In this document: positions 1 through 64,000 of the stretch, piece after piece | Layout: the number at the start of each line of letters is the position of its first letter | Numbering within the stretch: position 1 is the stretch's first letter | Assembly: GCA_903844735.1 (NCBI GenBank) | Contig: CAIMUX010000121.1 | Span: forward strand, 3,005 to 67,004 | Reading direction: 5' to 3' | Source of the DNA: Candidatus Eiseniibacteriota bacterium | Lineage (GTDB): Bacteria; Eisenbacteria; RBG-16-71-46; CAIMUX01 | DNA: 64,000 bases | Notes under the pieces: generated by a model | What the model was told of the DNA's origin: nothing | The model's input: the letters and a program-made list of their open reading frames with translations, nothing else | Databases searched by the model: none | Made by a program: the position numbers and the translations under genes

Positions 1-730
1 GTTCCATGGAGGGGCGGAGGTTGTCGGTCACAACCAACGCGGTCTTGTGGCCTAGGGTAGCGACGACATCGGGGACGGCGTCCTTGTTGCCGGAGTAGAT
101 CACCGGCAGCTCGTAGCCGCCGCCGAGGCGGGCCTTGGGGTCGGCCGCGGCGATGATCTCGGCCAGCTCCACAACGTGGGTCTTGGTGCCGCCGTCAGTG
201 CCGCCGGAGAGGAGGATCATGTCCGGGCGGAGATCGCGGATACGCCGGATCTTCTGGTGCGGCAGACGACCGTCGTTGGTGGCGATGATGTCCATGACGA
301 TGGCGCCGGCGCCGAGGGCGGCACGCTGGGCGCTCTCACCGGTCATCGACTTGACCACACCGGTGACCATCATCTGCAGGCCGCCCCCCGCGCTCGAGGT
401 GGAGACATAGAGGTCGACCCCCTTGTCCCCCTGCTGCGGCGTAATGATCCGCTCGCCGTCGAGGATGGTCCGGCCCGGGCTTTCTTGCCTGACCAGCTCT
501 TCCACCTCCCCCACGGCGTTCAGGACTCCGCGTGTCACATCCTCGAAGGGAGCCTCCACCGTGGTCGGGGCTTCTCCGCGCACCACCAGGCGGTAGGTGT
601 CTCCCCGTTTCTCGATGAGGATCGCCTTGGTGGTGGTCGAGCCGCAGTCGGTGGCCAGGATCGACCTCAGCTCGGTCACTTCCTTCGCCGACGTTGCCTT
701 GTTCCCCTGCTTGTCGTCCTTCGCCATCAT
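1..730 (-). CDS. Glutamate mutase L (GlmL/MutL-type, actin-like ATPase) family protein, 3' end runs off the window
   Basis: Not in the ORF track because it is truncated. Manual translation from ATG at 730 (ATGA overlap with the upstream stop) gives ILATDCGSTTTKA...EAPTTVEAPFEDV...STSSAGGGLQMMV...PDMILLSGGTDGG, the GlmL/MutL signatures. Confidence 0.85.
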   Translation of the reverse strand, partial: MMAKDDKQGNKATSAKEVTELRSILATDCGSTTTKAILIEKRGDTYRLVVRGEAPTTVEAPFEDVTRGVLNAVGEVEELVRQESPGRTILDGERIITPQQGDKGVDLYVSTSSAGGGLQMMVTGVVKSMTGESAQRAALGAGAIVMDIIATNDGRLPHQKIRRIRDLRPDMILLSGGTDGGTKTHVVELAEIIAAADPKARLGGGYELPVIYSGNKDAVPDVVATLGHKTALVVTDNLRPSME

Positions 731-1308
731 TCCCCCGTGTCCGGGCGGCCGGGCCGGACCCGCTTCAGGATGCGCCGCCAGCGTGGCAGCTCTCCCGGCA
801 GGCCGGCGGTACGGCGCGCAGTCTGGTTCTCCGCGCGCGGCTCCTTCTCCGGTCGCTTCGCGCCGCTCTCCTGTTGCTTCTCTCCGGTCGTCTGCCGCTT
901 CTCGTCCTTCGCCTGCTGCTTCTCGGCCTTCGCCCGCTTCTTCTCCCCCTTCTCCCGCTCCCGCGCGTCTTCGTCCATGTCCTCGATCCTGCGCAGGAGC
1001 TTCTCTATGTTGCTGCGGTCCTCCAACAGGGCGACGAAGCGATCGTAACTCGCCACCGTGAGGACACTCTTCACGAAGGGCTCCAGGAACACCAGCACCT
1101 GGCTCCCCACGTAGCTGAGCGGCTTGGTCGATTCGAGGAAGAAGATAGCCGGGACGGCCAGACCCATGCGCACCACCCGGGCGGCCACGGCGTCGAGGAG
1201 CTTCCGGTCTTCCTCCTCCGAGTCCAGTTCCGGCGAGGTCCCCGGGGCCGGTGGCCGTCCCGAGGCCGGTGGGAGCCCCGAGACAGGTGGGACCACAGAG
1301 CCGCTCAC
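727..1308 (-). CDS. Conserved hypothetical protein with a charged C-terminal tail
   Basis: 193-aa ORF with 4-nt overlaps on both sides and a globular-looking core (PAIFFLESTKPLSYVGSQVLVFLEPFV). Confidence 0.75.
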   Translation of the reverse strand: MSGSVVPPVSGLPPASGRPPAPGTSPELDSEEEDRKLLDAVAARVVRMGLAVPAIFFLESTKPLSYVGSQVLVFLEPFVKSVLTVASYDRFVALLEDRSNIEKLLRRIEDMDEDAREREKGEKKRAKAEKQQAKDEKRQTTGEKQQESGAKRPEKEPRAENQTARRTAGLPGELPRWRRILKRVRPGRPDTGE

Positions 1309-1937
1309 CGCTCCGTCTCCTTCCCGCCCCGCTTGCCGGGCCCGAGCCAGGCAGCCTGTGGACAGCGGGCACGCACCACGTCTTTGATTGCCGTCGCCTC
1401 TCCCCCATCAAACAGCAGCCGCGTCGATCGGTACGGCTCGATGAACGTCCGCCGCCGATATGGGCTCAGCGTGAGCCCGTGCCGGTCCTCGTAGACCCTC
1501 CGAAACGAGGCCCACGGAGTCCGCACCTTCGAGAACGCTTTCTGCACCCCCAGCTCCAAAGCACCCGCCTCGTAGCGGCTCGGCAGAAAGAACGTCTCCA
1601 GCGAGAGGAAGAGCACCCCGGCCGAAAAGACGCCCCAGAACAACGAGCGTGTCCAGAAACCCAGCACCAGCGAGGCCACCATGATGCCGAGGCCGACGAG
1701 CGCCCCGAGCACCCGCCGCCGCAGCAGCGGGTGGGCAACCCAGACCAGAGGCACGATCACGGCCGTCGCCGACTCGTCGATGATCGGCAGCGAAGCATTC
1801 GCCATCGCCGCTTCGTCGATAGCCGACAGCGCGACACTCGCCGTCGCCGACTGGTCGATGACCGACGGCGCGCCCTCCGGAGTCGGCATCTCATCCGGAG
1901 CCGGCGGCGCGCTCTTCGACTCTACCGGCTCGGCCAT
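1305..1937 (-). CDS. Hypothetical membrane protein (about 2 TM helices plus a small soluble domain)
   Basis: Part of ORF 1305..2123. ATG at 1937 lies at the gcvPB end. Hydrophobic pair VLGALVGLGIMVASLVLGF / LFWGVFSAGVLFLSL. Confidence 0.7.
   Translation of the reverse strand: MAEPVESKSAPPAPDEMPTPEGAPSVIDQSATASVALSAIDEAAMANASLPIIDESATAVIVPLVWVAHPLLRRRVLGALVGLGIMVASLVLGFWTRSLFWGVFSAGVLFLSLETFFLPSRYEAGALELGVQKAFSKVRTPWASFRRVYEDRHGLTLSPYRRRTFIEPYRSTRLLFDGGEATAIKDVVRARCPQAAWLGPGKRGGKETER
1762..1870. repeat. Degenerate 39-bp in-frame tandem repeat, about 3 units
   Basis: Units beginning GCC(G/A)TCGCCG... at 1762, 1801 and 1840; they encode IDQSATA / IDEAAMA / IDESATA. Confidence 0.7.
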
Positions 1938-3421
1938 TCCCAGCGCAGCTTCAGCGCTCGCGCCGCTCCCGCTTCGTCCAGCCTTCCCACCGGCGTCCAG
2001 TGCGGCGACGTGGCAAGAACCTCGGGACAGCTCCGCGCCTCTTCCGCGATGTTGCGCAGGCTGACGGCGAACGAATCGAGGCTCGCGCGCGACTCCGTCT
2101 CCGTCGGCTCGATCATGAAACAATCGGGCACGATGAGCGGAAAGCTCACCGTCGGAGCGTGGAAGCCGTCGTCGAGGAGCCGCTTCGCCGCATCGATGTT
2201 TTTCACCCCGAACTTGCGCATCCAGGCCAGCGAGGTGACGAACTCGTGCAGAAACGGGCCCGGATGTGAGGCCGGGTAGTCATCCTCGACTTGCTTGGCC
2301 AGGTAGTTGGCGTTGACGATGGCGCCGCGGCTGACCTCGGCCAGCCCTTCGGGGCCGAGCGAGCGCAGGTAGGCGTAGGCGCGCAGAATGATCCCGACAT
2401 TGCCGAAAAACGGGTGCAGCCGTCCGACCGAGTCCGGCGCCTCCTCGATCCAGCGAAAACGGTCGCCCTCCTTCACCACCCGCGGCACCGGCAGGAACCG
2501 CGCCAGCGCAGCCTTCACGCCGACCGGACCCGAACCCGGACCGCCCCCGCCGTGCGGCGTGGAGAACGTCTTGTGCAGGTTGATGTGGACGATGTCGGCG
2601 CCAATGTCACCGGGCCGCACCAGCCCCACGAGAGCGTTCAGGTTCGCCCCGTCCATGTAGACGAGCCCGTCCACCGAGTGGATCAGGTCGGCCATCTCCT
2701 GGAAGCGCGTCTCGAAGAGGCCGACCGTATTCGGGTTCGTAACCATGATTCCCGCGACATGCAGGCCGATCCGCGAGCGCAAGCGGTCGAGGTCGAGTCG
2801 CCCGTCCGGGCCGGATGCGACCTCCTCGACGTCATAGCCCACCAGACGCACGGTCGCCGGGTTCGTGCCGTGGGCCGAGTCGGGAACGAGGATGGTGGTC
2901 TTGGCGTTCTTCTTTGCCTGGTGATACGCACGGACGAGCTTGATCCCCAGCATCTCCCCCTGCGCTCCGGCCGCGGGATGCAGGCTGATCTCGTCCATCC
3001 CCACCACCGCCGCCAGCTCCCGGGAGAAGTCCCACAGGAGCTCGAGCATTCCCTGACAGGCCTCAGCCGGAGCCAGCGGGTGCAGCGCGGCGAGATCGGG
3101 GCGGCCGCTCAGTTCCTCGTTGATCTTGGGGTTGTACTTCATCGTGCAGGAACCGAGCGGATAGAGCGCCTTGTCAACATGGTGGTTGAGGCTCGACAAG
3201 TTGATGTAGTGGCGCACGACCTCGGGCTCGTTCACGGCAGGCAGGTGCGCGGCGACCTGCCGACGCGTCGCGCCAGGCAACAGCGTGCCCGGATCCTTCC
3301 GCGGGACTTCCATCGGGGGCAAGCGATACCCCGCAGCCCCGGGCGTGTCCTTCTCGAAGATCACTGGGACATTCTTGCGGCGTTTGCGCACGAGGATGTC
3401 GCCCTCACATTGATTGTCCAC
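1922..3421 (-). CDS. gcvPB: Glycine dehydrogenase (decarboxylating) subunit 2
   Basis: Motifs YPLGSCTMKYNP, SAHGTNPA, NLHKTFSTPHGGGGPG (PLP Lys) and MIEPTETES. Start uncertain; GTG at 3421 has GGAGG upstream. Confidence 0.96.
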   Translation of the reverse strand: MDNQCEGDILVRKRRKNVPVIFEKDTPGAAGYRLPPMEVPRKDPGTLLPGATRRQVAAHLPAVNEPEVVRHYINLSSLNHHVDKALYPLGSCTMKYNPKINEELSGRPDLAALHPLAPAEACQGMLELLWDFSRELAAVVGMDEISLHPAAGAQGEMLGIKLVRAYHQAKKNAKTTILVPDSAHGTNPATVRLVGYDVEEVASGPDGRLDLDRLRSRIGLHVAGIMVTNPNTVGLFETRFQEMADLIHSVDGLVYMDGANLNALVGLVRPGDIGADIVHINLHKTFSTPHGGGGPGSGPVGVKAALARFLPVPRVVKEGDRFRWIEEAPDSVGRLHPFFGNVGIILRAYAYLRSLGPEGLAEVSRGAIVNANYLAKQVEDDYPASHPGPFLHEFVTSLAWMRKFGVKNIDAAKRLLDDGFHAPTVSFPLIVPDCFMIEPTETESRASLDSFAVSLRNIAEEARSCPEVLATSPHWTPVGRLDEAGAARALKLRWEWPSR

Positions 3422-3434
3422 AATTCCTCCCACA

Positions 3435-3476
3435 GCTTTCGGGCTTCAGGCTTCGGGCTTCGGGCCTCGGACTTCC
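3435..3476. repeat. Heptamer array (GGCTTCG consensus, about 6 units) in the gcvPA-gcvPB spacer
   Basis: gctttcg-ggcttca-ggcttcg-ggcttcg-ggcctcg-gacttcc. Confidence 0.85.
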
Positions 3477-3492
3477 GGAGAAGCCTCCCCGC

Positions 3493-4878
3493 TTATGCTC
3501 TCAGCGTCTTGGTCAGGACCTCGGCATAGCGGTCGAGCTCCGCGCGCGTCCGCTTTTCCGTCACCGCCACCAGGAGCTGCCGAGCCCTGCCTGCGTCGAT
3601 GCGGCCCAGGTCGAGACCGGCCAGGATCCCCTCGTCGCGCAGCATCCGCGCCACTACGGGTCCCGCCGGGACAGGCAGCTCGACGGCAAACTCCTGGAAG
3701 AACGGCCCCGCATGAACCCGGCGCACGCCGGGGATGGCGGCCAACTTCTCTTCCAGGTAGTGCGCTTTCTGCAGGCACTGGTCGGCCGTCTCGCGCAGCC
3801 CCTCGGGACCGAGCAGCGCGAAGTAGATCGTCACGCCCAGGGCCATCAGATTGTTGTTGGTGCAGATGTTCGACGTCGCCTTGTCACGCCGGATATGCTG
3901 CTCGCGCGTCTGCAGCGTGAGCACGAAGCCGCGATGGCCGTCCTGGTCGTTGGCTTCGGCGACCAGCCTACCGGGCATCCGCCGCACGAGTTCCTTCTTG
4001 GCCGCGAAGTAACCGCACAGCGGGCCGCCGTACTGCGGCGGGTTGCCGCACGACTGGGCCTCGCCCACCGTGATGTCGGCACCCAGCGCCCCGGGCGACT
4101 CCAGCAGGCCGAGGCTCACGAGGTCAGCCGAAATCACGGCGAGGGCACCGGCGGCATGCGTCGCTTCCACCAGCGGACCCGCATCCTCGACGATGCCGAA
4201 GAAGTTCGGGTTCTGTAGAACCAACGCGGCGACGTTTCCACCGGCAGCACTCCCGCCGGCCGTGCTCCCATCGATCAGGGCACGCAGCGCCGCTAGATCG
4301 GTCCGACCATCCGCGCCGAGCGGCACCGTGACCAGATCGAGCCCCGGTCCATCCGCGTAGGTCTCCATCACCTGTCGCGCGTGCGGGTGCAGCGCCGCCG
4401 AAACAAGCACGCGGTTACGGCCGGTGACCGAGGAGGCCAGCAGCACAGCCTCGGCCGCCGCGGAACCGCCGTCGTAGACCGATGCGTTGGCCACGTCCAT
4501 GCCGGTCAGCTCACAGAGGATCGACTGGAACTCATAGATCGTCGCTAGGGTCCCCTGCGCCACCTCCGCCTGGTAGGGCGTGTAGGCGGTATAGAACTCG
4601 CTGCGCAGGGTGAGCTGACGGATCGCCGCGGGAATGAGGTGATCATACAAGCCGGCACCGAGAAAGCTCGGCACCTTCTCGGGATCGTAGTTGCGCGCGC
4701 CCAGGCCGCGGAAGAGCCGCCGCAGCTCTTCCTCGCTCATCCCCGGTGGGATGTCGACCGGAGCCCGCTGGCGCGCCGTCTCCGGAATCCCCACCAGAAG
4801 ATCCTCGAAGCAAGAGACTCCAATGGCCCGAAGCAGGTCGCGCTCTTCCGTGGGGCCGTGCCCGACGTATCCGGCCAT
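3493..4878 (-). CDS. gcvPA: Glycine dehydrogenase (decarboxylating) subunit 1
   Basis: Motifs FLGAGLYDH, EFYTAYTPYQAEVAQG and TREQHIRRDKATSNICTN. Confidence 0.97.
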   Translation of the reverse strand: MAGYVGHGPTEERDLLRAIGVSCFEDLLVGIPETARQRAPVDIPPGMSEEELRRLFRGLGARNYDPEKVPSFLGAGLYDHLIPAAIRQLTLRSEFYTAYTPYQAEVAQGTLATIYEFQSILCELTGMDVANASVYDGGSAAAEAVLLASSVTGRNRVLVSAALHPHARQVMETYADGPGLDLVTVPLGADGRTDLAALRALIDGSTAGGSAAGGNVAALVLQNPNFFGIVEDAGPLVEATHAAGALAVISADLVSLGLLESPGALGADITVGEAQSCGNPPQYGGPLCGYFAAKKELVRRMPGRLVAEANDQDGHRGFVLTLQTREQHIRRDKATSNICTNNNLMALGVTIYFALLGPEGLRETADQCLQKAHYLEEKLAAIPGVRRVHAGPFFQEFAVELPVPAGPVVARMLRDEGILAGLDLGRIDAGRARQLLVAVTEKRTRAELDRYAEVLTKTLRA

Positions 4879-4879
4879 C

Positions 4880-5275
4880 TCAGTGACCGCCTGCCAGACC
4901 CGCCACGAGCTTTTCGTAATCGGCCGGCGAGAGGAGCTGGTCGATCTGCGTGGCGTCGAGCACCTTCGTCTTGATCATCCAGCCGTCACCATGGGGAGAC
5001 TTGTTGACTACGGTGGGGTCGTCGCCGATGGCGGCGTTAATCTCGACCACCTCGCCGTTCACCGGGCTGAAGAGGTCGCTGACCGCCTTCACCGCTTCAA
5101 CCGAGCCGAACGGCTGCTCCGCGACCAGCTTCACTCCGACCTTCGGCAGCTCAACGAAGACGATGTCTCCGAGCGCCGACTGGGCATAATCCGTGATGCC
5201 GACGAGGACGATATCTCCCTCGACGCGGACCCACTCGTGCTCCTTCGTGTACCGGCAATCCTGTGGGACGTTCAT
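4880..5275 (-). CDS. gcvH: Glycine cleavage system H protein
   Basis: YTKEHEW, GITDYAQ..LGDIVFVELP and the lipoyl-Lys motif VEAVKAVSD. Confidence 0.98.
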   Translation of the reverse strand: MNVPQDCRYTKEHEWVRVEGDIVLVGITDYAQSALGDIVFVELPKVGVKLVAEQPFGSVEAVKAVSDLFSPVNGEVVEINAAIGDDPTVVNKSPHGDGWMIKTKVLDATQIDQLLSPADYEKLVAGLAGGH

Positions 5276-5323
5276 GAATGCAAACCCCTCCCTTTCTGCT
5301 CCCTTTCCGCTCCCCGATCCGAC

Positions 5324-6442
5324 CTATTTGTGAGACGCGTGCTTGTAGAATGGGCGCTCCACCACGCGGGCGGGCACCTTGGCACCCCGGATATCCACTT
5401 CCAGCTCCGTACCCACCGCCGAAAGCGCCGGCGGCACGAATCCGAGCCCCATCCCCTGCTTGAGTGAAGGGCAGAACCCACCGCTGGTCACGATGCCAAC
5501 CTCACGGCCACCGACAAAAAGCGCCTGGCCATGGCGGGGCATCCGCTGCCCCTCCACCGCGAAACCGACGATCGAGCGCGTGAGACCCGCCGCCTTCTGG
5601 GCCGCGAGCGCGTCCTTGCCGATGAAATCGGTCTTCTTCATCTTGACGGTCCAACCGATGCCGCCCTCGAGCGGGCTCACATCCAGGTTCAGTTCGTTCC
5701 CGTAGAGGCAGTAGCACATCTCGAGGCGCAGTGTGTCGCGGGCACCGAGGCCGATGGGAGCGGCGCCGATCGATTCGCCCGCGTGCAACAGAGCCCGCCA
5801 TAGATCCCGCGAGCGTCCGGAGGATACGTAGATCTCAAAGCCGTCTTCGCCGGTGTAACCGTTACGTGAGACCACAACGTCCTTGATACCCGCCACCGTC
5901 GCTACGAGGAACCGGTAGTAACCGATGGTGTTGAGATCCGCCGCGACCAGCGGACGGATGACCTCTTCGGCCCGCGGCCCCTGGAATGCGAGCTGGGCCA
6001 GTTCTGTGCTCCGATCGTTCACCTCTACCGGCGGGCCCACCCACGCCAGCGCCCGCGTCTCCATCCAATCCCAAATGCGGCTCAGGTTGCCTGCGTTGGC
6101 CACCACCATGACACGGTCGGCCATCCGATAGACGGTCACGTCGTCCAAGACACCGCCGTCCTCACGGCACATGGCGGCATAGAGAAGCTGCCCCGGCTCG
6201 GCCTTCTCCAGGTCGTTGGTGATGAGATCGTGGACAAAAGGAACCGCACCCGGACCGGTGACTTCGAAGCGCCCCATATGGGACACGTCGAACAGCCCCA
6301 CCGCGGTGCGAACGATCTCGTGCTCGCGAAGAATCCCGGTCGGATACTGTACCGGCATTTCCCATTGGTTGAAGTCCACCAACTTGGCCTGGTGGTTGAC
6401 ATGCTCGTGGAACAACGGAGTCCGCTTGAGATTACCGCCCAT
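5324..6442 (-). CDS. gcvT: Glycine cleavage system aminomethyltransferase T
   Basis: LFDVSHMG, GYTGEDGFE and GLGARDTLRLE; GGAGG upstream. Confidence 0.98.
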   Translation of the reverse strand: MGGNLKRTPLFHEHVNHQAKLVDFNQWEMPVQYPTGILREHEIVRTAVGLFDVSHMGRFEVTGPGAVPFVHDLITNDLEKAEPGQLLYAAMCREDGGVLDDVTVYRMADRVMVVANAGNLSRIWDWMETRALAWVGPPVEVNDRSTELAQLAFQGPRAEEVIRPLVAADLNTIGYYRFLVATVAGIKDVVVSRNGYTGEDGFEIYVSSGRSRDLWRALLHAGESIGAAPIGLGARDTLRLEMCYCLYGNELNLDVSPLEGGIGWTVKMKKTDFIGKDALAAQKAAGLTRSIVGFAVEGQRMPRHGQALFVGGREVGIVTSGGFCPSLKQGMGLGFVPPALSAVGTELEVDIRGAKVPARVVERPFYKHASHK

Positions 6443-6656
6443 GCACCCCTCCTCCCATCATCCTGGACCCGATCAGCTATGGACGGTACCACATCGGAGG
6501 GCCTCGCATCCAGGGCCACGTGCAGCGGCGCGTCCGCGGTCCGGGCCGCGGGATTCGATCGCAACGGGTTGGTTGGGCTTGCCTCGTCGTACGCAAGAAC
6601 CTCGTAACTCACTTCCCACAAGAACTTTCCGCCCTGGTGATCCACACCGAAATCGA

Positions 6657-7001
6657 ATGGAAACACTGACATCGTCGCTCACCGACCGCTTCCGGGCGAT
6701 GCTTCTGTCCCGGACCGATCCGGCTTTGGAGAACGCGGTCTTGCGCCGGCAACTCACGATCTTCCAGAGGAATCTGAAGCATCCACGATCTCGAATCAGG
6801 GATCGCGTCTTGTGGGTCGTCCTCCGCAGGCTCGGGTCGGCGTGGGGGCAGATTTCTCGACTCCTCGTTCGCAATCACGACGGCGTTTTCGGGCGGTCCG
6901 GCAGATGTCCACCAAGGCTCTACCGAATCGATCCGAAAACCCACACCGGGCAACACCCGCCGGCTATACTTCCGCTCCTCAACGGCTACCGCTCGTACTG
7001 A
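6657..7001 (+). pseudogene. Internally deleted remnant of an integrase-core (rve/DDE) transposase
   Basis: ALENAVLRRQLTIFQR..PRSRIRDRVLWVVLRRL resembles the N-terminus of integrase-core IS transposases, and LLVRNHDGVFG resembles their YLIRDRDGIYG motif. Only about 114 aa remain. Similarity is recalled, not searched. Confidence 0.6.
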
Positions 7002-9166
7002 AACACCGTCACCGGCACCGAGCTAGCCTCCGACATCCCATAGAACCGCCCGAGTTGCTCAAACAGTTCCGCCAGCCCTTCCTCGTCCCGCGCCGTCGAC
7101 CAGAGCACTTTCACAGCCGTGCCGCAATGCCCCTGCTCAATCTCCTCGACGCCCGGTAGGGTCGCAAGGATCGTCCCATGCATACCAAGGCGCCGCAGGA
7201 TGAGGTACGCCGTGAGGAACTCGGGTTGCCGCCCCGGGTCGAACTGGACGAAAGTCTCGAGCGTGCGCTCTCCTCGCTTGAGGGCGCAGAGGACCTGCAA
7301 CTCCAGCGTCGGCGTGAGAGCGAAAGTTCGTCCCAGGAGGTCGGCCTCGCCGTCGGCGGCATGCCCCGCCAGGCCACTTTCCGCCTCTGCCACCAGACGG
7401 TCGCGGAGCCGCTCGTCCACCTCGGGGAAGGCGCCCAGGGGAGCGTCGGCCGCCCGCAAGAGCCAGCCTGCGGCGTCGAGCAACAGGTCCACCCGCCGCG
7501 GATCCAGCTCCACGCGGTGGGCACGCAGGAGGTCCAGAAGCGTCTCGAGGTGGTGAGCCGTTCCGGCTGCGGCCTCCGCCTCCAGCATGGTAAAGTCACC
7601 CTTGGCCGCATGCAGGCGCCGGAACGCCTCGTGCAGCGGCTCGATCTCACCGGGGTTCGATTCCAGGTCGAGGAGCGACTCCTGCAGCTTCTGGAGGCTT
7701 TGCCGGAGTTCCGAGCGCAGTTCCTCGGCATCGGCGGCCTGGAGGTGCAGCGTCGCGCCGGCGGACGCCGCGGCTGTGGCTTCGCTCACGCCGGCGGCCC
7801 TGGCTCCAGCGCCGGCCCCGGCCTTCGGCCCAGCCCCGGCCCCGGAGCTTTCGCCCTGCCCGCCCGACCGTTCCCGCCTCGCACCCGAAACAGATGCGGT
7901 CCCCAATCCCGACTCGCCTCCCGTCGGCCCGCTTCCGACCGCACCCCCATCGCCAAGCGCCTCCGAGGCCAGAGCATCGACATTGAGGGTCAATCCGAGT
8001 CGGCCCCCGGTGAAGACCGCGGTCCCCGCGATGGCGCGCGCCCGGTCCCAGGTGCCGTTGAGCGGAACATTGACGAGCTTCTGAGGCCCGAGGAACTCGG
8101 TGATCGAAAGGGCGATGCGGCCTGCCTTCCCCTGGACCACGACCACCGGAATGGGATCGGGCTTTTCCTCTGCCGGTGGTTCGCCCAGGAGATCGAGGAG
8201 ATCGTGCAGGACCAAAGGCTCGCCCCGATGCGTGAAGTAACGGCCTCGCCCGAGAGCATTCTTGACCTGTGCCGCGTTGACTGCGAGCGAGGAAACGACA
8301 TGTTCGATCGGCAGTGCGAACAACCGGTGCCCGGCGCGCATCGTCAGGGCATCGACGATGTTCACAGCGCGCAGCTTGGGCACGGTGAGCCGGAAGATCG
8401 TCTCCTGCCCCAGTGTGGTTTCCACCGCCACCGTCCCACCGAAGTCCTCCACGGTGGTGCGCACGAGGTCGAGCCCGACGCCGCGCCCTGAGGTGGCGGT
8501 CACCGCCGCGGCCATCGAAAACCCGGGTCGGCAAAGGATGTCAGCGAGGCTCGCCCCTTCCACGGGCAGGCCGCGAGAGAGCGCCTCCGCCCGCACCGCC
8601 TCGGCATCGATGCCGCGCCCGTCATCGGAGACCGCGATCTCGGTGTGATGCTCGCGATCCACGGCCGTGACGGTAACCCTTCCCTGCGGCGGCTTCCCGG
8701 CCCGCGCGCGCTCGAGAGGTGCTTCCAGGCCGTGGTCGACCGCGTTGCGCAGAAGGTGAAGCAGCGGGTCGACCAGCCGCTCGGCAAGAGCCTTGTCGAC
8801 GAGGGTCTCCTCTCCCTCGAAAAGAAGCTCGGCGTCACGTCCGAGCGTGCGGACCAGATCGCGTACCGGGCGGCGGAAAAGGCGCAGGGTCTCGCCGATT
8901 TCCACCAGACGGATCGCCATGACCAGATCGTGCAAATCCTGACTCACGCGCCGCGACGCCTCGTTGCTGGTCTTGACCACCTCGAGGCTCTCCGGCCGCA
9001 GTACCTGCCCGAGCGTCACCGATTCCCGCACGCGCCGCTCCAACTCCTGGAGGTTCGCACTGGTGATGATCACTTCTCCCGCGAGCGAGAGGAGACGGTC
9101 GAGGTGCGTGATACGCACCTGCATTCGGTCGATGGTGCCTCGCCGCACCTGCAGCAGCTCAGTCAT
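6986..9166 (-). CDS. cheA: CheA-family histidine kinase with permuted domain order (dimerisation-HATPase-CheW-HPt-P2-like)
   Basis: N-terminal VRITHLDRLLSLAGEVII (P3); HLLRNAVDHG, DDGRGI and SGRGVGLD (P4); CheW-like P5; then AFRRLHAAKG (HPt) near the C-terminus. Start at ATG 9166. Confidence 0.9.
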   Translation of the reverse strand: MTELLQVRRGTIDRMQVRITHLDRLLSLAGEVIITSANLQELERRVRESVTLGQVLRPESLEVVKTSNEASRRVSQDLHDLVMAIRLVEIGETLRLFRRPVRDLVRTLGRDAELLFEGEETLVDKALAERLVDPLLHLLRNAVDHGLEAPLERARAGKPPQGRVTVTAVDREHHTEIAVSDDGRGIDAEAVRAEALSRGLPVEGASLADILCRPGFSMAAAVTATSGRGVGLDLVRTTVEDFGGTVAVETTLGQETIFRLTVPKLRAVNIVDALTMRAGHRLFALPIEHVVSSLAVNAAQVKNALGRGRYFTHRGEPLVLHDLLDLLGEPPAEEKPDPIPVVVVQGKAGRIALSITEFLGPQKLVNVPLNGTWDRARAIAGTAVFTGGRLGLTLNVDALASEALGDGGAVGSGPTGGESGLGTASVSGARRERSGGQGESSGAGAGPKAGAGAGARAAGVSEATAAASAGATLHLQAADAEELRSELRQSLQKLQESLLDLESNPGEIEPLHEAFRRLHAAKGDFTMLEAEAAAGTAHHLETLLDLLRAHRVELDPRRVDLLLDAAGWLLRAADAPLGAFPEVDERLRDRLVAEAESGLAGHAADGEADLLGRTFALTPTLELQVLCALKRGERTLETFVQFDPGRQPEFLTAYLILRRLGMHGTILATLPGVEEIEQGHCGTAVKVLWSTARDEEGLAELFEQLGRFYGMSEASSVPVTVFQYER

Positions 9167-9572
9167 GGTGTAACACCCTCGCAATCACACGGGCCAGGAA
9201 TTCCCGGTCGAACGGCTTGGGAATGTAGTCGTCCGCCCCGAGCTTGAGGGCGCGGACCACGCTCTTCGCGTCACTCTGGGTGGAGACCATGACCACCGGC
9301 GTGCGATCGTACCAGGATGCCTGGTGCAGCCGGGCGCAGAACTCGAAACCGTCCATGCGCGGCATGCTGATGTCGCAGAAGATGAGCCCGGCGGCGTGCG
9401 GATTGCCCTCGAGAAGGTCAAGTGCGATGCGGCCGTCCCCCGCCTCGATCACGTCGAGGCCGAGCGGTTCGAGGTGTGACCGGAAGATACGGCGCGTGGC
9501 CGTGGAGTCATCAATGACTAAGGCGCGCGTCCCGGGAACCAGGACCGTCGCCACCTCGTTCGACCAGCTCAT
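9159..9572 (-). CDS. Single-domain response regulator (CheY-like receiver)
   Basis: LVIDDS, FCDISMPRMDG (phospho-Asp), VST and YIPKPF; GGAGG upstream of ATG 9572; overlaps the cheA start. Confidence 0.93.
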   Translation of the reverse strand: MSWSNEVATVLVPGTRALVIDDSTATRRIFRSHLEPLGLDVIEAGDGRIALDLLEGNPHAAGLIFCDISMPRMDGFEFCARLHQASWYDRTPVVMVSTQSDAKSVVRALKLGADDYIPKPFDREFLARVIARVLHHD

Positions 9573-9621
9573 GCCGGAACCCTCCCATCGCTGCCGCAAG
9601 GGCGAACCGCCCCCTCAGGGA

Positions 9622-9649
9622 CTATCGGCCGGCGGGCGACGGGACTTGC
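9622..9649 (-). promoter_or_regulatory. Putative sigma28 (FliA/SigD)-type promoter for the receiver-cheA pair
   Basis: Minus strand reads GCAAG-N15-GCCGATAG, close to the TAAA/TCAAG-N15-GCCGATAA consensus, 50 nt upstream of the start codon. Confidence 0.55.
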
Positions 9650-9679
9650 GGATTCCGGTCGGAAGTCGGGCGGTGACGA

Positions 9680-9780
9680 TTCAGGTAGTCAGAAGCGAGA
9701 AGTCAGAAGCCAGAAGTCCGAAGTCAGGAATCAGAATGAGGACACTCCTCGACGAGATTTGAGGAGTTGGGGGCGTGGCA
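9680..9780 (-). repeat. Dispersed ~100-bp intergenic element, copy 1 (hairpin core plus heptamer array)
   Basis: The reverse complement of 9731-9780 matches 23751-23800 at 45/50 positions, and both continue into TCTGAC(T)-type heptamer arrays. Confidence 0.9.
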
Positions 9781-9909
9781 AAAGACCCATCCGTATGCGC
9801 TTGGGGCCTACGGTTTGTCTCGGCAGTCCTCCGATCCGAAACGTATGGACTATCGTCTCGATCTCGGCCCGCTGTCATCGTGAATTCCTGCTCCTGAACG
9901 ACTCGATTC

Positions 9910-11673
9910 TCATCCAAGCCGCTCGGACGGCCGCCGAAGGCCATGCACCCGAACCCGGCTGTGAAGATGCTGTCGGCTGATGCCCAGATCCTTCGCGGCG
10001 CGCGTGATATTCCAGTTGTGGCGGCGAAGCACCGTTTCCAGCATCTCCCGCTCGAACTGGCCCGAAGCCTCCTGGAGCGTCCCCTCCGACGACGGCGGAA
10101 CATCCTCCGGTGTGAGGTCGGAGAGCTGCATCCTAAGCTGCGCCTCGTCAACTTGCTTGCCATCGGGAACCAGGGCACAAGCCCCTTCGATAACGTACCG
10201 GAGTTGGCGGACATTCCCGGGCCACGAGTACGTGAGAAGTAACGTTCGCGCCCGATCGGTGAGGCCGTTGATGCGCCGGGGCGAGCGCCGGATCGCCTCC
10301 GCCAGGAAGTGATCCACGAGGAGCGGGAGGTCTTCGCGTCGATCACGCAGCGGAGGCAGCTCGAGACGGATGCCGGCCAAGCGGAAATACAGGTCTTCGC
10401 GGAACGACCGGTCCTTCACCATCGCCCGGACATCGGCATTCGTGGCGGAGACAACCCGCACATCGGCCCGGCGGGTCTCGCTTTCCCCCACCCGACGGAA
10501 TTCGCCGCTTTCCAGAAAGCGAAGCAGCTTCACCTGCATCTGGGGCGGCATGTCGCCTACCTCGTCGAGAAAGAAGGTGCCCCCGTCGGCCTGCTCCACC
10601 AGCCCCGGGTTGTCCTGCACTGCGCCGGTGAACGCCCCGCGGCGATGGCCGAAGACGAGGCTGTCGAGAAGCTCCGCGGGAAAGCCGGCGCAGTTGACAG
10701 GGACGAACGGTCCGCCCTTGCGCAGCCCCTCGGTGTGGAGCGCTCGTGCCACCAGATCCTTGCCGGTACCGCTCTCGCCGAGAAGCAGGACCGGGATGTC
10801 GGTGTCCTTCAGCAGCCGGATCCGATCAAAGAGCGTGGTCATCGCCGGGCTGCGACCGAGCATACGCGCGAAGCCGGTCCCGGCCTGCGCCTCCGCCCGC
10901 AGGGTCTCGTTCTCGCGGGTCAGCAATAGGTGCGCTTCCTCCAGCCGACGCAGCTCACGCGCGTTCATCAGGCAGACAGCAGCCTGCGAGGCAAACGCCT
11001 CCAGGAATGGGATCTCCTGTGGGGTGCTTCGCAGGCCGGGTACCGAGCTGTCGAGGTAGAGCACGCCGCGGGGCGCACCATGCTCGCGGAGCGGCACGCA
11101 CACGGCCGCGTAGGTGTCCAGGGCCCGAATGGAGCGCGCCTCACGCAGCTCGGGAAGAAAGGCCGTGTTCTCCACCGGGATGACGCGGTTCTCGCGCAGG
11201 CACGCGCGGGCCAACGTCTCGGAAACGGTCGAGGCCTCCGGCGCCAATACTTCCCGGGCCGCCCCCCGCGCCTGCACTACCCGAAGGTGACCATGGTCCT
11301 CCACCAGAAGAAGGCCGCGTTCCGCGCCGCTGAGCACGACCGCGCCGTCGAGAACCGCCTCCAACAGCCGGTCCGGGTCTAGGATGGAAGAGAGCTCGCG
11401 CGAGATTTCCAGCAGTCGCCAGAGCCCCTGGCGCTCTCTCTCCAAAGCGGCCGCGACCTCGGCCTCTTCGGCCCGCGCCTGGGCGAGAAGCCCTCGTTCT
11501 TGCGGAGAGACTCCGACGCGGCGCTGCAGGAGGGCCGCCGGGCCGGTCGGCGGCGACGCCATTTCCGGCGACGCGATCTTCGGCGGCGATGCGACTTCCG
11601 GCAAAGGACGAGGAACGGAGACCGGTGGCGGCGTCACGTTGTCGCTACTGCTCTCGAACTCATGGAATCCCAC
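9910..11673 (-). CDS. Sigma54-dependent transcriptional activator (GAF + AAA+ + Fis-type HTH)
   Basis: GAF region (AAVCVPL..GVLYLDS), Walker A GESGTGKD, GAFTGA, FFLDEVG, WPGNVRQL and HTH NITRAAKDLGISR. Confidence 0.94.
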   Translation of the reverse strand: MGFHEFESSSDNVTPPPVSVPRPLPEVASPPKIASPEMASPPTGPAALLQRRVGVSPQERGLLAQARAEEAEVAAALERERQGLWRLLEISRELSSILDPDRLLEAVLDGAVVLSGAERGLLLVEDHGHLRVVQARGAAREVLAPEASTVSETLARACLRENRVIPVENTAFLPELREARSIRALDTYAAVCVPLREHGAPRGVLYLDSSVPGLRSTPQEIPFLEAFASQAAVCLMNARELRRLEEAHLLLTRENETLRAEAQAGTGFARMLGRSPAMTTLFDRIRLLKDTDIPVLLLGESGTGKDLVARALHTEGLRKGGPFVPVNCAGFPAELLDSLVFGHRRGAFTGAVQDNPGLVEQADGGTFFLDEVGDMPPQMQVKLLRFLESGEFRRVGESETRRADVRVVSATNADVRAMVKDRSFREDLYFRLAGIRLELPPLRDRREDLPLLVDHFLAEAIRRSPRRINGLTDRARTLLLTYSWPGNVRQLRYVIEGACALVPDGKQVDEAQLRMQLSDLTPEDVPPSSEGTLQEASGQFEREMLETVLRRHNWNITRAAKDLGISRQHLHSRVRVHGLRRPSERLG

Positions 11674-11687
11674 GATCCGTTCTCCTC

Positions 11688-13457
11688 TCAGTGGACGAGG
11701 GTGATTCGCGCCGTGCGCGGTGTCTTCGATCCGTCGACGCGAACCAGATAGACTCCGGCGCCCGCGGAACGACCGTCGTCGTCTCGGCCATCCCAGGCGA
11801 GGCCTATCCCCGACGCACCGTCGGCGCGGTGGAGAACCCGCACGAGGCGTCCCTCAGAGCTGAAGATCATGGCGCGCGGCGCCGTGGCTGCGAGGCCTGA
11901 GAACTGCACCATGCTCCCGATGCGCGCCGGGTTCGGAACCACGCTCAGCGCGAGCGGATCTCCCGCCGCCGCGACCGGTGGCGTCGCCGCCGGCGCGAGA
12001 CGATTACGGAAGACGTACTCGCCGATGGCCGAGTCCCAGTTGCTGACCGCCAGGTCCAGGGCGAGCGAGCCCGTGTAGTGAACGGTGAGGGGCACGCCGG
12101 GCCCCGGCGGATTTCCGATGGTGAGCCAACCCTGCTCCCCACTAGAAGAGAACTGCGAGTGGCCGAGCGGCACCCCATCCACCTCCACCGACTGCACGCG
12201 GACCGGGCGGCGCGGCAGCGTGAACAGACGCCGCGTCCCGTCCCCCGTGAAGAGCGCTGTGAGGTCCGGCTGCAGGCCGTCGTTGTCCACGTCCTCCCAG
12301 GCGATGTTCTCGATGACGCTGTTGGTGGTCGATTGCCAGGCCGGAACGGTCGGGAGGACGCCCGCCTGGTTCTCGTAGATTCGCACAGTGCCCCACCAGG
12401 AACCGGCGGCGAGGTCCAAGTCCCCGTCAGCGTCCGCATCACCGAAGGAAACATGCGAGCCGTATCCGTCGAAGGCGGAGGTCCAGACCGGGATCGCGCC
12501 CAGGGCTCCGGCGCCATTGTTCAGGAAGAGCTTGACCCGCCCGTTCCCTACTCCACCGATGACTTGATTGTTGTCCGCCACGGCGAGGTCGAGCCCGCCG
12601 TCGCCGTTCAGATCTCCGAGGCAAAGTGTGTTGCCGTAGTCGTGCCCGTCCTGACTCCGCCACGCCGGCGTGTCTTGCAGGGTCGTGCCGGTCCCGAGGT
12701 AGACTTCGTTCGGCTCCGCGGGCAGGCCGCTCCCGCTGCTAGCCCCCGCGAAAGCCAGATCGAGGATGCCGTCCCCGTTGACGTCGCCCCAGGTGACATC
12801 GAGCCCGGCGTGGTTGTCGGCCGACTGCCAGTAGGGCATCGTATCGAGCGTGCCGCCGACATTGCGAAAGACCCGGTACCTCTCTAGGATGTGGTTGTAC
12901 GGCTCACCCGCCGCGCAGGCGAGATCAGGGCGCCCATCCATGTTGACGTCGCCGAACGCCACCGAAAAACAGTAGAAGCTCGTCGAGCAGGTACAGATCG
13001 GGTTGGCGCTGAAGGTGCCGTCACCATTGCCCCGATAAAGCTTCACCTTCCCCGGCGTGCTGAAACCTCCGGCGCCGACGTAGACCGCCACGGCGCAGTC
13101 GAGCATGCCGTCACCATCGACATCCGCGAGGTCGAGATGCCCGTGGTAGTCGATGTCGCTGGAGGTCCAGGTGGGCGTGGCGGGAAAACTCCCCCCGAGA
13201 TTGCGGAAGACGACCAGCGGTTGGCGGGCCATGTCGTTCCCGTTGGCCACGACCAGATCGGGCAGATTGTCGCCGTCGAGATCCCGCAGCGCGCAACCGG
13301 TGCCATAGCGACTTAGCGGCGTGCCCTGCCAGTCGGGCTGGGCGGGGAATTGGATCGCCGCGGTCGCGGTCGTCCCACTCCAGACCAGAAGGAGAAACAC
13401 CAGGAAGCACGGGCGAGAAAAACGGGGACAAGGCGGTTGACCGCATTCCTGCGGCAT
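11688..13457 (-). CDS. Secreted FG-GAP/VCBS repeat protein with C-terminal FlgD-Ig (T9SS-like) domain
   Basis: Signal peptide; about 7 DxDGDGxxDL repeats; C-terminal VVPNP...GRLVRVL...WDGRDDDGR...GVYLVRV. Confidence 0.88.
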   Translation of the reverse strand: MPQECGQPPCPRFSRPCFLVFLLLVWSGTTATAAIQFPAQPDWQGTPLSRYGTGCALRDLDGDNLPDLVVANGNDMARQPLVVFRNLGGSFPATPTWTSSDIDYHGHLDLADVDGDGMLDCAVAVYVGAGGFSTPGKVKLYRGNGDGTFSANPICTCSTSFYCFSVAFGDVNMDGRPDLACAAGEPYNHILERYRVFRNVGGTLDTMPYWQSADNHAGLDVTWGDVNGDGILDLAFAGASSGSGLPAEPNEVYLGTGTTLQDTPAWRSQDGHDYGNTLCLGDLNGDGGLDLAVADNNQVIGGVGNGRVKLFLNNGAGALGAIPVWTSAFDGYGSHVSFGDADADGDLDLAAGSWWGTVRIYENQAGVLPTVPAWQSTTNSVIENIAWEDVDNDGLQPDLTALFTGDGTRRLFTLPRRPVRVQSVEVDGVPLGHSQFSSSGEQGWLTIGNPPGPGVPLTVHYTGSLALDLAVSNWDSAIGEYVFRNRLAPAATPPVAAAGDPLALSVVPNPARIGSMVQFSGLAATAPRAMIFSSEGRLVRVLHRADGASGIGLAWDGRDDDGRSAGAGVYLVRVDGSKTPRTARITLVH

Positions 13458-13566
13458 GAAGCTCCCTCCCGGGTGGCGTCCGCCTCACGACGGTCGCAGG
13501 GAAACGTGGGGTGACACCGAATCAGGATAGCAATCCCAGGCAGACACCGTCAACTTCTGGTTACAT

Positions 13567-13591
13567 CCCTGAGACTCGGAGTACGGAACGA
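13567..13591. repeat. 25-bp dispersed intergenic motif, copy 1
   Basis: CCCTGAGACTCGGAGTACGGAACGA, 24/25 identical to 19153-19177. Confidence 0.85.
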
Positions 13592-13602
13592 CTTCCCATC
13601 CT

Positions 13603-14322
13603 TCAATCCGCAAAGTGGTACCGGAGAATACAGGCAACCGCGTTCACCCCGTCCCGCCAGCCGATCTTCTTCCCGTCCGCGTACGTCCGGCCGTAGTAGG
13701 AGATCGACGTTTCGTAGATGCGCACGCGGCGGCGGGCCAGCTTGGCCGTGACCTCGGGCTCGAAACCAAAGCGGTTTGAGCGCAGGGGTATCGACTGGAT
13801 GATTTCGCGACGGAACGCCTTGTAGCAGGTCTCCATGTCGGTCAGGTTCAGGTTGGTACACATGTTGGAGAACGTGGTCAGGAACTTGTTGCCGAGATAG
13901 TGCCAGTACATGTGGACCCGGTGGGGTCCGGCCAGGAAGCGGGATCCGTAGACGGCATCCGCCTCGCCTTTCTCTATCGGCCCCACCAGGCACCCGTACT
14001 CGCCTGGGTCGTACTCGAGGTCGGCATCCTGGATCAGCACGACGTCATTGCGGGCCTGGCCGATGGCGGTGCGGATGGCCGCCCCCTTCCCCTGGTTCTT
14101 CTCGTGGAAGAAAACCCGGACCTGAGGGTGGGAATAGTCTCGCAGAAACTCGCGGGTGCCATCGGTGGAACAGTCGTCGACGACGAGGAGTTCTTTCTCG
14201 AACGGCACGGTGAGCACGCGGCGCAGGATCTCTTCGATCGTTCGGCGCTCATTGTAGACCGGGATCACTACCGACAGTGAGACGGGCACCACATCCTCCT
14301 GGTCAAGAACCTCGATCTGCAA
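13603..14322 (-). CDS. GT2 glycosyltransferase (polyprenol-phosphate glycosyltransferase-like)
   Basis: [33 protein letters not shown] and DMETCYK. Confidence 0.93.
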
Positions 14323-14445
14323 CCTCGGATCGATACCGCAAGGACTACGCAGGGAGACTCGAGTCTTCCGTCACGGCCGCTGAGGGCGCGTCGTTGCCCG
14401 TTGACCGCACGACTCCTAGCGTGCGCTCAGCCTACCAGCGGGTGA

Positions 14446-15744
14446 TCACCCTGGCCAACCCAGTTCCCCATAGGCGGCGAGAATCCCCTTCACGGTCGCC
14501 GATTCATCGTAGTCGGCGAGCCGCGTCGCCGCCGCCACTCGCCACTCCGCACGCGCCTCCGGAACGCCGAGAAGTCGGCGCGCCGCCGCGCCCCAGGTTT
14601 CCAGCGACCAGGGCAGACAGCCCGCCGCCAGACACCCGGTCAGCACCCCCGGCACCCCGCCCACCGGCGTGGCGAGGACCGGAGTTCCTTCCGCCATCGA
14701 CTCGAGCAAGGCGTAGGGCAACCCCTCCCACCGCGACGGCAGCAGCAGGAGGTCGGCGGCCGCGAGTACGGGCCCGGGGTCTTCGATTTCGCCGGTCCAG
14801 AGAATCGATCCGCCGAGCCCCATCCTTTCTTCGGCTGCGCGTAGCTCCGGCTCCAGCGAACCCGCGCCACAGATCACTGCGCGAAGGGCGGGTGCCGCGG
14901 AAATCGCGGTGCCCGTGGCACCCGAAGCTGGTTCGCCTCGCAGGCTCTGCAACAACTCCAGCACGCGCAGCGGCGCCTTCTGCACCGCCAGTCTGCCGAC
15001 AAACGCGAGGATCGGCTCATCCGGAGTGAATCCGAGTGCTGACCGCGCTGCCTGCCGCCGTTCGGGGGTTCCGGCTCCGGGAGGGATCGTGATGCCGTTG
15101 GACACGACGCGCAGGAGCCGCATGGGTAGTCTGGCCACGTGCTCCATCCACGCAGCGTCGGCCTCGCAGACGCAAAGGGTCCGATGCGCGAGGCGAGACT
15201 TGACACCTTCCCATCGGCGCAATGAGGGAAAGCGAGTGTAGGGCGGCCGCAGCCGCTCGGGGATGCCGTGGCGGGTGTCGACGATGATGGGCACCCGCGC
15301 GAGGCGCGCTGCCAAGCTCGGGAGTCGCCCGGCGTGGGCATGCATCAGAATCGGGCGGTGCTCGCGGAAGAGTCGGACGAGCCCCGCCACATAGCGACGA
15401 CTGTCCAGGCGCGGACGGTGATACCACGCAGCGCCGAGCGCCACCGCGTCGTCGGCCAGCGGTCCCGGCTGGGAGGTTACAAGAAGGACAGGGGTGCCGT
15501 ATGCCCGCAATCCGCGGAGAAGCCCGAGAACATGCCGCTCGGTGCCGGCACGTCCGGCGCCGTCGAGCACCAGCGCCACGGTCCCATCACCCTCGCGGGC
15601 GATGCCCGCTCGCCCATCGCCGCCGAGCACGAACGTCGCGGCTTCCCCACCCGGGCGGGTCGAACCGGCCTCGAAGCGGGTAGAGCCAGCCTCGCGACGG
15701 CCCATGCCGACCGCGTACATCGCGTGCCGGGATTCGCCGCTCAT
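14446..15744 (-). CDS. GT4 (GT-B fold) glycosyltransferase
   Basis: AGTERH, FVGRLAVQKA and LLPSRWEGLPYALLESMA (EX7E). Start taken at ATG 15744. Confidence 0.9.
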   Translation of the reverse strand: MSGESRHAMYAVGMGRREAGSTRFEAGSTRPGGEAATFVLGGDGRAGIAREGDGTVALVLDGAGRAGTERHVLGLLRGLRAYGTPVLLVTSQPGPLADDAVALGAAWYHRPRLDSRRYVAGLVRLFREHRPILMHAHAGRLPSLAARLARVPIIVDTRHGIPERLRPPYTRFPSLRRWEGVKSRLAHRTLCVCEADAAWMEHVARLPMRLLRVVSNGITIPPGAGTPERRQAARSALGFTPDEPILAFVGRLAVQKAPLRVLELLQSLRGEPASGATGTAISAAPALRAVICGAGSLEPELRAAEERMGLGGSILWTGEIEDPGPVLAAADLLLLPSRWEGLPYALLESMAEGTPVLATPVGGVPGVLTGCLAAGCLPWSLETWGAAARRLLGVPEARAEWRVAAATRLADYDESATVKGILAAYGELGWPG

Positions 15745-15763
15745 TCGAGCCTCCCCCGCTTCC

Positions 15764-16696
15764 TCAGAATGAGAACGGCACCGGGGTGAAGGTAACGATG
15801 AAGACCACCATGGCGAAGATGCCGAGGGCACGCCGTCGTCGGTCGAGCGGGATCTCGTCGTCGTAGGCGGGTGGGTGGCCACGGCGCGCGAAGAGCAGCA
15901 GCAGTGCTGCGAGGACGAACCACTCGTGATGGAACATCGCGAGGACGATCACGCCCACCAGCGCCGACCAGGTAATGAGCCTGGCGCGGCGGCCGAACAG
16001 CCCATAGAGAACATGTCCGCCGTCGAGCTGTCCCACCGGGAGCAAGTTGAGTGATGTAAGAAACAACCCGGCCCAACCCGCGTACCCTACCGGATGCAGC
16101 AACACCTCCATTCCGGTCGCCTGGTGCGGATGGATCAGTGCCTCGAGCCCGAAAAGCGCCAGCGAGCTGCCAAGGTTGATCTGCCCGGTATCGGGCAAAG
16201 GGGTCGGCACCAGCGTGGAGTGCGCCAGACCGTAGGCCAGCGCAATGATCGAAGGCACGAGACCCGCCAGAGGCCCGGCGATGCCGATGTCAAAGACCGC
16301 CTTGCGGCTGGCGATCCGTTGACGCATCAGGATCAGAGCCCCGAGAGTCCCGAAAGGGGACGCCAAGACGGGCACATGGGAAAACGGCAACCTCAGCGGG
16401 AAGAACGGAATGAAAAACGGGAGCGTCGAACGCACCCGATAGCGACGGCACATGAAGTAGTGCCCAAGTTCGTGGGAGAGGAGAATCACCATCACGGTCG
16501 CGGCGTAGGCCGAACCGTTGGTGAGCGCCGTGGAAAAGGCGGTGGCGACGAAGAGCCCCACGCAGAGCGCCACCTGCGTGGGCGGGTGCCAGGGACGCGG
16601 CTGAGGCGGTCCGAGGAACGGCCGGTAGGGACCGTACCACCTCGGGACCGCCTCCGGCCGTTCCTCGCGCTCAGGATCGGGCGGGAGTGACTCCAT
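15764..16696 (-). CDS. Site-2 protease (M50 family intramembrane metalloprotease)
   Basis: HELGH, IGIAGP and LNLLPVGQLDGGH; multiple TM segments. Confidence 0.94.
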   Translation of the reverse strand: MESLPPDPEREERPEAVPRWYGPYRPFLGPPQPRPWHPPTQVALCVGLFVATAFSTALTNGSAYAATVMVILLSHELGHYFMCRRYRVRSTLPFFIPFFPLRLPFSHVPVLASPFGTLGALILMRQRIASRKAVFDIGIAGPLAGLVPSIIALAYGLAHSTLVPTPLPDTGQINLGSSLALFGLEALIHPHQATGMEVLLHPVGYAGWAGLFLTSLNLLPVGQLDGGHVLYGLFGRRARLITWSALVGVIVLAMFHHEWFVLAALLLLFARRGHPPAYDDEIPLDRRRRALGIFAMVVFIVTFTPVPFSF

Positions 16697-16729
16697 GCCG
16701 ATTCCGGGTCGATCCGGCGGCCGTGCCGC

Positions 16730-19000
16730 TCACCGACCCTTCGCGTCCTCCAGCATGCCGGCCTCGACCACGGCGAAGGCCGTCATGTTCAAGATGTCAT
16801 TCATTTCTGACTGCGGCTGGAGCACGTGCACCGGTTTCGCCATCCCCTGGAGGATGGGTCCGATCTGCTCCGCTCCGCCCAGCCGCTGCACGAGTTTGTA
16901 AGCGGCGTTGGCCGCCTCAAGCACCGTGAAGATGAGGACATTCGCCGTCCCCCCCGCGAGCTTGCTGAAGGGAAACAGGCTGGAGAGGAGCCCGGGGACC
17001 ACGGCGGTATCGGCATGCACCGGCCCGTCGACGACCAAGTCCGGCTCTTCCTTCGCGAGGATGCGCAGCGCCTCCTCCACTTCCGCGATCCCCGGCCCAC
17101 GGGCGGTCCCGAAGTTGGAGTAAGAGATGAACGCCACCCGCGGGATGACGCCGAATTCACGCGCCGTCTGCGCCGTCTGCCGCGCGATCTCGGCCAGGGC
17201 CCGGCCATCCGGCCGGATGTTGACGGTTGTATCGGCGAAGAAGTACATCTGGTCACGTGTGAGCATGACGTGGACGCCGCTGACCCGGCTCGCCCCCGAC
17301 TTGAGTCCAACGATCTGCACGCAAGGACGGATCGTCTCGGGAAGTCTCTGGGCGATCCCGGCGATCATGCCATCGGCGTCTCCCAGCCGCACCATCATCG
17401 CACCGAATTCGTTCGCCGAACGCATGGCGATCCGCGCGCCATCCAGGGTCTCCCCCTTGCGCTGCCGCAGGCGGTAGTACTCCTGGACATAGGCATCGAA
17501 CCGCGGGTCGTGCTCCGGATCGATGATCACGGTGTCGCCGAGGTCGAGATCGAGCTCGCGGCACTCCTGTTCGATCACCTCACGGCGTCCGATGAGGATC
17601 GGATGGGCCATCTTCTCCTCGCGCACCATGGCGGTGGCGCGGAGGATGCGGCGGTTCTCCCCCTCGGGGTAGACGATCCGCTTGGGTGCGCTGCGCGCCT
17701 TGTGGATGATCGTGCGCATGACCCCGCGGGTCTTCCCGAGCAGACTCTCCAGCTGGTCGCGGTACTCGTCGAGATCAAGCGGCTTCTGCGCCACCCCGGT
17801 TTCCATGGCTGCGCGCGCCACGGCCAAGGCCTCCCAGACCAACACGCGCGAATCGAACGGCTTGGGGATCAGGTACTCGCGGCCGAAGTGGAAATATTGG
17901 TCGCCATACGCTTTGCTGACCGAGTCGGGCACATCCTGCTTGGCCAGCTCCGCGAGGGCGCGGGTGGCCGCCATCTTCATCGCTTCGTTGATGGTGGTGG
18001 CGCGGCAATCCAGCGCTCCGCGGAAGATGAAGGGGAAGCCGAGAACGTTGTTGACCTGGTTCGGGTAGTCGGACCGCCCGGTGGCCATGATGACGTCCTT
18101 GCGAGCGGCCACCGCATCCGGGTAGGTGATCTCAGGATCCGGGTTGGCCATCGCGAAAACGATCGGGTTCGCGTTCATGTGCTTCAACCACTCGGGCTTC
18201 AACAACCCCTTCCCGGAGAGGCCGAGGAAGACGTCGGCTCCCTTCAGCGCGTCCTCCAGCGTGCGCGCCGAGGTCTCGCGGGCGAACTGCTCCTTGTAGG
18301 GGTTCATCCCTTCGGTGCGGCCTTTGTAGATCACGCCTTTCGTGTCGAGCATGAGAATGTTCTCGAGCCGGATCCCGAGGCTGATGTAGTGCTTGGAGCA
18401 GGCAATGCCGGAGGCGCCGGCGCCGGAAACCACAACTCTCGTATCTGACGCTTTGCGCCCAGTCAGTTCGAGAGCGTTGATGAGCGCGGCCCCCGAAATG
18501 ATGGCCGTGCCGTGCTGGTCATCGTGGAAAACCGGGATCTTCATCGTGCGCTTCAGCTCTTCCTCAATGATGAAGCATTCGGGCGCTTTGATGTCCTCGA
18601 GATTGATCCCACCAAAGGTGGGTTCCAGAAGCTGGCAGGTGCGGATGATCTCCTGCGGGTCCAGGCTGTCGATCTCGATGTCGAAGACATCAATGTCGGC
18701 AAAGCGCTTGAAGAGGACCCCCTTCCCCTCCATCACCGGCTTGCCGGCCAGAGCGCCGAGGTTGCCTAGCCCCAGCACGGCGGTACCGTTGCTGATCACC
18801 GCTACGAGGTTTCCGCGCGCGGTGTACTCGAAGGCCAGGTCAGGGTCCTTCTCGATCTCGAGACACGGTTCCGCCACCCCCGGGGTGTAGGCCAGCGAGA
18901 GATCCCTCTGCGTCAAGCACGGCTTGGTCGAGTTCACCTCGATCTTTCCCTTACGCCCTCGGCTGTGGTACTCCAGTGCGTCGCTCAATTTCTTCGTCAT
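16730..19000 (-). CDS. maeB: NADP-dependent malic enzyme with C-terminal PTA-like domain (catalytic residues intact)
   Basis: AYTPGV, KPVMEGK, GINLEDI, FHDDQHGT, GAGASG and GRSDYPNQVNN; AGGAGG RBS. Confidence 0.97.
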   Translation of the reverse strand: MTKKLSDALEYHSRGRKGKIEVNSTKPCLTQRDLSLAYTPGVAEPCLEIEKDPDLAFEYTARGNLVAVISNGTAVLGLGNLGALAGKPVMEGKGVLFKRFADIDVFDIEIDSLDPQEIIRTCQLLEPTFGGINLEDIKAPECFIIEEELKRTMKIPVFHDDQHGTAIISGAALINALELTGRKASDTRVVVSGAGASGIACSKHYISLGIRLENILMLDTKGVIYKGRTEGMNPYKEQFARETSARTLEDALKGADVFLGLSGKGLLKPEWLKHMNANPIVFAMANPDPEITYPDAVAARKDVIMATGRSDYPNQVNNVLGFPFIFRGALDCRATTINEAMKMAATRALAELAKQDVPDSVSKAYGDQYFHFGREYLIPKPFDSRVLVWEALAVARAAMETGVAQKPLDLDEYRDQLESLLGKTRGVMRTIIHKARSAPKRIVYPEGENRRILRATAMVREEKMAHPILIGRREVIEQECRELDLDLGDTVIIDPEHDPRFDAYVQEYYRLRQRKGETLDGARIAMRSANEFGAMMVRLGDADGMIAGIAQRLPETIRPCVQIVGLKSGASRVSGVHVMLTRDQMYFFADTTVNIRPDGRALAEIARQTAQTAREFGVIPRVAFISYSNFGTARGPGIAEVEEALRILAKEEPDLVVDGPVHADTAVVPGLLSSLFPFSKLAGGTANVLIFTVLEAANAAYKLVQRLGGAEQIGPILQGMAKPVHVLQPQSEMNDILNMTAFAVVEAGMLEDAKGR

Positions 19001-19047
19001 GATTCCTCCTCCTCCCGTGGCCCCGGCGGGCCCCCGGGACCCGCTCT

Positions 19048-19089
19048 ACCCGCGGCCCGCTACCCGTAGCCCGCCACCCGCGACTGCGA
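19048..19089. repeat. Heptamer array (RCCCGCN-type) in the maeB leader
   Basis: acccgcg-gcccgct-acccgta-gcccgcc-acccgcg-actgcga. Confidence 0.6.
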
Positions 19090-19152
19090 CCGTCCAGAGC
19101 CGCAACTGGCAGTCTGCGGCCGCGACCGCGGGAAGACAAACGGAATCCGCTC

Positions 19153-19177
19153 CCCTGAGACTCGGAGTAAGGAACGA
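19153..19177. repeat. 25-bp dispersed intergenic motif, copy 2
   Basis: CCCTGAGACTCGGAGTAAGGAACGA, 24/25 identical to 13567-13591. Confidence 0.85.
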
Positions 19178-19185
19178 ATACGGCT

Positions 19186-19340
19186 GGCTTCGGGCTTCGG
19201 GCTTCGGACTTCACGCTTCGGGCCTGAAAGCGTCGAGCCGTCTCGGCATGCCACGAATCAACTCGCCGTACCGGGCCACGGGTTCGGCGTGGTCCCCCGC
19301 ACTCATGGTCTGCCGTCCCGAAGCCTGAACTCCAAAGCCT
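19186..19340. repeat. Element bounded by inverted heptamer arrays
   Basis: Left arm (ggcttcg)x3-gacttca-cgcttcg-ggcctga at 19186-19227; right arm cccgaag-cctgaac-tccaaag-cct at 19317-19340, in the reverse-complement orientation. Confidence 0.7.
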
Positions 19341-19429
19341 TCCGCACGGCGTGTATACTCGGCGGACGCCCCCCGGTACCGAGGCGCGCGGGACAGGCCC
19401 GCGCGGCCCGTGTGCGGAAAGGAGTTCCC

Positions 19430-20482
19430 TTGCCTGACGCCCAAACTCTCGTGGAGGCCCTGCGGAAGGTCCTCTTCCCGGGAATCGAACGCGACATCGT
19501 CTCTCTCGGCTACCTCAAGGACGTCCGCGAGGAGGACGGTCGTTTCGTCGTTCGCCTGGAGCTCTCGACAAACCAGCAGGGAGCCGGCGAACGGATCGAG
19601 GAGGAGGCACACGTCGCGCTGCGCGCCACCGGGGTCCCCTACCGACTGGACATGCGCGTCCGCTACCTCCCCTCGGGAGCGGAGGAAGCCGAGGCCGAGC
19701 CGGAGCGGCTGCTCGACGGGGTACCGGTCAAGATCGCCGTGGCCAGCGGCAAGGGGGGGGTGGGCAAGTCGACTGTCGCGGCCAATCTCGCCATCGGCCT
19801 GGCCCGGCTTGGCGTCAGGACCGGGCTCCTCGATGCCGACATTTACGGCCCGTCGATCCCGATGATGCTCGGCCTGGAGGGGGCGCAGCCACGCGTGGCG
19901 GACCACCGGATGGAACCAGTGGAGCGCTACGGCATCCGCTCCATGTCGATCGGCTACCTGGTGGACCGCCATACTCCGATGGTCTGGCGAGGCCCGATGG
20001 CCGGCAAGGCAATCGAGCAGTTGATGAGCGACGTCGATTGGGAGGGAACCGAGGCGATCGTCTTCGATCTTCCCCCCGGCACCGGCGACATCCACATTTC
20101 TATCTCGCAGAAAATCCGACTCACCGGCGCGATCATCGTCACAACCCCCCAGGAGGTGGCTCTCATCGACGCCGGCAAGGGCGTCTCCATGTTTCGCAAG
20201 GTTTCGGTGCCGATCCTCGGCCTCGTGGAAAACATGAGCCTCTTCATTTGCCCGCACTGCAACGGCCAGACCGAGATCTTCGGCTCTGGCGGCGGCGCGC
20301 GCGAGGCAGAGCGTCTGGGCGTCCCTCTCCTCGGGCAAATTCCGATCGACCCCCAGGTGGTTCTGGGTGGGGACGAAGGCTCCCCGATTCTCGTGCGCAA
20401 CCCGGAATCTCCCGCCGGCCAGGCGTTCCTGGAGCTCGCCGCCCGCGTGGCCGGAATGACCGGCCTTCGCCCCTCGGGCTAG
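19430..20482 (+). CDS. mrp: Mrp/ApbC (NBP35 family) Fe-S cluster carrier ATPase
   Basis: N-terminal DUF59-like region, ASGKGGVGKST, DADIYGPS, WRGPM, DLPPGTGD and ENMS..CPHC. TTG 19430 follows AAGGAG. Confidence 0.94.
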   Translation: MPDAQTLVEALRKVLFPGIERDIVSLGYLKDVREEDGRFVVRLELSTNQQGAGERIEEEAHVALRATGVPYRLDMRVRYLPSGAEEAEAEPERLLDGVPVKIAVASGKGGVGKSTVAANLAIGLARLGVRTGLLDADIYGPSIPMMLGLEGAQPRVADHRMEPVERYGIRSMSIGYLVDRHTPMVWRGPMAGKAIEQLMSDVDWEGTEAIVFDLPPGTGDIHISISQKIRLTGAIIVTTPQEVALIDAGKGVSMFRKVSVPILGLVENMSLFICPHCNGQTEIFGSGGGAREAERLGVPLLGQIPIDPQVVLGGDEGSPILVRNPESPAGQAFLELAARVAGMTGLRPSG

Positions 20483-20521
20483 ACGCCGGCGGCCGGGAAG
20501 CCCGCAGATCCTTCCCCGAAC

Positions 20522-20549
20522 TCAAGACAGCCGACTCGGCGGACGATAG
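20522..20549 (+). promoter_or_regulatory. Putative sigma28-type promoter
   Basis: TCAAG-N15-GACGATAG, the same spacing as 9622-9649, about 40 nt upstream of the next start. Confidence 0.45.
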
Positions 20550-20591
20550 ATATCCCGTCGGCAGTCAGGTCTTTCTGGGGAGGAGTACACG

Positions 20592-21659
20592 TTGGATCCG
20601 GCGATGAACGGCGCGGCGAATCCGGACCGCCCGGACTACCAGGTGGCCCTCTGCTGTCCTGCCTGCGGGGAACGCTCGTTACAGCGGGTCATGAAGTCCA
20701 ACCTGCTCCTCCCGGTGCGGGTCCCGGGGCACCCGTTCTTGCGCGCCTACACCTGGTCTGACGGCAAGCCCAGAGAGTCACATCCGTTGCATTTCGGTGT
20801 CTGTTTCTGCCCGTGCTGCCACTACCCGGATATCGAGGCCGACTTTCGCGATGGAGCGGGCCGCACCCACGACATCAGCCGTACGCTACGACGGTTCTTC
20901 GTGGAGCAGTTGGTCGGATGGGGCCGGCCACTCGCCGACATTCTCGGAACCGGCATGGAGAGCATGGAAGACCCCGAGCGGACGACGCGTCTCCACCTCG
21001 CGGCCATCGCGACGCAACGTCTGATCTATCCCGAACTGTGGCGCCGCCGCGAGATCGGGCAGCTCTATCTTCGTCTGGCTTGGCTCTACCTAGACGAGAA
21101 GCACCTGCGCTGGGATCCGGATCACCCCACCGCACCGCCTACCTACGAGATCGAAGGACCGGGCTACGCACGGATGCAGGCAGTGCTCGCCCAGCTTGAA
21201 CCGATCCGCGCGGCGTGGCCCGAGATTCCCCTGGACGAAGAGTCGACCCGACGCGAGGTCCTCAAGTTCCACCAGGAGGCGTACACCCGGCACAGCGGCA
21301 CCCTCACGCCGGAAGAGAGCGTGGCCGATGAGCGTCTCCTGGCCGTTCTGTTCGGCTTGAACGGGGACCAGGAGATGGCGAAAGAAATGTTCGAGCGTGC
21401 CCTCGACTCCTGCATCCGGCTGCGCCAGGAAGCCACCCAGCAGCAGTCAGGGGCCTGGAACAGCGGCCTCAGCGCCACCGAGACCAAAGCGCTCGCGATC
21501 CGCATCCAACGTCTCAGCAAGAGCGCCGAGGGGATTAGGGATGAGATGAACACGGCATTCCCTCCCCCCAAGGCCCGGGTGTCGGCTCTCCCGCCTTCGC
21601 GCAGGAGCACCACCGCATCATCTCCCAAGAAAAGGCGGATCTTCGGCATCTTCGGCTAG
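20592..21659 (+). CDS. DUF2225-like protein (CxxC...CxxC zinc ribbon plus helical repeat region)
   Basis: CPACG ... HPLHFGVCFCPCCHY ... IGQLYLRLAWLY pattern; GGAGGAG RBS before TTG 20592. Confidence 0.7.
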   Translation: MDPAMNGAANPDRPDYQVALCCPACGERSLQRVMKSNLLLPVRVPGHPFLRAYTWSDGKPRESHPLHFGVCFCPCCHYPDIEADFRDGAGRTHDISRTLRRFFVEQLVGWGRPLADILGTGMESMEDPERTTRLHLAAIATQRLIYPELWRRREIGQLYLRLAWLYLDEKHLRWDPDHPTAPPTYEIEGPGYARMQAVLAQLEPIRAAWPEIPLDEESTRREVLKFHQEAYTRHSGTLTPEESVADERLLAVLFGLNGDQEMAKEMFERALDSCIRLRQEATQQQSGAWNSGLSATETKALAIRIQRLSKSAEGIRDEMNTAFPPPKARVSALPPSRRSTTASSPKKRRIFGIFG

Positions 21660-21681
21660 GAGCCCTGCTAGACTCTCTCGC

Positions 21682-22377
21682 ATGACCCGAAATCGCCTGC
21701 TCCCCGCCCCGGTGGAAGAGATGCCGTGCGTGCTGGCGCCCGGCCGGCTCACGCCACCCCTCGACTGGCGCGCCATCTTCGGTCGCACCGGCGAGGTGGA
21801 GATCGAAATCGGCTGTGGCAAGGGACGTTATATCGTGGAGGCGGCCCGGCTCCGGCCCGGCTCCGATCTCGTGGGAGTCGAGCGGGCCGGGAAGTGGTTT
21901 CGCCGTGCCGTCCAGCGCGCGCATCGCTCCAGCCTTCCCAACCTCCGGCTCGTGCAGGCCGATGCGTTCGATTTCCTGGCCCGCTGGGTTCCGCCCGGTT
22001 CCGCCGCGGCGGTTCATGTGTATTTCCCCGACCCGTGGCCGAAGCAACGGCACGGCAAGCGGCGACTGCTCCAGTCGACTTTCTACCACCTTGCCGCCCG
22101 GGCGCTCTCGACGACCGGATGGCTGTACCTCGCCTCCGACGTAGAGCCATACTTTCAGACCGCCGTGGCGGAGATCGCGGCCCTGGGTCTTTTCGAGCCA
22201 CAGCCATGGCCGGAGGATGCACCGGATCGGATCCCCACCAATTTCGCCGTCAAGTACGCCAGGGAAGGGCGCCCGCTCTTCTATGCGCGCTACTCGATGC
22301 TTACTGGGAGGCTGCGCGCGGAGATGGAGCCCAGCCCTTTCCCCGTGATAGTCTCCCTGGCCGGGGAGGAAACATGA
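21682..22377 (+). CDS. trmB: tRNA (guanine-N7)-methyltransferase
   Basis: EIGCGKG, VGVE, YFPDPWPKQRHGKRRL, LASD and TNFAVKY. Confidence 0.93.
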   Translation: MTRNRLLPAPVEEMPCVLAPGRLTPPLDWRAIFGRTGEVEIEIGCGKGRYIVEAARLRPGSDLVGVERAGKWFRRAVQRAHRSSLPNLRLVQADAFDFLARWVPPGSAAAVHVYFPDPWPKQRHGKRRLLQSTFYHLAARALSTTGWLYLASDVEPYFQTAVAEIAALGLFEPQPWPEDAPDRIPTNFAVKYAREGRPLFYARYSMLTGRLRAEMEPSPFPVIVSLAGEET

Positions 22378-22829
22378 CGCAGCGAACCGAATGGCACGAC
22401 TACTTCATGCGGATCGCCGAAGAAGTGGCGACCAGGGGTACCTGTGACCGACGCCGGGTGGGAGCGCTCATCGTGCGGGACCGGATGATCCTTTCGACCG
22501 GCTACAACGGGAGTGTCCGCGGGATGCCGCACTGTGACGAGGCCGGCCACATGATGGAAGACGACCACTGCGTGGCGACGATTCATGCCGAGGCGAACGC
22601 CATCCTCCAGGCCGCGCGCAACGGCGTGCGGATAGAGGGGGCGGAGATCTACACCACCGCCAGCCCGTGCTGGAACTGTTTCAAGATGATCACCAATGCC
22701 GGGATTACGCGGATCTATTACGGCGCCTTCTACCGGGAGCGCCGGATTTTCGAGGTCGCCGAACGGCTGGGAATCGAGCTGATCGACCTTTCCGCCGGCC
22801 GGGACGACCTACGGGAGGAAAGAGACTGA
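22374..22829 (+). CDS. dCMP deaminase (ComEB-like)
   Basis: WHDYFM, TGYNG, HAEANA and SPCWNC zinc motif; ATG 22374 has GGAGG and overlaps the trmB stop. Confidence 0.93.
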   Translation: MTQRTEWHDYFMRIAEEVATRGTCDRRRVGALIVRDRMILSTGYNGSVRGMPHCDEAGHMMEDDHCVATIHAEANAILQAARNGVRIEGAEIYTTASPCWNCFKMITNAGITRIYYGAFYRERRIFEVAERLGIELIDLSAGRDDLREERD

Positions 22830-22896
22830 AGGGACGCCCGGGACGGGCCGATGCATGACGCGGGGCCGGGTCGCCGGCAGGCAAGGAGGAGGACCG

Positions 22897-23577
22897 ATGA
22901 CGAGGGAACGGACCGGCTCGAGTCACGACGGGCAGCGGAAACGGCCGACGAATCGCACAGGACGCGCCGAAGACGACGAGGACGACGAGGAAGAGACTCC
23001 ATCCGAGGAGACGAAGAAGGGCGAAGGCGAGGAGTCCCGCATGGCGGAGAAATTCCTCCGTGCTCGGACCATCCTAGTCTCCGAGCCGATCAGTAGCGAT
23101 CTCGCCAAGCGGATTTACCAGGGACTGATCCTCCTCGAGTCGGAGGATGCGGAAAAAATGATCACTGTGGTGATCAACTCCCCTGGCGGCGAGGCCGACA
23201 CCGGCTTCGGAATCTACGACATGATGCGCTTCGTCGGCCCGCCGATTCGCACGGTGGTCGCCGGGCTGTGCGCCTCGGCCGCGGTGATGGTATTCCTGGC
23301 GGCTGAGAAAGATCAACGCTTCAGCCTGCCGAACTCGCGGTTCTTGCTCCATCAGCCGTCGTCAGCCAACTTCGGCCAGGCCTCCGATCTCGAGATCGCC
23401 TCGCGCGAGATCTTAAAACTGCGGGACCGCTACAACGAAATCGTGGCCGGGGAGACAGGCAAGACGCTCCAGCAGGTCACCGAGGACACCGACCGCGATT
23501 TCTGGATGTCGGCCCAGGACGCCGACGAGTACGGACTGGTTTCCAAGGTGGTCACGCATCGCAAGGAGATGGGCTGA
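22897..23577 (+). CDS. clpP: ATP-dependent Clp protease proteolytic subunit
   Basis: INSPGG, catalytic CASAA (Ser), LLHQP (His) and DRDFWM (Asp); AGGAGG before ATG 22897; acidic N-terminal extension. Confidence 0.94.
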   Translation: MTRERTGSSHDGQRKRPTNRTGRAEDDEDDEEETPSEETKKGEGEESRMAEKFLRARTILVSEPISSDLAKRIYQGLILLESEDAEKMITVVINSPGGEADTGFGIYDMMRFVGPPIRTVVAGLCASAAVMVFLAAEKDQRFSLPNSRFLLHQPSSANFGQASDLEIASREILKLRDRYNEIVAGETGKTLQQVTEDTDRDFWMSAQDADEYGLVSKVVTHRKEMG

Positions 23578-23727
23578 GACGCAGGTCCCGCGGGATAGCC
23601 GCGCTCACGGAGTGCGGTCCATCGCGCCGCTGTGGAAACGGTGGCCCGACGACAGGCCGGGCCGCCGTCTTGCGAACGGCTCCCGGCCGAGCGGCCATAA
23701 CGGCCTCGTTACTACTCAAGCAAACAG

Positions 23728-23850
23728 GACTCCGGAGTCAGAATTCAGAATGCCACACCACCAAGTCCTCACATCTCGTCGAGGAGCGTCCTCATTCTGA
23801 CTCCTGACTACTGGATTCTGACTCCTGACTTCCGGCCTCTGATTACTGAA
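23728..23850 (+). repeat. Dispersed ~100-bp intergenic element, copy 2, with a short inverted heptamer arm on the left
   Basis: Homologous to the reverse complement of 9680-9780. Left arm GGAGTCAGAATTCAGAAT can pair with right arm ATTCTGACTCCTGACT. Lies between convergent clpP and mdh. Confidence 0.9.
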
Positions 23851-23865
23851 CAGATTCCCCGGCCT

Positions 23866-24873
23866 CTACGTCCGGAGCAACTTGTCGACTTCCCGGCAGG
23901 TCTTCTGTACTGCATCCGCCGATAGCGCCAGACCGTTCTTTTCCTGTGCGGTCAGGTCCACCTCGATGATCCGCTCGATCCCGTTCTTGCCGATGATCGC
24001 GGGCACGCCGACGAAGAGATCCCGCACGCCGTACTCCCCCTGCAGCAGGCAGCACACGGCCAGGATCTTCTTCTTGTCATAGATGATCGCCTCGGCCATC
24101 TCGAGCGCGCTCAGCGCCGGCGAGACGAAGGCGGAGCCGAAGCCGAGGAGTCCGACCACCTCGCCGCCCGCCTTGCGCGTCCGGTCTTCGATCGCGTCCA
24201 GCCGGTCGGGTGCGATGAACGACTCGACGGGCATGCCCGCGATGCGGCAACAACTGCGCACCGGAACCATGGTGTCACCGTGCCCGCCCAGCACCATCGC
24301 CTCGACGTTTTCCACGCTGACCCCGGCCTCCTGCGCCACGAAGTACCGATAGCGAGCGGAGTCGAGCACCCCCGCCATGCCCAGCAGGCGACTCTTCGGC
24401 ACACCGAGTCTCTTGTACAAGGTATACACGATGGCGTCGAGGGGATTGGCAATCGATATGATCATCGCCCTGGGACAGTGCTTCCGGATGGCGTCGGCCA
24501 CCTCCCCGGTGACCTTGAGATTGATCGCCAGCAACTCCTCGCGCGAAGGGAACGTCCCGTCGGCACGCGCCTTGCGCGGCACCCCGGCGGTGTTGATGAC
24601 CATGTCGCACCCGTCGAGAATGTCGTAGTCCCGGCTTGCCTGGAGCACGACATCGCTGCCGATGAGCGGTGCCCCTTCGGCGATGTCCAGAGCCTTGCCC
24701 TGGGCGACCGATTGCTTGCGCACCACGGCCTGCTTCTCGGAAGGATCGTTCGGGTTAACGAAGGGAGCGGGGTCGGTCACGGCCACGACCCTGGCGAGGC
24801 GCCGGCGGGCCAGTTCCTGCACGAGAACGCCGCCGATGAATCCGCCGCCGATGACGCCGATCTTGTCCAACAC
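23866..24873 (-). CDS. mdh: Malate dehydrogenase (LDH-like MDH)
   Basis: IGGGFIG, GKALD, TAGVPRK (Arg specificity residue), NPLD, GVLDSAR and LGGHGD; GTG 24873 follows AAAGGAG. Confidence 0.93.
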   Translation of the reverse strand: MLDKIGVIGGGFIGGVLVQELARRRLARVVAVTDPAPFVNPNDPSEKQAVVRKQSVAQGKALDIAEGAPLIGSDVVLQASRDYDILDGCDMVINTAGVPRKARADGTFPSREELLAINLKVTGEVADAIRKHCPRAMIISIANPLDAIVYTLYKRLGVPKSRLLGMAGVLDSARYRYFVAQEAGVSVENVEAMVLGGHGDTMVPVRSCCRIAGMPVESFIAPDRLDAIEDRTRKAGGEVVGLLGFGSAFVSPALSALEMAEAIIYDKKKILAVCCLLQGEYGVRDLFVGVPAIIGKNGIERIIEVDLTAQEKNGLALSADAVQKTCREVDKLLRT

Positions 24874-25142
24874 GGGTCGGTCTCCTTTCATGGATTTCGG
24901 CCGGGGCCACGCCATCGAGAGCGTTCCGGCCGGCCGGTGTCTGCATGCCGATGCGCGTCAGACGACGAGGAAAGCGCCGCCGCATCATCGAGAAGCATCA
25001 CCGGAAGGCCGTGATTGTCAAGCTCTCTTGCGGCGATCTGAGAGTCGGAGCAATCCAGCTTCGGTCAGACGCACGCCCACCGAGATCGCCACGAAGATGG
25101 AGTCGCGGCCGGGAAGAGAGTATTCTTTGGCGGGTAACACGA

Positions 25143-28100
25143 ATGGATGAAGAGACACCCAAATCGCCGACGCCGACGACGGGTCTGGATCGCCCCCTCG
25201 AAGCCACGGGCCTCGAGGGGCCCTCCGAGACCACGCGCCTCGATGGGCCCTCCGAACGCACGGACTTCGCCCCCCCCCCGCAATACACCGGGACCAATTT
25301 CGGGGCACTGGAGCCCGCGCTTCGGGACCTGGAATCCCAGTTCACGCTGGTCATGGGCCGTCCGGAGCGCGTCGTGGAGGCGTGCCGAATCCTCTCCGTC
25401 CAACTCGAGGCGGCGGACGACCCGGACCTCGCGGATCGTTGCCACGCTCGGGTAGTCACTCAACTGCACGTGCGGCAGGGCGGCGTCGCGCAAGCGCTGA
25501 TCCCCTTCCTGGAGGAGCGAGCGCGGCGCGGACCGAACCCTCGCCGCATTATCCTGAGCCTCCTCGTAGCCCGCGATGATGTTGCGCGGCGCCACGGGCT
25601 TCGACTGGCGTGCGAGATGATCGAGTCGGGGCGGATCGCAGCCGACGTCGCGGCGATCCGGGGCCTGGCGTTCGCGATCGAGGAAGACGAGGCTGCGGGG
25701 AGGGATGTCGCGCTTCTGGAGCGGGTCAGAGATGCCTTGCGGGGCATCAATCTCGCCCCCACGTCTGGGGAGCTGGTGGACCACGGGCCGGTTGCGCGTG
25801 GTGCGGAACCCCTCTCCCCCGCTTCCGCTGGGCTGCACGACCGGCTTGAGGCGCTTCTCCTGCAGGCGCCGGACCCGAGAGTGCGATTCCTGGCCGCCCG
25901 GCTCCTCGATCTCCCGGGAACCCCCGTGCCCGCTGACCGGCTGGCGCGCCTCTTCGGCGCCGAGACGGCTGCCGTGCTCGCCCCGTATCTGGCGTTCACG
26001 CGGGCCACGCACCGCAACATGGTGGAGCTGACCCCCGAATCACGAGTTTCCCCCGCGCTCCTTTCCTCGATGCAGGACGCGGAGCGCGCCCTCGGCCGGC
26101 CCCTGCTCGGCGAAGTGCTGGGCGAACTCGGCTGGGACCGCCTCGCCTGGGGCATCTCGTGCCGACGCCTCGTGGGCTTGAGCCTGGACGGAGGGTTCCC
26201 GCTCGCCGTCACGCCGGCCGAGGCGATGCTCCTCGACTCGTGCGGGCCCGCGCGGCGCACATGGGACCGTTTCCTCGTCGTGGCCCATGGTGGGTCGGCG
26301 TCGGGTGAGAACGACAACGACATGGAAGCGACGGCCGTCCAGCGGTTTCGCAAGTATAACATCCTCCACGCGGAATTGCTGGGCGAAATCCTCGAGGTCG
26401 CGCCACTCACCCCCGCCAAGGTGCGCCGGATCGTCGAACGAATGGAACAGGTGGTCAGCCACTTCGCCGTTCTGTTCAGAGAGCATTCCGAGGATGCGAC
26501 GCGGGTCGAAGCCTGCTTCGCCGCCCTCCGCGATCGGGCCATCCGGCTGATGGCGGAGGCGCCCGATGACCAGCCGCTGCAGGCCGAGGTGGCCCGCGTC
26601 GTGCAGATGTTCGAGGATCCGCGATCACTTGACGATGTGCGCACGCTGCACGGCCTCAAGCGCTACCTGCACCAGCAGGGACTGCGTCTCGCGTTTCGCG
26701 CTTTCCGTTCCGGTCGCGCAACCAACCGGACCGTCGACGTAGCCATCGCCAACGCCAGTCGCGTCCTCCAGGTGGTTCGGCGGATTCGCTACATCGACTT
26801 CGAACCGGACCCGGGAGCCGAGCCGGGAGATCTCCCCTACCCGGTCGCCCTCATCGCTGAGGTACTGGGCCGCCGCCTCGTCCACGGAAAGATCGAGTCG
26901 CCCGACTTCGAGATCCTGGCCTACGGGAACGAAATCCAGATCTTCATCGGGTTCCGTAATCATCCGGTTTTCCTGCGCCTCGATCTCTCGCCGCCCCAGC
27001 GCGGCGGCATGATCGACCTTGAATACTACGGCGTGAGCCAGTACGAGCTCGACCGCCACCCCGATCTTTCGCTTCAGTGGGTGCAGCGGGTGTTCCGCCG
27101 CCTCGACTTTGACGTCCGCGTCGAACAGTTCCGTCTGCACATCCGCTACGACAAGGAGCGGGCGCTCGACTTGGGCGACCTCCTCGCGCATGTGCGCATC
27201 CTCGGTTACCTCTTGCCCCACTTGATGGACCTCGACTGGGTGATCGCCGTGCTCGACTATCCAGAGACGGCCAAGGCGCAGGTCGCCGACGCGTGGGCCG
27301 ACCTCATTCCTGACTGGGGCTGGCTCCCGATCGCGGAACTTCTGACCGCGGACCGACGGCACATCCTGCGCGGAATCGCCGCGGACCCGGCGGGAGAACG
27401 CGAGGTCCGCTGGGATGGACACGGGGAGTATCGCGACCGATTCATTGGCGTGCCCGATCGGGCGGTATGGGGTCGGATCCGTGCGCAACTCGAAGCGGGC
27501 GGCCTGGCCCGGTTTGTCCCCTGGCCGGAGTTGACCGAACTTCCGGTCGCGCAAATTCCGCTGGAGAAGTTTCTCTTCACGCCCCTCCGCGAGGCCGTAC
27601 ACCTCGGAGGCCTGCGAGAGACTCATGCGGGGCCCATGCCGACGGCTCCCGACGGGACACCCTCACCGCACGAGGCCGAGGCGTTAGCACAGATCCTTCT
27701 CCGCGGCGGGGCGCCCCTCGATGAAGCGGCGAGGATCGCCACCGTCGTCGGATCGATCGAGCGACATCTTCGCTTCGTCACGAGCGGCAGCATCCAGGGG
27801 TACCCGGTCCAGCGGGCCACGCTTGTTTTGCGCGGCGAGCGGGTGGAATTGTCGGTCCTGAGGGACGCCGACGGCATCGCGCGACTCGCGCTCGCTGACG
27901 ACTGCCCGATGCAGAGCTGGACCGGCACCCGCGGTCGATCGCATCTCGGCGTCGGACCCCGACTCGATTGCCGCGAGCTGATTCGGCGGCTGCGTCGCGA
28001 CAACTACGTGGCCGTCGCCTACGAGTCGCCAATCGAGCAGGACGGCCGACGGGCGGCGCTCACTGCCGTCTTCGCCGCACCGAACGCGCTGGCCCCGCCC

Positions 28101-30572
28101 GGCCACTCCCCCGGCGACCTAGTCATCGAGGGGATCGTAGCCTCGTCCGGCAGGGCGGCCGGTTTTGCACGCCTTGGCACCGAAGGGCGCTCGCTGGATG
28201 AGCTGGACGGTGCCATCCTCTTCGCTCCTGCGTTCCGGCCGGACGACACGCCGCTTCTTCGCCGGTCTGCCGCGATTGTCTCGACCGGTGGAGGGATTCT
28301 GAGCCACGCCGGGCTGATAGCACTCGAACTGCACAAGCCCGCGCTCGTCATCTCCGGTCGTTGGAGGAAGGATCCCACCGATGGGGGCACGGCCTCCTTC
28401 GAGGGGACGCCGGATGGCAGCAGCGCGCTCGCCTACCGGCACTTCGACTTTCGGGAGGACGAGCGGGCGATCGGTCCGTACGCTGTGCTCCTGCGGCGCG
28501 ACCTGCACGAGCGTGAGCAGATTCTTCGCGAGGGAGATCTTGTCGTGGTGGACGCCGAAGTCGGAACCCTCACCGTTCTCGGGCAGGATCGCGACGCCCT
28601 CGCTCTCCAGCGAGAGCTGCGCCAAATCGACACGGTCGCCGGGGAGCTGGGACGGGAAGAGGCCGGACCCCGGCTCCTTCTCCTGCGCGGGCGGTGGCAC
28701 CGGGCTGTGCACCAATTGAAGAAGCTCCTTTCCCGCATCGACCGACCCGCGCTAGCGCGCCACGCCGCGCGGGAGCTGCTCTTCGCGCGCAGCGCCCCGT
28801 CGTCGATGCCCGGCCGCGACGACGTCGGAGGGCTGCTCCACGCGCTCTTCGCGAATGCGGCGGTAGGCGAGGCCGCCCGGCTGGCGGCGCGGCGACAGCA
28901 CGTCGAACTGGCCCGGCGGCACGGGGCCTATGTCCGCGAGGCGCTGAGGATCATCCCGATCACGGACAGCGTGCCGGAAATTCTTCACCTCCGCCTGGGT
29001 GTGATCCAGGTGCGCAGGCGCCTCGACGCGCTCGCCCGACTGCTGAACTCGGTCGGCATGGCCACGGCCTATGCCGGACAGCATCCGGACCTCGACTTCT
29101 GCGCGCGGCGGCGCCTCGATGAACTGCGGGAACAGCTTCGCCGTGAGTTGGCGTCGACCTCGGACAAGGAAGGAACATCGGACGCGGCAAGTGCCACCAA
29201 CGATGGCGGGCCGTCCTGGATCCGGCGGCATCGTCTCGAACGTCTGGAGTCGCTAGAACGCGTGTTGCCCGGAGCGGATGATACGGCCGTCACTTCCGCG
29301 GAGAGCGCGATTCCCCGGGAGAGCGCGGCCTCCTACGAGGGCGCGGCCGGCGCGGATGGACTGAGAGATCGGCAAACCGATCGACCGGAGAGAGCCAGGA
29401 GCCTCGCAGCGCAGCGTCGCGACTTGGCACGCCGTCTCCCCGGGCGCCTGATCCTCGACTCCCGGGACGGCGGACGCGAGCTCGCTCCCCTCATCGGTAG
29501 CAAGGGCGCCAACCTCGGCGAGATCGCACGGATCCTCGGACCCGATCGGGTCCCTCCGTGGTTTGCCACTACCGACGCGGCGTTTCAGGAGCTCATGGCC
29601 GGTCCACCGGGTCGCGCGGCCGCGGCGGTGGGTATTGATGCGGCTTGCCCGTCGCTGGCAGCGGCCATCGACGAAATCCTGGGGCGACCGGACAGCCGCG
29701 CAGCACGGAAGGCAGCGGCCATCCGGCAGCTCTGGGAAGGAGTGCCGCTTTCCCCGCGCCTCGAGGCCGAGATCGACGCGGCGTACCACGCCCTGGGAGA
29801 GGGGTGCTTCGTCGCCATCCGCTCTTCCGCCTTCGAGGAAGACACAGAGGGCAGCTCGTGGGCCGGACAGTTCGACACTTTCCTTTTCATCCAGAGCGAA
29901 GAGGCGGTGCGCGATCACGTCAAACTGGCGATGGCGAGCCTGTGGACCGAGCGGGCCCTCGTTCACCGCGAGGAGGACGGCGACGTGACGACGCGGCGAG
30001 GCGACGGCGATGTCGTATCGAGCGAAGAGGCCGGCGACCCGACGATGGGGCGAGGTGGCGGCGTCATCGTCCAGAGAATCGTGGACGCACGGGTGGCCGG
30101 CGTGCTGCACACCCTGTCCGCCACCGCCGGCCAGGCCCGCGAGATGGTCATCAACGTCGGCCTCGGTCTCGGCGAGGGGGTCGTCTCGGGGACGGTCGAG
30201 GTGGACCACATCGTCGTCTCGCGCGAAACCTCCCTCGAAGAGGATCCCCTCCGCGTTCACTACCTCGTGGGCGACAAGAGCAGCCGGATCGTCTTCGACC
30301 GGCTCGCCGGCTCCGGGACGCGCCGCGAGGAGACCCTCTACCACCAGCGCTTGCGTGCGGCCCTCGAGTACAGCGATCTCGGAGATCTCGTCCGCGCCGC
30401 CGCGAGCTTAGAGCGCGTCTACGGGTTCCCCCTCGATATCGAGTTCGCCTTCGAGGAGGACTCCCTCTACATTCTTCAGGTGCGACCCATCGTCGCCTTT
30501 CAGAACGCGCTGCGCGCGACGCTCGAACAGGCCCCGCTGACCCCGGTCGTCGCGCACGGCGGAAAGGATTAG
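25143..30572 (+). CDS. Giant PEP-synthase/pyruvate,water-dikinase-like protein: unknown N-terminal ~1000 aa, phospho-His swivel domain, C-terminal ATP-grasp (PPDK_N)
   Basis: GGGILSHAGLIALELHKPA (His at ~28305) precedes GSKGANLGE, VAIRSSA.EED...AGQFDTFL, GLGEGVVSG and DIEFAF...LQVRPI (~29490-30490). Start uncertain; the ORF is open from 24945. Confidence 0.85.
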   Translation: MDEETPKSPTPTTGLDRPLEATGLEGPSETTRLDGPSERTDFAPPPQYTGTNFGALEPALRDLESQFTLVMGRPERVVEACRILSVQLEAADDPDLADRCHARVVTQLHVRQGGVAQALIPFLEERARRGPNPRRIILSLLVARDDVARRHGLRLACEMIESGRIAADVAAIRGLAFAIEEDEAAGRDVALLERVRDALRGINLAPTSGELVDHGPVARGAEPLSPASAGLHDRLEALLLQAPDPRVRFLAARLLDLPGTPVPADRLARLFGAETAAVLAPYLAFTRATHRNMVELTPESRVSPALLSSMQDAERALGRPLLGEVLGELGWDRLAWGISCRRLVGLSLDGGFPLAVTPAEAMLLDSCGPARRTWDRFLVVAHGGSASGENDNDMEATAVQRFRKYNILHAELLGEILEVAPLTPAKVRRIVERMEQVVSHFAVLFREHSEDATRVEACFAALRDRAIRLMAEAPDDQPLQAEVARVVQMFEDPRSLDDVRTLHGLKRYLHQQGLRLAFRAFRSGRATNRTVDVAIANASRVLQVVRRIRYIDFEPDPGAEPGDLPYPVALIAEVLGRRLVHGKIESPDFEILAYGNEIQIFIGFRNHPVFLRLDLSPPQRGGMIDLEYYGVSQYELDRHPDLSLQWVQRVFRRLDFDVRVEQFRLHIRYDKERALDLGDLLAHVRILGYLLPHLMDLDWVIAVLDYPETAKAQVADAWADLIPDWGWLPIAELLTADRRHILRGIAADPAGEREVRWDGHGEYRDRFIGVPDRAVWGRIRAQLEAGGLARFVPWPELTELPVAQIPLEKFLFTPLREAVHLGGLRETHAGPMPTAPDGTPSPHEAEALAQILLRGGAPLDEAARIATVVGSIERHLRFVTSGSIQGYPVQRATLVLRGERVELSVLRDADGIARLALADDCPMQSWTGTRGRSHLGVGPRLDCRELIRRLRRDNYVAVAYESPIEQDGRRAALTAVFAAPNALAPPGHSPGDLVIEGIVASSGRAAGFARLGTEGRSLDELDGAILFAPAFRPDDTPLLRRSAAIVSTGGGILSHAGLIALELHKPALVISGRWRKDPTDGGTASFEGTPDGSSALAYRHFDFREDERAIGPYAVLLRRDLHEREQILREGDLVVVDAEVGTLTVLGQDRDALALQRELRQIDTVAGELGREEAGPRLLLLRGRWHRAVHQLKKLLSRIDRPALARHAARELLFARSAPSSMPGRDDVGGLLHALFANAAVGEAARLAARRQHVELARRHGAYVREALRIIPITDSVPEILHLRLGVIQVRRRLDALARLLNSVGMATAYAGQHPDLDFCARRRLDELREQLRRELASTSDKEGTSDAASATNDGGPSWIRRHRLERLESLERVLPGADDTAVTSAESAIPRESAASYEGAAGADGLRDRQTDRPERARSLAAQRRDLARRLPGRLILDSRDGGRELAPLIGSKGANLGEIARILGPDRVPPWFATTDAAFQELMAGPPGRAAAAVGIDAACPSLAAAIDEILGRPDSRAARKAAAIRQLWEGVPLSPRLEAEIDAAYHALGEGCFVAIRSSAFEEDTEGSSWAGQFDTFLFIQSEEAVRDHVKLAMASLWTERALVHREEDGDVTTRRGDGDVVSSEEAGDPTMGRGGGVIVQRIVDARVAGVLHTLSATAGQAREMVINVGLGLGEGVVSGTVEVDHIVVSRETSLEEDPLRVHYLVGDKSSRIVFDRLAGSGTRREETLYHQRLRAALEYSDLGDLVRAAASLERVYGFPLDIEFAFEEDSLYILQVRPIVAFQNALRATLEQAPLTPVVAHGGKD
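25176..25256. repeat. Degenerate 27-bp in-frame tandem repeat, 3 units
   Basis: Encodes TTGLDRPLE / ATGLEGPSE / TTRLDGPSE. Confidence 0.7.
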
Positions 30573-30578
30573 AACGGC

Positions 30579-32837
30579 ATGATCCGACGCGAAGAAAGCC
30601 TCCGGTACCACGAGGGAGACCGGCCGGGCAAGATCGAAGTCAAGATGAGCAAGCCCTGCCTGAGCCCGCGGGAGATGCGCCTGGCCTACCTTCCCGGTGT
30701 CGCATGGCCCGTGCGGGAGATCGCCGACAACCCGGCCAACGTCTGGCGCTACACCGCGCGCGGCAACCTCGTCGGAATGGTGAGCAACGGGAGCGCAGTC
30801 CCCGGGCTCGGTGACGTGGGCCCCGCCGCCGCCAAGCCGATCCAGGAGGGGATCGCACTGCTCTTCAAGCGGTTCGCCGACATCGACGTCTTCGATCTGG
30901 AGCTCGACGCGCGGGACCCGGAACGGATCGTCGACTTGGTGCGCACGCTGGAGCCGACCTTCGGCGCGATTTGCATCAAGGACATCCGCGCGCCCGAGGG
31001 GCTCGAGATTTATGATCGGCTGCGGGAGACGATGTCGATCCCTGTCTTCCACGAGAATTTGTACAGCACCGCGATCGTGGCCATGGCGGCTCTGATCAAC
31101 GCCCTCGACCTCGCGGACAAGGAGATCTCGTCGGTGCGGGTTGTCATCTGCGGCGCCGGCACCGTCGGTCTCGGGTGCGCGCGCCTGCTCACGGCGCTGG
31201 GCCACCCCCCCGAGAACCTGCTCCTCTACGACATCCGGGGGCTCGTCTCCCCCGACCGGGAAGACCTGCACAGATACCAGAGGGACTTCGCCCGCGACGA
31301 CGCGGCGCGCACCTTGGAGCAGGGGCTCAGGGGCGCCGATGTGTTCCTCGGCGCCTCCACGGGCGGCGTTCTGACCCCCGAGATGATCCGCTCGATGAGC
31401 CGCTTTCCGATCGTCTTCGGCATGGCCACGCCGGCCCCTGAGATCGCCTACCAGGAGGCGCGCAGCACGCGGCGCGATGCCATCGTGGGCACGAGTTTCG
31501 GACAGGACCCGAATGCCATCGTCGACCTCCTGAGCTTCCCCTATGTTTTCCGCGGCGCCCTCGACGTGCAGGCCAAGGGAATCTCCGAACGGATGATGCT
31601 GGCCGCGGCGCGCAGCCTCGCCGAGCTGGCGCGCGAGGAGGTCCCGGAGGAGGTGAGCCGCGCCTACGGCGACGAATCGTTCACGTTCGGCCCGGACTAC
31701 CTCCTGCCCATGCCGATCGATCCGCGCATCCTCGTGCGGCAGTCGGCCGCCGTCGCGCGGCAGGCGATGGAGGAAGGCCTCGCCGGTCGCTCCGTGCCGG
31801 TGGACGGGTACGAGGAGTCGCTCGCGGTGCGCCTCGGAACCACCCGCGAGTTGGTTCGCCGGCTCATCACCAAGGCGCGTTCCGTCAACCCGCGGATCGT
31901 CCTGCCCGAAGGAACGAGCGAGAAGATCCTCCGCGCCTGCGCCCTTCTCATCGACGAGGGAATCGCCAACCCGATCTTGGTCGGCACCGAAGAGGACGTG
32001 CACCGTGCGGCCGAACGCCTCGGGATCGACCTCGGCGGCGTCGCCATCGTCGACCCGGCCCACAGCCCGCACTTCGACGCCTACGCGGCGGAGTACCTCA
32101 CCCTCTGCGGTCGGCGCGGTGTGACTCCCGACCTCGCACGGACCCGGATGACCCACGCCCGGCACTTCGCGGCACTGATGCTACACAAAGGCGACGCCGA
32201 CATGATGATCTGCGGCGCCACCGACCACTACGCCGAGTCGATGCGAACCGTCCTGGAGATTATCGGCCCCGCCCCCGGCGTGCGGCGGATCTCCAGCTTG
32301 CACATGGTCCACCGTCCCAAGGAGGTCTACTTCCTCGCGGACTGCTCCGTGAACATCGAGCCGGATGCCGAGGATCTCGCCGAGATCGCGCTGCTTGCCG
32401 CGCGGACCGTGCGCGCGCTTGGGATCGAGCCACGAGTGGCGATGTTGTCGTTCTCCAACTTTGGAAGCGTCGATCACCCGCTGGCGCGCAAGGTGCGGAC
32501 AGCCACGCGGATCGCGCGCGAGCGGAACCCCGGGCTTGTTATCGAGGGGGAACTCCAGCTTGAGACGGCGCTCGACGCGAAGATCCGGCGGCGGTACTTT
32601 CCGTTTTCGGATCTCACGCAGAATGCGAACGTTCTTGTTTTCCCCGACTTGCAGTCGGGGAATCTCTCGTTGCACTTGTTGCAACAGATCGGCGAGGGGA
32701 TCGCGGTGGGTCCGATCTTGATGGGGACGCGGCTGCCGGTGCACGTGATCCAGCAGGGATCACCGGTGGATGATGTGGTGAATCTGGCGGCGGTGGGGGC
32801 GTTGCAGGTGGCGGGGGCGCTGACTGGAGGGATGTAG
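30579..32837 (+). CDS. MaeB-like malic enzyme/PTA fusion paralogue with degenerate active site
   Basis: Full-length and colinear with 16730-19000, but MEGK is QEGI, NLED is CIKD, HDDQHGT is HENLYST and GRSDYPNQVNN is [11 protein letters not shown]. Confidence 0.9.
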
Positions 32838-33293
32838 CTGGGCGGCGAGCAGCGCCCGACACGCCAAGACTTCTGCGCGGCGCTGAAGTTGTTCACAAAG
32901 AACCTGCCGGTCGGAGACCCCGTGCGGTCTTCATCCGAAACAGCGCATGGCAAGGCACCCGATGCCGCTTGGCCCGATGATCGACCGGCCCGATCGCGCA
33001 GGTTCGGCCGGCGGCGGTGGCTTCCGTGCGTGGCGCTCGTCCCGGGCACGATCATGGCCCTGGTCGGTGCTGGGCAGTCCGGCGCCGAACGCGTGAACTG
33101 CAGCGAGTATCCGCGCTGGGTCGGACGCTGGAGCCATCAGCGTCGCCGTTCGGGGAGACATCGCCTGCGTGCCTTGGCCCGCCGGTGGCGCTCCGAAAGG
33201 CAACCTCGGTCTCACGAACCGGGCGATCACTGGCTTCAGATTGGCCACTCGACATTCTTCCCGCACGGGACACGGCGGGACAGACAACACCAC

Positions 33294-34757
33294 TCAGAAA
33301 CGCGGACCGGCCAAGGCCTGGGCCTCAAACCCATTTCCATCCGTGGCGAGGTCGAGGCTCAACAGACCGGCGAACGGCACGACGAGGCGGAGCCCCGCTC
33401 CGACGCCCCAACGCCCGCGCACGCTGCCCCGGGACCAATCGCCACGATTCCAGATCGCCCCAGCGTCGACGAAAACCGCTCCATCGACGGTGAGATCGAA
33501 GGTATTCGAAAACGGCGGCGGCAGGGTAATCTCCCAGCGGGGAAGCAGCGGGAGGCGCTCCTCCACCCACCCCGACCAGCGATTGTCCCCTTCGTAGACA
33601 TCGGGGCGGTGCCCGCGCAGGTCCGTGGGACCACCGAGGTCCAGCCTTAGAAACGCGGGCACGCCCCCGCGGCTCACGACCGTGCGGGAGGCGAGCGTGA
33701 GCACCGCCACGCCCGCGGCGCGAACGAGCATGGCGTCGAGCGCGTACCGCTCCATCGCCAAGCTCCCACCGAGGAGCCCGCCGTGAGCCGCGGCCCGCAC
33801 CGCGAGTACCTCACCATGGCGCGGGCGTGCTCGATAGTCGCGCGTATCGATCCGCGCTCCGGCCTCGAACCAGCGATGGTCATCGCGGCGCGAGGTGGCG
33901 GCGCCCGTGAAGTCGGGCGGGGGGGTCGCGTCGGGGTGCGCACGCACCTGCTCCCAGCCCGCACCGAACGGGAAGGACAGATGCAGCCCGCGCATCGGAG
34001 CAAGCCCGGCATTGATTCCAGAGTGCCGTTCGATCGAGCCCTGCGAGAGACTCCGAGTCCGCCGCAGGCTCCCCTGCGCGCTGAAGCCAAGCCGCCGGCC
34101 GAGCACCCAGCGGGTCGCGTATCCGGCCTGCAGATAGCGCCGCGCTCCCGTCCCGGCGGCGATCCACGCAGACCGGGCCATGCCGCCGAGGTTCAGCGTT
34201 GACGCAGAAGCACCGTAGGTGAAGCCCTGTCCCTGTTCCCACGAAAGGGTCGGCAATGCGAGAAAATCGGGACGCTCACGCACACGGACAACGAGAATCG
34301 GACGATCAAGGCCTCGATCGCGCCGAGGGACAAGGCTCACACTGGCGAAGAGGCCGAGATCGAGCAGACGCAATCGATCGCGCTCCAGATGATCCCAGTC
34401 GAGATGTGCCCCGGCACGGGCGGATAACTCGCGGCGCACGATCAGCGAACGGGTTCGATCGAGTCCCTGGATCTCCACCGCGAGAAGCGGCCGGTCGATC
34501 CAGAGTCCCGGATCCTCGGTTGCCGCGCCGGAGGCCGGGAAAGAGACGGCGACCAACGACACCAGCAGCAGCGTCACCTGCACCGACAGCCGAGGCACCT
34601 GCCCCGGCCGCCGAATCACCCAGGACGACCTGACCTTTCGAGGCACCGAAACCAGGGGAGAACACGAGGGGCGGGGGCGCATGCCAAGACCGACGCGAGC
34701 CGTCACTTCGGCACTAGGGCGATGGCCCAGTAACCTTGAGGCTGGAGGTGCCGTCAT
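33294..34757 (-). CDS. Omp85/BamA-TamA family outer-membrane protein (single POTRA plus barrel)
   Basis: VEIQGLDRTR..IVRREL...LGLF (POTRA), LGGPTDLRGH, FVDAG, GVGAGLRL and terminal Phe. Start probably somewhat downstream of 34757. Confidence 0.85.
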   Translation of the reverse strand: MTAPPASRLLGHRPSAEVTARVGLGMRPRPSCSPLVSVPRKVRSSWVIRRPGQVPRLSVQVTLLLVSLVAVSFPASGAATEDPGLWIDRPLLAVEIQGLDRTRSLIVRRELSARAGAHLDWDHLERDRLRLLDLGLFASVSLVPRRDRGLDRPILVVRVRERPDFLALPTLSWEQGQGFTYGASASTLNLGGMARSAWIAAGTGARRYLQAGYATRWVLGRRLGFSAQGSLRRTRSLSQGSIERHSGINAGLAPMRGLHLSFPFGAGWEQVRAHPDATPPPDFTGAATSRRDDHRWFEAGARIDTRDYRARPRHGEVLAVRAAAHGGLLGGSLAMERYALDAMLVRAAGVAVLTLASRTVVSRGGVPAFLRLDLGGPTDLRGHRPDVYEGDNRWSGWVEERLPLLPRWEITLPPPFSNTFDLTVDGAVFVDAGAIWNRGDWSRGSVRGRWGVGAGLRLVVPFAGLLSLDLATDGNGFEAQALAGPRF

Positions 34758-35191
34758 TCATTCCCCGAGCTCCCGGAGTCGATCGCCCTAACCATCAAGA
34801 AGCCGACCCCCGCGGCCCCGGTGGCATACAGCAAGGTCTTGGCCGGGTCACGCCGTACGATGGCGACGGAGTCGACCGCAGCCAGCGCCATGTGGTGGGC
34901 GTGGATCTCATCCTCGTAGTAAACCCCGGCATGATCCGCCGTGCCCCCTTTGGAGGATGATCGCTCGACCGTGATTTTGTACTCACCCACCACTGTGTCG
35001 GGATAGACCGCGACGCGCAGAAACTCGTATTTCGCCCCACCCTGAAGGAAGACCACGCTTCGGGCAAAGACATCCCCGGGGTGCAGACTGTCGTGACGGA
35101 TCACCCGGGATGACGTGCATCCCGCCCCCCCGACCGCAAGCCCCGCCGGCACCAGGAGAAGCGCCCAAAGCACCAGGGAACGGACTTTCAT
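34754..35191 (-). CDS. Putative lipoprotein
   Basis: Signal peptide ending GAGC; 4-nt overlap with the Omp85 ORF. Confidence 0.65.
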   Translation of the reverse strand: MKVRSLVLWALLLVPAGLAVGGAGCTSSRVIRHDSLHPGDVFARSVVFLQGGAKYEFLRVAVYPDTVVGEYKITVERSSSKGGTADHAGVYYEDEIHAHHMALAAVDSVAIVRRDPAKTLLYATGAAGVGFLMVRAIDSGSSGNE

Positions 35192-35220
35192 GATGGCGAG
35201 CCCTCCGACTTTGAGTATAG

Positions 35221-35238
35221 CAGGGTTTCGAAACCCTG
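35221..35238. promoter_or_regulatory. Perfect 18-bp palindrome next to a TATACT -10-like hexamer
   Basis: CAGGGTTTCGAAACCCTG; minus-strand TATACT at 35214-35219. Confidence 0.5.
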
Positions 35239-35271
35239 GGTCCGCTCACACCGGCAGATCACACGGGCGAT

Positions 35272-37932
35272 TCACGCCGGCGACTCGCCATCGAGTTCGC
35301 CTCGCCAGCGGTGGAGCAGCTCCAGCGCCTCCAAAGGCGTCAAGCGATCGGGGTTGAGCCCCCGCATCTCCCGCAGGGGGCCAGGCTCGGGCGGAGCGAA
35401 GAGAGAAAGCTGCGTCGCGGCGGCTACGGCGCCCGGAGCGGCCCATGTGGTCCCGCCAACCGCCCCGCCGGCTGCCGCGCTCCCCCGACGTTCCAGCCCG
35501 AGCAGGATCTCCTTGGCCCGATCAATAACCGCATCCGGCACCCCGGCCAGACGCGCCACCTGAATGCCATAGCTGCGGTCCGCCGCTCCCTCCACAACGC
35601 GACGAAGGAAGACCACCCGGTCGCCCCACTCCTTCACCTCGACGTTGAGGTTGGCAAAACCGCGGCCCGCCGCCGCCAGGCGCGTCAACTCATGGAAGTG
35701 CGTGGCGAAAAGGGTGCGCGGGCGTGGTCCCGCGGGTGATTCCAGCGCCTCGGCGACCGCCCAGGCTATGGCCAAGCCGTCGTAGGTAGAGGTTCCGCGC
35801 CCAACCTCGTCGAGAAGGACTAGGCTGCGTGACGTGGCATGGTGCAGGATCCGGCTTGTCTCGATCATCTCGACAAGGAAGGTCGACTGCCCGCGGGCCA
35901 GGGCATCCTGGGCCCCCACCCGGGTGAATATGCGGTCACAGAGCCCCACTACCGCCTCGCGGGCGGGGATGAAGGAACCCAGATGAGTGAGGACCGCAAT
36001 GAGGCCAACCTGGCGCAGGTATGTCGATTTTCCTGCCATGTTCGGACCCGTCAAAATCGCAACGGGACGTTCCGTCGTCTCGATGTCGGTATCATTGGCC
36101 ACGAACTTTCCCGCACCCAGCGCCTGCTCCACCACCGGATGGCGACCATCCCGGATGCGCAGCACCGGCTCCTCCGAGAGCGCCGGCCGCACCCACCGCC
36201 CGCCCGCCGCTGCTTCGGCCAGAGCTTGCAGGAAATCGAGCCCTGAGAGCGCCGAGGCGAGTCCCTGCAGTACGACGGTCTGCGCCCTCACCTCCGTGCC
36301 GAGGGACTCGAACAGTTCTCTCTCCAAGCGCAGCGCCCCCTCCTCGGCGTGAAGGATCTTCTCCTCGAATTCCTTCAGCTCGGGAGTGATGAACCGCTCG
36401 GCTCCGGCGAGTGTCTGCTTCCGTTGGTAGCGCTCCGGCACCCGCACCAACTGCGATTGCGTGACCTCGAGAAAGTAGCCGAAAACACGATTGAATCCGA
36501 TCTTGAGCCCCGCAATGCCGGTGCTCGCACGTTCTTCCTCCTGCAATCGCGCCACCCAGGACTTGGCGTCGCGCGCCATCCCCCGCAGCTCGTCGAGACG
36601 CGGATCCCACCCCTCGCGGAACACGCCACCGGCGGAAAGAAGCGCCGGCGGCTGGTCGTCCAGGGACGCATCAAGTCGCGTCCGCAGCGCAGGCAGCACC
36701 AGCGAGTCGAACGCGGGGAGCCGGGTACCCGATGGGACCGAGGCGGTGAGGCGCTGGAGTTCCGGCACGGCGCGAAGCGTCGAACGCAACGCGGAAAAAT
36801 CACGCGGCTGCGCCCGGCCACAGTGGAGACGCCCCAGAATCCGCTCCAGATCGGCGGTTCCTCTCAATGCCAGACGAATCTCGGCGCGAAGACGCCCGTC
36901 GAGGAGTGTCTCCACCGCGTCTTCTCGTTCCAGAATCTCCGCGGCACGAGCCGGCGGTCGGCGCAGCTCGCGACGGAGCCGCCGGGTGCCCCCTGGGGTC
37001 AGGGTGCGATCCAGCACGCCGAAGAGGGTCGAGGCGGCGGCGCCCCCCGGCATCGGCTCTAGGATCTCCAGCGAGCGCAGCGTCGCCTCGTCGAGAATGA
37101 GCCCCTCATCCGGGCGCAGCAACCGCGGCGGGCGCAGGTGCTTCAACTCCGATTGTTTCTGCTTCCGAGCGTACTCGAGAAGTGCGCCGGCAGCTCCGAG
37201 GGCCGGGCCCAGATCCTCGGCCTCGAAGGCGTCGAGGCTTTGCACCGCGAACTGATCGAGCAGAAGCCGGCGTCCCCGATCGCGACCGAACTCCCACGGC
37301 TCCACTTCGGAGCGAAACGGCGCCACCGCCAAATCCGCCAGCAACGGGAGCGATGCGGCCGCGGCATCCCGGGAGACGAGCACCTCCGCCGGGGCCAAGC
37401 GCGCCAATTCCTCGCGGGCCCGTTCGGAGTCGAGATCGCCGAGGAGAAAACGCCCCGTGGAAATGTCCGCCGCGGCAAGGCCCACGAGATCTCCCTCGAG
37501 CTTGAGGGCTACGAGGAAGTTGTCGCTGCCCGCCGCAAGCACGCCGTCGTTGAGGGTGGTGCCCGGCGAGAGAACCTCGGTCACGCGCCGCTCTAGGAGC
37601 TTCTTCCCCTTCCCCGGCTCCTCCACCTGTTCGCAGATCGCGACGCGATGGCCGGCCCGCAGGAGTTTCGCGACGTAGCTTTCAGCCTGATGCCAGGGGA
37701 AACCTGCCAATGGAATCGGCTCGGGGTCGCCCGCGTTGCGGCTGGTGAGGACGACGCCGGTTTCGCGGGAGAGGAGATGAGCATCCTCGAAAAATGTCTC
37801 GTAGAAGTCGCCCATGCGGAAGAGCAGGAGTGCGTCGGGGTGCTCCGCCTTGGCCCGCAGATACTGCCCCATCATGGGGGACTCGGTCGGCGCCCGGCGC
37901 CGCTTCCCGTCGTCCCCCTCGGCGCGCTTCAA
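35272..37932 (-). CDS. mutS: DNA mismatch repair protein MutS
   Basis: FRMGDFYE, TGPNMAGKSTYLRQ, STFLVEM, DEVGRGTST, FATHFHEL and SYGIQVA. Start uncertain (TTG 37932 or ATG ~37875). Confidence 0.97.
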   Translation of the reverse strand: MKRAEGDDGKRRRAPTESPMMGQYLRAKAEHPDALLLFRMGDFYETFFEDAHLLSRETGVVLTSRNAGDPEPIPLAGFPWHQAESYVAKLLRAGHRVAICEQVEEPGKGKKLLERRVTEVLSPGTTLNDGVLAAGSDNFLVALKLEGDLVGLAAADISTGRFLLGDLDSERAREELARLAPAEVLVSRDAAAASLPLLADLAVAPFRSEVEPWEFGRDRGRRLLLDQFAVQSLDAFEAEDLGPALGAAGALLEYARKQKQSELKHLRPPRLLRPDEGLILDEATLRSLEILEPMPGGAAASTLFGVLDRTLTPGGTRRLRRELRRPPARAAEILEREDAVETLLDGRLRAEIRLALRGTADLERILGRLHCGRAQPRDFSALRSTLRAVPELQRLTASVPSGTRLPAFDSLVLPALRTRLDASLDDQPPALLSAGGVFREGWDPRLDELRGMARDAKSWVARLQEEERASTGIAGLKIGFNRVFGYFLEVTQSQLVRVPERYQRKQTLAGAERFITPELKEFEEKILHAEEGALRLERELFESLGTEVRAQTVVLQGLASALSGLDFLQALAEAAAGGRWVRPALSEEPVLRIRDGRHPVVEQALGAGKFVANDTDIETTERPVAILTGPNMAGKSTYLRQVGLIAVLTHLGSFIPAREAVVGLCDRIFTRVGAQDALARGQSTFLVEMIETSRILHHATSRSLVLLDEVGRGTSTYDGLAIAWAVAEALESPAGPRPRTLFATHFHELTRLAAAGRGFANLNVEVKEWGDRVVFLRRVVEGAADRSYGIQVARLAGVPDAVIDRAKEILLGLERRGSAAAGGAVGGTTWAAPGAVAAATQLSLFAPPEPGPLREMRGLNPDRLTPLEALELLHRWRGELDGESPA

Positions 37933-39146
37933 AGTCCGACCCGGACGACGCGCCAACCCAATCCGGTGCAACGGGCCAGCGCCGACTCCTCCGCGTCCTC
38001 CCGCGTGCGATAGCGGCCAAAGCGAAGCCGATGCCACGTCACACCCTCGACCTCTTCGGCCTCGACGAGTACCGGGAGGCCGAGGCCCTGGAGGCGTCGC
38101 GCCTCGACAGCGGCGCGCTGGGCGTCATGGTAAGAACCGAGTTGCACAGTGAAAGGGGCGTCTCCGGCGGCTCGGGCGCTCGCCGCGCCCGCCGCCCCAG
38201 CCACTGCGCCAGTCGCGGCCCCGGCCACCGTACGGTCCACCGTGCCGTCCGATGCACCGCCCGGCGCCATCCCCGCGCCGCCCTCGGGTGGCAGGCCCTC
38301 TCGCGGGACCACGCCCTGGATCGAGCCGGGATCGGCTGACGACGCCACCACGGCCTCGACGAACGGTGTAGCGGTGGAATCACTGTTCCCGGAGGAGCCA
38401 ACGGAAGCGGTCGGCGGCCGCGCCGGCCGCATCACCTGCACCAACGCATACTCCGGCGACATCGCACAGGCCGGACCCCACGCACGCACCGTGAGCCAGC
38501 CGGGATCACCCCCGGCGGCGCCTGATGCGGCGGCCAGGCCGAACCGATAGAGCAGCGGCCCTAGACAGCCGGCTCGGCGGGCATCCGCTTCGAGCTCGAT
38601 GTATCCGCGCAGGGCGCTCTCCACCCGCCCCACACGCAACTCGCCGTCGAGGCGCGCCACACGAGCGAGGACCGCCACCACTCCCTGACTCCGGTCGCCT
38701 GACTCGCTCTCCTGCACCCGGCCAAGAAGATTGCGGCATTGCGCGACCCAGAAATCCGACTCCGAGCGTTCGAGCGGCCCGCCGTTGATCTCTCGCGCCT
38801 TTTCAAACCAGGTGAGGGCCGTCTCCGCGTCGCCGGCCCCATAGTGGTAGTGCCCTACCCAGAGAGCCGCGCGGGCCGCGATCAAGTCATCACCGGCATG
38901 ATCGGATAGCCCCTCCATCACCTCGCGCGCCGCACCCGCGTTGGGCAGCAGCACCGCTTCGCGCAGGGCTTCGGGTCCACCACGCCCGGTGAGCCGGTCG
39001 CGCAGGTTGCGGAGGAGTCGAGGGCCGCGGGCGCCACTGTGGTCCTGGGCATGCGCGGGGCAAAGCCCCCCAGCGATCAGCCCCGCGGCAGGGCCGGTGC
39101 CCAGACCGAGGAGCACCAGGATCGAAAAGCGCATTCGGAACGGCAT
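37929..39146 (-). CDS. SPOR-domain protein with N-terminal signal peptide and TPR-like helices
   Basis: C-terminal FTVQLGSY...WHRLRFGRYRTREDAE; hydrophobic N-terminus. Confidence 0.8.
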   Translation of the reverse strand: MPFRMRFSILVLLGLGTGPAAGLIAGGLCPAHAQDHSGARGPRLLRNLRDRLTGRGGPEALREAVLLPNAGAAREVMEGLSDHAGDDLIAARAALWVGHYHYGAGDAETALTWFEKAREINGGPLERSESDFWVAQCRNLLGRVQESESGDRSQGVVAVLARVARLDGELRVGRVESALRGYIELEADARRAGCLGPLLYRFGLAAASGAAGGDPGWLTVRAWGPACAMSPEYALVQVMRPARPPTASVGSSGNSDSTATPFVEAVVASSADPGSIQGVVPREGLPPEGGAGMAPGGASDGTVDRTVAGAATGAVAGAAGAASARAAGDAPFTVQLGSYHDAQRAAVEARRLQGLGLPVLVEAEEVEGVTWHRLRFGRYRTREDAEESALARCTGLGWRVVRVGL

Positions 39147-39289
39147 GAGTCCCCCGGGAATACCAGGCAGCCTGGCCCGGGCGACGCACCCGGGCGCGGC
39201 CGATCTTAGGAAGTCGCCCGCCGCCACGGCAACCCCAAAGGGCGCGACGCGGGCGGCGGGTCGAAACAGAAGCGAACGGAAGAGGGCGG

Positions 39290-39322
39290 AAAGGGGCGGG
39301 ATCGCTTACGCGGCCCCGCCCC
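39290..39322 (-). terminator. Putative intrinsic terminator after rpsA
   Basis: Minus strand GGGGCGGGGCCGC-GTAA-GCGATCCCGCCCC followed by TTTCC (short U tract). Confidence 0.55.
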
Positions 39323-39345
39323 CCATGACACATCCGGATCCGGAA

Positions 39346-41448
39346 TCAGGATTCGATGCCGTCGGATCCGGCGGCATCGGGCCGGATCTCCTCCGACTCG
39401 ATGTCGACCGAGCCTATCTCACCCGAAGCGATGGCGTCCAAGCCGCCGTCGTCCAAGCCGCCGTCGTCCAAGCCGCCGTCGTCCAAGCCGCCGTCGTCCA
39501 GGCCGCCGTCCGCCTCGTTCGCCTCGTCGTCCCCATCTTCGTCGTCGCGACGACCCTTGGCGCGCGGCCGAGCATCCTCCTCCCCACCCTCGGTCACGGT
39601 GGCACGCTTGGCGGAGTACTTCTCGACGTACGCCTGCTTCGTCGCCTCATCCTGATCGAGGAGCCAACCCTTCACCGACAGGACCATGCGGTGGTTGGCA
39701 AGATCGATCCGGCTCACCTGGCACGACAGTTCGTCACCCTCGATGAAATTCTCTCCAGGGTGCTTCACGGTGTCGATTCCAAGCTGCCCGATCGGGATGA
39801 ATCCTTCCAGTTCCTTCTCAACCAGCACCACCACGCCGCGATCAATGGCCTTGGCCACGACCGCCTGCACGACGGAGTTGATCGGATACCGATCGAGGAG
39901 CTGAGGCCACGGATCGTCCCCGACCTGCTTCAAACCGAGACTGATCCGTCGCTTGTCCTTGTCCACCGACAGGACTTTCACATCAACCTGCTGCCCCTTC
40001 TTCAGGACCTCGGAAGGGTGGTTGATCCGCCGCATCCACGACATGTCGGAGATGTGAACAAGGCCGTCGATGCCATCCTCCAACTCCACGAAGGCGCCAA
40101 AGTTCGTCAGATTGCGAACCTTCCCCGAAATGACCAACCCAAGCGGGTACTTCTCATCAAGTGTGAGCCACGGATCCGGCTCGACCTGCTTGAGACCGAG
40201 GGAGATCTTTTCGTTCCCCTTATCGACCTTCAAGACCATGCAATCCACATCCTGTCCTTCGGTAAGGATCTTGTTGGGGTGACGGATGTGCTTGGTCCAG
40301 GACATCTCGGAGATGTGGATGAGGCCTTCGACACCCCGCTCCAACTCGACGAAAGCGCCGTACTCCGTGATGGAAACGACACGACCTTGGATGCGGGTCC
40401 CGATCGGGTACTTGTCTTCGACCCGCTCCCACGGGTACTCCTGCAGTTGCTTCAAGCCAAGCGAGATCCGCTCCCGCTCCGGCTCGAAGGAGAGAACCTT
40501 CACATCGAGCTTGTCGCCCACAGTGAGCACCTCCGACGGGTGCTTGATGCGGCCGTAGGAGATGTCGGTAATGTGGAGAAGGCCGTCGATGCCGCCCAGA
40601 TCGATGAAGGCGCCGAAATCCGTGATGTTCTTGACGTATCCGGCGCGCAGTTGCCCCACCTCGAGCGTGCGGAGGATGTCATCCTTCGCGGAAGCGCGCT
40701 CCTCCTCGAGGACCAGGCGACGGCTGACCACGATGTTCCGGCGGCGCTTGTTCAGCTTGATGATCTTGAACTGGAGCACCTGGTGCATGAGGGACTCGAT
40801 CGACTGCGGCGGACGCAGCGCGATCTGGCTCCCAGGAAGGAAAGCGTCCACGCCGAAGAGGTCGACGACAGCGCCGCCCTTGATCTTCCGCGCCAGCCGC
40901 CCTTCAACCACTTCGCCCTTCTCGGCGGCCTCTCTCACCCGGTCCCAGACCTTCACGAAGTCGGCGCGCTGCTTGGAGAGGACGACCAGTCCATCCTGGT
41001 TCTCCATCTTTTCCAAGAAGACATCCACTTCATCGCCCACCTTCACCGAATCGGCGTCCGCGAACTCTTCGAGGGGGATGATCCCCTCCGACTTGAAGCC
41101 GATGTCGACGACGACTTCGTTCTTGTTCACACGCAGAACCCGGCCTTTGAGAATCTCTCCCTCTTCGAGGTTCTTCATCGAGTCCTCGTAGAGTTCGAGC
41201 ATCTCCTTGAGGGCCTCGTTGTCGGGATCCTCCTCGTCGTCGCGGTTGACGATGACGATGCTCGGCTTGCGCCGCGGCGCCTCGCCGTGCTCGCCACCGC
41301 CGTCAGGGCCGCTTTCGTCGCGGACTACCGGGGAGAAGGGGCGGCGCGCAGGAGGGGGCGCCGCGGGAACGGAGGGCAGGCCGGGCGACAGAGGCGGCGC
41401 CACGGGCTGAGGGTTGGGCTGTGCACCTTCCAGACGATCTTCCATCAT
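39346..41448 (-). CDS. rpsA: 30S ribosomal protein S1
   Basis: Six S1 repeats (VDIGFKSEG, AFLPGSQI, TDFGAFIDLGGIDGLLHI, EGLIHISEMSW); Pro-rich N-terminal and acidic C-terminal extensions. Confidence 0.97.
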   Translation of the reverse strand: MMEDRLEGAQPNPQPVAPPLSPGLPSVPAAPPPARRPFSPVVRDESGPDGGGEHGEAPRRKPSIVIVNRDDEEDPDNEALKEMLELYEDSMKNLEEGEILKGRVLRVNKNEVVVDIGFKSEGIIPLEEFADADSVKVGDEVDVFLEKMENQDGLVVLSKQRADFVKVWDRVREAAEKGEVVEGRLARKIKGGAVVDLFGVDAFLPGSQIALRPPQSIESLMHQVLQFKIIKLNKRRRNIVVSRRLVLEEERASAKDDILRTLEVGQLRAGYVKNITDFGAFIDLGGIDGLLHITDISYGRIKHPSEVLTVGDKLDVKVLSFEPERERISLGLKQLQEYPWERVEDKYPIGTRIQGRVVSITEYGAFVELERGVEGLIHISEMSWTKHIRHPNKILTEGQDVDCMVLKVDKGNEKISLGLKQVEPDPWLTLDEKYPLGLVISGKVRNLTNFGAFVELEDGIDGLVHISDMSWMRRINHPSEVLKKGQQVDVKVLSVDKDKRRISLGLKQVGDDPWPQLLDRYPINSVVQAVVAKAIDRGVVVLVEKELEGFIPIGQLGIDTVKHPGENFIEGDELSCQVSRIDLANHRMVLSVKGWLLDQDEATKQAYVEKYSAKRATVTEGGEEDARPRAKGRRDDEDGDDEANEADGGLDDGGLDDGGLDDGGLDDGGLDAIASGEIGSVDIESEEIRPDAAGSDGIES
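39436..39510. repeat. 15-bp tandem repeat x5 inside the rpsA 3' end (DGGLD x5)
   Basis: GTCCAAGCCGCCGTC in four exact copies plus one copy with a single mismatch. Confidence 0.95.
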
Positions 41449-41533
41449 GGATCCAGAGCCTCCCGAAACGGGGTCAGGGCCAAGCGGCCTACCGCAGAGG
41501 GCGTCTCCCTTCCGATCCGACCGCAAAGTTGTA

Positions 41534-41561
41534 AGTGTAGCAGGTCGACCGGTAGGTTCAA
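41534..41561 (-). promoter_or_regulatory. Putative sigma70 promoter for rpsA
   Basis: TTGAAC-N16-TACACT with an extended TGn before the -10. Confidence 0.45.
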
Positions 41562-41577
41562 CCAGGAAACGTAAGCG

Positions 41578-42204
41578 TCACGATCCGACGCAGAGGCGTG
41601 CGATGGCCGCCATGATCTCCAAGGCCGCATCCTCGTAGGCGCGACGCGCTTGCGTGGATTCGGACGGAGCGGCGAAGGACAGAGGCGGCCCGAAGCGGAC
41701 ATCGACCGGCACGCGGCGCAGGAGCGACCGGCGCGGATCCCAGGTCGCGCCGGCCCAGCAGGGGATGACCGGCACGCCGGAACGCACCGCCAGCATCCCG
41801 ATCCCGGGCTTGGCCTCGCCGACCCCTGGCCTGCGAATGCGCGTCCCCTCGGGAAAGACGATCAGGCCCTCCCCATCGCTTAGGATCTTGAGGGCCAGCG
41901 CGAGCGCGCGCCGGTCCGCACCGGTGCGCTCCACCGGCACGGCTCCGTAGGAGCGGATGAGCCACCCGAAAAGCGGGTTGGCAAATAGCTCGCGCTTGGA
42001 AAAGTAGCGCAACTCGCGCGGGAGACCGGCGCCGACGACCAGCGGATCGAGGTAGGACTTGTGGCTGGAGGCCAGGAGAAAGCCACCTTTGCGCGGAATG
42101 TTCTCGGTCCCCGACACGCGGTAACCCAAGAGGAGGTGCGCCGAAGCGCGAATCACTAGCTGGGCCAGCAAGTAGTGCGGACGCCGCACCGACGGCCCGG
42201 CCAT
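41578..42204 (-). CDS. plsC: 1-acyl-sn-glycerol-3-phosphate acyltransferase
   Basis: SHKSYLD (HX4D) and VFPEGTR. Alternative start at 42249. Confidence 0.9.
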   Translation of the reverse strand: MAGPSVRRPHYLLAQLVIRASAHLLLGYRVSGTENIPRKGGFLLASSHKSYLDPLVVGAGLPRELRYFSKRELFANPLFGWLIRSYGAVPVERTGADRRALALALKILSDGEGLIVFPEGTRIRRPGVGEAKPGIGMLAVRSGVPVIPCWAGATWDPRRSLLRRVPVDVRFGPPLSFAAPSESTQARRAYEDAALEIMAAIARLCVGS

Positions 42205-42205
42205 C

Positions 42206-42997
42206 TCACCCTTCCTCGCCGGGGGCCGCCCGGCCGTCTCGGTCTTCATCGACGTGGCCCTGGCCCTGGGGCGGGGCGGCCGCCCTTATGCCTGCCGCCT
42301 GATGAAACGCCCGCAGGATCTCCTCCACCTGCGCCTCGACCGTGCAGGTCCCGGTGTCGAGGCAGAGCGCCTCCTCGGCCTCGCGCAGGGGCGCGTCGGC
42401 CCGTGTCGAGTCGCGCCGATCGCGCTCCTCCAGATCGCGGGCCACCTGCTCCTCCGACTGATCAATCCCCTGGCGCAGCAGGTCGAGTCGGCGGCGACGC
42501 GCCCGCTCGGCAACACGCGCGATGAGGAAGACCTTGAGCGTGGCCTGCGGAAAGACCACGGTGCCGATGTCACGACCCTCCACCACCAGCGGACCGATCC
42601 GGGCCGCTTCACGCAGGAGCCGTCCCACCCGAGCACGCACAGCCCCGTGAACCGCTAGTTGCGAAGCTCGGCGCGAGACCTCCGGAGTCCGCAGTTCCGC
42701 GCCGAGATCGCGCCCCTGGAGCAGAATGTGGAAGCGATCGGCAGCCGGTTCCAGGCGCAGCGGGATCGCCTCGATGGCGGCGGCGAAAGCCGGGGTAGCC
42801 GCGAGAGCGTGGGCAGCGGCGTGGCTCTCGCTCTCTTCACCCAGTGCTACGGCAATGGCGCGGTACAGGGCACCGGAATCGACGTAACAGAACCCGAGTC
42901 GCGCGGCCACCAGGGCGGCGCTCGTCGTCTTGCCCGTGCCCGCTCCGCCATCGATGGCAATGACCGGGTACAAAGACACCGCCTCGGACGCGTTCAT
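42206..42997 (-). CDS. cmk: Cytidylate kinase
   Basis: IAIDGGAGTGKTT, DSGALYRA, VEGRDIGTVVFP and RDRRDSTR. Confidence 0.96.
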   Translation of the reverse strand: MNASEAVSLYPVIAIDGGAGTGKTTSAALVAARLGFCYVDSGALYRAIAVALGEESESHAAAHALAATPAFAAAIEAIPLRLEPAADRFHILLQGRDLGAELRTPEVSRRASQLAVHGAVRARVGRLLREAARIGPLVVEGRDIGTVVFPQATLKVFLIARVAERARRRRLDLLRQGIDQSEEQVARDLEERDRRDSTRADAPLREAEEALCLDTGTCTVEAQVEEILRAFHQAAGIRAAAPPQGQGHVDEDRDGRAAPGEEG

Positions 42998-44331
42998 GGC
43001 TGCTCCCCCCGCAGAATCGCCAGGCGTGCTAGAAACCCGGGGTCGCTGGTATCCACCATGGCGAGCGAATCGACCGTGACCTTCCCGTCCGCCGCGCAAC
43101 CCGCAACCAGTGCCGACATCGCGATCCGGTGGTCGCCGTGTGACGCCACGTGTCCCCCGCGAAGGCCGCGGCCACCATGGACCCCAAACCCCTCCTGCTC
43201 CTCCTCCACATGTACACCGAGCGCGCGCAGGAGACCGCAGGTGCTGCGCACCCGATCCGACTCCTTGACGCGCAGTTCGCCGACATCGGTGAAGCGGCTC
43301 ACGCCTTCCGCACAGGCGGCCGCGACCGCCAGGATCGGCACCTCGTCAATAAGTCTCGGCACCTCCGTCCCGCCCACATCCACGGCCCGCAGAAGCCCGT
43401 GTTCGATCGTGATCGAGCCGGTCGGTTCAGGCCCCGCGGGTGGGTCGGGACGAATGTCGAGCCGCGCGCCCATACGCTGCAACACATCCAGCGCCCCGGT
43501 ACGCGTTGGGTTCAACCCGACCCCATCCACCGTGACGCGACTCCCGGGCGTAATCGCCGCGGCCACCAGGACGAAGAGCGCGGCTGAGATGTCGCCCGGC
43601 ACGCGCCACTCGCGCCCCTGGAGTTCCGCGCCGGCATCCAAGCGAACCGAATAGGCGTCGACCAGGCTCGCCTGGTCCCGGACTCCCCTGTCGTGACACT
43701 GCAGATCGTGATCCCCCGAACCGACCCGAGACACCTGCAGCGGCGCACCCATCCAGGCCAGCATCCGCTCGGTATGATCGCGGGACGGCCGCGGCTCACG
43801 CACGCACACGCTCCCTTGGCGAAGGCCGAGCCCCGCGAGAAGCACAGCCGACTTCACCTGCGCGCTTCCGGTGACATTCTCAAAATCAAGAGCCCGCAGG
43901 ACCGCCCCGCGCACCGCCAGCGGTGCCAGCATCCCCTCCCGCGCGTCAACACGGGCCCCCATCGCCTGGAGAGGGCGGATGATCCGTTCCATCGGTCGGC
44001 CGCGAAGAGAACTGTCGCCGGTCAGGACGGCGAAGAACGGGCGCGCGGCAAGGGCGCCGGCCAAGAGGCGCAAACCCGTACCGGAATTGCCCAGATCGAG
44101 GACATCCTCCGGCTCGCGCAGGCCGTTCCCATCGATGATCCAATGGTCAGGATGACACCGCACCATCACACCCAGCGACTCTACCGCCCGCCGAGTGGCG
44201 GCACAATCCTCGCCGGGGTTGGGGTCATGCACGACGCTGCGCCCGCGTGCGAGTGCGGCCAGCAGCACGCCGCGGTGCGTGATCGATTTGTCCGACACCA
44301 CCCGGATGGTTCCGATGAGCGGCCGGTTCAT
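42994..44331 (-). CDS. aroA: 3-phosphoshikimate 1-carboxyvinyltransferase (EPSP synthase)
   Basis: DKSITHR, LGNSGT, SAQVKSA, RDHTERML, ELRVKESDR and HGDHRIAM. Confidence 0.97.
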   Translation of the reverse strand: MNRPLIGTIRVVSDKSITHRGVLLAALARGRSVVHDPNPGEDCAATRRAVESLGVMVRCHPDHWIIDGNGLREPEDVLDLGNSGTGLRLLAGALAARPFFAVLTGDSSLRGRPMERIIRPLQAMGARVDAREGMLAPLAVRGAVLRALDFENVTGSAQVKSAVLLAGLGLRQGSVCVREPRPSRDHTERMLAWMGAPLQVSRVGSGDHDLQCHDRGVRDQASLVDAYSVRLDAGAELQGREWRVPGDISAALFVLVAAAITPGSRVTVDGVGLNPTRTGALDVLQRMGARLDIRPDPPAGPEPTGSITIEHGLLRAVDVGGTEVPRLIDEVPILAVAAACAEGVSRFTDVGELRVKESDRVRSTCGLLRALGVHVEEEQEGFGVHGGRGLRGGHVASHGDHRIAMSALVAGCAADGKVTVDSLAMVDTSDPGFLARLAILRGEQP

Positions 44332-44341
44332 GGCGCGTGCC

Positions 44342-45070
44342 TCAGAGAATCAGACCGGAACGCTTGGCGAGAAGCTCGCGCTCCAGTTCGGTGAGCGGCC
44401 GAATCCCTCCCGGTTCGAGATCGTTGAGGAGGAGCCCGGCGAAAGAAACGCGGCGCAGAACAAGCACGCGAAGATCAAAAGCCCTGAAGATCCGTCGCAC
44501 TTCCCGATACTTCCCCTCATGGAGTGTGATGCGCACCCGCGCCGGATCGTGCCGACGACCGATGAGGCGCGCCTTGGCCGGCCCGCTGTGGCCGCCACGT
44601 CCGATCGGGACCCCTCCCGCCTCAATGGCCCGAAGGGTGTGAACTCCAGGCGGGGGCGTGACCCAGGCGACGTAGGTGCGTTCATGATGGAAGCGCGGAT
44701 GCAACAGCCGCTCAGCCAGCTCCCCGTTGTTCGTGAAGAGTAGGAGTCCCTCGGTGGCCCGGTCGAGTCGTCCCACCGGAAAGACTCGCCCGCGCAGCCG
44801 CCCCAGAAGCTCGTCCACTGTCTTGCGGCCGCGCTCATCGGCACGAGTGGTCACATACCCGGCGAGTTTATACATGACGTAGTACAACCAGCGGCGCGGC
44901 GCCCGCACCCGCTCACCGTCGGAGCAGACATTGTCGGTACCCGGTTCGACCTCGTGCCCCGGAAACGTGACGATCACACCGTTGACCTCGATGCGACCTT
45001 CCCGAACCAGGTCCTCACACGAGCGGCGCGAGCCGAGTCCGGCCGCCGCGAGGAAACGGTTCAGACGCAT
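44342..45070 (-). CDS. rluB: 23S rRNA pseudouridine synthase (RluB/RsuA family, S4 domain)
   Basis: RLNRFLA..GLGSRR, PVGRLD and EGKYREVRR; position after scpB. Confidence 0.88.
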   Translation of the reverse strand: MRLNRFLAAAGLGSRRSCEDLVREGRIEVNGVIVTFPGHEVEPGTDNVCSDGERVRAPRRWLYYVMYKLAGYVTTRADERGRKTVDELLGRLRGRVFPVGRLDRATEGLLLFTNNGELAERLLHPRFHHERTYVAWVTPPPGVHTLRAIEAGGVPIGRGGHSGPAKARLIGRRHDPARVRITLHEGKYREVRRIFRAFDLRVLVLRRVSFAGLLLNDLEPGGIRPLTELERELLAKRSGLIL

Positions 45071-45858
45071 GGTCCCGCGCCGAGCCCGGCGATTTCTGTG
45101 CCGGCACCGACCTCACTCGCATGGGAAACCGGCTCAAAGCCGTTCGTCGTCAGAGCCCGGCGAATCTCGGGATCATCCAGGGGATCCTCGCCAAGCAGCG
45201 CCTCAAGTTCCTGAGGGCTAGGCAGGTCAGCCAACGAATTGAGCCCGAAGTAGCGCAGAAAATCCTCGGTGGTGCCATAGAGAAGCGGACGGCCCAGGGC
45301 CTGACTGCGTCCCTTCACCGTGACCAGGTTCCGCTCGAGCAGCGTGTGGAAGACCTGCCCCGAGTCGACGCCGCGGATCTCCTCCACCTCGCCGCGCGTG
45401 ATCGGCTGCCGATAGGCAACGATGGCGAGAGTCTCCATGGCCGCACGCGACAGGCGCGTGCGCTTCTTCCCGACAAGAAAACGGGTCACGAACTCGTGCA
45501 TCTCCGGGTCAGTGCGGATCTGCCACCCGCCGGCGCAAGGGAGCAGGCGGAAACCGGCCTCCATCGCGTCGTAGTCGGCAGCCATCTCCTGCAGCTCGCA
45601 CAGCAAGTCATCGTCGGTCCGTTCGGGCAACGCGGCCTGAAGCTGTTCCACAGTGACGGGCCGATCGGTAGCGAACAGGACCGCCTCGAGGATCCGTCGC
45701 AAGCCAGGGCCCTGGGCACGTTCCTCCTCGGCGAGGTGCGGGAACAATCGGGTCGCCGGCATCTCCGTCTCGCCCGGCCCCGACGCCGCGGACGGCGCAT
45801 AGGTGTCGAAGGAGGAAGCGACCGGATCGGCAGCGTGGACGTCATCCATTTCGCTCAT
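45061..45858 (-). CDS. scpB: Segregation and condensation protein B
   Basis: LEAVLFA, LSRAAMETLAIVAYRQPITR..RGV and GRPLLYGTT. Confidence 0.95.
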   Translation of the reverse strand: MSEMDDVHAADPVASSFDTYAPSAASGPGETEMPATRLFPHLAEEERAQGPGLRRILEAVLFATDRPVTVEQLQAALPERTDDDLLCELQEMAADYDAMEAGFRLLPCAGGWQIRTDPEMHEFVTRFLVGKKRTRLSRAAMETLAIVAYRQPITRGEVEEIRGVDSGQVFHTLLERNLVTVKGRSQALGRPLLYGTTEDFLRYFGLNSLADLPSPQELEALLGEDPLDDPEIRRALTTNGFEPVSHASEVGAGTEIAGLGAGPCV

Positions 45859-46781
45859 GTCAACTCCTCGTCCGTCTCGGGCAGGAATGGCCCCAAGGCC
45901 CCCTCCCGGACGGAACGGGCCAGGACCCAGATTTCCTCAAGGGCACGGCGCTGCCACAACTGAAGCTGTTGCATGCGGGCAAGCTCCAGGATAGCGAGAA
46001 ACGTGACCGCAATCTCCATCCGCAACCACGGACGGCGCAGGAGACGGGAAAACGGTATCCCGCTCCCCGGGCCGCCCGGAATCTCCTCGAGCTCCTCGCC
46101 CGACGCCAGTCGGCCGCGCACCCACTCCAGTTGGTCTTCGAGCCGGATCTCTTCCAAGTGGACATGATGGTCCGCAGCGGGCTCCTTCCGGTCCAGCAGG
46201 TCGCGCAGGTACTCGAACAGATCGATGAGCCGCGGTTCGCGCAGAGGATATGCATGCCCTGCGCCCACGCTGGCCACCGTCCCCACCGGATGCCGGCGCG
46301 CTTGGGCCGCCTCCATGCGCAGGAGCGAGCGGGCCGCCTCGCGATATTTCTTGTACTCGACGAGGCGCGCGATCAGCCCCTCGCGGGTCAGCGGCTCCAC
46401 GTCCTCGTCGGTCTCGGGCAGGGCCGATGGGCGTGGGAGCAAGTTCTGGCTCTTGATGCGCATGAGCGTGGCGGCCATAACGAGGAAATCGCCTGCCACC
46501 TCGATGTTCAGAGCGTGCAGGCTAGCAAGATACTCGAGGTACTGTCGGGTGATCCGCGAGATGGAGATCTCCCAGATCTCTACTTGGTCCCTCTTGATGA
46601 GGTGCAAGAGCAGGTCCAGCGGCCCCTCGAAGGCATCTAGGTGGACAGGGTGGCCCCGGAACTGGGAGGCATCCGCTTCCTGCACACCATGGGCTAGATA
46701 CACTGCGACGATCCCCTCCGGGCCCAGCGTGGCCCACTCCGACCCCTCGGCTGGCGATCCCGCACCAGCCAGCCCGACCAA
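45855..46781 (-). CDS. scpA: Segregation and condensation protein A (kleisin)
   Basis: FEGPLDLLLHLI, FLVMAATLMRIKS..LLP and VTFLAILEL. Start uncertain. Confidence 0.93.
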   Translation of the reverse strand: MVGLAGAGSPAEGSEWATLGPEGIVAVYLAHGVQEADASQFRGHPVHLDAFEGPLDLLLHLIKRDQVEIWEISISRITRQYLEYLASLHALNIEVAGDFLVMAATLMRIKSQNLLPRPSALPETDEDVEPLTREGLIARLVEYKKYREAARSLLRMEAAQARRHPVGTVASVGAGHAYPLREPRLIDLFEYLRDLLDRKEPAADHHVHLEEIRLEDQLEWVRGRLASGEELEEIPGGPGSGIPFSRLLRRPWLRMEIAVTFLAILELARMQQLQLWQRRALEEIWVLARSVREGALGPFLPETDEELT

Positions 46782-46982
46782 CTGTCCCCACCGGTCGGCC
46801 CGACGGGCGGTCCCTACCGGCCAGCCTCTCCGGCCGGCCGTTGTGGCCGTCCGGCTCCCTGCATTCCCGAGCCGCACGGATCGTTCGCTCCGCAGCTCCC
46901 GGCGGTCCGCCCGCCCGTGCCCTCGGGAGCGCCGTTGCAAAGCGCGCCCCGATCGCTTTCCTCGTGAGCCCCCGAGAGCGAT

Positions 46983-47011
46983 AACATACTCGGAGGTATG
47001 GGGTCCGTCAA
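46983..47011 (-). promoter_or_regulatory. Putative sigma70 promoter of the scpA...rpsA operon
   Basis: TTGACG-N17-TATGTT on the minus strand. Confidence 0.55.
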
Positions 47012-47405
47012 GCCCCATGCATCTTTGCGGGTGGAGAACAATTCGGGGATCATAAGCAGCGCGCGGCCCCGCTGTTGCGGGACCGCGCGCCGGACACTGG
47101 GCCGGAAGGTCTCCTCCCCGATTGTGCAAGTCAGTGAGTGGAACGGTTACGCGACTCCATCCTGGTTTCCCGCCAGCAAAGATTCGTCCACCTTCCTTCC
47201 AGCCAGCCTCGTACCGGGACAACGTGTCGCCGCCCCGCAAACTGCGCAAACAAGTAGCCACGCGTTCGCCCGGACGGTCTCCGCAAGCGCGAGCGACGCG
47301 CGGGAGAGGCAGGCCAACTCGAGTGATCTGATCCCGGGCCGGTCCCCCTCTCGCGACTGAAGCCGCGGCATGGCGCCGAACCGGCGACGGTCAACCTCGC
47401 CGAAC

Positions 47406-48332
47406 TCACAAGCCACTCCCGGCCGGCGAAGGAGGCGAGCAGTCCTTCTCCGTAGTCGTGTCCTCAAACAGCATCTCTTCCGGGTGGCGATCGAGGGCCA
47501 CCAGCACGAACGGTTGCGTGATCTGAGCCCCTACGGCAGAGGTTGGGCAAGGTGTGACGCGATGAAAGCGAAGGCAGAACCAAGTGATCTTGCCGGATGT
47601 TTCGCTGTCCGTCCCGGTCTGGATGATCTCCGCGCTCTCGAACGCCACGCTGTACTCCGTGCTTGGCCGATCACCCAACCACTCGGCAACCACGATTTGA
47701 CGGCCGAAATCGACAACAGGCACGGCGACCGGCCGGTCGGGAGCATGCGCCCGGAGAAAACGCGCGAGCGCGTCTCGGTCTTGTAGGACCGCGCGCACCG
47801 GTTGATGCAGCGCGCTATGGGTTCCACCGAGTAGAAGCTGGAACGACACAGAGACCGGCTTCGGGGTCTGCCTCGAGGTGCCCACCTCCGAAAGAAACTC
47901 CTGCAGCCGGCGGGCCGACGCCGGGACCGCGCTGTTGGAGCTGTCGCAGGAACCAAAGACGAACGTTCGCACCATGCCCCCGCCCGCCACCGTCATAACA
48001 AAGCCGCCGATGGGACAGGGATCCGGTGCCGCAAACGAAGCAAGGGGAAGGGCGTCGATAAGGCCGGCCAGCGCCTCCATATTCCTTCCCGAGAGAAGCC
48101 CCCGGGACGACACCACATCGCCCTTCCTGACAACCAGGGTGAGCGCACCGTCGGAACGCACGCTGACTTCGGAGACCGAGTTCTCCGCTCGGCCCCCGGC
48201 TTCGACGCGCGTCTCCACAAGAACCACTTGATCCCAGGAATGCCACTGCGGCATGGGAGACGTGACGTGCTCCCTGCCGCAGCCCGCAGCGGCCATTCCG
48301 AGAACCAGGATTGTGATGAGGAAGTTCTTCAT
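47406..48332 (-). CDS. Lipoprotein with PrcB C-terminal-like domain
   Basis: Lipobox AAGC; PVVDFGRQIVVAEWLGDRPSTEYSV...AQITQPFVLV resembles PrcB_C. Confidence 0.7.
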   Translation of the reverse strand: MKNFLITILVLGMAAAGCGREHVTSPMPQWHSWDQVVLVETRVEAGGRAENSVSEVSVRSDGALTLVVRKGDVVSSRGLLSGRNMEALAGLIDALPLASFAAPDPCPIGGFVMTVAGGGMVRTFVFGSCDSSNSAVPASARRLQEFLSEVGTSRQTPKPVSVSFQLLLGGTHSALHQPVRAVLQDRDALARFLRAHAPDRPVAVPVVDFGRQIVVAEWLGDRPSTEYSVAFESAEIIQTGTDSETSGKITWFCLRFHRVTPCPTSAVGAQITQPFVLVALDRHPEEMLFEDTTTEKDCSPPSPAGSGL

Positions 48333-48355
48333 GGCTACACCCACAGGAAGGTACG

Positions 48356-48371
48356 GCCATTGGCGTGCCAA
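48356..48371 (-). promoter_or_regulatory. Putative sigma54 (-24/-12) promoter
   Basis: Minus strand TTGGCACGCCAATGGC: TGGCAC with exact GG-N10-GC spacing, 24 nt upstream of ATG 48332. Confidence 0.55.
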
Positions 48372-48499
48372 GATCGCAGGCTAGGCGCTCGCATTCGTAT
48401 CTAACGCCCGGTGAATGGGTTAGCCTCATGCCTCGCCGAACGGGTCCGGCCCGGCAGGTACCCCCGGACTCTTGGGGCTTCAGCTTTCTGACGTCTCCC

Positions 48500-49657
48500 T
48501 CAGAAACCTGAGGACGAGCCGAAACTCCGGCTGATCCCGAATGAGGCCACCTGCTTGCGGTAGTACACACCGACGAGCAGGGCCTCGTTGCGATACCAGC
48601 CGAGTCGCGCATCCAAATCCCAGCCGTGGCCGATCGGTCTCGCCAATCGCAGTACGATCGTGTTGTCGTCGTCCCCAGCCTCAATCTCGCCGGTACGCGG
48701 AACGAAGAATTGGCGCAGCGCAGGCTCGGTATAGGTGGTTCGCTCAAGACTCCCATAGAACTGCCCGACCACGCGCCAGCCAACGGGACAGGAGACGAGC
48801 CAAGTCACCTCTGGTCGCCGAAACGCACCGTCGATAGAATTCGAGGCCTCCAGGCGGAAACCCGCTTGGGCCTGAAAGATCAAGCGGCCGGTCCTGTGGA
48901 ATCCCACGTGCAGGAATCGGTAATGATCAAGCCGGTCGGCGCCGAACCCGATCGTCAGCGGGTCCGAGCCGCGGTCCACACGCAGCGACGGGAAGCCGTG
49001 GCGCACGGTACCCAATTCGAGCCCACCTCGCAGAACCAGGCGCTGCCCCCAGGGATGCTCGTAAGCGAGATCGAAACCGCCCCCGGCCCGATCGACCCGC
49101 GCCGTCCGGCGGAAGTTGAGTTGCCAGACGTCCAGGCGCGCCGCCAAAGATCCGCGCGGACCGACCGGAGCGACGCCGACGAAACGCCCCCAGGTGCGTT
49201 GATGCCCGCCGCTCGACGAATCAGGTCGGATCGCCGAATTAGGGCGCAGCGAATTGGGATACGTGCGCAGACCGTATCCGGCTTCCAGGGCCAGACGATG
49301 CCGACCGGTCGCCGAAGCCAGATCCCAGGAAAGCGCTGCCTCCCCCTGCCGACGGTTCTCGCTGGAGTAGTCATGGAGCGACTCCGTCAGTCCGCGGAGC
49401 GAGAATCCGGCGCGAGAGGAGAGTGGCAGCTCGGTGGCCTGCAGTTGGACCTCCCCCAGCAGGCGAAGCGAGCCGGCAGTGCGGCGTCCCACGACTTCGA
49501 TGGCCTCGAAGACATTGCTGTCGTGCACGAAAGAGGTCTGCAGGCGCCCCCCGCCACGCAACGCCCCAGCCATCGCCACGCCCGGAAGAAGCGCTAGGAG
49601 TGCCGCCAAACCACGCGTCACCATCCGAACGCGGGCTCGTCGCTCAACGCTGAGCAT
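48500..49657 (-). CDS. Putative outer-membrane beta-barrel protein
   Basis: Signal peptide, HDSNVF near the mature N-terminus, alternating amphipathic strands and terminal Phe. Confidence 0.65.
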   Translation of the reverse strand: MLSVERRARVRMVTRGLAALLALLPGVAMAGALRGGGRLQTSFVHDSNVFEAIEVVGRRTAGSLRLLGEVQLQATELPLSSRAGFSLRGLTESLHDYSSENRRQGEAALSWDLASATGRHRLALEAGYGLRTYPNSLRPNSAIRPDSSSGGHQRTWGRFVGVAPVGPRGSLAARLDVWQLNFRRTARVDRAGGGFDLAYEHPWGQRLVLRGGLELGTVRHGFPSLRVDRGSDPLTIGFGADRLDHYRFLHVGFHRTGRLIFQAQAGFRLEASNSIDGAFRRPEVTWLVSCPVGWRVVGQFYGSLERTTYTEPALRQFFVPRTGEIEAGDDDNTIVLRLARPIGHGWDLDARLGWYRNEALLVGVYYRKQVASFGISRSFGSSSGF

Positions 49658-50672
49658 CAGTCCCGCCCCCCACCCGCCGTCGGATGTCACCGGTCGCTCT
49701 CATCACGACCCCGAGTTCCCTGTCGATCGCCTTGAGATAGCCGTCGAGAAATCGGAGGAGTCGGTCGGATTCCTCGGGAGTCGCGGGGCTTGCGGCCAGG
49801 ATCCGGTCGAGGTCTCCCCCCGAGCCGGCCCGGTCCCCGGCGCTGGCCCCACGCCGAGTGGAATCAGCGGTCGCGTTGTCAATCGGTGCACCACGGAATC
49901 GCACGGTTCCCGATGGCGAGACGCGCCCCCCTTCGTCCAGAAAGCTCAGGTCACGCAGGAGCCGGCCGGCCTCCTCGAGCGACCGCCGTTCCTCCGCCAC
50001 TTCGGAACGCCGGGTTCGCACCCGGTCCCCAAGTTCCCGCAGCGCCCTGATGACCCCCTCGTGGTATCGGAGCTTTTCGGCCAGCGTTTCCGGCGTGTCG
50101 GTGCTGTCGGGAGGAATCAAAGGATAGCCGAGAAAGACCGGTCCGGCCAGCCAACCCTGCAGGCGCGTGCGCAGGGCCCGCAGGCGGAGCAGCTCCGCGG
50201 CCCCGGCTGCACCGCCGCTGTCACCGGCCAGCGCCGCCTCGATGACCGCAATCTGCCGTTCGCATTCCGGCAGTGCCAGCGTGGCCCGCTCCCGGCATTC
50301 GGTCCGCCTCAGCACCAGTTCCAAATCGAGATCCTGCGCCTCGCGATCCAAACGGTCGGCCCGGCGCAAAAGGTCCTGTGGGGCGGCGGTCCCCCCCGCC
50401 CTCGCGGCCTCGATGCGCACCCCCAGGCTTTCGGCCCGGCCGAGGAGCTCTGCCCGTCGCGCCTCCGTACGAGCCTGCTCGTCGAGACAATCAACCACAT
50501 CTTCGGCCACTGTCGCCCGTGACCTCCCGGCCGACAGCATCACCAGGATGCTCACCGCCAGCACCGCCCCAAGGATACCCCGGTCCCCAACCGCGGAGTA
50601 TCGTGTGCGGACCAGTCTCGGCTTCGACGTGTCAGTCTCCCAGTCCCGGCTCGACCAGCCCGTGCTTCTCAA
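49644..50672 (-). CDS. Hypothetical exported coiled-coil protein
   Basis: Hydrophobic leader ILGAVLAVSILVMLSA, then E/R/A/L-rich helices; fills the gap in the operon. True start probably near 50630. Confidence 0.6.
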   Translation of the reverse strand: MRSTGWSSRDWETDTSKPRLVRTRYSAVGDRGILGAVLAVSILVMLSAGRSRATVAEDVVDCLDEQARTEARRAELLGRAESLGVRIEAARAGGTAAPQDLLRRADRLDREAQDLDLELVLRRTECRERATLALPECERQIAVIEAALAGDSGGAAGAAELLRLRALRTRLQGWLAGPVFLGYPLIPPDSTDTPETLAEKLRYHEGVIRALRELGDRVRTRRSEVAEERRSLEEAGRLLRDLSFLDEGGRVSPSGTVRFRGAPIDNATADSTRRGASAGDRAGSGGDLDRILAASPATPEESDRLLRFLDGYLKAIDRELGVVMRATGDIRRRVGGGTDAQR

Positions 50673-52026
50673 GCTTGTAGTAGAGGACGCTCGGCTTCAG
50701 GTCGAGCAGCCGCGCGGCCTCGACCTTGACCCCGTCCGCCGCCTTCATGGCGCGGCAGATCATCTGCCGCTCCAACTCATCCACCGCCTCCCGCAAAGGC
50801 GGGAACCCCTCCGGGGCCCGCACCGCGAAACGTCCGCGTGGGGTCTCGAACGGCAGGTCCGCCGGAGTGATGCGGTCACCCCCGCACAGGACAATCGCCC
50901 GCTCGATGACGTTTTCCAGCTCACGCACGTTGCCCGGCCAGTCGTAGACCCGGAGGAAGTCCAGTGCATCCTTTGTCAGGGTGACGGGCGCGTGCCCCAT
51001 CTCACGGCAGAGTCTTGAGATGAAGTGCTCGGCCAACAGCGGGATGTCCTCGCGACGCTCCCGCAGCGCCGGCACTTGCAGCGGGATCACGAAGAGCCTA
51101 TAGAAGAGGTCCTCACGGAAACGGCCCGCGGCCATCTCTGCACGAAGGTCGCGGTTGGTGGCGGCCAGCACGCGCACGTCAACGGTGAGCGTTTCCTCGC
51201 CCCCCACTCGCTCGAAAGAACGCTCCTGGAGAACTCGCAGCAGCTTCACCTGCAGCGCCGGCGAAATCTCGGCGATCTCGTCGAGGAGAATGGAGCCGCC
51301 GTCGGCCAGCTCAAAGCGGCCGCGTCTGCGCCGGACCGCGCCAGTGAAGGCTCCTTTCTCGTGGCCGAACAGCTCGCTCTCAAGAAGTCCCTCGGCTAGC
51401 GCTCCGCAGTTCACCTTTACGAAAGCGCCCCCGCCCCTTCGGCTGCGGCGATGAATCGCGCGTGCTACCACCTCTTTCCCGGTTCCGCTCTCGCCGAGGA
51501 TCAGGACCGAGCTGGGCGAGGCGGCCACCTTCTCCACCTGACCCAGCAGTTCCAGCATCGGTGCGCTTCGACCGACGATCCGCCCTTCGTCGAAGATCTC
51601 GTCGACCTCGGCCCGCAGGAGATCGGTCTGCTCGCGCTCATGCTCCAGCAGGTCGCGCTCCTCGATGATGGCGAGAACGCGGCGGACCTTCTCGATGAGT
51701 TGGGCCATCGAGAACGGCTTCACGAGAAAGTCGAACGCCCCTGCCCTCATCGCCTCCACCGCCGCTTCCACGGTGGCAAACGCGGTCATGAGGACGACCT
51801 CGCTGCGCGGAGACCGGCCCCGCACGAAGCGGAGCAGCTCGAGGCCGCCCTCCGGTGATTCCAGCCGCAGATCGGTGAGGACGAGCCCGGCCGGCTCTCG
51901 CTCGAATGCGGCTTTCGCCTCCGCCGCGCTCCCGACCCCCTCCACGCCGCACCTGAGCGCCCCCAGCACCTCGACCACCGCTTCCCGCAAGGTCTCTTGG
52001 TCCTCGACCACGAGGATCCGCCTCAC
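50632..52026 (-). CDS. NtrC-family sigma54-dependent response regulator
   Basis: Receiver (VEDQ, LTDLRL, VKPF), GESGTGKE, GAFTGA, WPGNVRELEN and HTH. Confidence 0.95.
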   Translation of the reverse strand: MRRILVVEDQETLREAVVEVLGALRCGVEGVGSAAEAKAAFEREPAGLVLTDLRLESPEGGLELLRFVRGRSPRSEVVLMTAFATVEAAVEAMRAGAFDFLVKPFSMAQLIEKVRRVLAIIEERDLLEHEREQTDLLRAEVDEIFDEGRIVGRSAPMLELLGQVEKVAASPSSVLILGESGTGKEVVARAIHRRSRRGGGAFVKVNCGALAEGLLESELFGHEKGAFTGAVRRRRGRFELADGGSILLDEIAEISPALQVKLLRVLQERSFERVGGEETLTVDVRVLAATNRDLRAEMAAGRFREDLFYRLFVIPLQVPALRERREDIPLLAEHFISRLCREMGHAPVTLTKDALDFLRVYDWPGNVRELENVIERAIVLCGGDRITPADLPFETPRGRFAVRAPEGFPPLREAVDELERQMICRAMKAADGVKVEAARLLDLKPSVLYYKLEKHGLVEPGLGD

Positions 52027-53528
52027 TTTCCCTCCTTCGCCGCCGGGCCCGCACCACGGAGGATGACCGTGAACCGCGCGCCACCACCGACCGTGGCGCC
52101 GAACTCCACGGTAGCGCCGTTCAGGTGGCAGAGACGGCGCACGATGGCGAGACCCAGCCCAGCCCCGGCAGCCTTCGTCGTGTAGAACGGCTCGAAAATC
52201 CGTTCGCTCGCCTCAGGGGTGATCCCCGGTCCCTCGTCCTCGACGCTGACGCGAAGCGCACCCCCAACGCCGCGCGCTACCCTCACCCGCACCTTGCTCC
52301 CCGCCGGTCCAGCCTCCACGGCGTTCAAGACGAGATTTCGAAGAATCTGCCGCAGGTGATTCGGGTCAACCCAGGCCGTAACCGTCGCCATTCCGGCAGC
52401 CTCGAACACCCCGAGAATTCCCCGGAGGTGGGCCTGCGGCGCCACGGCGTCCAGGATTTCCGCCCCCACGTCCACAAGATCGACCAGTTCCGGCGCGGCC
52501 ACCGCGGGCCGAGCAAAAAGCAGGAACTCATCGACAATCGCCCCCAGCCGGTCCATCTCGCGGAGCATCTTGCCGAGGCGCTTTCGCGCCGACTCCCCGG
52601 TCGCCGGGTCGGCAGATAAGATCTCGGCGTAGAGCCGGATGCCGCCCAAGGGGTTTCGAATCTCGTGGGCCACCCCCGCCACCATGGCACGTTGCTCGCG
52701 ATCGCGCGCCTCTAGGCCGAGACGCATCTGCTCGAGGGTAGCGGCCAGGAGACCAATCTCGTCACGACCCGCGGCCGGGGCCGGGCGTGACAGGTCACCC
52801 GCGCCGAGACTTCGGGCCCAGGGGACGATCTTGCCCAGGGGCCCGGTCAGAGTCCGCGCCAACGGCGCCGCCAGAAGAAAGGCCGCGAGAATCCCCCCGG
52901 CGCCGATGGCAAAGACACGAGCGCGCAGCTTTTCCACCGCACCCAAGAAATCGGCGTCGGCCATCACCCCGACCAGTCCCACGACCCGCCCCTCCGACAG
53001 CACCGGAACGTACCCGGTCTTGCGGTACTGTCGGTCGGCATCAAGGAACAGCGGCGCCGCGACGGGCCGCCCAGCCCGCACCGCTCGCATCTCCACGCGG
53101 TCGGTTCGCAACTGTGAGAGCGACGTGCCGGCGGACACCGTACCGTCGGTATCGAGGAAGGAACGCCCCGTCGTGTCGGCAAGAAAAATCCGGCGCACAC
53201 CGGTTCGCTCACGCAGCCGTAACAGCACCGTACGGCGGGGCCGGCGGAGATCAAAGCGGTCATCAGACCCCACAGCGCTGAGGAGGGCGGGGACGAACTC
53301 GGGCCGGATCAGTTCCACTGCCGCCGCACCCACCGACTGGAGCCGCAACGCCATCTCGTCTTCTAGTTCGCGTCGGGCCTGGCTGGCCACTAGCACGGCG
53401 GCGACGGTCAGAAGCAGGGCTGCCAGCAGAGCCAAGGAAAGGAAGAGACGCGTGCGAATGCCGAAAAGCCACAGGCGGGGCGGATCGGGATCATGGGGTC
53501 CTAGACGCGGGTACCCGCCCGTGCTCAT
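52023..53528 (-). CDS. Membrane sensor histidine kinase (2 TM, HAMP, HisKA, HATPase)
   Basis: AHEIRNPL, NLVLNA, DEGPGI and FEPFYTTK..GAGLGL; 4-nt overlap with the regulator. Confidence 0.95.
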   Translation of the reverse strand: MSTGGYPRLGPHDPDPPRLWLFGIRTRLFLSLALLAALLLTVAAVLVASQARRELEDEMALRLQSVGAAAVELIRPEFVPALLSAVGSDDRFDLRRPRRTVLLRLRERTGVRRIFLADTTGRSFLDTDGTVSAGTSLSQLRTDRVEMRAVRAGRPVAAPLFLDADRQYRKTGYVPVLSEGRVVGLVGVMADADFLGAVEKLRARVFAIGAGGILAAFLLAAPLARTLTGPLGKIVPWARSLGAGDLSRPAPAAGRDEIGLLAATLEQMRLGLEARDREQRAMVAGVAHEIRNPLGGIRLYAEILSADPATGESARKRLGKMLREMDRLGAIVDEFLLFARPAVAAPELVDLVDVGAEILDAVAPQAHLRGILGVFEAAGMATVTAWVDPNHLRQILRNLVLNAVEAGPAGSKVRVRVARGVGGALRVSVEDEGPGITPEASERIFEPFYTTKAAGAGLGLAIVRRLCHLNGATVEFGATVGGGARFTVILRGAGPAAKEGK

Positions 53529-53626
53529 ACAGTACGCCCCTCCCGATTGCGGTGACGGTTCCCGTCGCGGAGCCTAGCAGAGCCCGTCGAGAGACAACAA
53601 GTCGCGGCCTAGCAACCTTAAGTCAC

Positions 53627-53660
53627 AAAAAAGCCCGGGCGGCTCACAGGCCGTCCGGGT
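53627..53660 (-). terminator. Intrinsic terminator after tRNA-Leu
   Basis: Minus strand ACCCGGACGGC-CTGTGA-GCCGCCCGGGC-TTTTTT. Confidence 0.8.
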
Positions 53661-53669
53661 CTTCCGTCA

Positions 53670-53754
<85 letters not shown>

Positions 53755-53808
53755 AACCGAATCGAAAACAGCAAGCCATGGCCCCCAAGCCGCGCCCGGA
53801 GCTACAGC

Positions 53809-54198
53809 CTAGTTGCCCCCCGGAGCGGGGAGCGGCGTGCCACCCGTACCGCCACCGCCCGTACCATCACCGCCCCCCGGGGAGGAGTCCGGCGGAGGGA
53901 GTGCCGGCGCGGAGCTCGTGGTCTTGGGGATGAGCCCCTTACCACCGCCGCCGCCGGTGACAGACTTGGCCGAGGTCAGGACGGCTAGAGTCAGGCTGGT
54001 GAGCATGAACGCTCCGCCGAGAACCCAGGTGGCCTTGCCGAGAAAATCGACGGCGCCACGGCCGCCAAAAAGGGTCTGGTTCCCGCCACCTCCGCCGAAG
54101 GCCCCGGCGAGACCTCGCCCCTTGCCGGACTGCAGGAGCACGACCACCATGAGAACAAGGGACACCACAACATGCAAGATCAGCATCACGACATACAT
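53809..54198 (-). CDS. secG: Preprotein translocase subunit SecG
   Basis: [22 protein letters not shown]; two TM helices; follows tpiA. Confidence 0.95.
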
Positions 54199-54240
54199 CG
54201 ATCAACTCCTCAAGAAGCCCCCGACAACACGTAAACGCTG

Positions 54241-54270
54241 AAACTACCAGCTACAATCAGCCATCGTCAA
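54241..54270 (-). promoter_or_regulatory. Putative sigma70 promoter for secG-tRNA-Leu
   Basis: TTGACG-N18-TAGTTT with TGn extension. Confidence 0.4.
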
Positions 54271-54274
54271 GTGG

Positions 54275-55027
54275 TCATTTCGCCGCAGCGATGCCCAGGA
54301 AGGAGGCAGCCTCCAGGCTGGCCCCACCAACGAGGACACCGTTGATCTCCGGTCGCGAGAGAAGCTCGGCGGCGTTCCCCGGCTTGACGCTCCCCCCATA
54401 GAGGAGCGGTACCCCCGACCCGGCGGCGCCCCACCTTTCCACCAACTGCCCGCGGAGGAATCGGTGGGCAGTCTCCGCCTGATCGGGAGTTGCCGTCCGA
54501 CCGGTGCCGATGGCCCAGACCGGTTCGTAGGCCACCACCAGCTTTGCGAGGTCTGCCCCGGAAACCTCACCCAGCCCCAGGCGAACCTGGGACGCGACCA
54601 CCGCCTCGGTCTGGCCGGCCTCACGTTCCGCCAGGGTTTCGCCGAGGCAGAAGACCGGTTCGAGGCCGGCATCCAGGGCCGCTCGAACCTTGCAAGCGAG
54701 AAAGGCATCGTCTTCGGCGAAGAGCGCCCGTCGCTCGGAGTGGCCTACGAGGACGTGGGTCGCTCCCGCCTCTATGAGCATCGCCGCCGAAATCTCACCC
54801 GTGAACGCTCCCTCCCGCTGTGGATGGAGATTCTGCCCACCCACGCTGATCCGGCTGTAGCGGCATCGCTCCACCACTGCCGCGATCGCGGTAGCGGCCG
54901 GAAACACGAGGAGTTCCCGATCCGCGGGCACAGGTCCCGCGCCCGCGAGAATCCCGTTCACGAGAGCCAGTGCCTCGGATCGAGTGCGGTACATCTTCCA
55001 GTTACCTGCAATGATGGTGCGCGCCAT
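54275..55027 (-). CDS. tpiA: Triosephosphate isomerase
   Basis: AGNWKM, GHSERR, AYEPVWAIGTG and YGGSVK. Confidence 0.98.
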   Translation of the reverse strand: MARTIIAGNWKMYRTRSEALALVNGILAGAGPVPADRELLVFPAATAIAAVVERCRYSRISVGGQNLHPQREGAFTGEISAAMLIEAGATHVLVGHSERRALFAEDDAFLACKVRAALDAGLEPVFCLGETLAEREAGQTEAVVASQVRLGLGEVSGADLAKLVVAYEPVWAIGTGRTATPDQAETAHRFLRGQLVERWGAAGSGVPLLYGGSVKPGNAAELLSRPEINGVLVGGASLEAASFLGIAAAK

Positions 55028-55086
55028 GATCTCCCTTCCCGGCGCCGTGGTTACCGGCGCGCGCTGCAAGACCTCCAGGCTGGTGT

Positions 55087-56277
55087 TTAGGGCCTCGGCG
55101 TGAGAGCGGCGACGCCGGGCAGCACTCTTCCCTCGAGGAACTCGAGAGAAGCGCCACCGCCGGTGCTGACATGACTCACCGCCGACTCGAGGCCCGCCTG
55201 GTTCACTGCTGCTGCGGAATCGCCTCCGCCAACCACGGTGATCGCCCCTGCCTTTGTGGCCTCGGCCAAGGCTCGGGCCACCGCGAGCGTTCCTTGAGCG
55301 AAGACCGGCACCTCGAAAACACCCATCGGGCCGTTCCAGAGGATGGTGCGAGCGCCCCGCAGAATGCCGGCGAACTCCTCCGCCGTGGCCGGACCGATGT
55401 CACCTCCGGCAAGGTCGACCGGCATCGCCGAAACGGACACCACGCGCACGGGTGCCGAGCCGTCAAGGACCGTCGCCGCCAGCGTGTCCGAGGGCAACAT
55501 CAGCTTCCCGGCCCCGGGGCCGTGCAGCAGTTCGCGCGCCATCTCCACCCGATCGGCTTCCACCAGCGACTTCCCCACCTCATACCCCTCGGCCCGGAAA
55601 AACGTGAACGCCATGGCCCCGCCCACCAGTAGTCGGTCAACGCGAGGCAGCAGGTTGTGGATCACATCGATCTTGCCGGAGATTTTCGAGCCGCCGAGCA
55701 CTGCGACGAACGGACGGGCCGGTGACTCCAGTGCAGAACCGAGGTAGTCCAACTCCTTCTCCATGAGCAGACCGGCCACGCTCGGCGAGAGAAAGCGGGT
55801 CACCCCCTCGGTGGAGGCGTGGGCCCGATGGGCGGAGCCGAAAGCGTCGTTCACGAAGAGATCGCCCAACGCGGCCAGTTGTCGCGCGAACACTGCATCG
55901 TTCTTCTCCTCCTCCGCATGGAAGCGCACGTTCTCGAGGAGAAGTACGCCGCCGTCCGGGAGCGCGCGCGAGGCAGCCTCCGCCTCGGGACCGATGCAGT
56001 CATCGGCGAAACTCACCGAACCACCGAGAAGTTCCGTCAAACGGTCGGCCACCGGGCGCAGAGACTGCGCCCGGTCCGGCTTTCCCTTGGGCCGTCCGAG
56101 GTGCGACATGAGGATCACTTTCGCCCCGGCCTTCGAGAGGAAGCGGATCGTGGGCAGGGAGGCCTTGATCCGGGTGTCGTCGGCAACCTTCCCGTCTTTG
56201 AACGGCACATTGAAATCGACGCGAACGAGCGCTCTTCTTCCCGGCAGCGTCACCTGCCGCACGGTCGTTCTGTCCAA
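55087..56277 (-). CDS. pgk: Phosphoglycerate kinase
   Basis: RVDFNVP, SHLGRP, NDAFGSAHRAHAS, WNGPMGVFE and STGGGASLE. Confidence 0.98.
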   Translation of the reverse strand: MDRTTVRQVTLPGRRALVRVDFNVPFKDGKVADDTRIKASLPTIRFLSKAGAKVILMSHLGRPKGKPDRAQSLRPVADRLTELLGGSVSFADDCIGPEAEAASRALPDGGVLLLENVRFHAEEEKNDAVFARQLAALGDLFVNDAFGSAHRAHASTEGVTRFLSPSVAGLLMEKELDYLGSALESPARPFVAVLGGSKISGKIDVIHNLLPRVDRLLVGGAMAFTFFRAEGYEVGKSLVEADRVEMARELLHGPGAGKLMLPSDTLAATVLDGSAPVRVVSVSAMPVDLAGGDIGPATAEEFAGILRGARTILWNGPMGVFEVPVFAQGTLAVARALAEATKAGAITVVGGGDSAAAVNQAGLESAVSHVSTGGGASLEFLEGRVLPGVAALTPRP

Positions 56278-56395
56278 GACGAACCCCCTTCTTTCGCGCC
56301 TGACGCGCGTTCAGTGTTTTCCCTGACGCCGGAATCGTAGGAGCAAGCAGCATCAGCGTCAACCGCTGGTCCCCGCGAGGACCCTGCGGTGGGCC

Positions 56396-57955
56396 TCACT
56401 GCAGGGTGCCGGGAGCGTTGGTGTAGACGAGCGTGTAGTCGCCGGTCCCCAACTCATCGACGAAGATGAACTTCAGGCCAAGCTTCTGGCCGGGAGTGAT
56501 GTACTCCGGGAGGAGGGGATCGCCGCGGGTGGCGTATTCCCAAACTTCGTAGGCGCGGTTGTCGAATCGCGAGCGCCGCTTGGTCAGTCGACTGCTCGCC
56601 CCGTCGCCGGTCTCATCGTCGGCGGCCATTTCCTCGGGGATCGCCCCCCAAAGCAGGTTACCGTCATGGGGATTGAGCTCCGCACGGACCTCGTCCGCCG
56701 GTCCCAACCGGATGAAGACGCGCCCTCGGTCGGAGAGCATCCCCGTGCGCTGCCCTCGGAAAAACAGGTCGGCGTGGGCTCGGCGCTCCTCGAAGACGCG
56801 CTCGAGCGAGTTGATTGCACCGGACTCACTCGGAGCGCGGCTGTTCCACAAATCGAGAAAGAACGTCTCCTGCGCTCCGCGATCAAGTTTCTCGAATCTC
56901 TCAAACTCCGGGGACGGGAGGATAACGCGCGCAATATCTAGGAATTCGGCCTGGCTACGCATCCAGCTTCGTTCGTCCCATACCACTTGGAAAGCTCCCG
57001 TCGCCTGCGCCAACGGTTCACCCGCCCCGTCCAGGCGGTGGAGCGTGACCTCCATGCTGTAGGCACCGCCACGCAGCCCCGACAGATCATACCGCCGCAG
57101 CATCCAGGTAGCCTCCGCGGACACGGCCAGCGTCTCTCGCTCCGCGGCGACCTCTAGTAGGTCGGGTAGATGCAGCACACGTCGCGTCTCCACCAGCGCT
57201 CCGGCTTCCTTGCCCTCGCCGGGATACCGTTCCCAATAGACCGTGAGGAACGGTTGGAAAAGTCCGTAGTAGCGATAGGGGTTCGGCTCGAGGCGGGTCC
57301 GGACTCCGCTGAGCCCACCCCTCGCGACGTCCGCATCGACGGTCGCGCTTGGTCCCCAGGCGAAGAGGAGGTCGCTCAGCCTTCCCGGCACGGCCGGTTC
57401 CCCCTCCGGAACGATCCGCCCGGCAAGCTCGCCGTCGAGTCGCTTGTCTCGGAGTTGATCGACGAGTCCCCGCTTGCTTCGGTCCAGATCCTCCACCCGC
57501 ACGCGCAGACCGACTGTTCCTTCCACCCAGCGGGGAAAAAGCCGCAGCCACCCTCGAGAAACAGGAAAGCCGCCATCCTCACGTGAAGCCGCGGGCGGGA
57601 GCCGGACTTCCGTGCGAAAACGGCCGAGGGATCGCTTCCGCCGATCCAGCGGCTCGATCTCGACGGAGAGCCTCGCGCTGTCGTTCTCCGCTAGCAGGCT
57701 GTCCCGCGGGACGGAGATGGCCACCTCCACGATCGGGCCGTCGGGACCCCGGAATCGAGCGGCGTCCGCCTGAAACATGATGTTCCCGCGTGCCTCGAGG
57801 GGAAACACATCCTGGAGCGGATCGGAGGCAAATACCGGCCAGAACCCGGCTATCAGCGGCCATAGGAAAAGCAGCGCTTTTGATCCCACCGGCTCACCTC
57901 CGGCGTCCCGCACCTTCCCGGAGACAACAATCTGCGTCTCCGAGTCTTCCCTCAC
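56396..57955 (-). CDS. GWxTD-domain-containing exported protein (motif variant GMLSD)
   Basis: FFLDLW...ERRAHAD..F...GMLSDRGRVFIRLGPAD...YEVWEY...FIFVD..GTGDY. Start uncertain. Confidence 0.8.
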   Translation of the reverse strand: MREDSETQIVVSGKVRDAGGEPVGSKALLFLWPLIAGFWPVFASDPLQDVFPLEARGNIMFQADAARFRGPDGPIVEVAISVPRDSLLAENDSARLSVEIEPLDRRKRSLGRFRTEVRLPPAASREDGGFPVSRGWLRLFPRWVEGTVGLRVRVEDLDRSKRGLVDQLRDKRLDGELAGRIVPEGEPAVPGRLSDLLFAWGPSATVDADVARGGLSGVRTRLEPNPYRYYGLFQPFLTVYWERYPGEGKEAGALVETRRVLHLPDLLEVAAERETLAVSAEATWMLRRYDLSGLRGGAYSMEVTLHRLDGAGEPLAQATGAFQVVWDERSWMRSQAEFLDIARVILPSPEFERFEKLDRGAQETFFLDLWNSRAPSESGAINSLERVFEERRAHADLFFRGQRTGMLSDRGRVFIRLGPADEVRAELNPHDGNLLWGAIPEEMAADDETGDGASSRLTKRRSRFDNRAYEVWEYATRGDPLLPEYITPGQKLGLKFIFVDELGTGDYTLVYTNAPGTLQ

Positions 57956-58019
57956 AAACGCAAGAACCCCGGCCGCGCACCGGCCGGGGCCCGATCGTTA
58001 CGCCGTCTCCGAGACCGGC

Positions 58020-58958
58020 TCAGAACCGAAAGTCGACCGACACACGATGAACCGCCGGCATGGCGCCCATGTCGGTATACGCGTAGTCCACCCGGGCCTC
58101 GGAGTTCAGCGCGGCGGCGAGCTTGAAGCCGAGCCCGGCGCTGAATGTCTCCAGATCAGAGTTGAACTGGTACCCGCTTCGCACGAAGAAGAACTCCTTG
58201 AAGCCGTATTCCATCCCCCAGCTCGCCCGTTCGCTGTTGTCCGGCGGGTGACTGAAGTCACCGGCCATGAGAACCATCTGGCTGCCGGACTCGTAAAGGT
58301 TCATCGACATCCCGACCCTAAAGACGGTCGGCATCTTCACCTGACTCTCGATGAATGTCATGTCGCTACCGATATTTTGGATCGCCATTCCGATGCGGAG
58401 ACTGCGGTATCCTGTGTTGTACAGCGTGCCGAAGTCGAAAATGACGGCGCTTCCTGTGTATGATGCGAGCGAGGACTGCAGGTAACTCGCACCGATCCCG
58501 GCCGAGAACTTGTCGGTGAGCGAGCGGCCATACGTGACACCCAACGCCATGTCCCCCGAGTCAGACGATCGGCCCTCGCCCTCGGGACGAAAGACAGTAC
58601 GGACCTGCTGCTCGTCCATGTAGAGGCTGCGGGCGCTGATCCCGATCGTCCCCGGGAGAAACCGGGTGTGGAAAAGATAGGTGGCCTGCGCGTAACCGAT
58701 ATCCGCCAGCCAGGTCGTGTGATTGATGCTGAGTACGCCCTTCTGGATGCGGGCGATTCCCGCGGGGTTCCAATAGACAGCGGTCGCGTCATCGGCCACG
58801 GAGACAAACGAACTCCCCATGGCAACCGCCCGGGCGCCGATCCCGATCTTGAGGACCTGTCCTCCGATCGTACCGACCTTGGCGAACTGGCGCGCGCTGT
58901 GCGCCAAGCCCGGGCTGATCAAGGCCAATGCCACCATCAGGATCAAGATGCGCTTCAC
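58020..58958 (-). CDS. PorV/PorQ-family (FadL-like) outer-membrane protein
   Basis: Signal peptide; LKIGIGARAVAMG...DDATAVYWNPAG; ends VDYAY...HRVSVDFRF. Confidence 0.88.
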   Translation of the reverse strand: MKRILILMVALALISPGLAHSARQFAKVGTIGGQVLKIGIGARAVAMGSSFVSVADDATAVYWNPAGIARIQKGVLSINHTTWLADIGYAQATYLFHTRFLPGTIGISARSLYMDEQQVRTVFRPEGEGRSSDSGDMALGVTYGRSLTDKFSAGIGASYLQSSLASYTGSAVIFDFGTLYNTGYRSLRIGMAIQNIGSDMTFIESQVKMPTVFRVGMSMNLYESGSQMVLMAGDFSHPPDNSERASWGMEYGFKEFFFVRSGYQFNSDLETFSAGLGFKLAAALNSEARVDYAYTDMGAMPAVHRVSVDFRF

Positions 58959-59001
58959 CCGACTCCTCCTTCGCTCCTGCCGCCCAGAGACCTTCTCGGC
59001 C

Positions 59002-61488
59002 TCAGCGAACCACCACGAAACGTCCCACCTTGCTCTTGCCGCCGCACTCCACCAAGTAGATGTAAATTCCGGCGACGATATCCTGCCCGTTCCGGCTAAT
59101 CAGGTCCCAATAGACGTCTCCCTGCGCGCGACCACCGCCGGCACCCAGGTGATCGAGTGTCCTCACCAGATCGCCCGCCAATGTGTAGATCTTCACCGTG
59201 CAGGCCTCATTCGGCAAACCCACGAACGCCAGCTTCGTTCCGGTCGGGTCGGCTTTGCTCGGCGTGAGATCCCATCCATTGGGGTTCTTTCCCGCGATAT
59301 ATGGGTTCGGCACGACATAGATTCCGCCCAGATCGCCGGAGGGACTGGAGTCCCACCGCGGATACACGGCGTCTCTCTCCATCGCGGTGGGACTACCCTC
59401 CAGAAGGATTCGCTTCCCCGTTCTCGAGTCCCACCAGGTGGCGAAAGCGGTGACATCATAGAAATAGATCATCCCGTTCTTGAGGCCCATCGTGTCTCGA
59501 TAGCTATACCGCCCGATAGGGTACCGCCATTTGAACGCTTCGGTGGTATCGCTCGACCCGGTGGGAACAGGTCCGAACGAGTCAGGCGTCGCGTGGACGT
59601 ACCTAGGCTCCGAATCCTTCAGCAGGTAGTACGGCGAGTCGACGCCGAGGCTGTCCTCGGGATCAAGGGACAGGGCCGCAATCAGCTGCCAGTCGCTCGG
59701 CCCCGGCCCCGGCGATCCCACCGGCCGGTTCCAACCCTCGACGCGCCAGACTTTGTATCCCGTGAAAAGAATCGTCTTCTGAACCGGGTCCGCGATAAGT
59801 TCAGCCTGGTTGTCCCACGCGATCTCGACCCAGCGATCGCCCGAGGTAGCATTGGCCGCAGGAGCCGGGGGAGCCACCGGACCCACCCAGTGAATGAGCG
59901 CTTCCAGGCCGGGGCCGTTTGCTGCCGCCGTGTTGTCAGGAAACAACGGGGTGCAGCACTCGCAGTCGTGATCCGCGTAGTTGTCAGGGATGCAATAGCT
60001 CTCTTTGATCGTTCGAACAGTCGGGGTCAGCGAATCGCAAGGATCCTTGTAGATCAGCGGCTCGCCGACCACCAAAGCCCGGAGACATGTCTCTTTCCCG
60101 TTCATGCCGGTCAGGGGATCTCCATCCGCGTTGCGCCACTGACCGTTGTAGATGGTCTGGGCGTTCACCGCATTCGTCAGCATCCCGTTCAAGCCCGTGC
60201 CGACCACGAAAGCGACTTGGAGCTGCAAAACCTCCCCGGCCGCCATTTCTGAAAACGGCCCCGCAGAGAAACAATAACGGTAGTCGTCCGGCGCGCCGGT
60301 GATCCGCGTCGGTGTCGTCCCCGCTTGCAGCAGGTCGTACCGTTGTGTGTCATTGGCTGGATCGCCGGCGGGATATGGATTTCCTCCGTTGAAGAAACGC
60401 GCCGTATGCACCTTCACTTCGGAGGGCGCCCGCTCGCCGGAAGGGTCGGTGGTGTGCCCGAGGAACATTCCCCCGAAGTAGCCTTCGACATCGCCGCCCA
60501 TGGCCCCCGCCCCGTCATCCGGGACATCGTACATGTAGCAAATATTCAGAGACAGCTTCTGGTCGGCGCACTTCATGTGTGTGCCGGTCACCCGTTGATC
60601 GCACTCAAAGCTGACGGCCGGGTTGGTGAAAGTCGTGTCCCTGGCGTAAAAGGCCCCGCGGTCATCCGAGTAGTAGTCGGGGTTGCTTTTCGGCCCCACG
60701 TCGGAATCGACGAAAAAGCCGAGGTACACCTGGCGGAGTGTCTCGAATCCGTCGTTGACGATCTTGAAGTCCAATCCGATAAACTCGTTGGCACCCTCGG
60801 TCGACCAGGCATAGCTCTCCTGGTGGACGCGAACGCCGAGCGGCCGGTGCTCGGTCCAACGCGCTCGCGCCTCCTCGGTATAATCCCAGTACTCGCAGGA
60901 AAACATCTGCTGAGAGATCGCCGCAAAGTCCTCGTCAATCCTCCCGTCCCCATCGTCGTCCTTGCCGTTGACAGGATCCTCGTCGATGTTCCCGTCGCGA
61001 TCGTCGTCCGGCTCCGTGGAAAAGCCCTGGCGGTTCCCCTTCAAGGCACCCTCGAAGCTCGCGTAGATGTGGTCCACCGGGGCCAGGCTCGGACGAAGCT
61101 CGGTCTCGTAGGCTCCGGTCGAGACGTAGGCGAGGTTGTCACTGGCCACCGCACCGATCCACATGGAGGCCGCGAACAGGTACTCACCACCCCGCCAGGC
61201 GGCCGCCGATTCCTGCGGAACATACCCGATGTTCCCGATGATCCCGAGATTGGTGATCATCACGTCCAACAGGCCGACATTGTGCCGCCTTCGTCCGAGC
61301 TCCGGGTTCTCCTCGTTAATCCTGTTGGCGTAGACCTTGTCCCCGGCATCCAGAGGATGGTATGCGCCGACCAAATCCACCCGCGCTCCGGCCAAGAACA
61401 GAAGCGTCAGCAAGGCGGCCCGTAGTGACCGCCCACCGACACTATCCGCAATGGACGGCTTCGACAGGCAGGTGCGATCTTTCAACAT
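59002..61488 (-). CDS. Large secreted protein with Asp-rich Ca-binding-like loops and a T9SS-like C-terminal domain
   Basis: Signal-like N-terminus; DDDRDGNIDED..DDDGDGRIDED; C-terminal IYVVPNPY...KIYTLAGDLVRTL...WDLISRNGQDIVAGIYIY...GRFVVVR. Confidence 0.82.
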   Translation of the reverse strand: MLKDRTCLSKPSIADSVGGRSLRAALLTLLFLAGARVDLVGAYHPLDAGDKVYANRINEENPELGRRRHNVGLLDVMITNLGIIGNIGYVPQESAAAWRGGEYLFAASMWIGAVASDNLAYVSTGAYETELRPSLAPVDHIYASFEGALKGNRQGFSTEPDDDRDGNIDEDPVNGKDDDGDGRIDEDFAAISQQMFSCEYWDYTEEARARWTEHRPLGVRVHQESYAWSTEGANEFIGLDFKIVNDGFETLRQVYLGFFVDSDVGPKSNPDYYSDDRGAFYARDTTFTNPAVSFECDQRVTGTHMKCADQKLSLNICYMYDVPDDGAGAMGGDVEGYFGGMFLGHTTDPSGERAPSEVKVHTARFFNGGNPYPAGDPANDTQRYDLLQAGTTPTRITGAPDDYRYCFSAGPFSEMAAGEVLQLQVAFVVGTGLNGMLTNAVNAQTIYNGQWRNADGDPLTGMNGKETCLRALVVGEPLIYKDPCDSLTPTVRTIKESYCIPDNYADHDCECCTPLFPDNTAAANGPGLEALIHWVGPVAPPAPAANATSGDRWVEIAWDNQAELIADPVQKTILFTGYKVWRVEGWNRPVGSPGPGPSDWQLIAALSLDPEDSLGVDSPYYLLKDSEPRYVHATPDSFGPVPTGSSDTTEAFKWRYPIGRYSYRDTMGLKNGMIYFYDVTAFATWWDSRTGKRILLEGSPTAMERDAVYPRWDSSPSGDLGGIYVVPNPYIAGKNPNGWDLTPSKADPTGTKLAFVGLPNEACTVKIYTLAGDLVRTLDHLGAGGGRAQGDVYWDLISRNGQDIVAGIYIYLVECGGKSKVGRFVVVR

Positions 61489-61502
61489 GAGTGCTCCCCG
61501 CT

Positions 61503-64000
61503 CTAAAAGCTGTAGGAAAGGCCGACTTTTACCGCGCGCGGGGCACCGTAAACCCGCGGATCGTACACCGGCACCCAATCCCCGATACCGTCGCCAGTGA
61601 GATCCTCGCCGATGTAGGCCCCGCCGCCGCGTCCGGTCTCTGTGTAGTAGATGTCGTAGTCGTTGACGGTGCGCCCCGGCGGCGTCGGGAAGTTGGACGG
61701 ACTCAGCATCGTGATATTCTCGGTGTCAAGGATGTTCTGGCCGTCGAGAAAGACTCGGAAACGCTGGCCCCAAATCTGATAGAACTTCTCGATCTTCGCG
61801 TCGAGGCCCGTAGTCGACGGCAGCCGGCGCGAGTTGACGACTTCAGGCTTCAGCTCGCGGGTGTTTCGCCCCCACGGTGTGTAGGGAAATCCACTCTCGT
61901 AACTCCAGATGAACGAGGCCGACCAAGCCCCCGGCTGCGCCAGAACGAACTGGACCGAAAAGTTGTGCCGGACATCCCAGTCCAGGGCCTGCTCGGAAAT
62001 CGGCAGATAGACGAAGTTCGACTGGGTGGCCTGGGCCGGGTCAGAGGCGACCCCGGTGGCGACCGAAAAATTGTAGTTCAGCTCCCCCGAGAAGTTGTTG
62101 GCAAAGCGCCGGGTAAGCGTCGCTTCGAAGCCCCGCGAAGAGGCGTAGTCGCGGTTCACCCAGTAGGTGACGTTTCCGACCTGTCCGTCCACAGCGAGTT
62201 CCTCGCTGGTGAGGAGTCCGAAGATGTCTTTGTAGTAGACCGAGAACTGCCCGGAAACAGCTTCGTTGAAAAGGTGCTGGATAGCAGCTTGGTAAGAAAC
62301 GGTTGTCTCGTTGGTAAGATTGGCGTTGCCCCGGGTGCGCCCGTCCAGGACTTGCCGATCGTCGAAGATATAGCTCCGATCCGGAATTTGATAGAATCGC
62401 CCGTAGTGAAAGCTAAACACATCCCGGTCCGAGATCGGGTACGCGATGCCCACGCGCGGCGACCACTGCTTCTTGACGCGTTCCTTCACTTCACTGATCG
62501 AAAGCTGTTCGCCTACACTGAAGACATCGTAGCGAAGCCCGATATTGAGCACCATCCCCTCGTGCTCCCACTTATCCTGAAGGTAGGCTCCGCCCTCCGG
62601 GTTGTAGTAGTGATAGCGCGTTCGGGTGCCAATCTCCCCGGCTGCACTGGTCTGATAGGCGTTATCGACCTGGTAGTAGCGCATATCGTTGTACGCCGCA
62701 TCAATGCCGCTTTGAAAGGTATGGCGCCGGCGCTTGCGGGTGACGTCAATCTTGGAGCCGTAGACCTTGGTTTCGCGGTGACTCAGCGTGGGGTAATCAC
62801 CGCCGGTGGCGAAGAACTCGCTGGAAGCCATGTCTCGGGGATCGTAGTTAAAGTAGAAGTCGCGCGCCGTCCCCTCATACTCCCAGGGATCCTTTCCCTG
62901 CACCCGCGTATCGCTGAAGAAGGAATTTCGACTCAGCTTCACCGAATAAAAGGTCGCGGCGTCGAGAGCGTGGCTCCATGCCAGTTTCACCTGCCCGAAC
63001 TTGCGCTGGAAATTCGGAGTGTGCTCGGCCGCATTGTAGTACACATAGGAGGAGTCGAGTTGGGTCGGCGACCAACGTCCCCGGCGGCGGATCACCTCTC
63101 CGGTGCGGGTTGTGTCGAGGAACGTCGCGACGTAGCCGGACCGGCTCCAGATGTGATAGTAGACATCGGACCGGTTCCGTTCGTTGAGCAGCTCGGCGGT
63201 CAGCTTCTGGGTCTTCCCCGGCCGCCAGGCGAGCTTTCCTTGGAGCTTCACTGTGTTTGACTTGCGGTCTCCCACCGAAATGAAATTCAGGATCTTCGTT
63301 CGACTCCGCCGACGGTTTGTCATCGGATAGTTGTCCTGGAAAACCCCCTCTCCGGAAACATAGTAGGTAAGGTTTCTCACCGGGCTCGGTCCGCCGATCC
63401 CCAGAGTGAAGCGGTCCAGGTTGTCAAAGGTGTTGTCGGGCTGGCCATAGTCGTCGGTAATGTACGACAGATTGCCCTCGAAGCTGTCGCCCCCCTCCCG
63501 AGTCTTATAGTTGATGACAGCGGACTGGGCATTTCCGTACTGAGCGTCGAGTCCGCCCATGATCTGCTCGACGTCCTCGATGGCGACCATGGCGAGACTG
63601 ACGGCACCACCCACCAGCGGGTCGCGTACGGGAACGCCGTCGACCTGAATCTGTACTTCGCCCGCGCGGCCGCCGCGGATATGGAGCCCGTCAGCACGCG
63701 CGACCACGCCGGCCTTGAGGGCGATGAGATCCGTGATGTCGCTGACCGGGAGATTGGCCGCGTCGTCGGTGTTGATCGTATAGCCGGTCTGCGTGCTCTT
63801 GGTCTTGATCCGCTCGCGCACCGCTACGATCTCGACTTCCTGGATGGTGGTCGGCTTCTCCTTGATCTTGAACTCGACGGTGGCCGTGCTGCCCGCCGCC
63901 ACCACCACGCCGGTGACCGACTGATCTTCGTATCCGACCATAGTCACGCGCACCGCGTAGGTTCCCGGGGGGATATTGACGACCTTGAAGGATCCATCGT
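61503..64000 (-). CDS. TonB-dependent receptor with N-terminal carboxypeptidase-regulatory-like domain; 5' end is outside the window
   Basis: IPPGTYAVRVTMVGY, plug LHIRGGR...VDGVPV..P, GGLDAQYGNAQSAVIN, SPRVGIAYPI, and terminal PRAVKVGLSYSF. Confidence 0.92.
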   Translation of the reverse strand, partial: DGSFKVVNIPPGTYAVRVTMVGYEDQSVTGVVVAAGSTATVEFKIKEKPTTIQEVEIVAVRERIKTKSTQTGYTINTDDAANLPVSDITDLIALKAGVVARADGLHIRGGRAGEVQIQVDGVPVRDPLVGGAVSLAMVAIEDVEQIMGGLDAQYGNAQSAVINYKTREGGDSFEGNLSYITDDYGQPDNTFDNLDRFTLGIGGPSPVRNLTYYVSGEGVFQDNYPMTNRRRSRTKILNFISVGDRKSNTVKLQGKLAWRPGKTQKLTAELLNERNRSDVYYHIWSRSGYVATFLDTTRTGEVIRRRGRWSPTQLDSSYVYYNAAEHTPNFQRKFGQVKLAWSHALDAATFYSVKLSRNSFFSDTRVQGKDPWEYEGTARDFYFNYDPRDMASSEFFATGGDYPTLSHRETKVYGSKIDVTRKRRRHTFQSGIDAAYNDMRYYQVDNAYQTSAAGEIGTRTRYHYYNPEGGAYLQDKWEHEGMVLNIGLRYDVFSVGEQLSISEVKERVKKQWSPRVGIAYPISDRDVFSFHYGRFYQIPDRSYIFDDRQVLDGRTRGNANLTNETTVSYQAAIQHLFNEAVSGQFSVYYKDIFGLLTSEELAVDGQVGNVTYWVNRDYASSRGFEATLTRRFANNFSGELNYNFSVATGVASDPAQATQSNFVYLPISEQALDWDVRHNFSVQFVLAQPGAWSASFIWSYESGFPYTPWGRNTRELKPEVVNSRRLPSTTGLDAKIEKFYQIWGQRFRVFLDGQNILDTENITMLSPSNFPTPPGRTVNDYDIYYTETGRGGGAYIGEDLTGDGIGDWVPVYDPRVYGAPRAVKVGLSYSF

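Follow-up and report, generated by a model that had tools for sequence, protein, structure and literature searches.

A CheA-type histidine kinase with the domain order P3-P4-P5-P1-P2 represents a conserved family that crosses phyla and has a small response regulator of its own

Introduction

CheA is among the best-studied signalling proteins of bacteria, and how its P1 domain is delivered to, or withheld from, P4 in arrays is still debated. Canonical CheA proteins, such as those of E. coli (6S1K) and T. maritima (1B3Q, 2LD6 and 1U0S), have the domain order P1-P2-P3-P4-P5. A 64,000-nucleotide stretch of DNA from a Candidatus Eiseniibacteriota bacterium (the window) contains a gene for which an earlier reading of the sequence (the original prediction) proposed the order P3-P4-P5-P1-P2. 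This raises the questions of whether the order is real, whether it extends beyond this one genome, and how a CheA built in this way might work. No description of it turned up in the literature open to our searches.

Domain organization of the protein

The gene and its parts are as follows (Pfam scores are given against the curated cut-off of each model).

6986..9166, minus strand: permuted cheA gene, 726 codons plus stop, start ATG 9166 (ORF call, translation and Pfam)
8912..9118, minus strand: P3, H-kinase_dim (PF02895), residues 17-85, 30.6 bits against 23; aligns with the P3 region of E. coli CheA
8375..8770, minus strand: P4, HATPase_c (PF02518), residues 133-264, 61.9 bits against 26.4; N, G1, F and G2 boxes intact
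7961..8350, minus strand: P5, CheW-like (PF01584), residues 273-402, 50.0 bits against 23.5; aligns with E. coli P5 over its full length
7724..7960, minus strand: Gly/Ala/Ser-rich P5-P1 tether, residues 403-481 (composition)
7475..7723, minus strand: P1, Hpt (PF01627), residues 482-564, 33.1 bits against 24.6; His519 at 7610-7612
7253..7474, minus strand: P1-P2 linker, residues 565-638, between the Pfam Hpt and P2 matches
7007..7252, minus strand: P2, response-regulator-binding (PF07194), Pfam residues 639-703, 30.0 bits against 23; conserved block to about residue 720

An uninterrupted reading frame spans 6986..9184 on the minus strand and would give 732 residues if read from a TTG. The starts of homologs (alignment A1) place the beginning of the protein (P0001, 726 residues) at ATG 9166, and a GAGGG 9-13 nt 5′ of this ATG backs the choice. 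Only 16 residues precede P3, and the stop of the upstream receiver gene (below) overlaps the ATG by 8 nt, so there is no space for an N-terminal P1.

The 726-residue protein is a CheA-type histidine kinase with the order P3-P4-P5-linker-P1-P2 in a single ORF. All five Pfam domains exceed their cut-offs, and their order agrees with the prediction that the protein opens with the dimerisation domain and continues with the ATPase and CheW-like domains. The long Gly/Ala linker expected after P5 is equally evident, with 21 Ala, 21 Gly and 9 Ser among the 79 residues of the tether. In the Hpt domain the sequence AFRRLHAAKG begins at residue 514 and places His519, encoded by CAT at 7610-7612, within the HxxKG motif of P1, exactly where an intact His had been reported. 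The C-terminal segment said to resemble P2, of which residues 650-678 had been quoted, does score as P2 in Pfam and matches the T. maritima P2 structure 1U0S_A (E 2e-4) in a PDB profile search. In the same search P1 matches the CheA P1 structures 2LD6, 1TQG, 8C5V and 1I5N (E 2e-21 to 1e-13), the best being T. maritima 2LD6 (E 2e-21).

That P1-P2 lies as a block at the C-terminus is borne out by alignment with E. coli CheA (6S1K_A) as well as by the Pfam order; the alignment falls into two out-of-order segments (query residues 14-400 to 263-641, and 488-574 to 17-103), the signature of a permutation. The same Pfam order was found in all ten homologs sampled, with H-kinase_dim present in each and P2 falling just under its cut-off in two. 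The NCBIfam CheA equivalog models score far under their cut-offs (NF041336, 267 against 950; NF007835, 213 against 793) and match the core only.

Integrity of the assembly and of the reading frame

A low-complexity Gly/Ala linker such as that at 7724-7960 is a typical site for an assembly break, and the original prediction had itself named a chimeric assembly as a possible cause of the unusual order. The linker is bridged in contigs from three studies: an X3 contig spans 6900-9125 with 0 differences, X4 contigs span 6900-7880 and 7852-8260, and an X7 contig spans 7438-7905; none is reported to contain a joint. The X3 study is shared with a possible source run, and X4 and X7 are from other studies. 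In addition, the gene is one continuous ORF in 50 of 51 fetched loci from several phyla (39/40 and 11/11 in the two sets), and among the matches listed at least 96% of the query is collinear in 119 of 120 homologs. The permuted order is thus not an assembly artefact, and a chimera, or two genes fused by a sequencing error, is scarcely credible as an explanation.

No split form of the permuted CheA was found among the 51 loci. An apparent ORF of 406 aa in locus L032 had seemed a candidate for a split at a domain boundary, but it is due to a frameshift inside P5. Likewise, P0137 (262 aa) was considered as a stand-alone P1-P2 protein and rejected, because its 11 genomic relatives, from Nitrospinota MAGs, are single continuous ORFs of about 700 aa. 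A 245-aa representative, P0136, begins at P1. As for possible evolutionary intermediates, five longer matches to the tail profile (P0130, P0225, P0255, P0263 and P0265) are canonical multi-Hpt CheAs by Pfam, and none of them has the arrangement P1-P2-core-P1-P2.

Conservation, phylogeny and distribution

The permuted CheA is a conserved cross-phylum family accompanied by its own small response regulator. On core-only trees, which are quick searches with a biased sample of canonical rows, the permuted cores form one side of a branch with SH-aLRT support of 99 (41 permuted and 42 canonical rows), and the same branch has support of 100 in an enlarged tree (64 permuted and 47 canonical rows). The family comprises three clades and spans several phyla. 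Its distribution is patchy: within the window's phylum 6 of 206 genomes have the module, as do 4/401 and 22/201 in two further genome sets; the closest sampled species (G006) lacks it. One holder (L013) is labelled Thermogutta terrifontis in its record.

Within the family, P1 and P2 are conserved on a par with the catalytic core. Mean pairwise identities in A1 (28 sequences, 43-93% identical) are 0.56 for P1, 0.57 for P2, 0.58 for P4 and 0.51 for P5, the last containing many invariant residues. The low-complexity P5-P1 tether is variable (0.21 over the stretch of residues 403-476, with lengths of 47-86 aa), and a stretch within the P1-P2 linker (residues 576-630) is intermediate at 0.40. His519, Lys522, Glu541 and the N, G1 and G2 residues are invariant in A1, as are, in alignment A2, the P1 His and the HxLET Glu. 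The P4 motifs HLLRNAVDHG, DDGRGID, PGFS and SGRGVGLDLV, which form the N, G1, F and G2 boxes, align with their E. coli CheA counterparts and show little or no variation in A1.

The protein is most likely an active CheA in which the P1 tethered at the C-terminus is phosphorylated and hands the phosphate on to a partner receiver. It is very improbable that it is instead a catalytically dead paralog kept only as a scaffold, or a gene in decay. Such a fate would fit the patchy distribution and the fact that two family members appear broken (the frameshift in L032, and an in-frame TAG in G033), but it is hard to reconcile with 50 of 51 intact ORFs and with ATP-binding boxes and an acceptor His that are invariant across the A1 sequences and across a more distant clade as well.

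The partner receiver and the upstream region

Two further features lie upstream of the kinase gene.

9159..9599, minus strand: partner single-domain CheY-like receiver, ORF from TTG 9599, likely start ATG 9572; Pfam Response_reg 94.9 bits
9600..9909, no strand: spacer upstream of the two-gene operon, with a period-7 tandem array at 9687-9736

The acidic pocket, Asp76, Ser/Thr106-107 and Lys128 of the receiver are invariant (alignment A3). A receiver gene lies directly upstream of the permuted cheA in 37 of 51 loci (26/40 and 11/11), a receiver ortholog is present elsewhere in four of five genomes in which the two genes are unlinked, and in the window's phylum the genomes that have the receiver and those that have the kinase tail are identical, 6 of 206 in each case. 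In two of the three clades the kinase gene is directly followed by a second receiver-containing gene.

Hybrid and unorthodox kinases of the ArcB and BarA type typically carry their HPt at the C-terminus, and a DHp His and an internal receiver make it the third step of a relay. By analogy, and given the second receiver gene of two clades, the C-terminal Hpt of the permuted protein might be a relay station that takes its phosphate from a receiver and not directly from P4. We regard this, too, as very improbable. The kinase has no fused receiver by Pfam; the domain is a CheA-type P1 with HxxKG and HxxE motifs, followed by a P2 docking domain; and there is no conserved alternative acceptor His in P3, where the one candidate phospho-site, His21, is kept by 44 of 52 sequences, with Arg or Ser in its place in clade B.

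The spacer contains one weak sigma-70-like site at 9878-9849. No sigma-54-type promoter match was found in the spacer (9600-9909), and over the whole window such matches occur at about the frequency expected by chance (58, with 50.9 expected). A link with the neighboring sigma-54 activator was dismissed, the activator also not being conserved beside the module. Adjacency to the module is likewise not conserved for the FG-GAP protein, glycosyltransferase, gcvT and gcvH genes of the window, and there is no match to an Rfam family in 6300-10000. One contig from an RNA library (X11) covers 9115-9440, a weak hint, the X11 contigs being too few for any claim about expression.

Chemosensory context

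No gene for CheW, CheR or CheB was found beside any of the 51 permuted loci, and four of them have an MCP-like gene in their flanks; in one of these (L010) an MCP gene is directly upstream, in the same orientation. This leaves the conserved P5 as the one argument for coupling to receptors. The genome that contains the window has nine MCPsignal matches, three stand-alone CheW genes (on contigs C6, C73 and C79) and FliM, and at least one other CheA is present in this genome and in all five other holder genomes checked. Two genomes of genus g17, one with the module (G026) and one lacking it (G028), both show two stand-alone CheW genes plus one additional CheA, which argues that no dedicated coupling protein accompanies the module. 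CheW counts in G000 and G006, of the same genus, single out no partner because the chemosensory set of G000 is much larger overall.

The bare flanks and the equal CheW and CheA sets of g17 would also suit an active kinase that is independent of chemoreceptors, with P5 vestigial or bound to some other partner and the two proteins forming a soluble two-component system. This seems unlikely, though less so than the alternatives above: P5 is conserved, with its many invariant residues and its full-length alignment to E. coli P5, the holder genomes checked have another CheA (and the window's own has MCP and CheW genes too), and in L010 an MCP gene adjoins the module.

A model for the permuted CheA

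We favor a receptor-coupled, active kinase. An ancient cyclic rearrangement would have placed P1-P2, once N-terminal, at the C-terminus. The protein would dimerise through P3, and P4 would move the gamma-phosphate of ATP to His519 of P1, which the flexible tether of 47-86 residues from P5 would allow to reach the active site. P2 would then dock the co-transcribed receiver, which would accept the phosphate on Asp76; as a single-domain protein, the receiver could act by contact with another protein, with the flagellar motor as one possible site. Through P5 the kinase would join chemoreceptor/CheW arrays whose genes lie elsewhere in the genome, and the two-gene unit would thus extend a chemosensory system already in place by one more branch. 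That P1 need not be part of the kinase chain has precedent, as bipartite CheAs exist and a liberated Hpt domain is fully functional, according to Berry et al. (2023).

A bolder and more doubtful possibility is that the receiver and the permuted CheA form a chemosensory class of their own, as a mobile satellite kinase of two genes that enters resident receptor arrays through P5. Attachment of P1-P2 to P5 and not to P3 would then alter the gating by receptors of P1 access to P4.

Comparison with other kinases

The permuted and canonical proteins have all five domains in common, including the CheA-specific P3, the nucleotide-binding motifs of P4, a CheW-like P5, and a P1 with its His in HxxKG and a Glu further on; P2 belongs to the T. 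maritima type (PF07194). They differ in that P1-P2 follows P5 instead of preceding P3, so that P1 hangs from P5 and P2 forms the extreme C-terminus, and in that the permuted gene is not clustered with cheW, cheR or cheB. The permuted family also has substitutions of its own, such as His79, which all 52 permuted sequences share at a position occupied by Gln in 40 of 42 canonical ones.

An HPt C-terminal to the catalytic domain is also found in hybrid kinases of the ArcB and BarA kind, but the permuted CheA lacks a fused receiver and its Hpt belongs to the CheA P1 type. In the split CheA of Cereibacter sphaeroides (CheA3/CheA4) and in systems with a separate Hpt gene, as described by Berry et al. 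(2023), P1 is likewise not covalently joined to the N-terminus of P3 and function is still expected; in the permuted protein, unlike these, core and P1-P2 are one polypeptide. That paper also describes multi-Hpt CheAs in the Tfp and ACF classes (ChpA), with extra Hpt domains N-terminal to the core and a receiver at the C-terminus. These share with the permuted CheA a non-canonical Hpt placement around an invariant P3-P4-P5 core, but the latter has a single Hpt, after P5, and no fused receiver. Hamer et al. (2010; PMC2829493) was considered as a precedent and set aside since its permutations concern gene order and have no bearing on domain order.

Significance

The NCBI CheA models miss the permuted family, and homologs in public databases carry automatic NCBI names such as "CheW," "ATP-binding protein" and "Hpt domain-containing protein," so surveys that assume an N-terminal P1 may misclassify these proteins. 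Thermogutta terrifontis is a cultured species, and experiments on a family member may therefore be feasible. The family shows that covalent connectivity of P2 to P3 is dispensable over long evolutionary times, and it offers a natural comparison for models of cis and trans phosphorylation and of the kinase-off state. If the pair does prove to be a satellite kinase of resident arrays, it would supply, from nature, the test of connectivity that structural models of how CheA switches on and off require.

The permuted cheA gene

The permuted cheA gene lies within one open reading frame that runs without a break on the minus strand, and the alignment of family homologues (A1, 28 sequences) places its start at the ATG at 9166, with GAGGG 9–13 nt 5′ of it, giving a 726-amino-acid protein. 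All five expected domains match Pfam above the curated cut-offs, in the order P3-P4-P5-linker-P1-P2. The features are as follows.

Genes in the window
6986..9184, minus strand: uninterrupted ORF that includes permuted cheA
9159–9599, upstream of cheA: single-domain receiver gene (Pfam Response_reg, 94.9 bits)

Domains of the permuted CheA, with mean pairwise identity in alignment A1
Residues 17–85: H-kinase_dim (P3), 0.67
Residues 133–264: HATPase_c (P4), 0.58
Residues 273–402: CheW (P5), 0.51
P5-P1 tether (47–86 residues long in A1): 0.21
Residues 482–564: Hpt (P1), 0.56
Residues 639–703: P2, 0.57

The original prediction described a circularly permuted CheA encoded by a single uninterrupted ORF, and that finding is real and was correctly interpreted. 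The protein does open directly with the dimerisation helix, with only 16 residues ahead of P3, and since the receiver gene ends 8 nt inside cheA (ATGACTGA), there is no hidden N-terminal P1 upstream. The long Gly/Ala linker is also as described, 42 of the 79 residues from 403 to 481 being Ala or Gly (21 of each, with 9 Ser), and the intact HPt histidine is His519, in the motif AFRRLHAAKG that begins at residue 514, with its CAT codon at exactly the predicted 7610–7612. When aligned with the solved E. coli CheA (6S1K_A), residues 14–400 correspond to residues 263–641 of the chain and residues 488–574 to residues 17–103; such a two-segment, out-of-order alignment is the classical signature of a permutation.

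Conservation of the architecture

Among the best 120 database proteins, 119 cover at least 96% of the query, at 44–100% identity. The same Pfam order is present in all ten homologues sampled, whose labels include Eisenbacteria, Krumholzibacteria, Deltaproteobacteria, Thermoguttaceae, Planctomycetaceae and Planctomycetales, although P2 falls slightly below the cut-off in two of them. We retrieved 80 genomic loci by family alignment, 40 permuted (L001–L040) and 40 canonical (L041–L080). The permuted proteins have 0–51 residues ahead of P3 and 293–343 past P5, whereas the canonical CheAs mostly have at least 140 residues N-terminal to P3. The ORF is intact in 39 of the 40 permuted loci, the exception being L032, and in 11 more loci from Nitrospinota-labelled MAGs the ORF is likewise unbroken, at about 700 codons.

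Two family members are interrupted, one by a frameshift within P5 (L032:9056–9086) and one by an in-frame TAG in the tail, that is, the C-terminal P1-P2 (G033:C103:9861–10619); either sequencing error or gene decay may account for this.

Misassembly across the linker region, the alternative raised with the original prediction, is contradicted by Logan contigs of public sequencing runs compared with window positions 6900–9700. A single contig of run X3, which comes from the same study as a possible source run, spans 6900–9125 with zero differences. Run X4, from a different study, gives contigs at 6900–7880 and 7852–8260, the latter crossing the P5/linker boundary at 7960/7961, and run X7, from a third study, gives a contig at 7438–7905 that covers P1 sequence and continues into the linker. 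The contigs over 6900–9700 have no reported joints. The permuted ORF is therefore not an artefact, and its conservation is a stronger argument for this than the contigs.

Domain identity and constraint

A profile built from the last 260 residues of 21 sequences from two clades (alignment A2) was searched against the PDB. It matches Thermotoga maritima CheA P1 (2LD6, 2e-21; 1TQG, 4.7e-21), enteric P1 (8C5V and 1I5N, about 1e-13) and T. maritima P2 (1U0S_A, 2e-4), the last in agreement with the Pfam match and with the P2 identity first proposed for the C-terminal segment. Neither A1 nor A2 shows any variation at the phospho-acceptor His, at the Lys at +3 or at the HxLET Glu. In P4, the motifs HLLRNAVDHG, DDGRGID, PGFS and SGRGVGLDLV match the N, G1, F and G2 boxes of E. 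coli CheA in the alignment and are invariant or nearly so across the 28 A1 sequences.

P1 and P2 are about as conserved as P3, P4 and P5, and so are constrained like the catalytic core, while the poorly conserved P5-P1 tether behaves as a flexible linker would. A conserved charged segment lies in the tether just ahead of P1 in the planctomycete subclade (Planctomycetaceae/Thermoguttaceae; A1 columns ~500–535) and is missing from the window's protein.

Two core residues are sequence signatures that set permuted cores apart from canonical ones. At residue 79 (codon 8930–8932), in the P3-P4 junction motif that reads LQExVMxIR in canonical CheA, the 52 permuted sequences of the core alignment carry His without exception, against Gln in 40 of 42 canonical ones; residue 15 is Met in all 52 permuted sequences.

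The partner receiver and neighboring genes

In the receiver encoded at 9159–9599, the acidic pocket, Asp76, Ser/Thr106–107 and Lys128 are conserved, as is the aromatic character of the position matching CheY Tyr106. A homolog lies directly upstream of cheA in 26 of the 40 permuted loci (two of the other 14 have less than 300 nt of upstream sequence) and in all 11 Nitrospinota loci. Where it is not adjacent, an ortholog (193–203 bits) is present on another contig in four of five genomes; for scale, the window genome's own copy scores 198 bits and its next receiver 92. With 20 candidates scored per genome, the ortholog (E ≤1e-35) occurs within the window's phylum in exactly the six tail-holding genomes, on the same contigs. 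None of the other window neighbors (sigma-54 activator, FG-GAP protein, glycosyltransferase, gcvT and gcvH) is conserved across the 40 loci, so the conserved unit is the receiver plus the permuted CheA.

A third gene lies directly downstream of cheA in all eight clade B loci (L033–L040; e.g., L039:10107–11027) and, with weaker matches, in nine of the 11 Nitrospinota loci (L084–L094). Its product is about 300 amino acids long, the sole Pfam-recognized part being a C-terminal receiver, and it was not found in clade A loci or in the window.

We also note several features of the intergenic DNA. Period-7 tandem arrays of 5–7 copies occupy spacers at 3438–3475, 9687–9736, 19186–19223 and 23797–23830, one of them upstream of the receiver-cheA operon, and the motif CTTCTGACTTC (≤1 mismatch) occurs six times in the window against 0.77 expected. 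The 543-nt spacer from the cheA stop to gcvT (6443–6985) has no Rfam match, and thus no glycine riboswitch was detected there upstream of the glycine-cleavage genes.

Phylogeny and distribution

In a tree of the P3-P4-P5 core, 41 permuted rows lie on one side of a branch and 42 canonical rows on the other (SH-aLRT 99). The permuted rows, now 64, still lay on one side, opposite 47 canonical rows (SH-aLRT 100), once the tree also included the Nitrospinota clade, twelve representatives at greater distance and five canonical CheAs whose P1-P2 is closest to the tail; both trees are unrooted, quick LG+G4 searches with the canonical rows closest to the query. A single origin would fit these data. The window gene belongs to a conserved family of cyclically permuted CheA kinases that crosses phyla and is probably monophyletic.

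The family has three clades. Clade A contains the window and records labelled Planctomycetaceae, Thermoguttaceae (including a Thermogutta terrifontis MAG), Fibrobacteraceae, Deltaproteobacteria and unclassified bacteria; clade B contains Phycisphaerae, Sedimentisphaerales, Pirellulales, Sumerlaeota and one complete chromosome; the third is the Nitrospinota group. The family's distribution is patchy. Within the window's phylum, six of 206 species genomes hold the whole tail, but a 92% complete genome of the same genus (G006) does not; at least four of 401 genomes sampled from the phylum of genome G003 hold it (six candidates scored per genome), as do 22 of 201 sampled from G003's family. Among 1.84 billion representatives of 50% identity clusters, 14 of the 150 best tail matches are proteins of 684–771 amino acids with the whole tail at the C-terminus, and the core begins within the first 25 residues in all 12 of these that were checked.

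Chemosensory context

Permuted CheAs are accompanied by a CheY-like receiver of their own but not by receptor or adaptation genes. In the flanks of 51 permuted loci (569 kb in total), MCP-like genes occur in four loci, including L010, where one lies directly upstream of cheA on the same strand, and genes for CheW, CheR or CheB were found nowhere. The window's genome has two further CheAs, nine MCPsignal matches, three stand-alone CheW genes and FliM. One of these CheAs, with two CheW domains and a fused receiver, is on contig C79 in a cluster (100000–116000, L082) of CheY, STAS, CheA, MCP, MCP-hemerythrin, CheB and CheR; the other is on contig C64. Each of the five other holder genomes compared likewise encodes one or more additional CheAs. 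In genus g17, holder G026 and non-holder G028 do not differ in stand-alone CheW genes (two each) or in other CheAs (one each), and these equal CheW counts argue against a coupling protein specific to the module. The context is as compatible with a kinase working within a resident array as with one that needs no array.

Further details concern other chemosensory genes of this genome. The C64 CheA (L081) has 942 amino acids and a 340-residue N-terminal region without a Pfam domain; contig C73 (L083) encodes a soluble MCP with six HAMP_2 repeats beside CheW and FapA; and two ORFs of about 385 amino acids (C80:89215–89982 and C95:23293–24045) have a CheW match split (profile 1–65 and 65–136) by about 115 extra residues, with similar genes in G006 and G010.

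Proposed mechanism and significance

The sequences establish which domains and catalytic residues the protein has, how conserved they are and that it is partnered by the receiver; the mechanism itself is a proposal. The permuted CheA would dimerize through P3, and P4 would phosphorylate His519, with P1 reaching the active site via its tether from P5. The receiver would dock on the terminal P2 and phosphate would pass to Asp76, while receptors would exert control via P5. The text of Berry, Andrianova and Zhulin (2023; PMC10782961), which surveys CheA architectures more broadly than any other paper, states that Hpt keeps its full function when liberated and that there are bipartite CheAs in which a separate gene encodes it, from which we infer that P1-core connectivity may not be critical.

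A full-text literature search found no description of a CheA with P1 or P1-P2 past P5, and an earlier mention is possible. The text of Berry et al. (2023) always speaks of P1 as N-terminal, citing Wuichet and Zhulin (2010) that Hpt and P2 are not invariably in the same configuration; "Permut" and "Planctomyc" are absent from that text, and its figures or supplementary tables may list the architecture. By the text of their bioRxiv preprint, Vass et al. (2022) confined their analysis to the 12 major CheA architectures, leaving out rare ones among 111 CheW-domain Pfam architectures, and the text of the MiST 4.0 paper does not mention domain order. The family is present in public databases under automatic names: JGI uses CheA, and NCBI uses "chemotaxis protein CheW," "ATP-binding protein," "Hpt domain-containing protein" and "hypothetical protein." The NCBIfam CheA equivalogs score far under their cut-offs on the permuted CheA because of its domain order. 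The permuted CheA is a variation on a well-known system, not a new kind of system; the family reveals an annotation gap and is a natural test of how much the connection of P1 to the core weighs in CheA control.

Follow-up and report, generated by a model that had tools for sequence, protein, structure and literature searches.

Carbon is divided between catabolism, gluconeogenesis and anaplerosis at the PEP-pyruvate-oxaloacetate node, the enzyme set of which is, to our knowledge, usually regarded as complete. A dikinase-like gene at 25143..30572 (+ strand) in the 64,000 nucleotides of Candidatus Eiseniibacteriota DNA analyzed here (contig CAIMUX010000121.1; hereafter the window) raises the question of what a dikinase may do that has lost the domain defining the chemistry of PEP synthase and PPDK, and has gained an orphan module. 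The strongest clue, which goes beyond the original prediction for this gene, is a near-universal downstream gene for a MaeB-like protein with a rebuilt active site.

The open reading frame of the dikinase is a genuine gene and no chance product of high-GC DNA. The frame is open and uninterrupted from 24945 to 30572 (+ strand, 1875 aa) and reaches upstream of the ATG at 25143, which is the start in the public protein collection (1809 aa, P0003) and in the original prediction and is used here. With this start, a spacer of 227 nt (24916–25142) separates the gene from a divergent LDH/MDH-family dehydrogenase gene (23866..24915, − strand; Pfam and tblastn). The gene is considered real because full-length homologs exist (38–86% identity) and because contigs from other studies contain the entire stretch with point substitutions and no indels; in one run (X2), a single contig of 10,972 nt covers 24900–32900 with 13 substitutions and no gaps. 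One metatranscriptome run contains three contigs of 202–215 nt with 0–2 differences, two in the dikinase gene and one in the downstream partner gene. These contigs are not taken as proof of expression, since the RNA library is kept as contigs and DNA carry-over is possible. Upstream of the dikinase gene there is no Rfam match of note. A sigma-70-like promoter was not found, no terminator is present in the 6-nt spacer to the partner gene or in the 560 nt past the partner stop, and the 24916–25142 spacer contains no sigma-54-like site (20 matches in the window, 19.5 expected).

Two domains place the protein in the dikinase superfamily. Pfam residue numbers are counted from 24945, and the numbering of His1055 refers to the 1809-aa form. 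The phospho-histidine swivel domain (aa 993–1165, 28119..28637, + strand) is detected by Pfam as the PEP-utilizers mobile domain (PF00391, residues 1088–1193, E 4.6e-10) and by matches to PPDK His domains. Its catalytic His1055 (codon 28305–28307, motif STGGGILSHAG) is kept in 90% or more of the sequences in both alignments (28 and 93 sequences), and S-T-G-G-G-I-L-S-H1055 corresponds to T/SxxGGxxxH, the motif of the catalytic His of dikinases according to PMC12167813. The swivel domain also carries a beta-hairpin insertion common to the whole family, and a 12-aa insertion (~28374–28409) limited to this lineage. A region of ~275 aa (aa 1166–1440, 28638..29462, + strand), defined by alignment, displays the conserved motif LRGRxLRAxHQ, and has neither a Pfam nor a PDB-profile match. 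It is followed by a PPDK_N ATP-grasp domain of the PEP synthase type (29487..30500, + strand; PF01326, residues 1515–1852, E 2.3e-55, profile positions 2–312 of 328), supported by Pfam, NCBIfam, PDB profile and invariant residues. The motifs RSSxxxED, NxGLGLGEGVVSG, PLDIEF and LQxRP of this domain are conserved; RSS..ED, GLGLGEG, PLDIEF and LQxRP, together with T-GG-SH of the His domain, are invariant or near-invariant in both the 28 and the 93 sequences. The best partial NCBIfam match of the ATP-grasp domain is PEP synthase (E 1.7e-61), as is its match in the PDB (8a8e, E 1.6e-69), and in both comparisons it is nearest to PEP synthase and RPH, not to PPDK.

Only a short tail comes after PPDK_N, and the ATP-grasp is the C-terminal domain of the protein. 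In the 1809-aa form, the His domain (aa 993–1165) thus precedes the ATP-grasp (aa 1449–1786), which is not the order of PpsA/PPDK. The original prediction had placed the phospho-His motif ahead of a C-terminal ATP-grasp and had compared this arrangement to glucan water dikinase (GWD). Both points hold, as in GWD the His domain lies upstream of the C-terminal nucleotide-binding domain.

The absence of a PEP/pyruvate barrel, also part of that prediction, is supported by four approaches: no barrel was found by Pfam, NCBIfam, PDB profile or AlphaFold2 modelling of aa 61–1000. Beyond PEP-utilizers and PPDK_N, Pfam reports nothing at E <= 0.1, and PEP-utilizers_C (PF02896), for which a check had been proposed, is not among the matches. 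The full-length models of known enzymes stay far from their cut-offs: TIGR01418 PEP synthase reaches 201.6 bits (cut-off 739.75) and is matched at model positions 10–341 of 784, i.e. in the ATP-grasp only, NF005057 PEP synthase reaches 208.3 bits (cut-off 598), and the full-length PPDK model of NCBIfam reaches 25.6 bits (cut-off 843). A profile of 28 family sequences, searched against all PDB sequences, retrieves PEP synthase, RPH and PPDK through their ATP-grasp and His parts only. AlphaFold2 models of residues 61–1000 (pLDDT 88.3) and 525–930 (pLDDT 88.8) display no (beta/alpha)8 barrel, neither by secondary structure nor in fold searches, and Foldseek returns no PDB match at E <= 1e-3 for either of them.

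The N-terminal ~1000 aa were expected to be an unfamiliar module, and they have no Pfam match and, in their core, no clear fold match; that this part would set the substrate is plausible. The N-terminal module proper (~930 aa) is modelled as an ARM-like repeat, a helical bundle and two alpha/beta domains, all encoded on the + strand. It is preceded by ~60 aa of low complexity (25143..25322), alignable in close relatives only, in which Tandem Repeats Finder detects an imperfect 27-nt tandem repeat (25195–25263). The ARM/HEAT-like helical repeat (aa 61–330, 25323..26132; AlphaFold2) has importin-alpha as its top Foldseek match (E 0.06) and a VIA-align Z of 11.5 to a designed helical repeat; in several homologs, the match begins only at ~aa 230 inside this repeat. 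A beta-hairpin and helical bundle follow (aa 337–521, 26151..26705; AlphaFold2 and invariant columns), with R403, N406 and H409 invariant; the motif H503-G-L-K-R-Y-L-H-Q511 sits at the N-terminal end of a helix. For this bundle, VIA-align retrieves generic four-helix bundles only (Z about 9–11). Alpha/beta domain A (aa 529–725, 26727..27317; AlphaFold2) is the most conserved part, with E597, H607, R612, G622-M623, D625, S632, H639, R668, D670, K671 and D698-W699 invariant; neither Foldseek (best E 0.024) nor VIA-align (best Z 6.1) assigns it clearly to a fold. For alpha/beta domain B (aa 741–952, 27363..27998; AlphaFold2), no fold match was found with Foldseek or VIA-align.

The core of the module contains 39 invariant columns in 57 sequences, mostly charged residues or His, and the module has five invariant His residues. 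In a wide VIA-align search, the 940-aa model matches helical repeats and bundles only, and the 406-aa alpha/beta model reaches a best Z of 6.1, so that three chains exceed or equal Z 5 and no chain attains Z 8; these values fall inside the stated noise of the tool and are no proof of a new fold. An ESM Atlas search with the module gave no usable match. In the 57 core sequences, Pfam at E <= 10 reveals no recurring family, any weak match being common to at most 4 of the 57 and all lying above E 0.004. The core profile matches 184 of 1,835,955,588 protein representatives at E <= 1e-3, and these 184 have the identical architecture or are fragments thereof.

The dikinase is a member of a conserved and uncharacterised protein family (~1700 aa), which occurs in at least 213 species-level genomes from more than 12 phyla, including uncultured Acidobacteriota, Desulfobacterota, the FCB and PVC groups, and Myxococcota. 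The 78 loci fetched are all from MAGs. Among the best 120 matches, 119 carry both PF00391 and PF01326, with lengths of 1438–1942 aa; many relatives are annotated as 'pyruvate, water dikinase' at the source. In a few relatives, the gene is apparently split right before the His domain (L004, L005). A search for shorter or alternative architectures returned 46 matches, all of them close relatives, fragments or pieces consisting of the N-terminal module only.

One idea of the original prediction is not supported. The segment TLHGLKRYLH...LMDLD, correctly located at 26643–27237, had been likened to a domain at the C-terminus of PEP-utilising proteins from deltaproteobacteria, so that the dikinase would be a permuted member of their family. 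However, the relatives found, including those of Desulfobacterota and Myxococcota, are all collinear with the protein. Among the matches listed with at least 1400 aa, all carry the segment in their first half (start residue 1–388), and an exhaustive profile search found no protein with the segment at the C-terminus or in another architecture. The order of His domain and ATP-grasp is reversed with respect to PpsA/PPDK, not with respect to the protein's own family.

The gene that starts 6 nt beyond the dikinase stop in the window (30579..32837, + strand, 752 aa; Pfam, synteny and residue analysis) encodes the MaeB-like partner. It has the domain architecture of MaeB (malic, Malic_M and PTA_PTB in Pfam), with a malic-enzyme-like region at ~30579–31823 and a PTA-like region at ~31854–32798, and matches Bdellovibrio MaeB (6zng) with E 1.7e-203. 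Of the 66 loci in which 500 nt or more of DNA follow the dikinase, 65 have such a gene close behind it on the same strand, at 57.7–80.2% identity. In 39 of 62 loci, the two genes overlap at the stop of the dikinase and the start of the partner, in 34 of them by 4 nt. Across loci, the partner (58–80% identity) is more conserved than the dikinase (33–69%). This pairing of dikinase and MaeB-like protein is newly observed here; a literature search, with subscription journals and bioRxiv supplements outside its scope, found no paper on the dikinase architecture or on its pairing with a malic-enzyme-like protein. Apparent dikinase-MaeB gene fusions (ORFs of 2411–2593 aa in L012, L058 and L024) were traced by Pfam and tblastn frames to alternative frames or frameshifted assemblies of high-GC DNA. 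Likewise, a cluster of supposedly convergent 763-aa genes (c2) consists of shadow ORFs antisense to the MaeB-like gene.

The window contains a second, canonical MaeB (16730..19000, − strand, 756 aa; Pfam) with all catalytic motifs intact, which shares 46.6% identity with the partner and serves as an internal comparison. According to work on Bdellovibrio MaeB (PMC7902834), a Lys acts as general acid/base, a Glu as proton donor and a Tyr in tautomerisation, and an Asn contacts the nicotinamide. In 58 partner sequences, numbered by Bdellovibrio MaeB, the Lys (K107) is never present and is replaced by I, M, V, L, A or F; the Glu (E149) is likewise absent from all (K in 52), as is the Asn (N300; T in 51). 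The second Asp of the HDD motif (D175), which we take to be a metal ligand, is found in none of the 58 (N in 54), and an Asp at the D174 position in one. The tautomerisation Tyr (Y52) is present in all 58, and the partner retains the malic-enzyme fold and the Rossmann glycine motif. With regard to the catalytic set K107, E149, D174/D175 and Y52, the partner is hence not a canonical MaeB, whereas the other MaeB of the window has every residue. A complex prediction with two malic-enzyme-like domains and the His domain (score 0.00, mark 0.32) is uninformative either way.

The wider neighborhood points to C3 and C4 acids in a part of the loci. Genes for the alpha and beta subunits of oxaloacetate decarboxylase lie within 7 kb of the pair in 7 of 78 loci, and in three Acidobacteriota loci oxaloacetate decarboxylase genes are located directly upstream on the same strand. 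The LDH/MDH-family neighbor of the window is common only to the locus of the closest relative (L001). The genome of the window also encodes canonical PPDK and GTP-PEPCK, so that there is no metabolic gap calling for a new PEP-forming enzyme. Complementarity of the pair with canonical PpsA was considered and rejected: PpsA is above the cut-off in none of 10 other holder genomes, and within the phylum of the window 4 of 151 genomes contain PpsA and 14 of 151 the core of the N-terminal module, with no overlap. As PpsA is rare in this phylum with or without the pair, its absence from holders is uninformative.

The near-constant adjacency to a malic-enzyme copy without catalytic residues points to an undescribed two-protein system. 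Based on this dataset, we tentatively favor, as possible though somewhat short of probable, an active dikinase that would form a single system with its altered MaeB-like partner, working at the pyruvate/oxaloacetate/malate node. Both proteins would be produced from a translationally coupled two-gene operon. By homology, the C-terminal ATP-grasp would place the beta-phosphate of ATP on His1055, with release of AMP and Pi, and the swivel domain would ferry this phosphate to the acceptor site. The N-terminal module may replace the PEP/pyruvate TIM barrel as the acceptor side, and the acceptor would bind to this module, to the rebuilt active site of the partner, or to both. As a reaction, the phosphorylation of pyruvate (in the form of enolpyruvate) to PEP, or the reverse, is the foremost candidate; pyruvate is here a guess from context, since no known substrate-binding fold is similar to the acceptor module. 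It is inferred that the dikinase is active, that the two proteins associate physically, and which acceptor they use. A link to C3/C4 acids is supported by the oxaloacetate decarboxylase genes and by the LDH/MDH-family gene upstream in the window, and PpsAB, HpeHI and CreHI (PMC12167813) are a precedent for an acceptor and swivel part followed by an ATP-grasp. Against this reading weigh the small share of loci with oxaloacetate decarboxylase neighbors (only 7 of 78), the canonical PPDK and GTP-PEPCK of the genome, the dismissal of the apparent gene fusions as artefacts, and the loss of Lys, Glu and Asp in the partner, which fits a ligand-sensing pseudoenzyme at least equally well.

In a more specific proposal, the pair would be a new enzyme of the PEP-pyruvate-oxaloacetate node, in which His~P delivers phosphate to the orphan-fold module or to the rebuilt site of the partner, and PEP is made or consumed. 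The partner would then have kept the Tyr that tautomerises enolpyruvate and lost the residues for redox chemistry and decarboxylation, and the route would be distinct from PpsA, PPDK, PEPCK and PEPC. We regard this specific proposal as unlikely.

Alternatively, the pair may be a regulatory or sensory system, which we consider rather doubtful. The dikinase would be an autophosphorylating regulator resembling a His kinase, the phosphate would pass to a protein residue or a His relay and to no metabolite, and the partner would be either a sensor of ligands such as NAD(P)H or acetyl-CoA, or the target. The partner fits such a role, as all 58 sequences lack the malic-enzyme catalytic residues while the Rossmann glycines and a PTA-like sensor domain are kept; acetyl-CoA is sensed by the PTA domain of canonical MaeB (PMC7902834). 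As a precedent, VadK is reported to derive from PPDK, to autophosphorylate and to regulate metabolic enzymes (bioRxiv 10.1101/2025.10.30.685616). Sigma-54/GAF activators are encoded upstream in 4 loci, and the N-terminal module combines an ARM-like repeat and five invariant His with a four-helix bundle that superposes on CheA P1 (1tqg, VIA-align Z 9.2). However, this value is one among many bundles at Z 8–11 and lies inside the noise range of the tool for helical bundles. In HPt domains, the phosphorylatable His is exposed and lies mid-helix, unlike the HGLKR motif at a helix N-terminus, and no Hpt or receiver match is found by Pfam (E <= 10) in the 57 core sequences. Moreover, the one-to-one operons, in which start and stop overlap in 39 of 62 loci, are more suggestive of stoichiometric subunits than of a kinase acting on a target.

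It appears quite unlikely that the protein, like RPH, phenol kinases or GWD, is a dikinase acting on some unrelated small molecule or polymer, with the MaeB-like neighbor involved only loosely or indirectly. Partial NCBIfam matches place the ATP-grasp equally near RPH, PigC, RedH and PEP synthase, the acceptor module has no known counterpart, and the order of His domain and ATP-grasp is that of GWD and of the PpsAB/HpeHI subunits. On the other hand, neither a CBM nor a RIF-binding-like domain was detected by Pfam or PDB profile, and xenobiotic, aromatic or glycogen genes do not recur near the pair. The presence of the partner in 65 of 66 loci across more than 12 phyla, and its higher conservation, are difficult to square with so loose a link. 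Finally, an ordinary PEP synthase (pyruvate, water dikinase), as suggested by the annotation of many relatives and by partial PEP synthase HMM matches, is highly improbable, as membership in that family is refuted by the TIGR01418 score with its match confined to the ATP-grasp, the missing PEP-utilizers_C and the reversed domain order.

Whether the favored two-protein system turns out to be PEP-forming, or the dikinase has another acceptor, or the pair is a regulator built on a pseudoenzyme, any outcome would be new for both families. Given the automatic names 'pyruvate, water dikinase' and 'NADP-malic enzyme', metabolic models of these organisms probably misassign two reactions.

In comparison with known systems, the dikinase shares with PpsA/PPDK a homologous PPDK_N ATP-grasp and a swivelling phospho-His domain with GG..SH, and the chemistry from ATP to His~P is presumably alike. 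The order differs (His domain, then ATP-grasp, as opposed to ATP-grasp, His domain and barrel), as do the unrelated N-terminal module (~930 aa) and the ~275-aa spacer, and the full-length family models fail. GWD and PWD of plants and algae are likewise large proteins with a phospho-His domain upstream of a C-terminal PPDK_N; the protein described here is bacterial, lacks glucan-metabolism neighbors, and contains no starch-binding modules of the GWD type (CBM45/CBM20, which in GWD lie N-terminal to the His domain; Pfam, E <= 0.1). The catalytic residue of potato GWD is His992 (PMC12892837). VadK (Rv1127c), a PPDK-derived protein reported to have left PEP/pyruvate chemistry for autophosphorylation and the control of metabolic enzymes (bioRxiv 10.1101/2025.10.30.685616), differs in architecture and lineage. 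The two-subunit dikinases PpsAB, HpeHI and CreHI have the order acceptor plus swivel, then ATP-grasp, according to PMC12167813, and the order found here is what a fusion of both subunits would give. These enzymes and RPH also have no barrel. The acceptor module of the present family is about twice as large as theirs, and its context is central metabolism, as opposed to aromatic catabolism or antibiotic resistance. RPH chains match the family profile through the ATP-grasp and His parts only, and the NCBIfam model NF041857 scores 153.7 bits (cut-off 999). Similarity of the acceptor module to the RIF-binding domain or HpeH is undetected, and RPH is absent among the fold matches listed, lists that do not exclude RPH. 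The partner, in turn, has its architecture in common with MaeB and differs from it in four residues, which are replaced in all 58 sequences by a mostly conserved alternative set.

The dikinase gene occupies a single long open frame at 24945-30572 (+), identified by ORF calling in a window of ~66% G+C. Its product is present in the public protein collection as P0003, a protein of 1809 aa reading from the ATG at 25143, which is also the start assigned in the original prediction; a spacer of 227 nt separates this start from the divergent LDH/MDH-family gene at 23866-24915. At E <= 0.1, Pfam recognizes two domains and no other. Numbered from 24945, the phospho-His (PEP-utilizers mobile) domain spans residues 1088-1193 with E 4.6e-10, and PPDK_N spans 1515-1852 with E 2.3e-55, aligned over positions 2-312 of a profile of 328. 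The catalytic histidine, encoded at 28305-28307, is residue 1055 in the numbering of the 1809-aa form (His1055) and is located in the motif S-T-G-G-G-I-L-S-H, and the ATP-grasp region (29487-30500 (+)) is followed by nothing but a short tail. The domain order that had been read from the sequence, with the phospho-His domain ahead of an ATP-grasp domain ending the protein, is confirmed by these Pfam matches, and the coordinates and motif positions were right.

The dikinase begins with low-complexity sequence of the type T-G-L-D/E-x-P, encoded by an imperfect 27-nt tandem repeat (2.6 copies, 25195-25263) that is restricted to the closest relatives. Lineage-specific insertions of 12 aa in the His domain (~28374-28409) and of ~18 aa in the ATP-grasp domain (~29973-30026) are missing even in the 86%-identical relative P0004. 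The stretch recurs in lake-water and freshwater metagenome runs of several studies, one independent contig of 10,972 nt covers 24900-32900, and contigs from three DNA runs of other studies display point substitutions only; since these independent contigs lack indels, the two insertions are not assembly errors. One metatranscriptome library contains three contigs of 202-215 nt with 0-2 differences (25923-26132, 28547-28748 and 30667-30881), which lie inside the dikinase gene and the MaeB-like partner gene 3′ of it and are a weak hint of expression.

Full-length NCBIfam models align to the dikinase via the ATP-grasp domain only. Judged by their scores, which are far under the respective cut-offs, the protein is outside the families of PEP synthase (TIGR01418, 201.6 bits, cut-off 739.75), PPDK (TIGR01828, 25.6 bits, cut-off 843), rifamycin phosphotransferase (153.7 bits, cut-off 999) and PigC (154.9 bits, cut-off 1300). 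Among all PDB sequences, a 28-sequence profile of the dikinase family hits PEP synthase (8a8e, E 1.6e-69), RPH (5hv1, 5fbs) and PPDK, in each case in the ATP-grasp and His parts only; for the ~920 N-terminal profile positions the sole match is a designed helical repeat (E 0.013). The predicted lack of a PEP/pyruvate barrel is borne out by Pfam, by this profile search and by AlphaFold2 models of residues 61-1000 and 525-930, neither of which contains a (beta/alpha)8 barrel. A barrel within residues 1166-1440 appears unlikely, as this part displays no family match.

At E <= 1e-3, a word-indexed search with the dikinase yielded 372 proteins; 213 relatives came from a scan in which each prokaryote species was represented by a single genome. 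The best 120 of the 372 are collinear with the dikinase (1438-1942 aa), and PF00391 together with PF01326 is found in 119 of them; the source names of these 120 are limited to 'PEP/pyruvate-binding domain-containing protein', 'phosphohistidine swiveling domain-containing protein', 'pyruvate, water dikinase' and 'hypothetical'. All loci kept (78/78) are from MAGs, with titles naming Acidobacteriota (Vicinamibacteria, Thermoanaerobaculia, Terriglobia), Desulfobacterota, Myxococcota, Bacteroidota/Ignavibacteria, Calditrichia, Zixibacteria, Eisenbacteria, Krumholzibacteria, Gemmatimonadetes, Planctomycetota, Verrucomicrobiota, Elusimicrobiota and others.

The ~930-aa N-terminal part (N-module) was followed by a profile of its conserved core (57 sequences, aa 385-790, 39 invariant columns). 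Within the phylum of the window the core is patchy (14/151 sampled genomes, 10/71 genera). Among 1,835,955,588 representatives the profile detected 184 proteins at E <= 1e-3, 130 of them at E <= 1e-30. Among the matches listed, the core lies in the first half of every protein of at least 1400 aa and the remainder are fragments, so that the N-module is found in no other architecture; the suggestion that a segment of it forms the C-terminal domain of related proteins is not upheld by this search. A search for shorter proteins with the N-module returned close relatives only, several of the shorter matches being N-module-only proteins of 860-970 aa on long contigs. At two loci, L004 (6926-12063) and L005 (6938-12044), the dikinase reads as two ORFs meeting just before the His domain, the first with the N-module alone and the second with the His and ATP-grasp domains; they overlap by 4 nt in L004, and PF00391 and PF01326 are on the second ORF in L005. 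The gene may be naturally split at these loci, or the break may stem from a frameshift in the assembly.

Both AlphaFold2 models of the N-module were built on a 93-row alignment, with mean pLDDT 88.3 and pTM 0.88 for residues 61-1000 and mean pLDDT 88.8 and pTM 0.85 for residues 525-930. In them, aa 61-330 are predicted to fold as an ARM/HEAT-like helical repeat, aa 337-521 as a beta-hairpin with a helical bundle, and aa 529-725 and aa 741-952 each as an alpha/beta domain with antiparallel sheets. With neither model did Foldseek against the PDB reach E <= 1e-3; its top matches are importin-alpha (E 0.06, helical repeat) and DR_1245 (E 0.024). VIA-align against 48,161 chains relates the large model to designed helical repeats (Z 11.5), to many four-helix bundles (Z 9-11) and to CheA P1 (Z 9.2, inside the stated noise of the tool); the alpha/beta model reaches Z 6.1 at best (114 residues, rmsd 4.3), with three chains at Z >= 5 and none at Z >= 8. 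On these models, all fold matches fall inside stated tool noise and none is convincing. Across the 57 core sequences no Pfam family recurs at E <= 10, and an ESM Atlas search with the N-module gave no usable match. The invariant residues of the module are mostly charged or His: R403, N406 and H409 on one helix of the bundle, H503-G-L-K-R-Y-L-H-Q511 at the N-terminus of another, and E597, H607, R612, D625, S632, H639, R668, D670, K671 and D698 in the first alpha/beta domain. From sequence conservation, this set would resemble a site at which an anionic ligand is bound or converted.

The partner gene (30579-32837, 752 aa) begins 6 nt past the dikinase stop, and its product has the MaeB-type Pfam architecture malic, Malic_M and PTA_PTB. 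The Ser-Arg pair of true phosphotransacetylases is presumably missing from its PTA-like domain, and presumably from canonical MaeB as well. Of the 66 loci with at least 500 nt of DNA beyond the dikinase (12/78 loci end too early), 65 encode, by tblastn, a partner-like protein (57.7-80.2% identity) immediately downstream in the same orientation; in the remaining one, L034, a partner-type start lies at the equal position and the continuation is more divergent. The partner start codon overlaps the dikinase stop in 39/62 loci (34 by 4 nt, 4 by 14 nt, 1 by 1 nt), and the partner is conserved above the dikinase, for which best-segment identity is 33-69%. Near-universal synteny, start/stop overlap and higher partner conservation argue that the pair works as one unit. 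Apparent dikinase-MaeB-like gene fusions proved to be frame artefacts. Alternative-frame or antisense ORFs reach 700-2600 aa in L012, L024, L058, L002, L055 and the high-GC window itself; such long shadow ORFs mimic fusions or convergent genes and are a trap for simple ORF-based context analysis.

A canonical MaeB-type malic enzyme of 756 aa is encoded 6 kb upstream of the pair (16730-19000 (-)); since it carries all catalytic motifs, the genome has a normal MaeB besides the altered partner. The partner is merely 46.6% identical to it and hence represents a distinct orthologous clade. According to the available text of Harding et al. (2021, PMC7902834), in Bdellovibrio MaeB E149 is the proton donor, D174 coordinates K107, which serves as general acid/base, Y52 is the tautomerisation residue and N300 contacts nicotinamide. 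The partner aligns to this enzyme (6zng) with E 1.7e-203. Across 58 partner sequences, Lys is never found at K107 (I 24, M 22, V 5, L 4, A 2, F 1), Glu never at E149 (K 52, S 2, R 2, L 1, N 1), Asp never at D175 (N 54, S 3, G 1) and Asn never at N300 (T 51, M 3, A 2, S 1, I 1). D174 is replaced by E in 53 and Q in 4 (D 1), and the second Asn of NQVNN by D in 57 (G 1). The Tyr of Y52 is kept in all 58, D150 in 56 (G 2), and the Rossmann glycines (CGAGTVGxG) are retained. Every canonical residue is present in the canonical MaeB of the window and in a second one in L003. The positions fixed differently in the partner clade concentrate in the ME-like domain (29/34). With all these changes a working malic enzyme is very unlikely; by these counts the active site is swapped for a mostly conserved alternative set, not decayed.

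Oxaloacetate decarboxylase alpha (PYC_OADA, HMGL-like, biotinyl) and beta (OAD_beta) genes lie less than 7 kb from the pair in 7/78 loci: directly upstream on the same strand in Acidobacteriota (L031:3930-6948, L038:3165-6312, L023:2217-3293), where they look like one four-gene, same-strand cluster with the pair, and downstream at four loci, three from Ignavibacteria and one from Bacteroidota (L048, L063, L069, L071). The upstream MDH-like gene is common only to the window and its closest relative L001. Sigma-54/GAF activators are found directly 5′ of the pair in four loci (L010, L015, L062, L064), and nothing else recurs in the pair neighbourhoods. The window encodes a similar sigma-54 activator with a GAF domain at 9910-11673 (-), and the spacer before its dikinase gene displays no sigma-54-like promoter. 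Three ORFs of 253-375 aa have no Pfam family (20592-21659 (+), 32889-33650 (+), 19211-20338 (-)); the last overlaps an opposite-strand ParA/NUBPL-type gene and is probably a high-GC shadow ORF.

The genome of the window (95.8% complete) has two PEP-utilizers_C matches only, a canonical PPDK and a PtsI-like protein; GTP-PEPCK is present, and neither ATP-PEPCK nor PEP carboxylase was found. Besides the canonical PPDK it contains three more PPDK_N ORFs of ~1220, 610 and 1014 aa (L081, L083, L084; two adjacent at C96:2906-6843, one at C30:21253-22356). Canonical PpsA scores over the cut-off in 0/10 other genomes with the dikinase family, and in 4/151 genomes of the phylum (0/14 holders of the family); because PpsA is this rare across the phylum, its absence from holders carries no weight.

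Both halves of the dikinase engine keep their conserved motifs. By homology to PEP synthase, RPH and HpeHI (available text of PMC12167813), the first half-reaction is therefore expected to form His1055~P at the expense of ATP and to release AMP and Pi. The origin of the partner and the oxaloacetate decarboxylase and MDH neighbours point to the pyruvate/oxaloacetate/malate node. In the main rival explanation, the large protein would be a regulatory kinase that phosphorylates itself, and the partner a pseudoenzyme that senses a ligand; VadK, reported as a PPDK-derived autophosphorylating kinase in the available text of bioRxiv 10.1101/2025.10.30.685616, offers a precedent. We prefer, speculatively, a mechanism in which phosphate passes between His1055 and a C3/C4 acid; interconversion of pyruvate/enolpyruvate and PEP is the leading candidate. 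The invariant site of the N-module, the rebuilt pocket of the partner, or both would hold the substrate; in that pocket the enolpyruvate-tautomerising Tyr is kept and the residues for hydride transfer and decarboxylation are gone.

Within the literature covered (most subscription journals lie outside it), neither the architecture nor the malic-enzyme-like pairing is described. The phosphotransfer engine is of a known kind. In GWD the His domain precedes the ATP-grasp domain. PpsAB and HpeHI display this order too, as separate subunits. New are the acceptor half, an orphan module, and the obligate, catalytically rewired MaeB partner.

Follow-up and report, generated by a model that had tools for sequence, protein, structure and literature searches.

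A giant dikinase-like protein and a malic enzyme paralogue with an altered pocket are encoded by a conserved bacterial gene pair

The locus and its conservation

We analyzed a window of 64,000 nucleotides from a Candidatus Eiseniibacteriota genome (contig CAIMUX010000121.1). The window contains a giant dikinase-like gene (25143..30572, + strand) encoding 1809 aa and, directly downstream, a 752-aa ORF (30579..32837, + strand) encoding a paralogue of the hybrid malic enzyme MaeB. The stop codon of the giant gene (TAG, 30570-30572) is followed by a six-nucleotide spacer (30573..30578, + strand), read as aacggc, and then by the ATG of the paralogue at 30579. We set the start of the giant gene at the ATG at 25143, from which the product equals database protein P0005 in length and is 100% identical to it; the open frame extends back to 24945 (24945..30572, + strand, in the ORF list). 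The first ~58 residues of the protein show no conservation.

The pair is divergent from mdh (23866..24915, - strand), identified as malate dehydrogenase by its NCBIfam model (332.6 bits against a cut-off of 283), and 227 nt separate mdh from the giant gene. An intact hybrid malic enzyme gene, maeB (16730..19000, - strand; 756 aa), with the motifs MEGK, LEDI and HDDQHG, lies 11.6 kb upstream of the paralogue gene; apart from these two, the genome has no MaeB-like gene. These measurements agree with an earlier note on this DNA, which had described a dikinase gene of about 1800 codons and a MaeB paralogue 6 nt apart, divergent from mdh and with an intact maeB about 12 kb upstream. Neither mdh nor the intact maeB belongs to the conserved module; both are features of the local context. 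Among the 80 related loci, L003, the closest relative, is the only one with mdh and MaeB together next to the pair; a true MaeB also adjoins the pair in L005.

The paralogue gene is located directly downstream of the giant gene on the same strand in 76 of the 80 related loci. The other four sequences end within 160 nt past the giant gene and have no room for a downstream gene, so that adjacency is found in 76 of 76 testable loci. The loci span at least 13 named phyla. The two genes overlap in 47 of the 70 loci measured (40 by ATGA and 7 by other overlaps), while gaps of 2–49 nt occur in 20 and larger gaps in three. Within the phylum of the window, 14 of 151 genomes carry both genes and 137 carry neither. 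All 14 genomes with the giant gene have a paralogue of the P0002 type, which is broken over several frames in two. Such pairing is far beyond chance and supports the view that the two genes form one functional unit that is conserved as a strict module; the linkage on which the earlier note had built its proposal extends to other genomes. We did not identify a conserved third gene in the 10-kb flanks of the pair loci. Two ORFs join the giant protein to the paralogue, but both have frameshift signatures and neither is confirmed as a natural fusion. Contigs 99–100% identical to parts of both genes are present in metatranscriptome library X13, which gives weak support for expression because DNA carry-over is possible.

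Domains of the giant protein

Behind its 930-aa N-terminal module, the giant protein has a swivel domain, which a helical linker connects to a C-terminal ATP-grasp domain. The best 120 of 372 matches include full-length homologues of 1438 to 1942 aa. Pfam identifies the PEP-utilizers mobile domain at 1088-1193 and PPDK_N at 1515-1852, positions that count along the 1875-aa ORF and not along the 1809-aa protein. The PEP/pyruvate TIM barrel (PEP-utilizers_C) is absent from the Pfam matches of the protein.

In the phosphohistidine swivel domain (residues 985-1149; 28095..28589, + strand; Pfam PEP-utilizers, 39.4 bits) the catalytic residue is His1055 (codon 28305-28307). The invariant motif that contains it, STGGGxLSHxG, aligns with the PEP synthase (PEPS) motif GGRTSHAAIV. 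This histidine is present in 16 of 16 and 55 of 55 sequences, and Foldseek matches the domain to the phosphoryl-carrier domain of PPDK (2fm4, E 3.2e-3). A long helical linker domain follows (residues 1150-1431; 28590..29435, + strand) that has no match to any Pfam family. In the AF2 model of the C-terminal half (m05848ca079d0; pLDDT 86.1, pTM 0.89) the linker helices occupy positions 166-390, and the end of the linker is variable and of low confidence (pLDDT <50 at model positions 396-424). The nucleotide-binding ATP-grasp domain at the C-terminus (PPDK_N, 188.6 bits; residues 1432-1796; 29436..30530, + strand) has invariant Lys, Arg-Ser-Ser, Glu-Asp, Asp-x-Glu and Gln-x-Arg-Pro columns (55 of 55 sequences).

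Foldseek matches the C-terminal half to PEPS (2ols, E 2.9e-17), rifampin phosphotransferase (5hv1, E 3.3e-17) and HpeI (9goj, E 3.6e-16). However, NCBIfam PEP synthase models match only the ATP-grasp part, at 208 bits against a cut-off of 598, and the protein falls far short of every PEPS and PPDK equivalog cut-off. A canonical PPDK, with both PPDK_N and PEP-utilizers_C, is encoded elsewhere in the genome (G000:C138), and PEP formation is therefore already covered. The absence of PEP-utilizers_C and the separate PPDK indicate that the giant protein does something other than the ordinary conversion of pyruvate to PEP, in agreement with the earlier note.

The 930-aa N-terminal module is without known relatives, and there is no Pfam match in the first ~1000 aa. 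It begins with a HEAT/ARM-like helical repeat (residues 59-328; 25317..26126, + strand), which is the least conserved of the structured parts of the protein. A small beta/alpha element and a four-helix bundle (residues 337-523; 26151..26711, + strand) carry the invariant motif HGLKRYLHQ. The best conserved part of the module is an alpha/beta core (residues 528-758; 26724..27416, + strand; conservation 0.65-0.83) with many invariant His, Arg, Lys, Asp and Glu residues and the motifs YGNE, HPxFLRxD, PPxxGGMxDL, RYDKE and DxDW. Pfam, PDB-profile, Atlas and fold searches returned no match to this core, which is a candidate for the acceptor or catalytic site. The module ends in helices and a beta-sheet domain (residues 773-985; 27459..28097, + strand; conservation 0.35-0.64), with strands at 766-864 of the model.

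The malic enzyme paralogue and its genomic context

The paralogue retains the Pfam domains malic, Malic_M and PTA_PTB and is 47% identical to the intact MaeB of the same genome. Its malic-enzyme-like half (residues 1-415) is encoded at 30579..31823 and its PTA-like half (residues 426-740; PTA_PTB, 344.5 bits) at 31854..32798, both on the + strand. Relative to MaeB, the catalytic lysine of MEGK is Ile92 (QEGI), the metal-binding glutamate of LEDI is Lys134 (IKDI), the metal-binding aspartate of HDDQHG is Asn160 (HENLYS), and an asparagine of NQVNN is Asp316 (NAIVD). Tyr37 and the Rossmann motif GAGTVG are retained. We take these motifs to be those that hold the malic-enzyme residues, and the intact large malic enzymes at L020 and L038 show the corresponding YTPTVG, PIGKL, WEDF and FNDDIQGT. 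The diagnostic residues given for malic enzyme PDB 1QR6 are Y112, K183, E255, D256 and D279 (PMC13147460).

The loss of catalytic residues reported for the window extends to its orthologues. The catalytic lysine is found in 0 of 77, the metal glutamate is replaced by lysine in 70 of 77 and the metal aspartate by asparagine in 73 of 77; across the clade, two of the three metal ligands are substituted. Most sequences retain the tyrosine (75 of 77) and GxGxxG (72 of 76). As controls, EGK, LED[IL] and DDQ are present in all 16 true MaeBs fetched. Judged by these residues, the paralogue is predicted to be incapable of normal malic-enzyme activity, the decarboxylation of malate.

The PTA domain of hybrid MaeB is described as a non-enzymatic, allosteric acetyl-CoA module in which conservation of the acetyl-CoA sites is confined within MaeB clades (PMC12704298). 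The PTA-like half of the paralogue aligns with that of Bdellovibrio MaeB, and an arginine mutated there in acetyl-CoA site 1 (SLRQRKG) is a cysteine in the paralogue (TLCGRRG). Since the sites are clade-specific, acyl-CoA binding by the paralogue cannot be read from its sequence.

The paralogues are one clade with a single origin: 69 paralogues lie on one side of a single branch (SH-aLRT 100) and 19 true MaeBs on the other. In the nine genomes that have both proteins the paralogues are more alike than the true MaeBs (64% versus 58%), with the higher value in 35 of 36 genome pairs, and the malic-enzyme half has a mean column identity of 78% (51 sequences from many phyla). The paralogue is under strong purifying selection and appears to evolve more slowly, and under stronger constraint, than true MaeB.

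In 11 of 81 loci, the window included, the pair has a neighboring gene for a malate, oxaloacetate or fumarate enzyme; no C4/C3-node gene is found beside it in the other 70. OadA or OAD-beta occurs in L027, L043, L039, L040 and L081, fumarase in L058, a true MaeB in L005, and mdh plus MaeB in the window and L003. In L020 and L038 a gene for an intact large malic enzyme directly precedes the pair on its strand. A DASS-family transporter is found downstream of the pair in L010. The 11 loci represent about 6–7 lineages and the neighbor signal is accordingly only moderate. The earlier note had tentatively placed the pair at the malate/pyruvate/PEP node, and the recurrent neighbors in other lineages lend some support to a link with malate, oxaloacetate and pyruvate.

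A true hybrid MaeB is usual, not obligatory, alongside the pair. In the phylum sample, 13 of the 14 pair genomes encode it, as do 23 of the 137 others (among these 23 is G015, flagged as unpublished), an enrichment that is overstated because related genomes are not independent. Nine of ten pair genomes from other phyla also have it (as a split gene in two of them), and it was not found in pair genomes G124 (E<=1e-100) and G154 (E<=1e-60).

Possible functions and known systems

We propose, with a probability of about 0.45, that the two genes encode the subunits of a single phosphotransfer enzyme, of dikinase type but distinct from PEP synthase, that acts at the C4/C3 node. The proteins would form a physical complex in which the giant subunit autophosphorylates: ATP would be bound by the C-terminal ATP-grasp domain, His1055 would then be pyrophosphorylated or phosphorylated, and the swivel domain would ferry the phosphate to an acceptor site. 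As there is no PEP/pyruvate TIM barrel, this site would be in the conserved N-terminal core, in the partner, or between both. The paralogue may bind a C4/C3 acid or nucleotide ligand and either present the acceptor or gate the transfer, which would place the enzyme at the malate/oxaloacetate/pyruvate node. Its pocket appears to have been rebuilt in a fixed way, with a lysine for the metal glutamate, the general-base lysine gone and the dinucleotide fold kept. Phosphoryl transfer normally requires a divalent metal, and the loss of two of three metal ligands argues against this pocket as the transfer site. The occurrence of a directly adjoining pair in at least 13 phyla points to an undescribed two-protein machine, probably of central carbon metabolism; a literature search, like the earlier note, found no description of such a dikinase and MaeB-paralogue pair.

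Given the invariant charged residues of its N-terminal core, the giant protein could also be self-sufficient, with its only acceptor site in that core and the paralogue a mere regulator. The paralogue would then act allosterically, reporting NADP(H), acyl-CoA or C4-acid levels and switching a complete dikinase on or off. This is the reading closest to the earlier note, and we regard it as possible but clearly less probable than a joint enzyme. It would fit the retention of the whole malic enzyme and PTA architecture with its GxGxxG motif, the allosteric role described for the PTA domain of hybrid MaeB (PMC12704298), and the precedent of dead paralogues that regulate active partners, such as the AdoMetDC prozyme. 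However, the pocket has acquired a fixed new set of residues (Lys134, Glu159, Asn160, Tyr/Ser 162-163 and Asp316) that goes beyond mere loss, the malic-enzyme half is unusually conserved, and the acetyl-CoA-site arginine of Bdellovibrio MaeB is replaced.

It is improbable that the phosphohistidine is passed to a protein, whether the paralogue itself, a true malic enzyme or MaeB, to modify malate-pyruvate flux. The N-terminal repeat could serve as a protein-binding platform for such a kinase, the paralogue has new clade-wide Tyr, Ser and His residues (for example the Tyr/Ser of HENLYS and His550/Tyr551), hybrid MaeB is enriched in pair genomes, and an intact malic enzyme lies just upstream in L020 and L038. 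However, phosphorylation of a protein is not known for any dikinase of this family, and G124 and G154 have the pair where hybrid MaeB was not found.

Still less probably, the pair would be the bacterial equivalent of glucan, water dikinase (GWD), acting on a storage or envelope polymer with the paralogue as an accessory. The size is similar, and the His domain and C-terminal ATP-binding domain stand behind a large N-terminal region as in StGWD1. However, the N-terminal 930 aa match neither a carbohydrate-binding module nor any other Pfam family, glycogen and glucan genes are not recurrent (one trehalose-phosphate synthase and a few glycosidases among 111 neighbors), and the obligatory paralogue is left unexplained. 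Finally, two ordinary co-transcribed enzymes, a long PEP synthase and a divergent active malic enzyme converting malate to pyruvate to PEP, are very improbable despite the source annotation of homologues as 'pyruvate, water dikinase' and the 688-bit match of the paralogue to the NADP-malic-enzyme model PRK12861, given the absent PEP-utilizers_C and widely missed cut-offs, the lost lysine and metal ligands, the canonical PPDK and intact MaeB already in the genome, and a linkage in 76 of 76 testable loci, with gene overlap, that is unexpected for independent enzymes.

The plant and algal dikinases GWD1 and PWD share with the giant protein a very large single chain, a phosphohistidine domain before a C-terminal PPDK_N, the lack of the TIM barrel, and a long N-terminal region, which in GWD targets the substrate; the published make-up of StGWD1 comprises two CBMs and a central domain together with the His and ATP-binding domains (PMC13553574). 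The giant protein differs in being bacterial, in having no CBM45, CBM20 or any recognized carbohydrate module, in the 280-aa helical domain between its His and ATP domains, and in its obligatory MaeB-derived partner gene. PEP synthase and PPDK, with the same ATP-grasp domain and T/S-H swivel domain, are the best sequence and fold matches. However, the domain order of the giant protein is permuted, the TIM barrel is absent, the PEP synthase match is far below cut-off, and the genome has a separate PPDK.

Phenylphosphate synthase is a small-molecule dikinase with a non-TIM acceptor domain. The ATP-grasp and swivel His machinery of the giant protein is also common to rifampin phosphotransferase and the two-component HpeHI, members of a group in which it is reused for other acceptors and is sometimes split into subunits (PMC12167813). 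In that group the acceptor domain is of the rifampin-binding type, whereas the giant protein has an unrelated 930-aa module and a malic-enzyme/PTA paralogue as its partner.

The paralogue shares its three Pfam domains and its length with MaeB, and its best PDB matches are the Bdellovibrio and E. coli MaeBs. However, it belongs to a separate clade, its pocket residues are replaced, and its gene always accompanies the giant gene. The trypanosome AdoMetDC prozyme is likewise a paralogue that has lost catalysis and that selection maintains as a partner subunit. The likeness is one of concept only; the prozyme pairs with its own active homologue whereas the MaeB paralogue pairs with an unrelated dikinase.

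Organization and conservation of the gene pair

The giant dikinase-like gene occupies 25143–30572 (+) of the window (G+C about 0.66), within an open frame that extends over 24945–30572 (+). Translation from the ATG at 25143 gives 1809 amino acids, the length of database protein P0005, to which the product is 100% identical, and alignments with homologues begin at about residue 56. The stop codon (TAG, 30570–30572) is followed by six bases and then by the ATG of a second open frame (30579–32837, +; 752 amino acids), which encodes a paralogue of the hybrid malic enzyme MaeB. The malate dehydrogenase gene mdh (23866–24915, -) is divergent from the giant gene at a distance of 227 nt, and an intact hybrid malic enzyme gene (16730–19000, -) lies 11.6 kb upstream of the paralogue. 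The earlier note had described this layout (size of the giant gene, 6-nt spacing, divergent mdh and upstream intact maeB) and was right in every point that could be checked. The remaining neighbours in the window are housekeeping genes (ClpP, a Mrp/NUBPL-type ATPase, a deaminase, Omp85, MutS and a SPOR protein).

We scanned one genome per GTDB species, and at least 216 stretches encode a relative of the giant protein. Among the best 80, taken with 10-kb flanks, a gene orthologous to the paralogue (database protein P0002; 46–80% identity) lies directly downstream on the same strand in 76, and the partner is always closer to P0002 than to true MaeB. In the remaining four loci the sequence runs out no more than 160 nt beyond the giant gene. 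The 72 labelled loci represent 13 phyla, and carriers include Acidobacteriota, Thermodesulfobacteriota, Ignavibacteriota, Bacteroidota, Myxococcota, Gemmatimonadota, Planctomycetota and several candidate phyla. Some of the metagenome-assembled loci bear the genus labels Anaeromyxobacter, Syntrophobacter and Ignavibacterium. Spacing was taken from 70 loci, leaving out six in which the giant-gene match falls in more than one frame or encloses a stop and the four short loci without a partner. The two genes overlap by ATGA in 40 of these and by 1, 8 or 14 nt in seven, while 20 have gaps of 2–49 nt and three have wider gaps. One of the wider gaps, in a locus labelled Eisenbacteria, contains a gene for an MFS_1 transporter (L051:14366-15592; 211 bits), the sole insertion among the 70 loci. 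No third conserved gene was found in the flanks.

Within the phylum of the window, 14 of 151 sampled genomes carry the giant gene and the same 14 carry the P0002-type gene, counting two (G141 and G097, assemblies of 7 and 4 contigs) whose paralogue is split over several frames with TGA stops and one fragmented assembly (G020) with the two genes on separate contigs. The P0002-type gene is found in none of the 137 genomes that lack the giant gene. Pairwise identities of the giant core and of the paralogue are correlated (Pearson 0.72 over 1275 non-independent pairs). The proposal that the two genes co-occur and adjoin in other genomes is thus borne out. Strict adjacency and start-stop overlap across phyla are the pattern expected of subunits that are made together, and the two proteins may bind each other. 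A complex prediction for residues 393–977 of the giant protein with the malic-enzyme half of the paralogue (1000 residues, run without controls) gave an ipSAE of 0.00 in both runs and weighs neither way. The broken paralogues of the two few-contig assemblies (G141:C2:354434-356700 and G097:C1:2155943-2158167) have 1–6 internal stops per match, all of them TGA. Assembly indels are the likely cause, and pseudogenes are possible.

Three open reading frames were examined as candidate natural fusions, and none was accepted. Those of L073 (2411 amino acids) and P0258 (2410 amino acids) contain garbled stretches that resemble frameshifts, and that of L082 is open off-frame in very GC-rich DNA. L073 (9515-16747) and P0258 are both Krumholzibacteria-type records, 78% identical, and each has a single frame of about 2410 amino acids across both genes. 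This frame may reflect either a long-read error that recurs or a true fusion in that lineage.

Searching the window with Rfam returned a single match, a tRNA at 53673–53754, and nothing near the pair. No sigma-70-like promoters were found upstream of the pair, and the sigma-54 -24/-12 pattern occurs at chance level (58 matches compared with 50.9 expected) and not at all in 24916–25142. A sigma-54 activator with a GAF domain is encoded at 9910–11673 (-), 13 kb from the pair, and similar activators (GAF/sigma-54) immediately precede the pair in two loci labelled Syntrophobacter (L013:7770-9488 and L054:7811-9424). In one metatranscriptome library (X13), short contigs match two regions of the giant gene and one region of the paralogue at 99–100% identity; none bridges the junction, and DNA carry-over is a possible source of the matches.

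Other features of the window were also observed. The malate dehydrogenase (23866–24915, -) has a 17-residue N-terminal extension ahead of its GxGxxG region and about 20 inserted residues within its NAD-binding domain, as the 141-position Ldh_1_N model is spread over 162 residues (18–179). Downstream of a 355-residue open reading frame without a Pfam family (20592–21659, +), the frame at 21726–22829 (+) encodes a protein whose cytidine/deoxycytidylate deaminase domain is preceded by about 220 additional residues. At the right end of the window (58001–64000) the G+C content drops from about 0.66 to 0.60–0.61, and the GC skew flips sign in the final 2 kb.

The giant dikinase-like protein

Pfam recognizes only two domains in the giant protein, a PEP-utilizers swivel domain (residues 1022–1127, 39.4 bits) and a C-terminal PPDK_N ATP-grasp domain (PF01326; residues 1449–1786, 188.6 bits). 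The His domain therefore precedes the ATP domain, the reverse of the order in PEP synthase and PPDK. His1055 aligns to the TSH motif of solved PEP synthases, and the catalytic His and the ATP-grasp motifs show no variation among aligned homologues (16 of 16 and 55 of 55). AlphaFold2 gave a confident model of residues 985–1809 (pLDDT 86.1, pTM 0.89), in which the swivel domain carries an insertion and is followed by a helical domain (about 280 residues, matching no Pfam family), a disordered linker and the ATP-grasp domain. Foldseek aligns this model with PEP synthase (2ols, E 2.9e-17), rifampin phosphotransferase (RPH; 5hv1, E 3.3e-17), HpeI (9goj, E 3.6e-16) and PPDK (E about 1e-5), the RPH and HpeI matches being limited to the ATP-grasp part (about 350 aligned columns). 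Given the invariant motifs and the similarity of the model to known dikinases, the dikinase machinery looks intact.

The domain content excludes an ordinary pyruvate-to-PEP role, as judged from sequence. No Pfam match to the PEP-utilizers_C TIM barrel (PF02896) is found in the giant protein, and a search of the entire genome with PF02896 found two loci only, both outside the giant gene. NCBIfam PEP-synthase models cover the ATP-grasp part only and score far below their cut-offs (best match NF005057, 208.3 bits against 598; TIGR01418, 201.6 bits against 739.75). Such a role would also be superfluous, since the genome already encodes a canonical PPDK with PPDK_N and PEP-utilizers_C domains (on contig C138 of the window's genome, G000). 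These results agree with the earlier note, which had suggested a regulatory module whose dikinase phosphorylates a substrate left unnamed. Searches for dikinase domains additionally recovered an enzyme-I-like gene and three more PPDK_N open frames of 1220, 610 and 1014 amino acids (G000:C96:5707-6843, G000:C96:2906-4027 and G000:C30:21253-22356). Two of these are near each other on a single contig and may represent further non-standard or two-component dikinases. Neither the giant protein nor the paralogue matched any PADLOC family, and a role in anti-phage defence was rejected on this result.

The N-terminal 930 residues form a separate module. A model built with 55 sequences is confident (pLDDT 87.0, pTM 0.86) and consists of a helical repeat (1–270 in model numbering), a small beta/alpha element with a four-helix bundle (279–465), an alpha/beta core (470–700) and another mixed domain. 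The alpha/beta core is the best conserved stretch of the entire giant protein (conservation 0.65–0.83) and contains many invariant His, Arg, Lys, Asp and Glu residues. The following searches identified no relative of the module. Pfam over residues 59–985 gave only HEAT_2 (E 0.07) at E values up to 10, a PDB profile search with the module and ESM Atlas searches with the whole module and with the core returned nothing usable, and Foldseek found no PDB match at E ≤ 1e-3. VIA-align, in a wide search and a second look, gave only helical-repeat and four-helix-bundle matches in a range common for helical proteins. No fold search returned RPH for this module. Because the fold searches barely probed the alpha/beta domains, a new fold is not claimed here. 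Comparing a profile of the module with 1.84 billion representative proteins gave only 293 matches at E ≤ 1e-3, and the 150 of these that were listed are about 1400–1940 amino acids long or are shorter pieces. Five proteins of 900–1050 amino acids (P0126, P0131, P0136, P0166 and P0174) span the whole module and then stop; they may be contig-end fragments or stand-alone forms without the dikinase half.

The malic enzyme paralogue

The paralogue has the complete malic, Malic_M and PTA_PTB architecture (Pfam) and is 47% identical to the true MaeB, the sole other copy in the genome. The diagnostic malic-enzyme residues are Y112 and K183 (catalytic) and E255, D256 and D279 (metal) of 1QR6, according to PMC13147460. 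As the earlier note had stated, the paralogue lacks catalytic residues of the malic enzymes. The general-base Lys is kept in none of 77 orthologues, where it is replaced by Met (31), Ile (27, including Ile92 in the window), Val (7), Leu (4), Ala (4), Thr (3) or Phe (1). The first metal ligand (Glu) is Lys in 70 of the 77, the third (Asp) is Asn in 73, and the Asn of NQVNN is Asp in 72. The middle Asp ligand (74 of 77) and the catalytic Tyr (75 of 77) are kept. The motif contexts were confirmed by two intact large malic enzymes, encoded at the related loci L020 and L038, and by all 16 true MaeBs fetched as controls. Additionally, the dinucleotide-binding GxGxxG motif is kept in 72 of 76 paralogues.

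The changes in the pocket constitute a fixed new set rather than decay, judging from three comparisons of sequences. Mean column identity across the malic-enzyme half is 78% (51 sequences from many phyla). In nine genomes that encode both proteins the paralogues are more alike than the true MaeBs (64% compared with 58%, holding in 35 of 36 genome pairs), with the reservation that the true enzymes are possibly not all orthologous. In a maximum-likelihood tree from a quick search, with a midpoint root only, 69 paralogues are set apart from 19 true MaeBs by one branch with SH-aLRT 100, which fits a single origin of the paralogues. At acetyl-CoA site 1 of the Bdellovibrio MaeB, one Arg is Cys in the paralogue and a Lys is Arg. 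Such sites are clade-specific (PMC12704298), and these changes are therefore uninformative.

Proposed function and relation to known systems

The neighbours of the pair, surveyed with Pfam on the largest open reading frame within 2.5 kb on each side (56 upstream, 55 downstream) and by targeted tblastn, are mostly unrelated, with one recurrent theme. Genes of the junction of malate, oxaloacetate, pyruvate and PEP (the C4/C3 node) are found next to the pair at 11 of 81 loci, the window included, which fall into about six or seven lineages. Genes for the alpha or beta subunit of oxaloacetate decarboxylase occur upstream on the same strand in two Acidobacteriota (L027, L043) and downstream in three Ignavibacteriota (L039, L040, L081). 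An intact large (SfcA-type) malic enzyme of 576–593 amino acids precedes the giant gene by about 30 nt on the same strand in two loci (L020:725-2503 and L038:1491-3218). Class I fumarase is found at L058, a convergent true MaeB behind the pair at L005, and mdh with MaeB in the window and at L003. Other neighbours include a DASS-type anion transporter (L010) and a 2-oxoacid dehydrogenase E1 (L044). In L020 and L038 the malic enzyme, the giant dikinase and the disabled MaeB form a three-gene row.

In the phylum sample, a true hybrid MaeB occurs in 13 of 14 genomes with the pair compared with 23 of 137 without it (one of the 23, G015, is flagged as unpublished), and it is present in nine of ten pair-bearing genomes from other phyla (split in two of these). 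It was not found in G124 and G154, the latter the Phycisphaerae genome of L031 (a 'chromosome: 1' record). On the neighbours and this co-occurrence, the link of the pair to the node is only suggestive.

The best-supported reading, to which we assign a probability of roughly 0.45, is that the pair is a two-subunit dikinase acting at the malate/oxaloacetate/pyruvate node, with the paralogue as its ligand-binding subunit. The C-terminal ATP-grasp domain would use ATP to load His1055, and the swivel domain would hand the phosphate to an acceptor whose site would fall within the conserved core of the N-terminal module, within the rebuilt malic-enzyme pocket or at a position between them. A partner that is a pure sensor is a possible but distinctly weaker candidate; the retained GxGxxG motif is compatible with it, as it is with the two-subunit dikinase.

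The boldest reading, which we consider unlikely, makes the pocket derived from malic enzyme the place where the phosphoryl group is accepted, as a substitute for the TIM barrel. In its ancestral form the pocket accommodates malate, oxaloacetate and the enolpyruvate intermediate; the paralogue is without the proton-donating Lys and has a Lys in place of the metal. The swivelling phosphohistidine might then capture an enolate, or a different hydroxy or oxo acid of the C3/C4 type, by forming its phosphate ester. The complex would thereby produce PEP, or a different phosphorylated C3/C4 acid, through an ATP-dependent reaction that is new. It would constitute an enzyme class not seen before at the PEP-pyruvate-oxaloacetate node, with mostly uncultured carriers from at least 13 bacterial phyla.

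It is improbable that the partner, or malic enzyme, is a target phosphorylated by the giant protein. A polymer dikinase similar to GWD is more improbable still. In potato GWD1 the His domain is likewise followed by a C-terminal ATP-binding domain (PMC13553574). However, GWD carries N-terminal starch-binding modules (CBM45/CBM20), and Pfam detects none in residues 59–985 of the giant protein. Two ordinary enzymes are very improbable, given the domain content of the one and the replaced catalytic residues of the other.

The junction of PEP, pyruvate, oxaloacetate and malate is among the most studied in bacterial metabolism. The pair is a 2,560-residue two-gene module tied to this node by ancestry and neighbours, without an assigned function or literature. 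It adds to the swivelling-histidine dikinases an architecture with a 930-residue module that has no detectable relatives, and it provides a clear bacterial case in which a metabolic enzyme has been recruited as a subunit by an unrelated enzyme and is conserved there, either without catalysis or with a new function. Where source annotations give the proteins a name, it is only 'PEP/pyruvate-binding domain-containing protein', 'phosphohistidine swiveling domain-containing protein', 'pyruvate, water dikinase' or 'hypothetical protein'. Genome annotation and metabolic models at present treat the two genes as PEP synthase and NADP-malic enzyme and need correcting.

The giant protein shares with PEP synthase and PPDK the ATP-grasp domain, N-terminal in those enzymes but C-terminal here, and the swivel domain with its catalytic His. 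Unlike them, it has no C-terminal PEP/pyruvate-binding TIM barrel. A two-component small-molecule dikinase has been described in HpeHI (PMC12167813). Dikinases of this type have a rifampin-binding-type acceptor domain beside the swivel domain. The paralogue shares its domain architecture and GxGxxG motif with hybrid MaeB, but the catalytic Lys and two metal ligands are replaced. The earlier note knew of no description of such a pair, and our literature search, whose coverage stopped short of subscription journals and supplements, was likewise blank for the pair, for a catalytically disabled hybrid malic enzyme and for the giant-protein family; the supplementary MaeB phylogeny of PMC12704298 might include the clade. 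Swivelling-histidine dikinases and hybrid malic enzymes are known, whereas the architecture of the giant protein, its N-terminal module and the obligatory pairing of the two genes are new.
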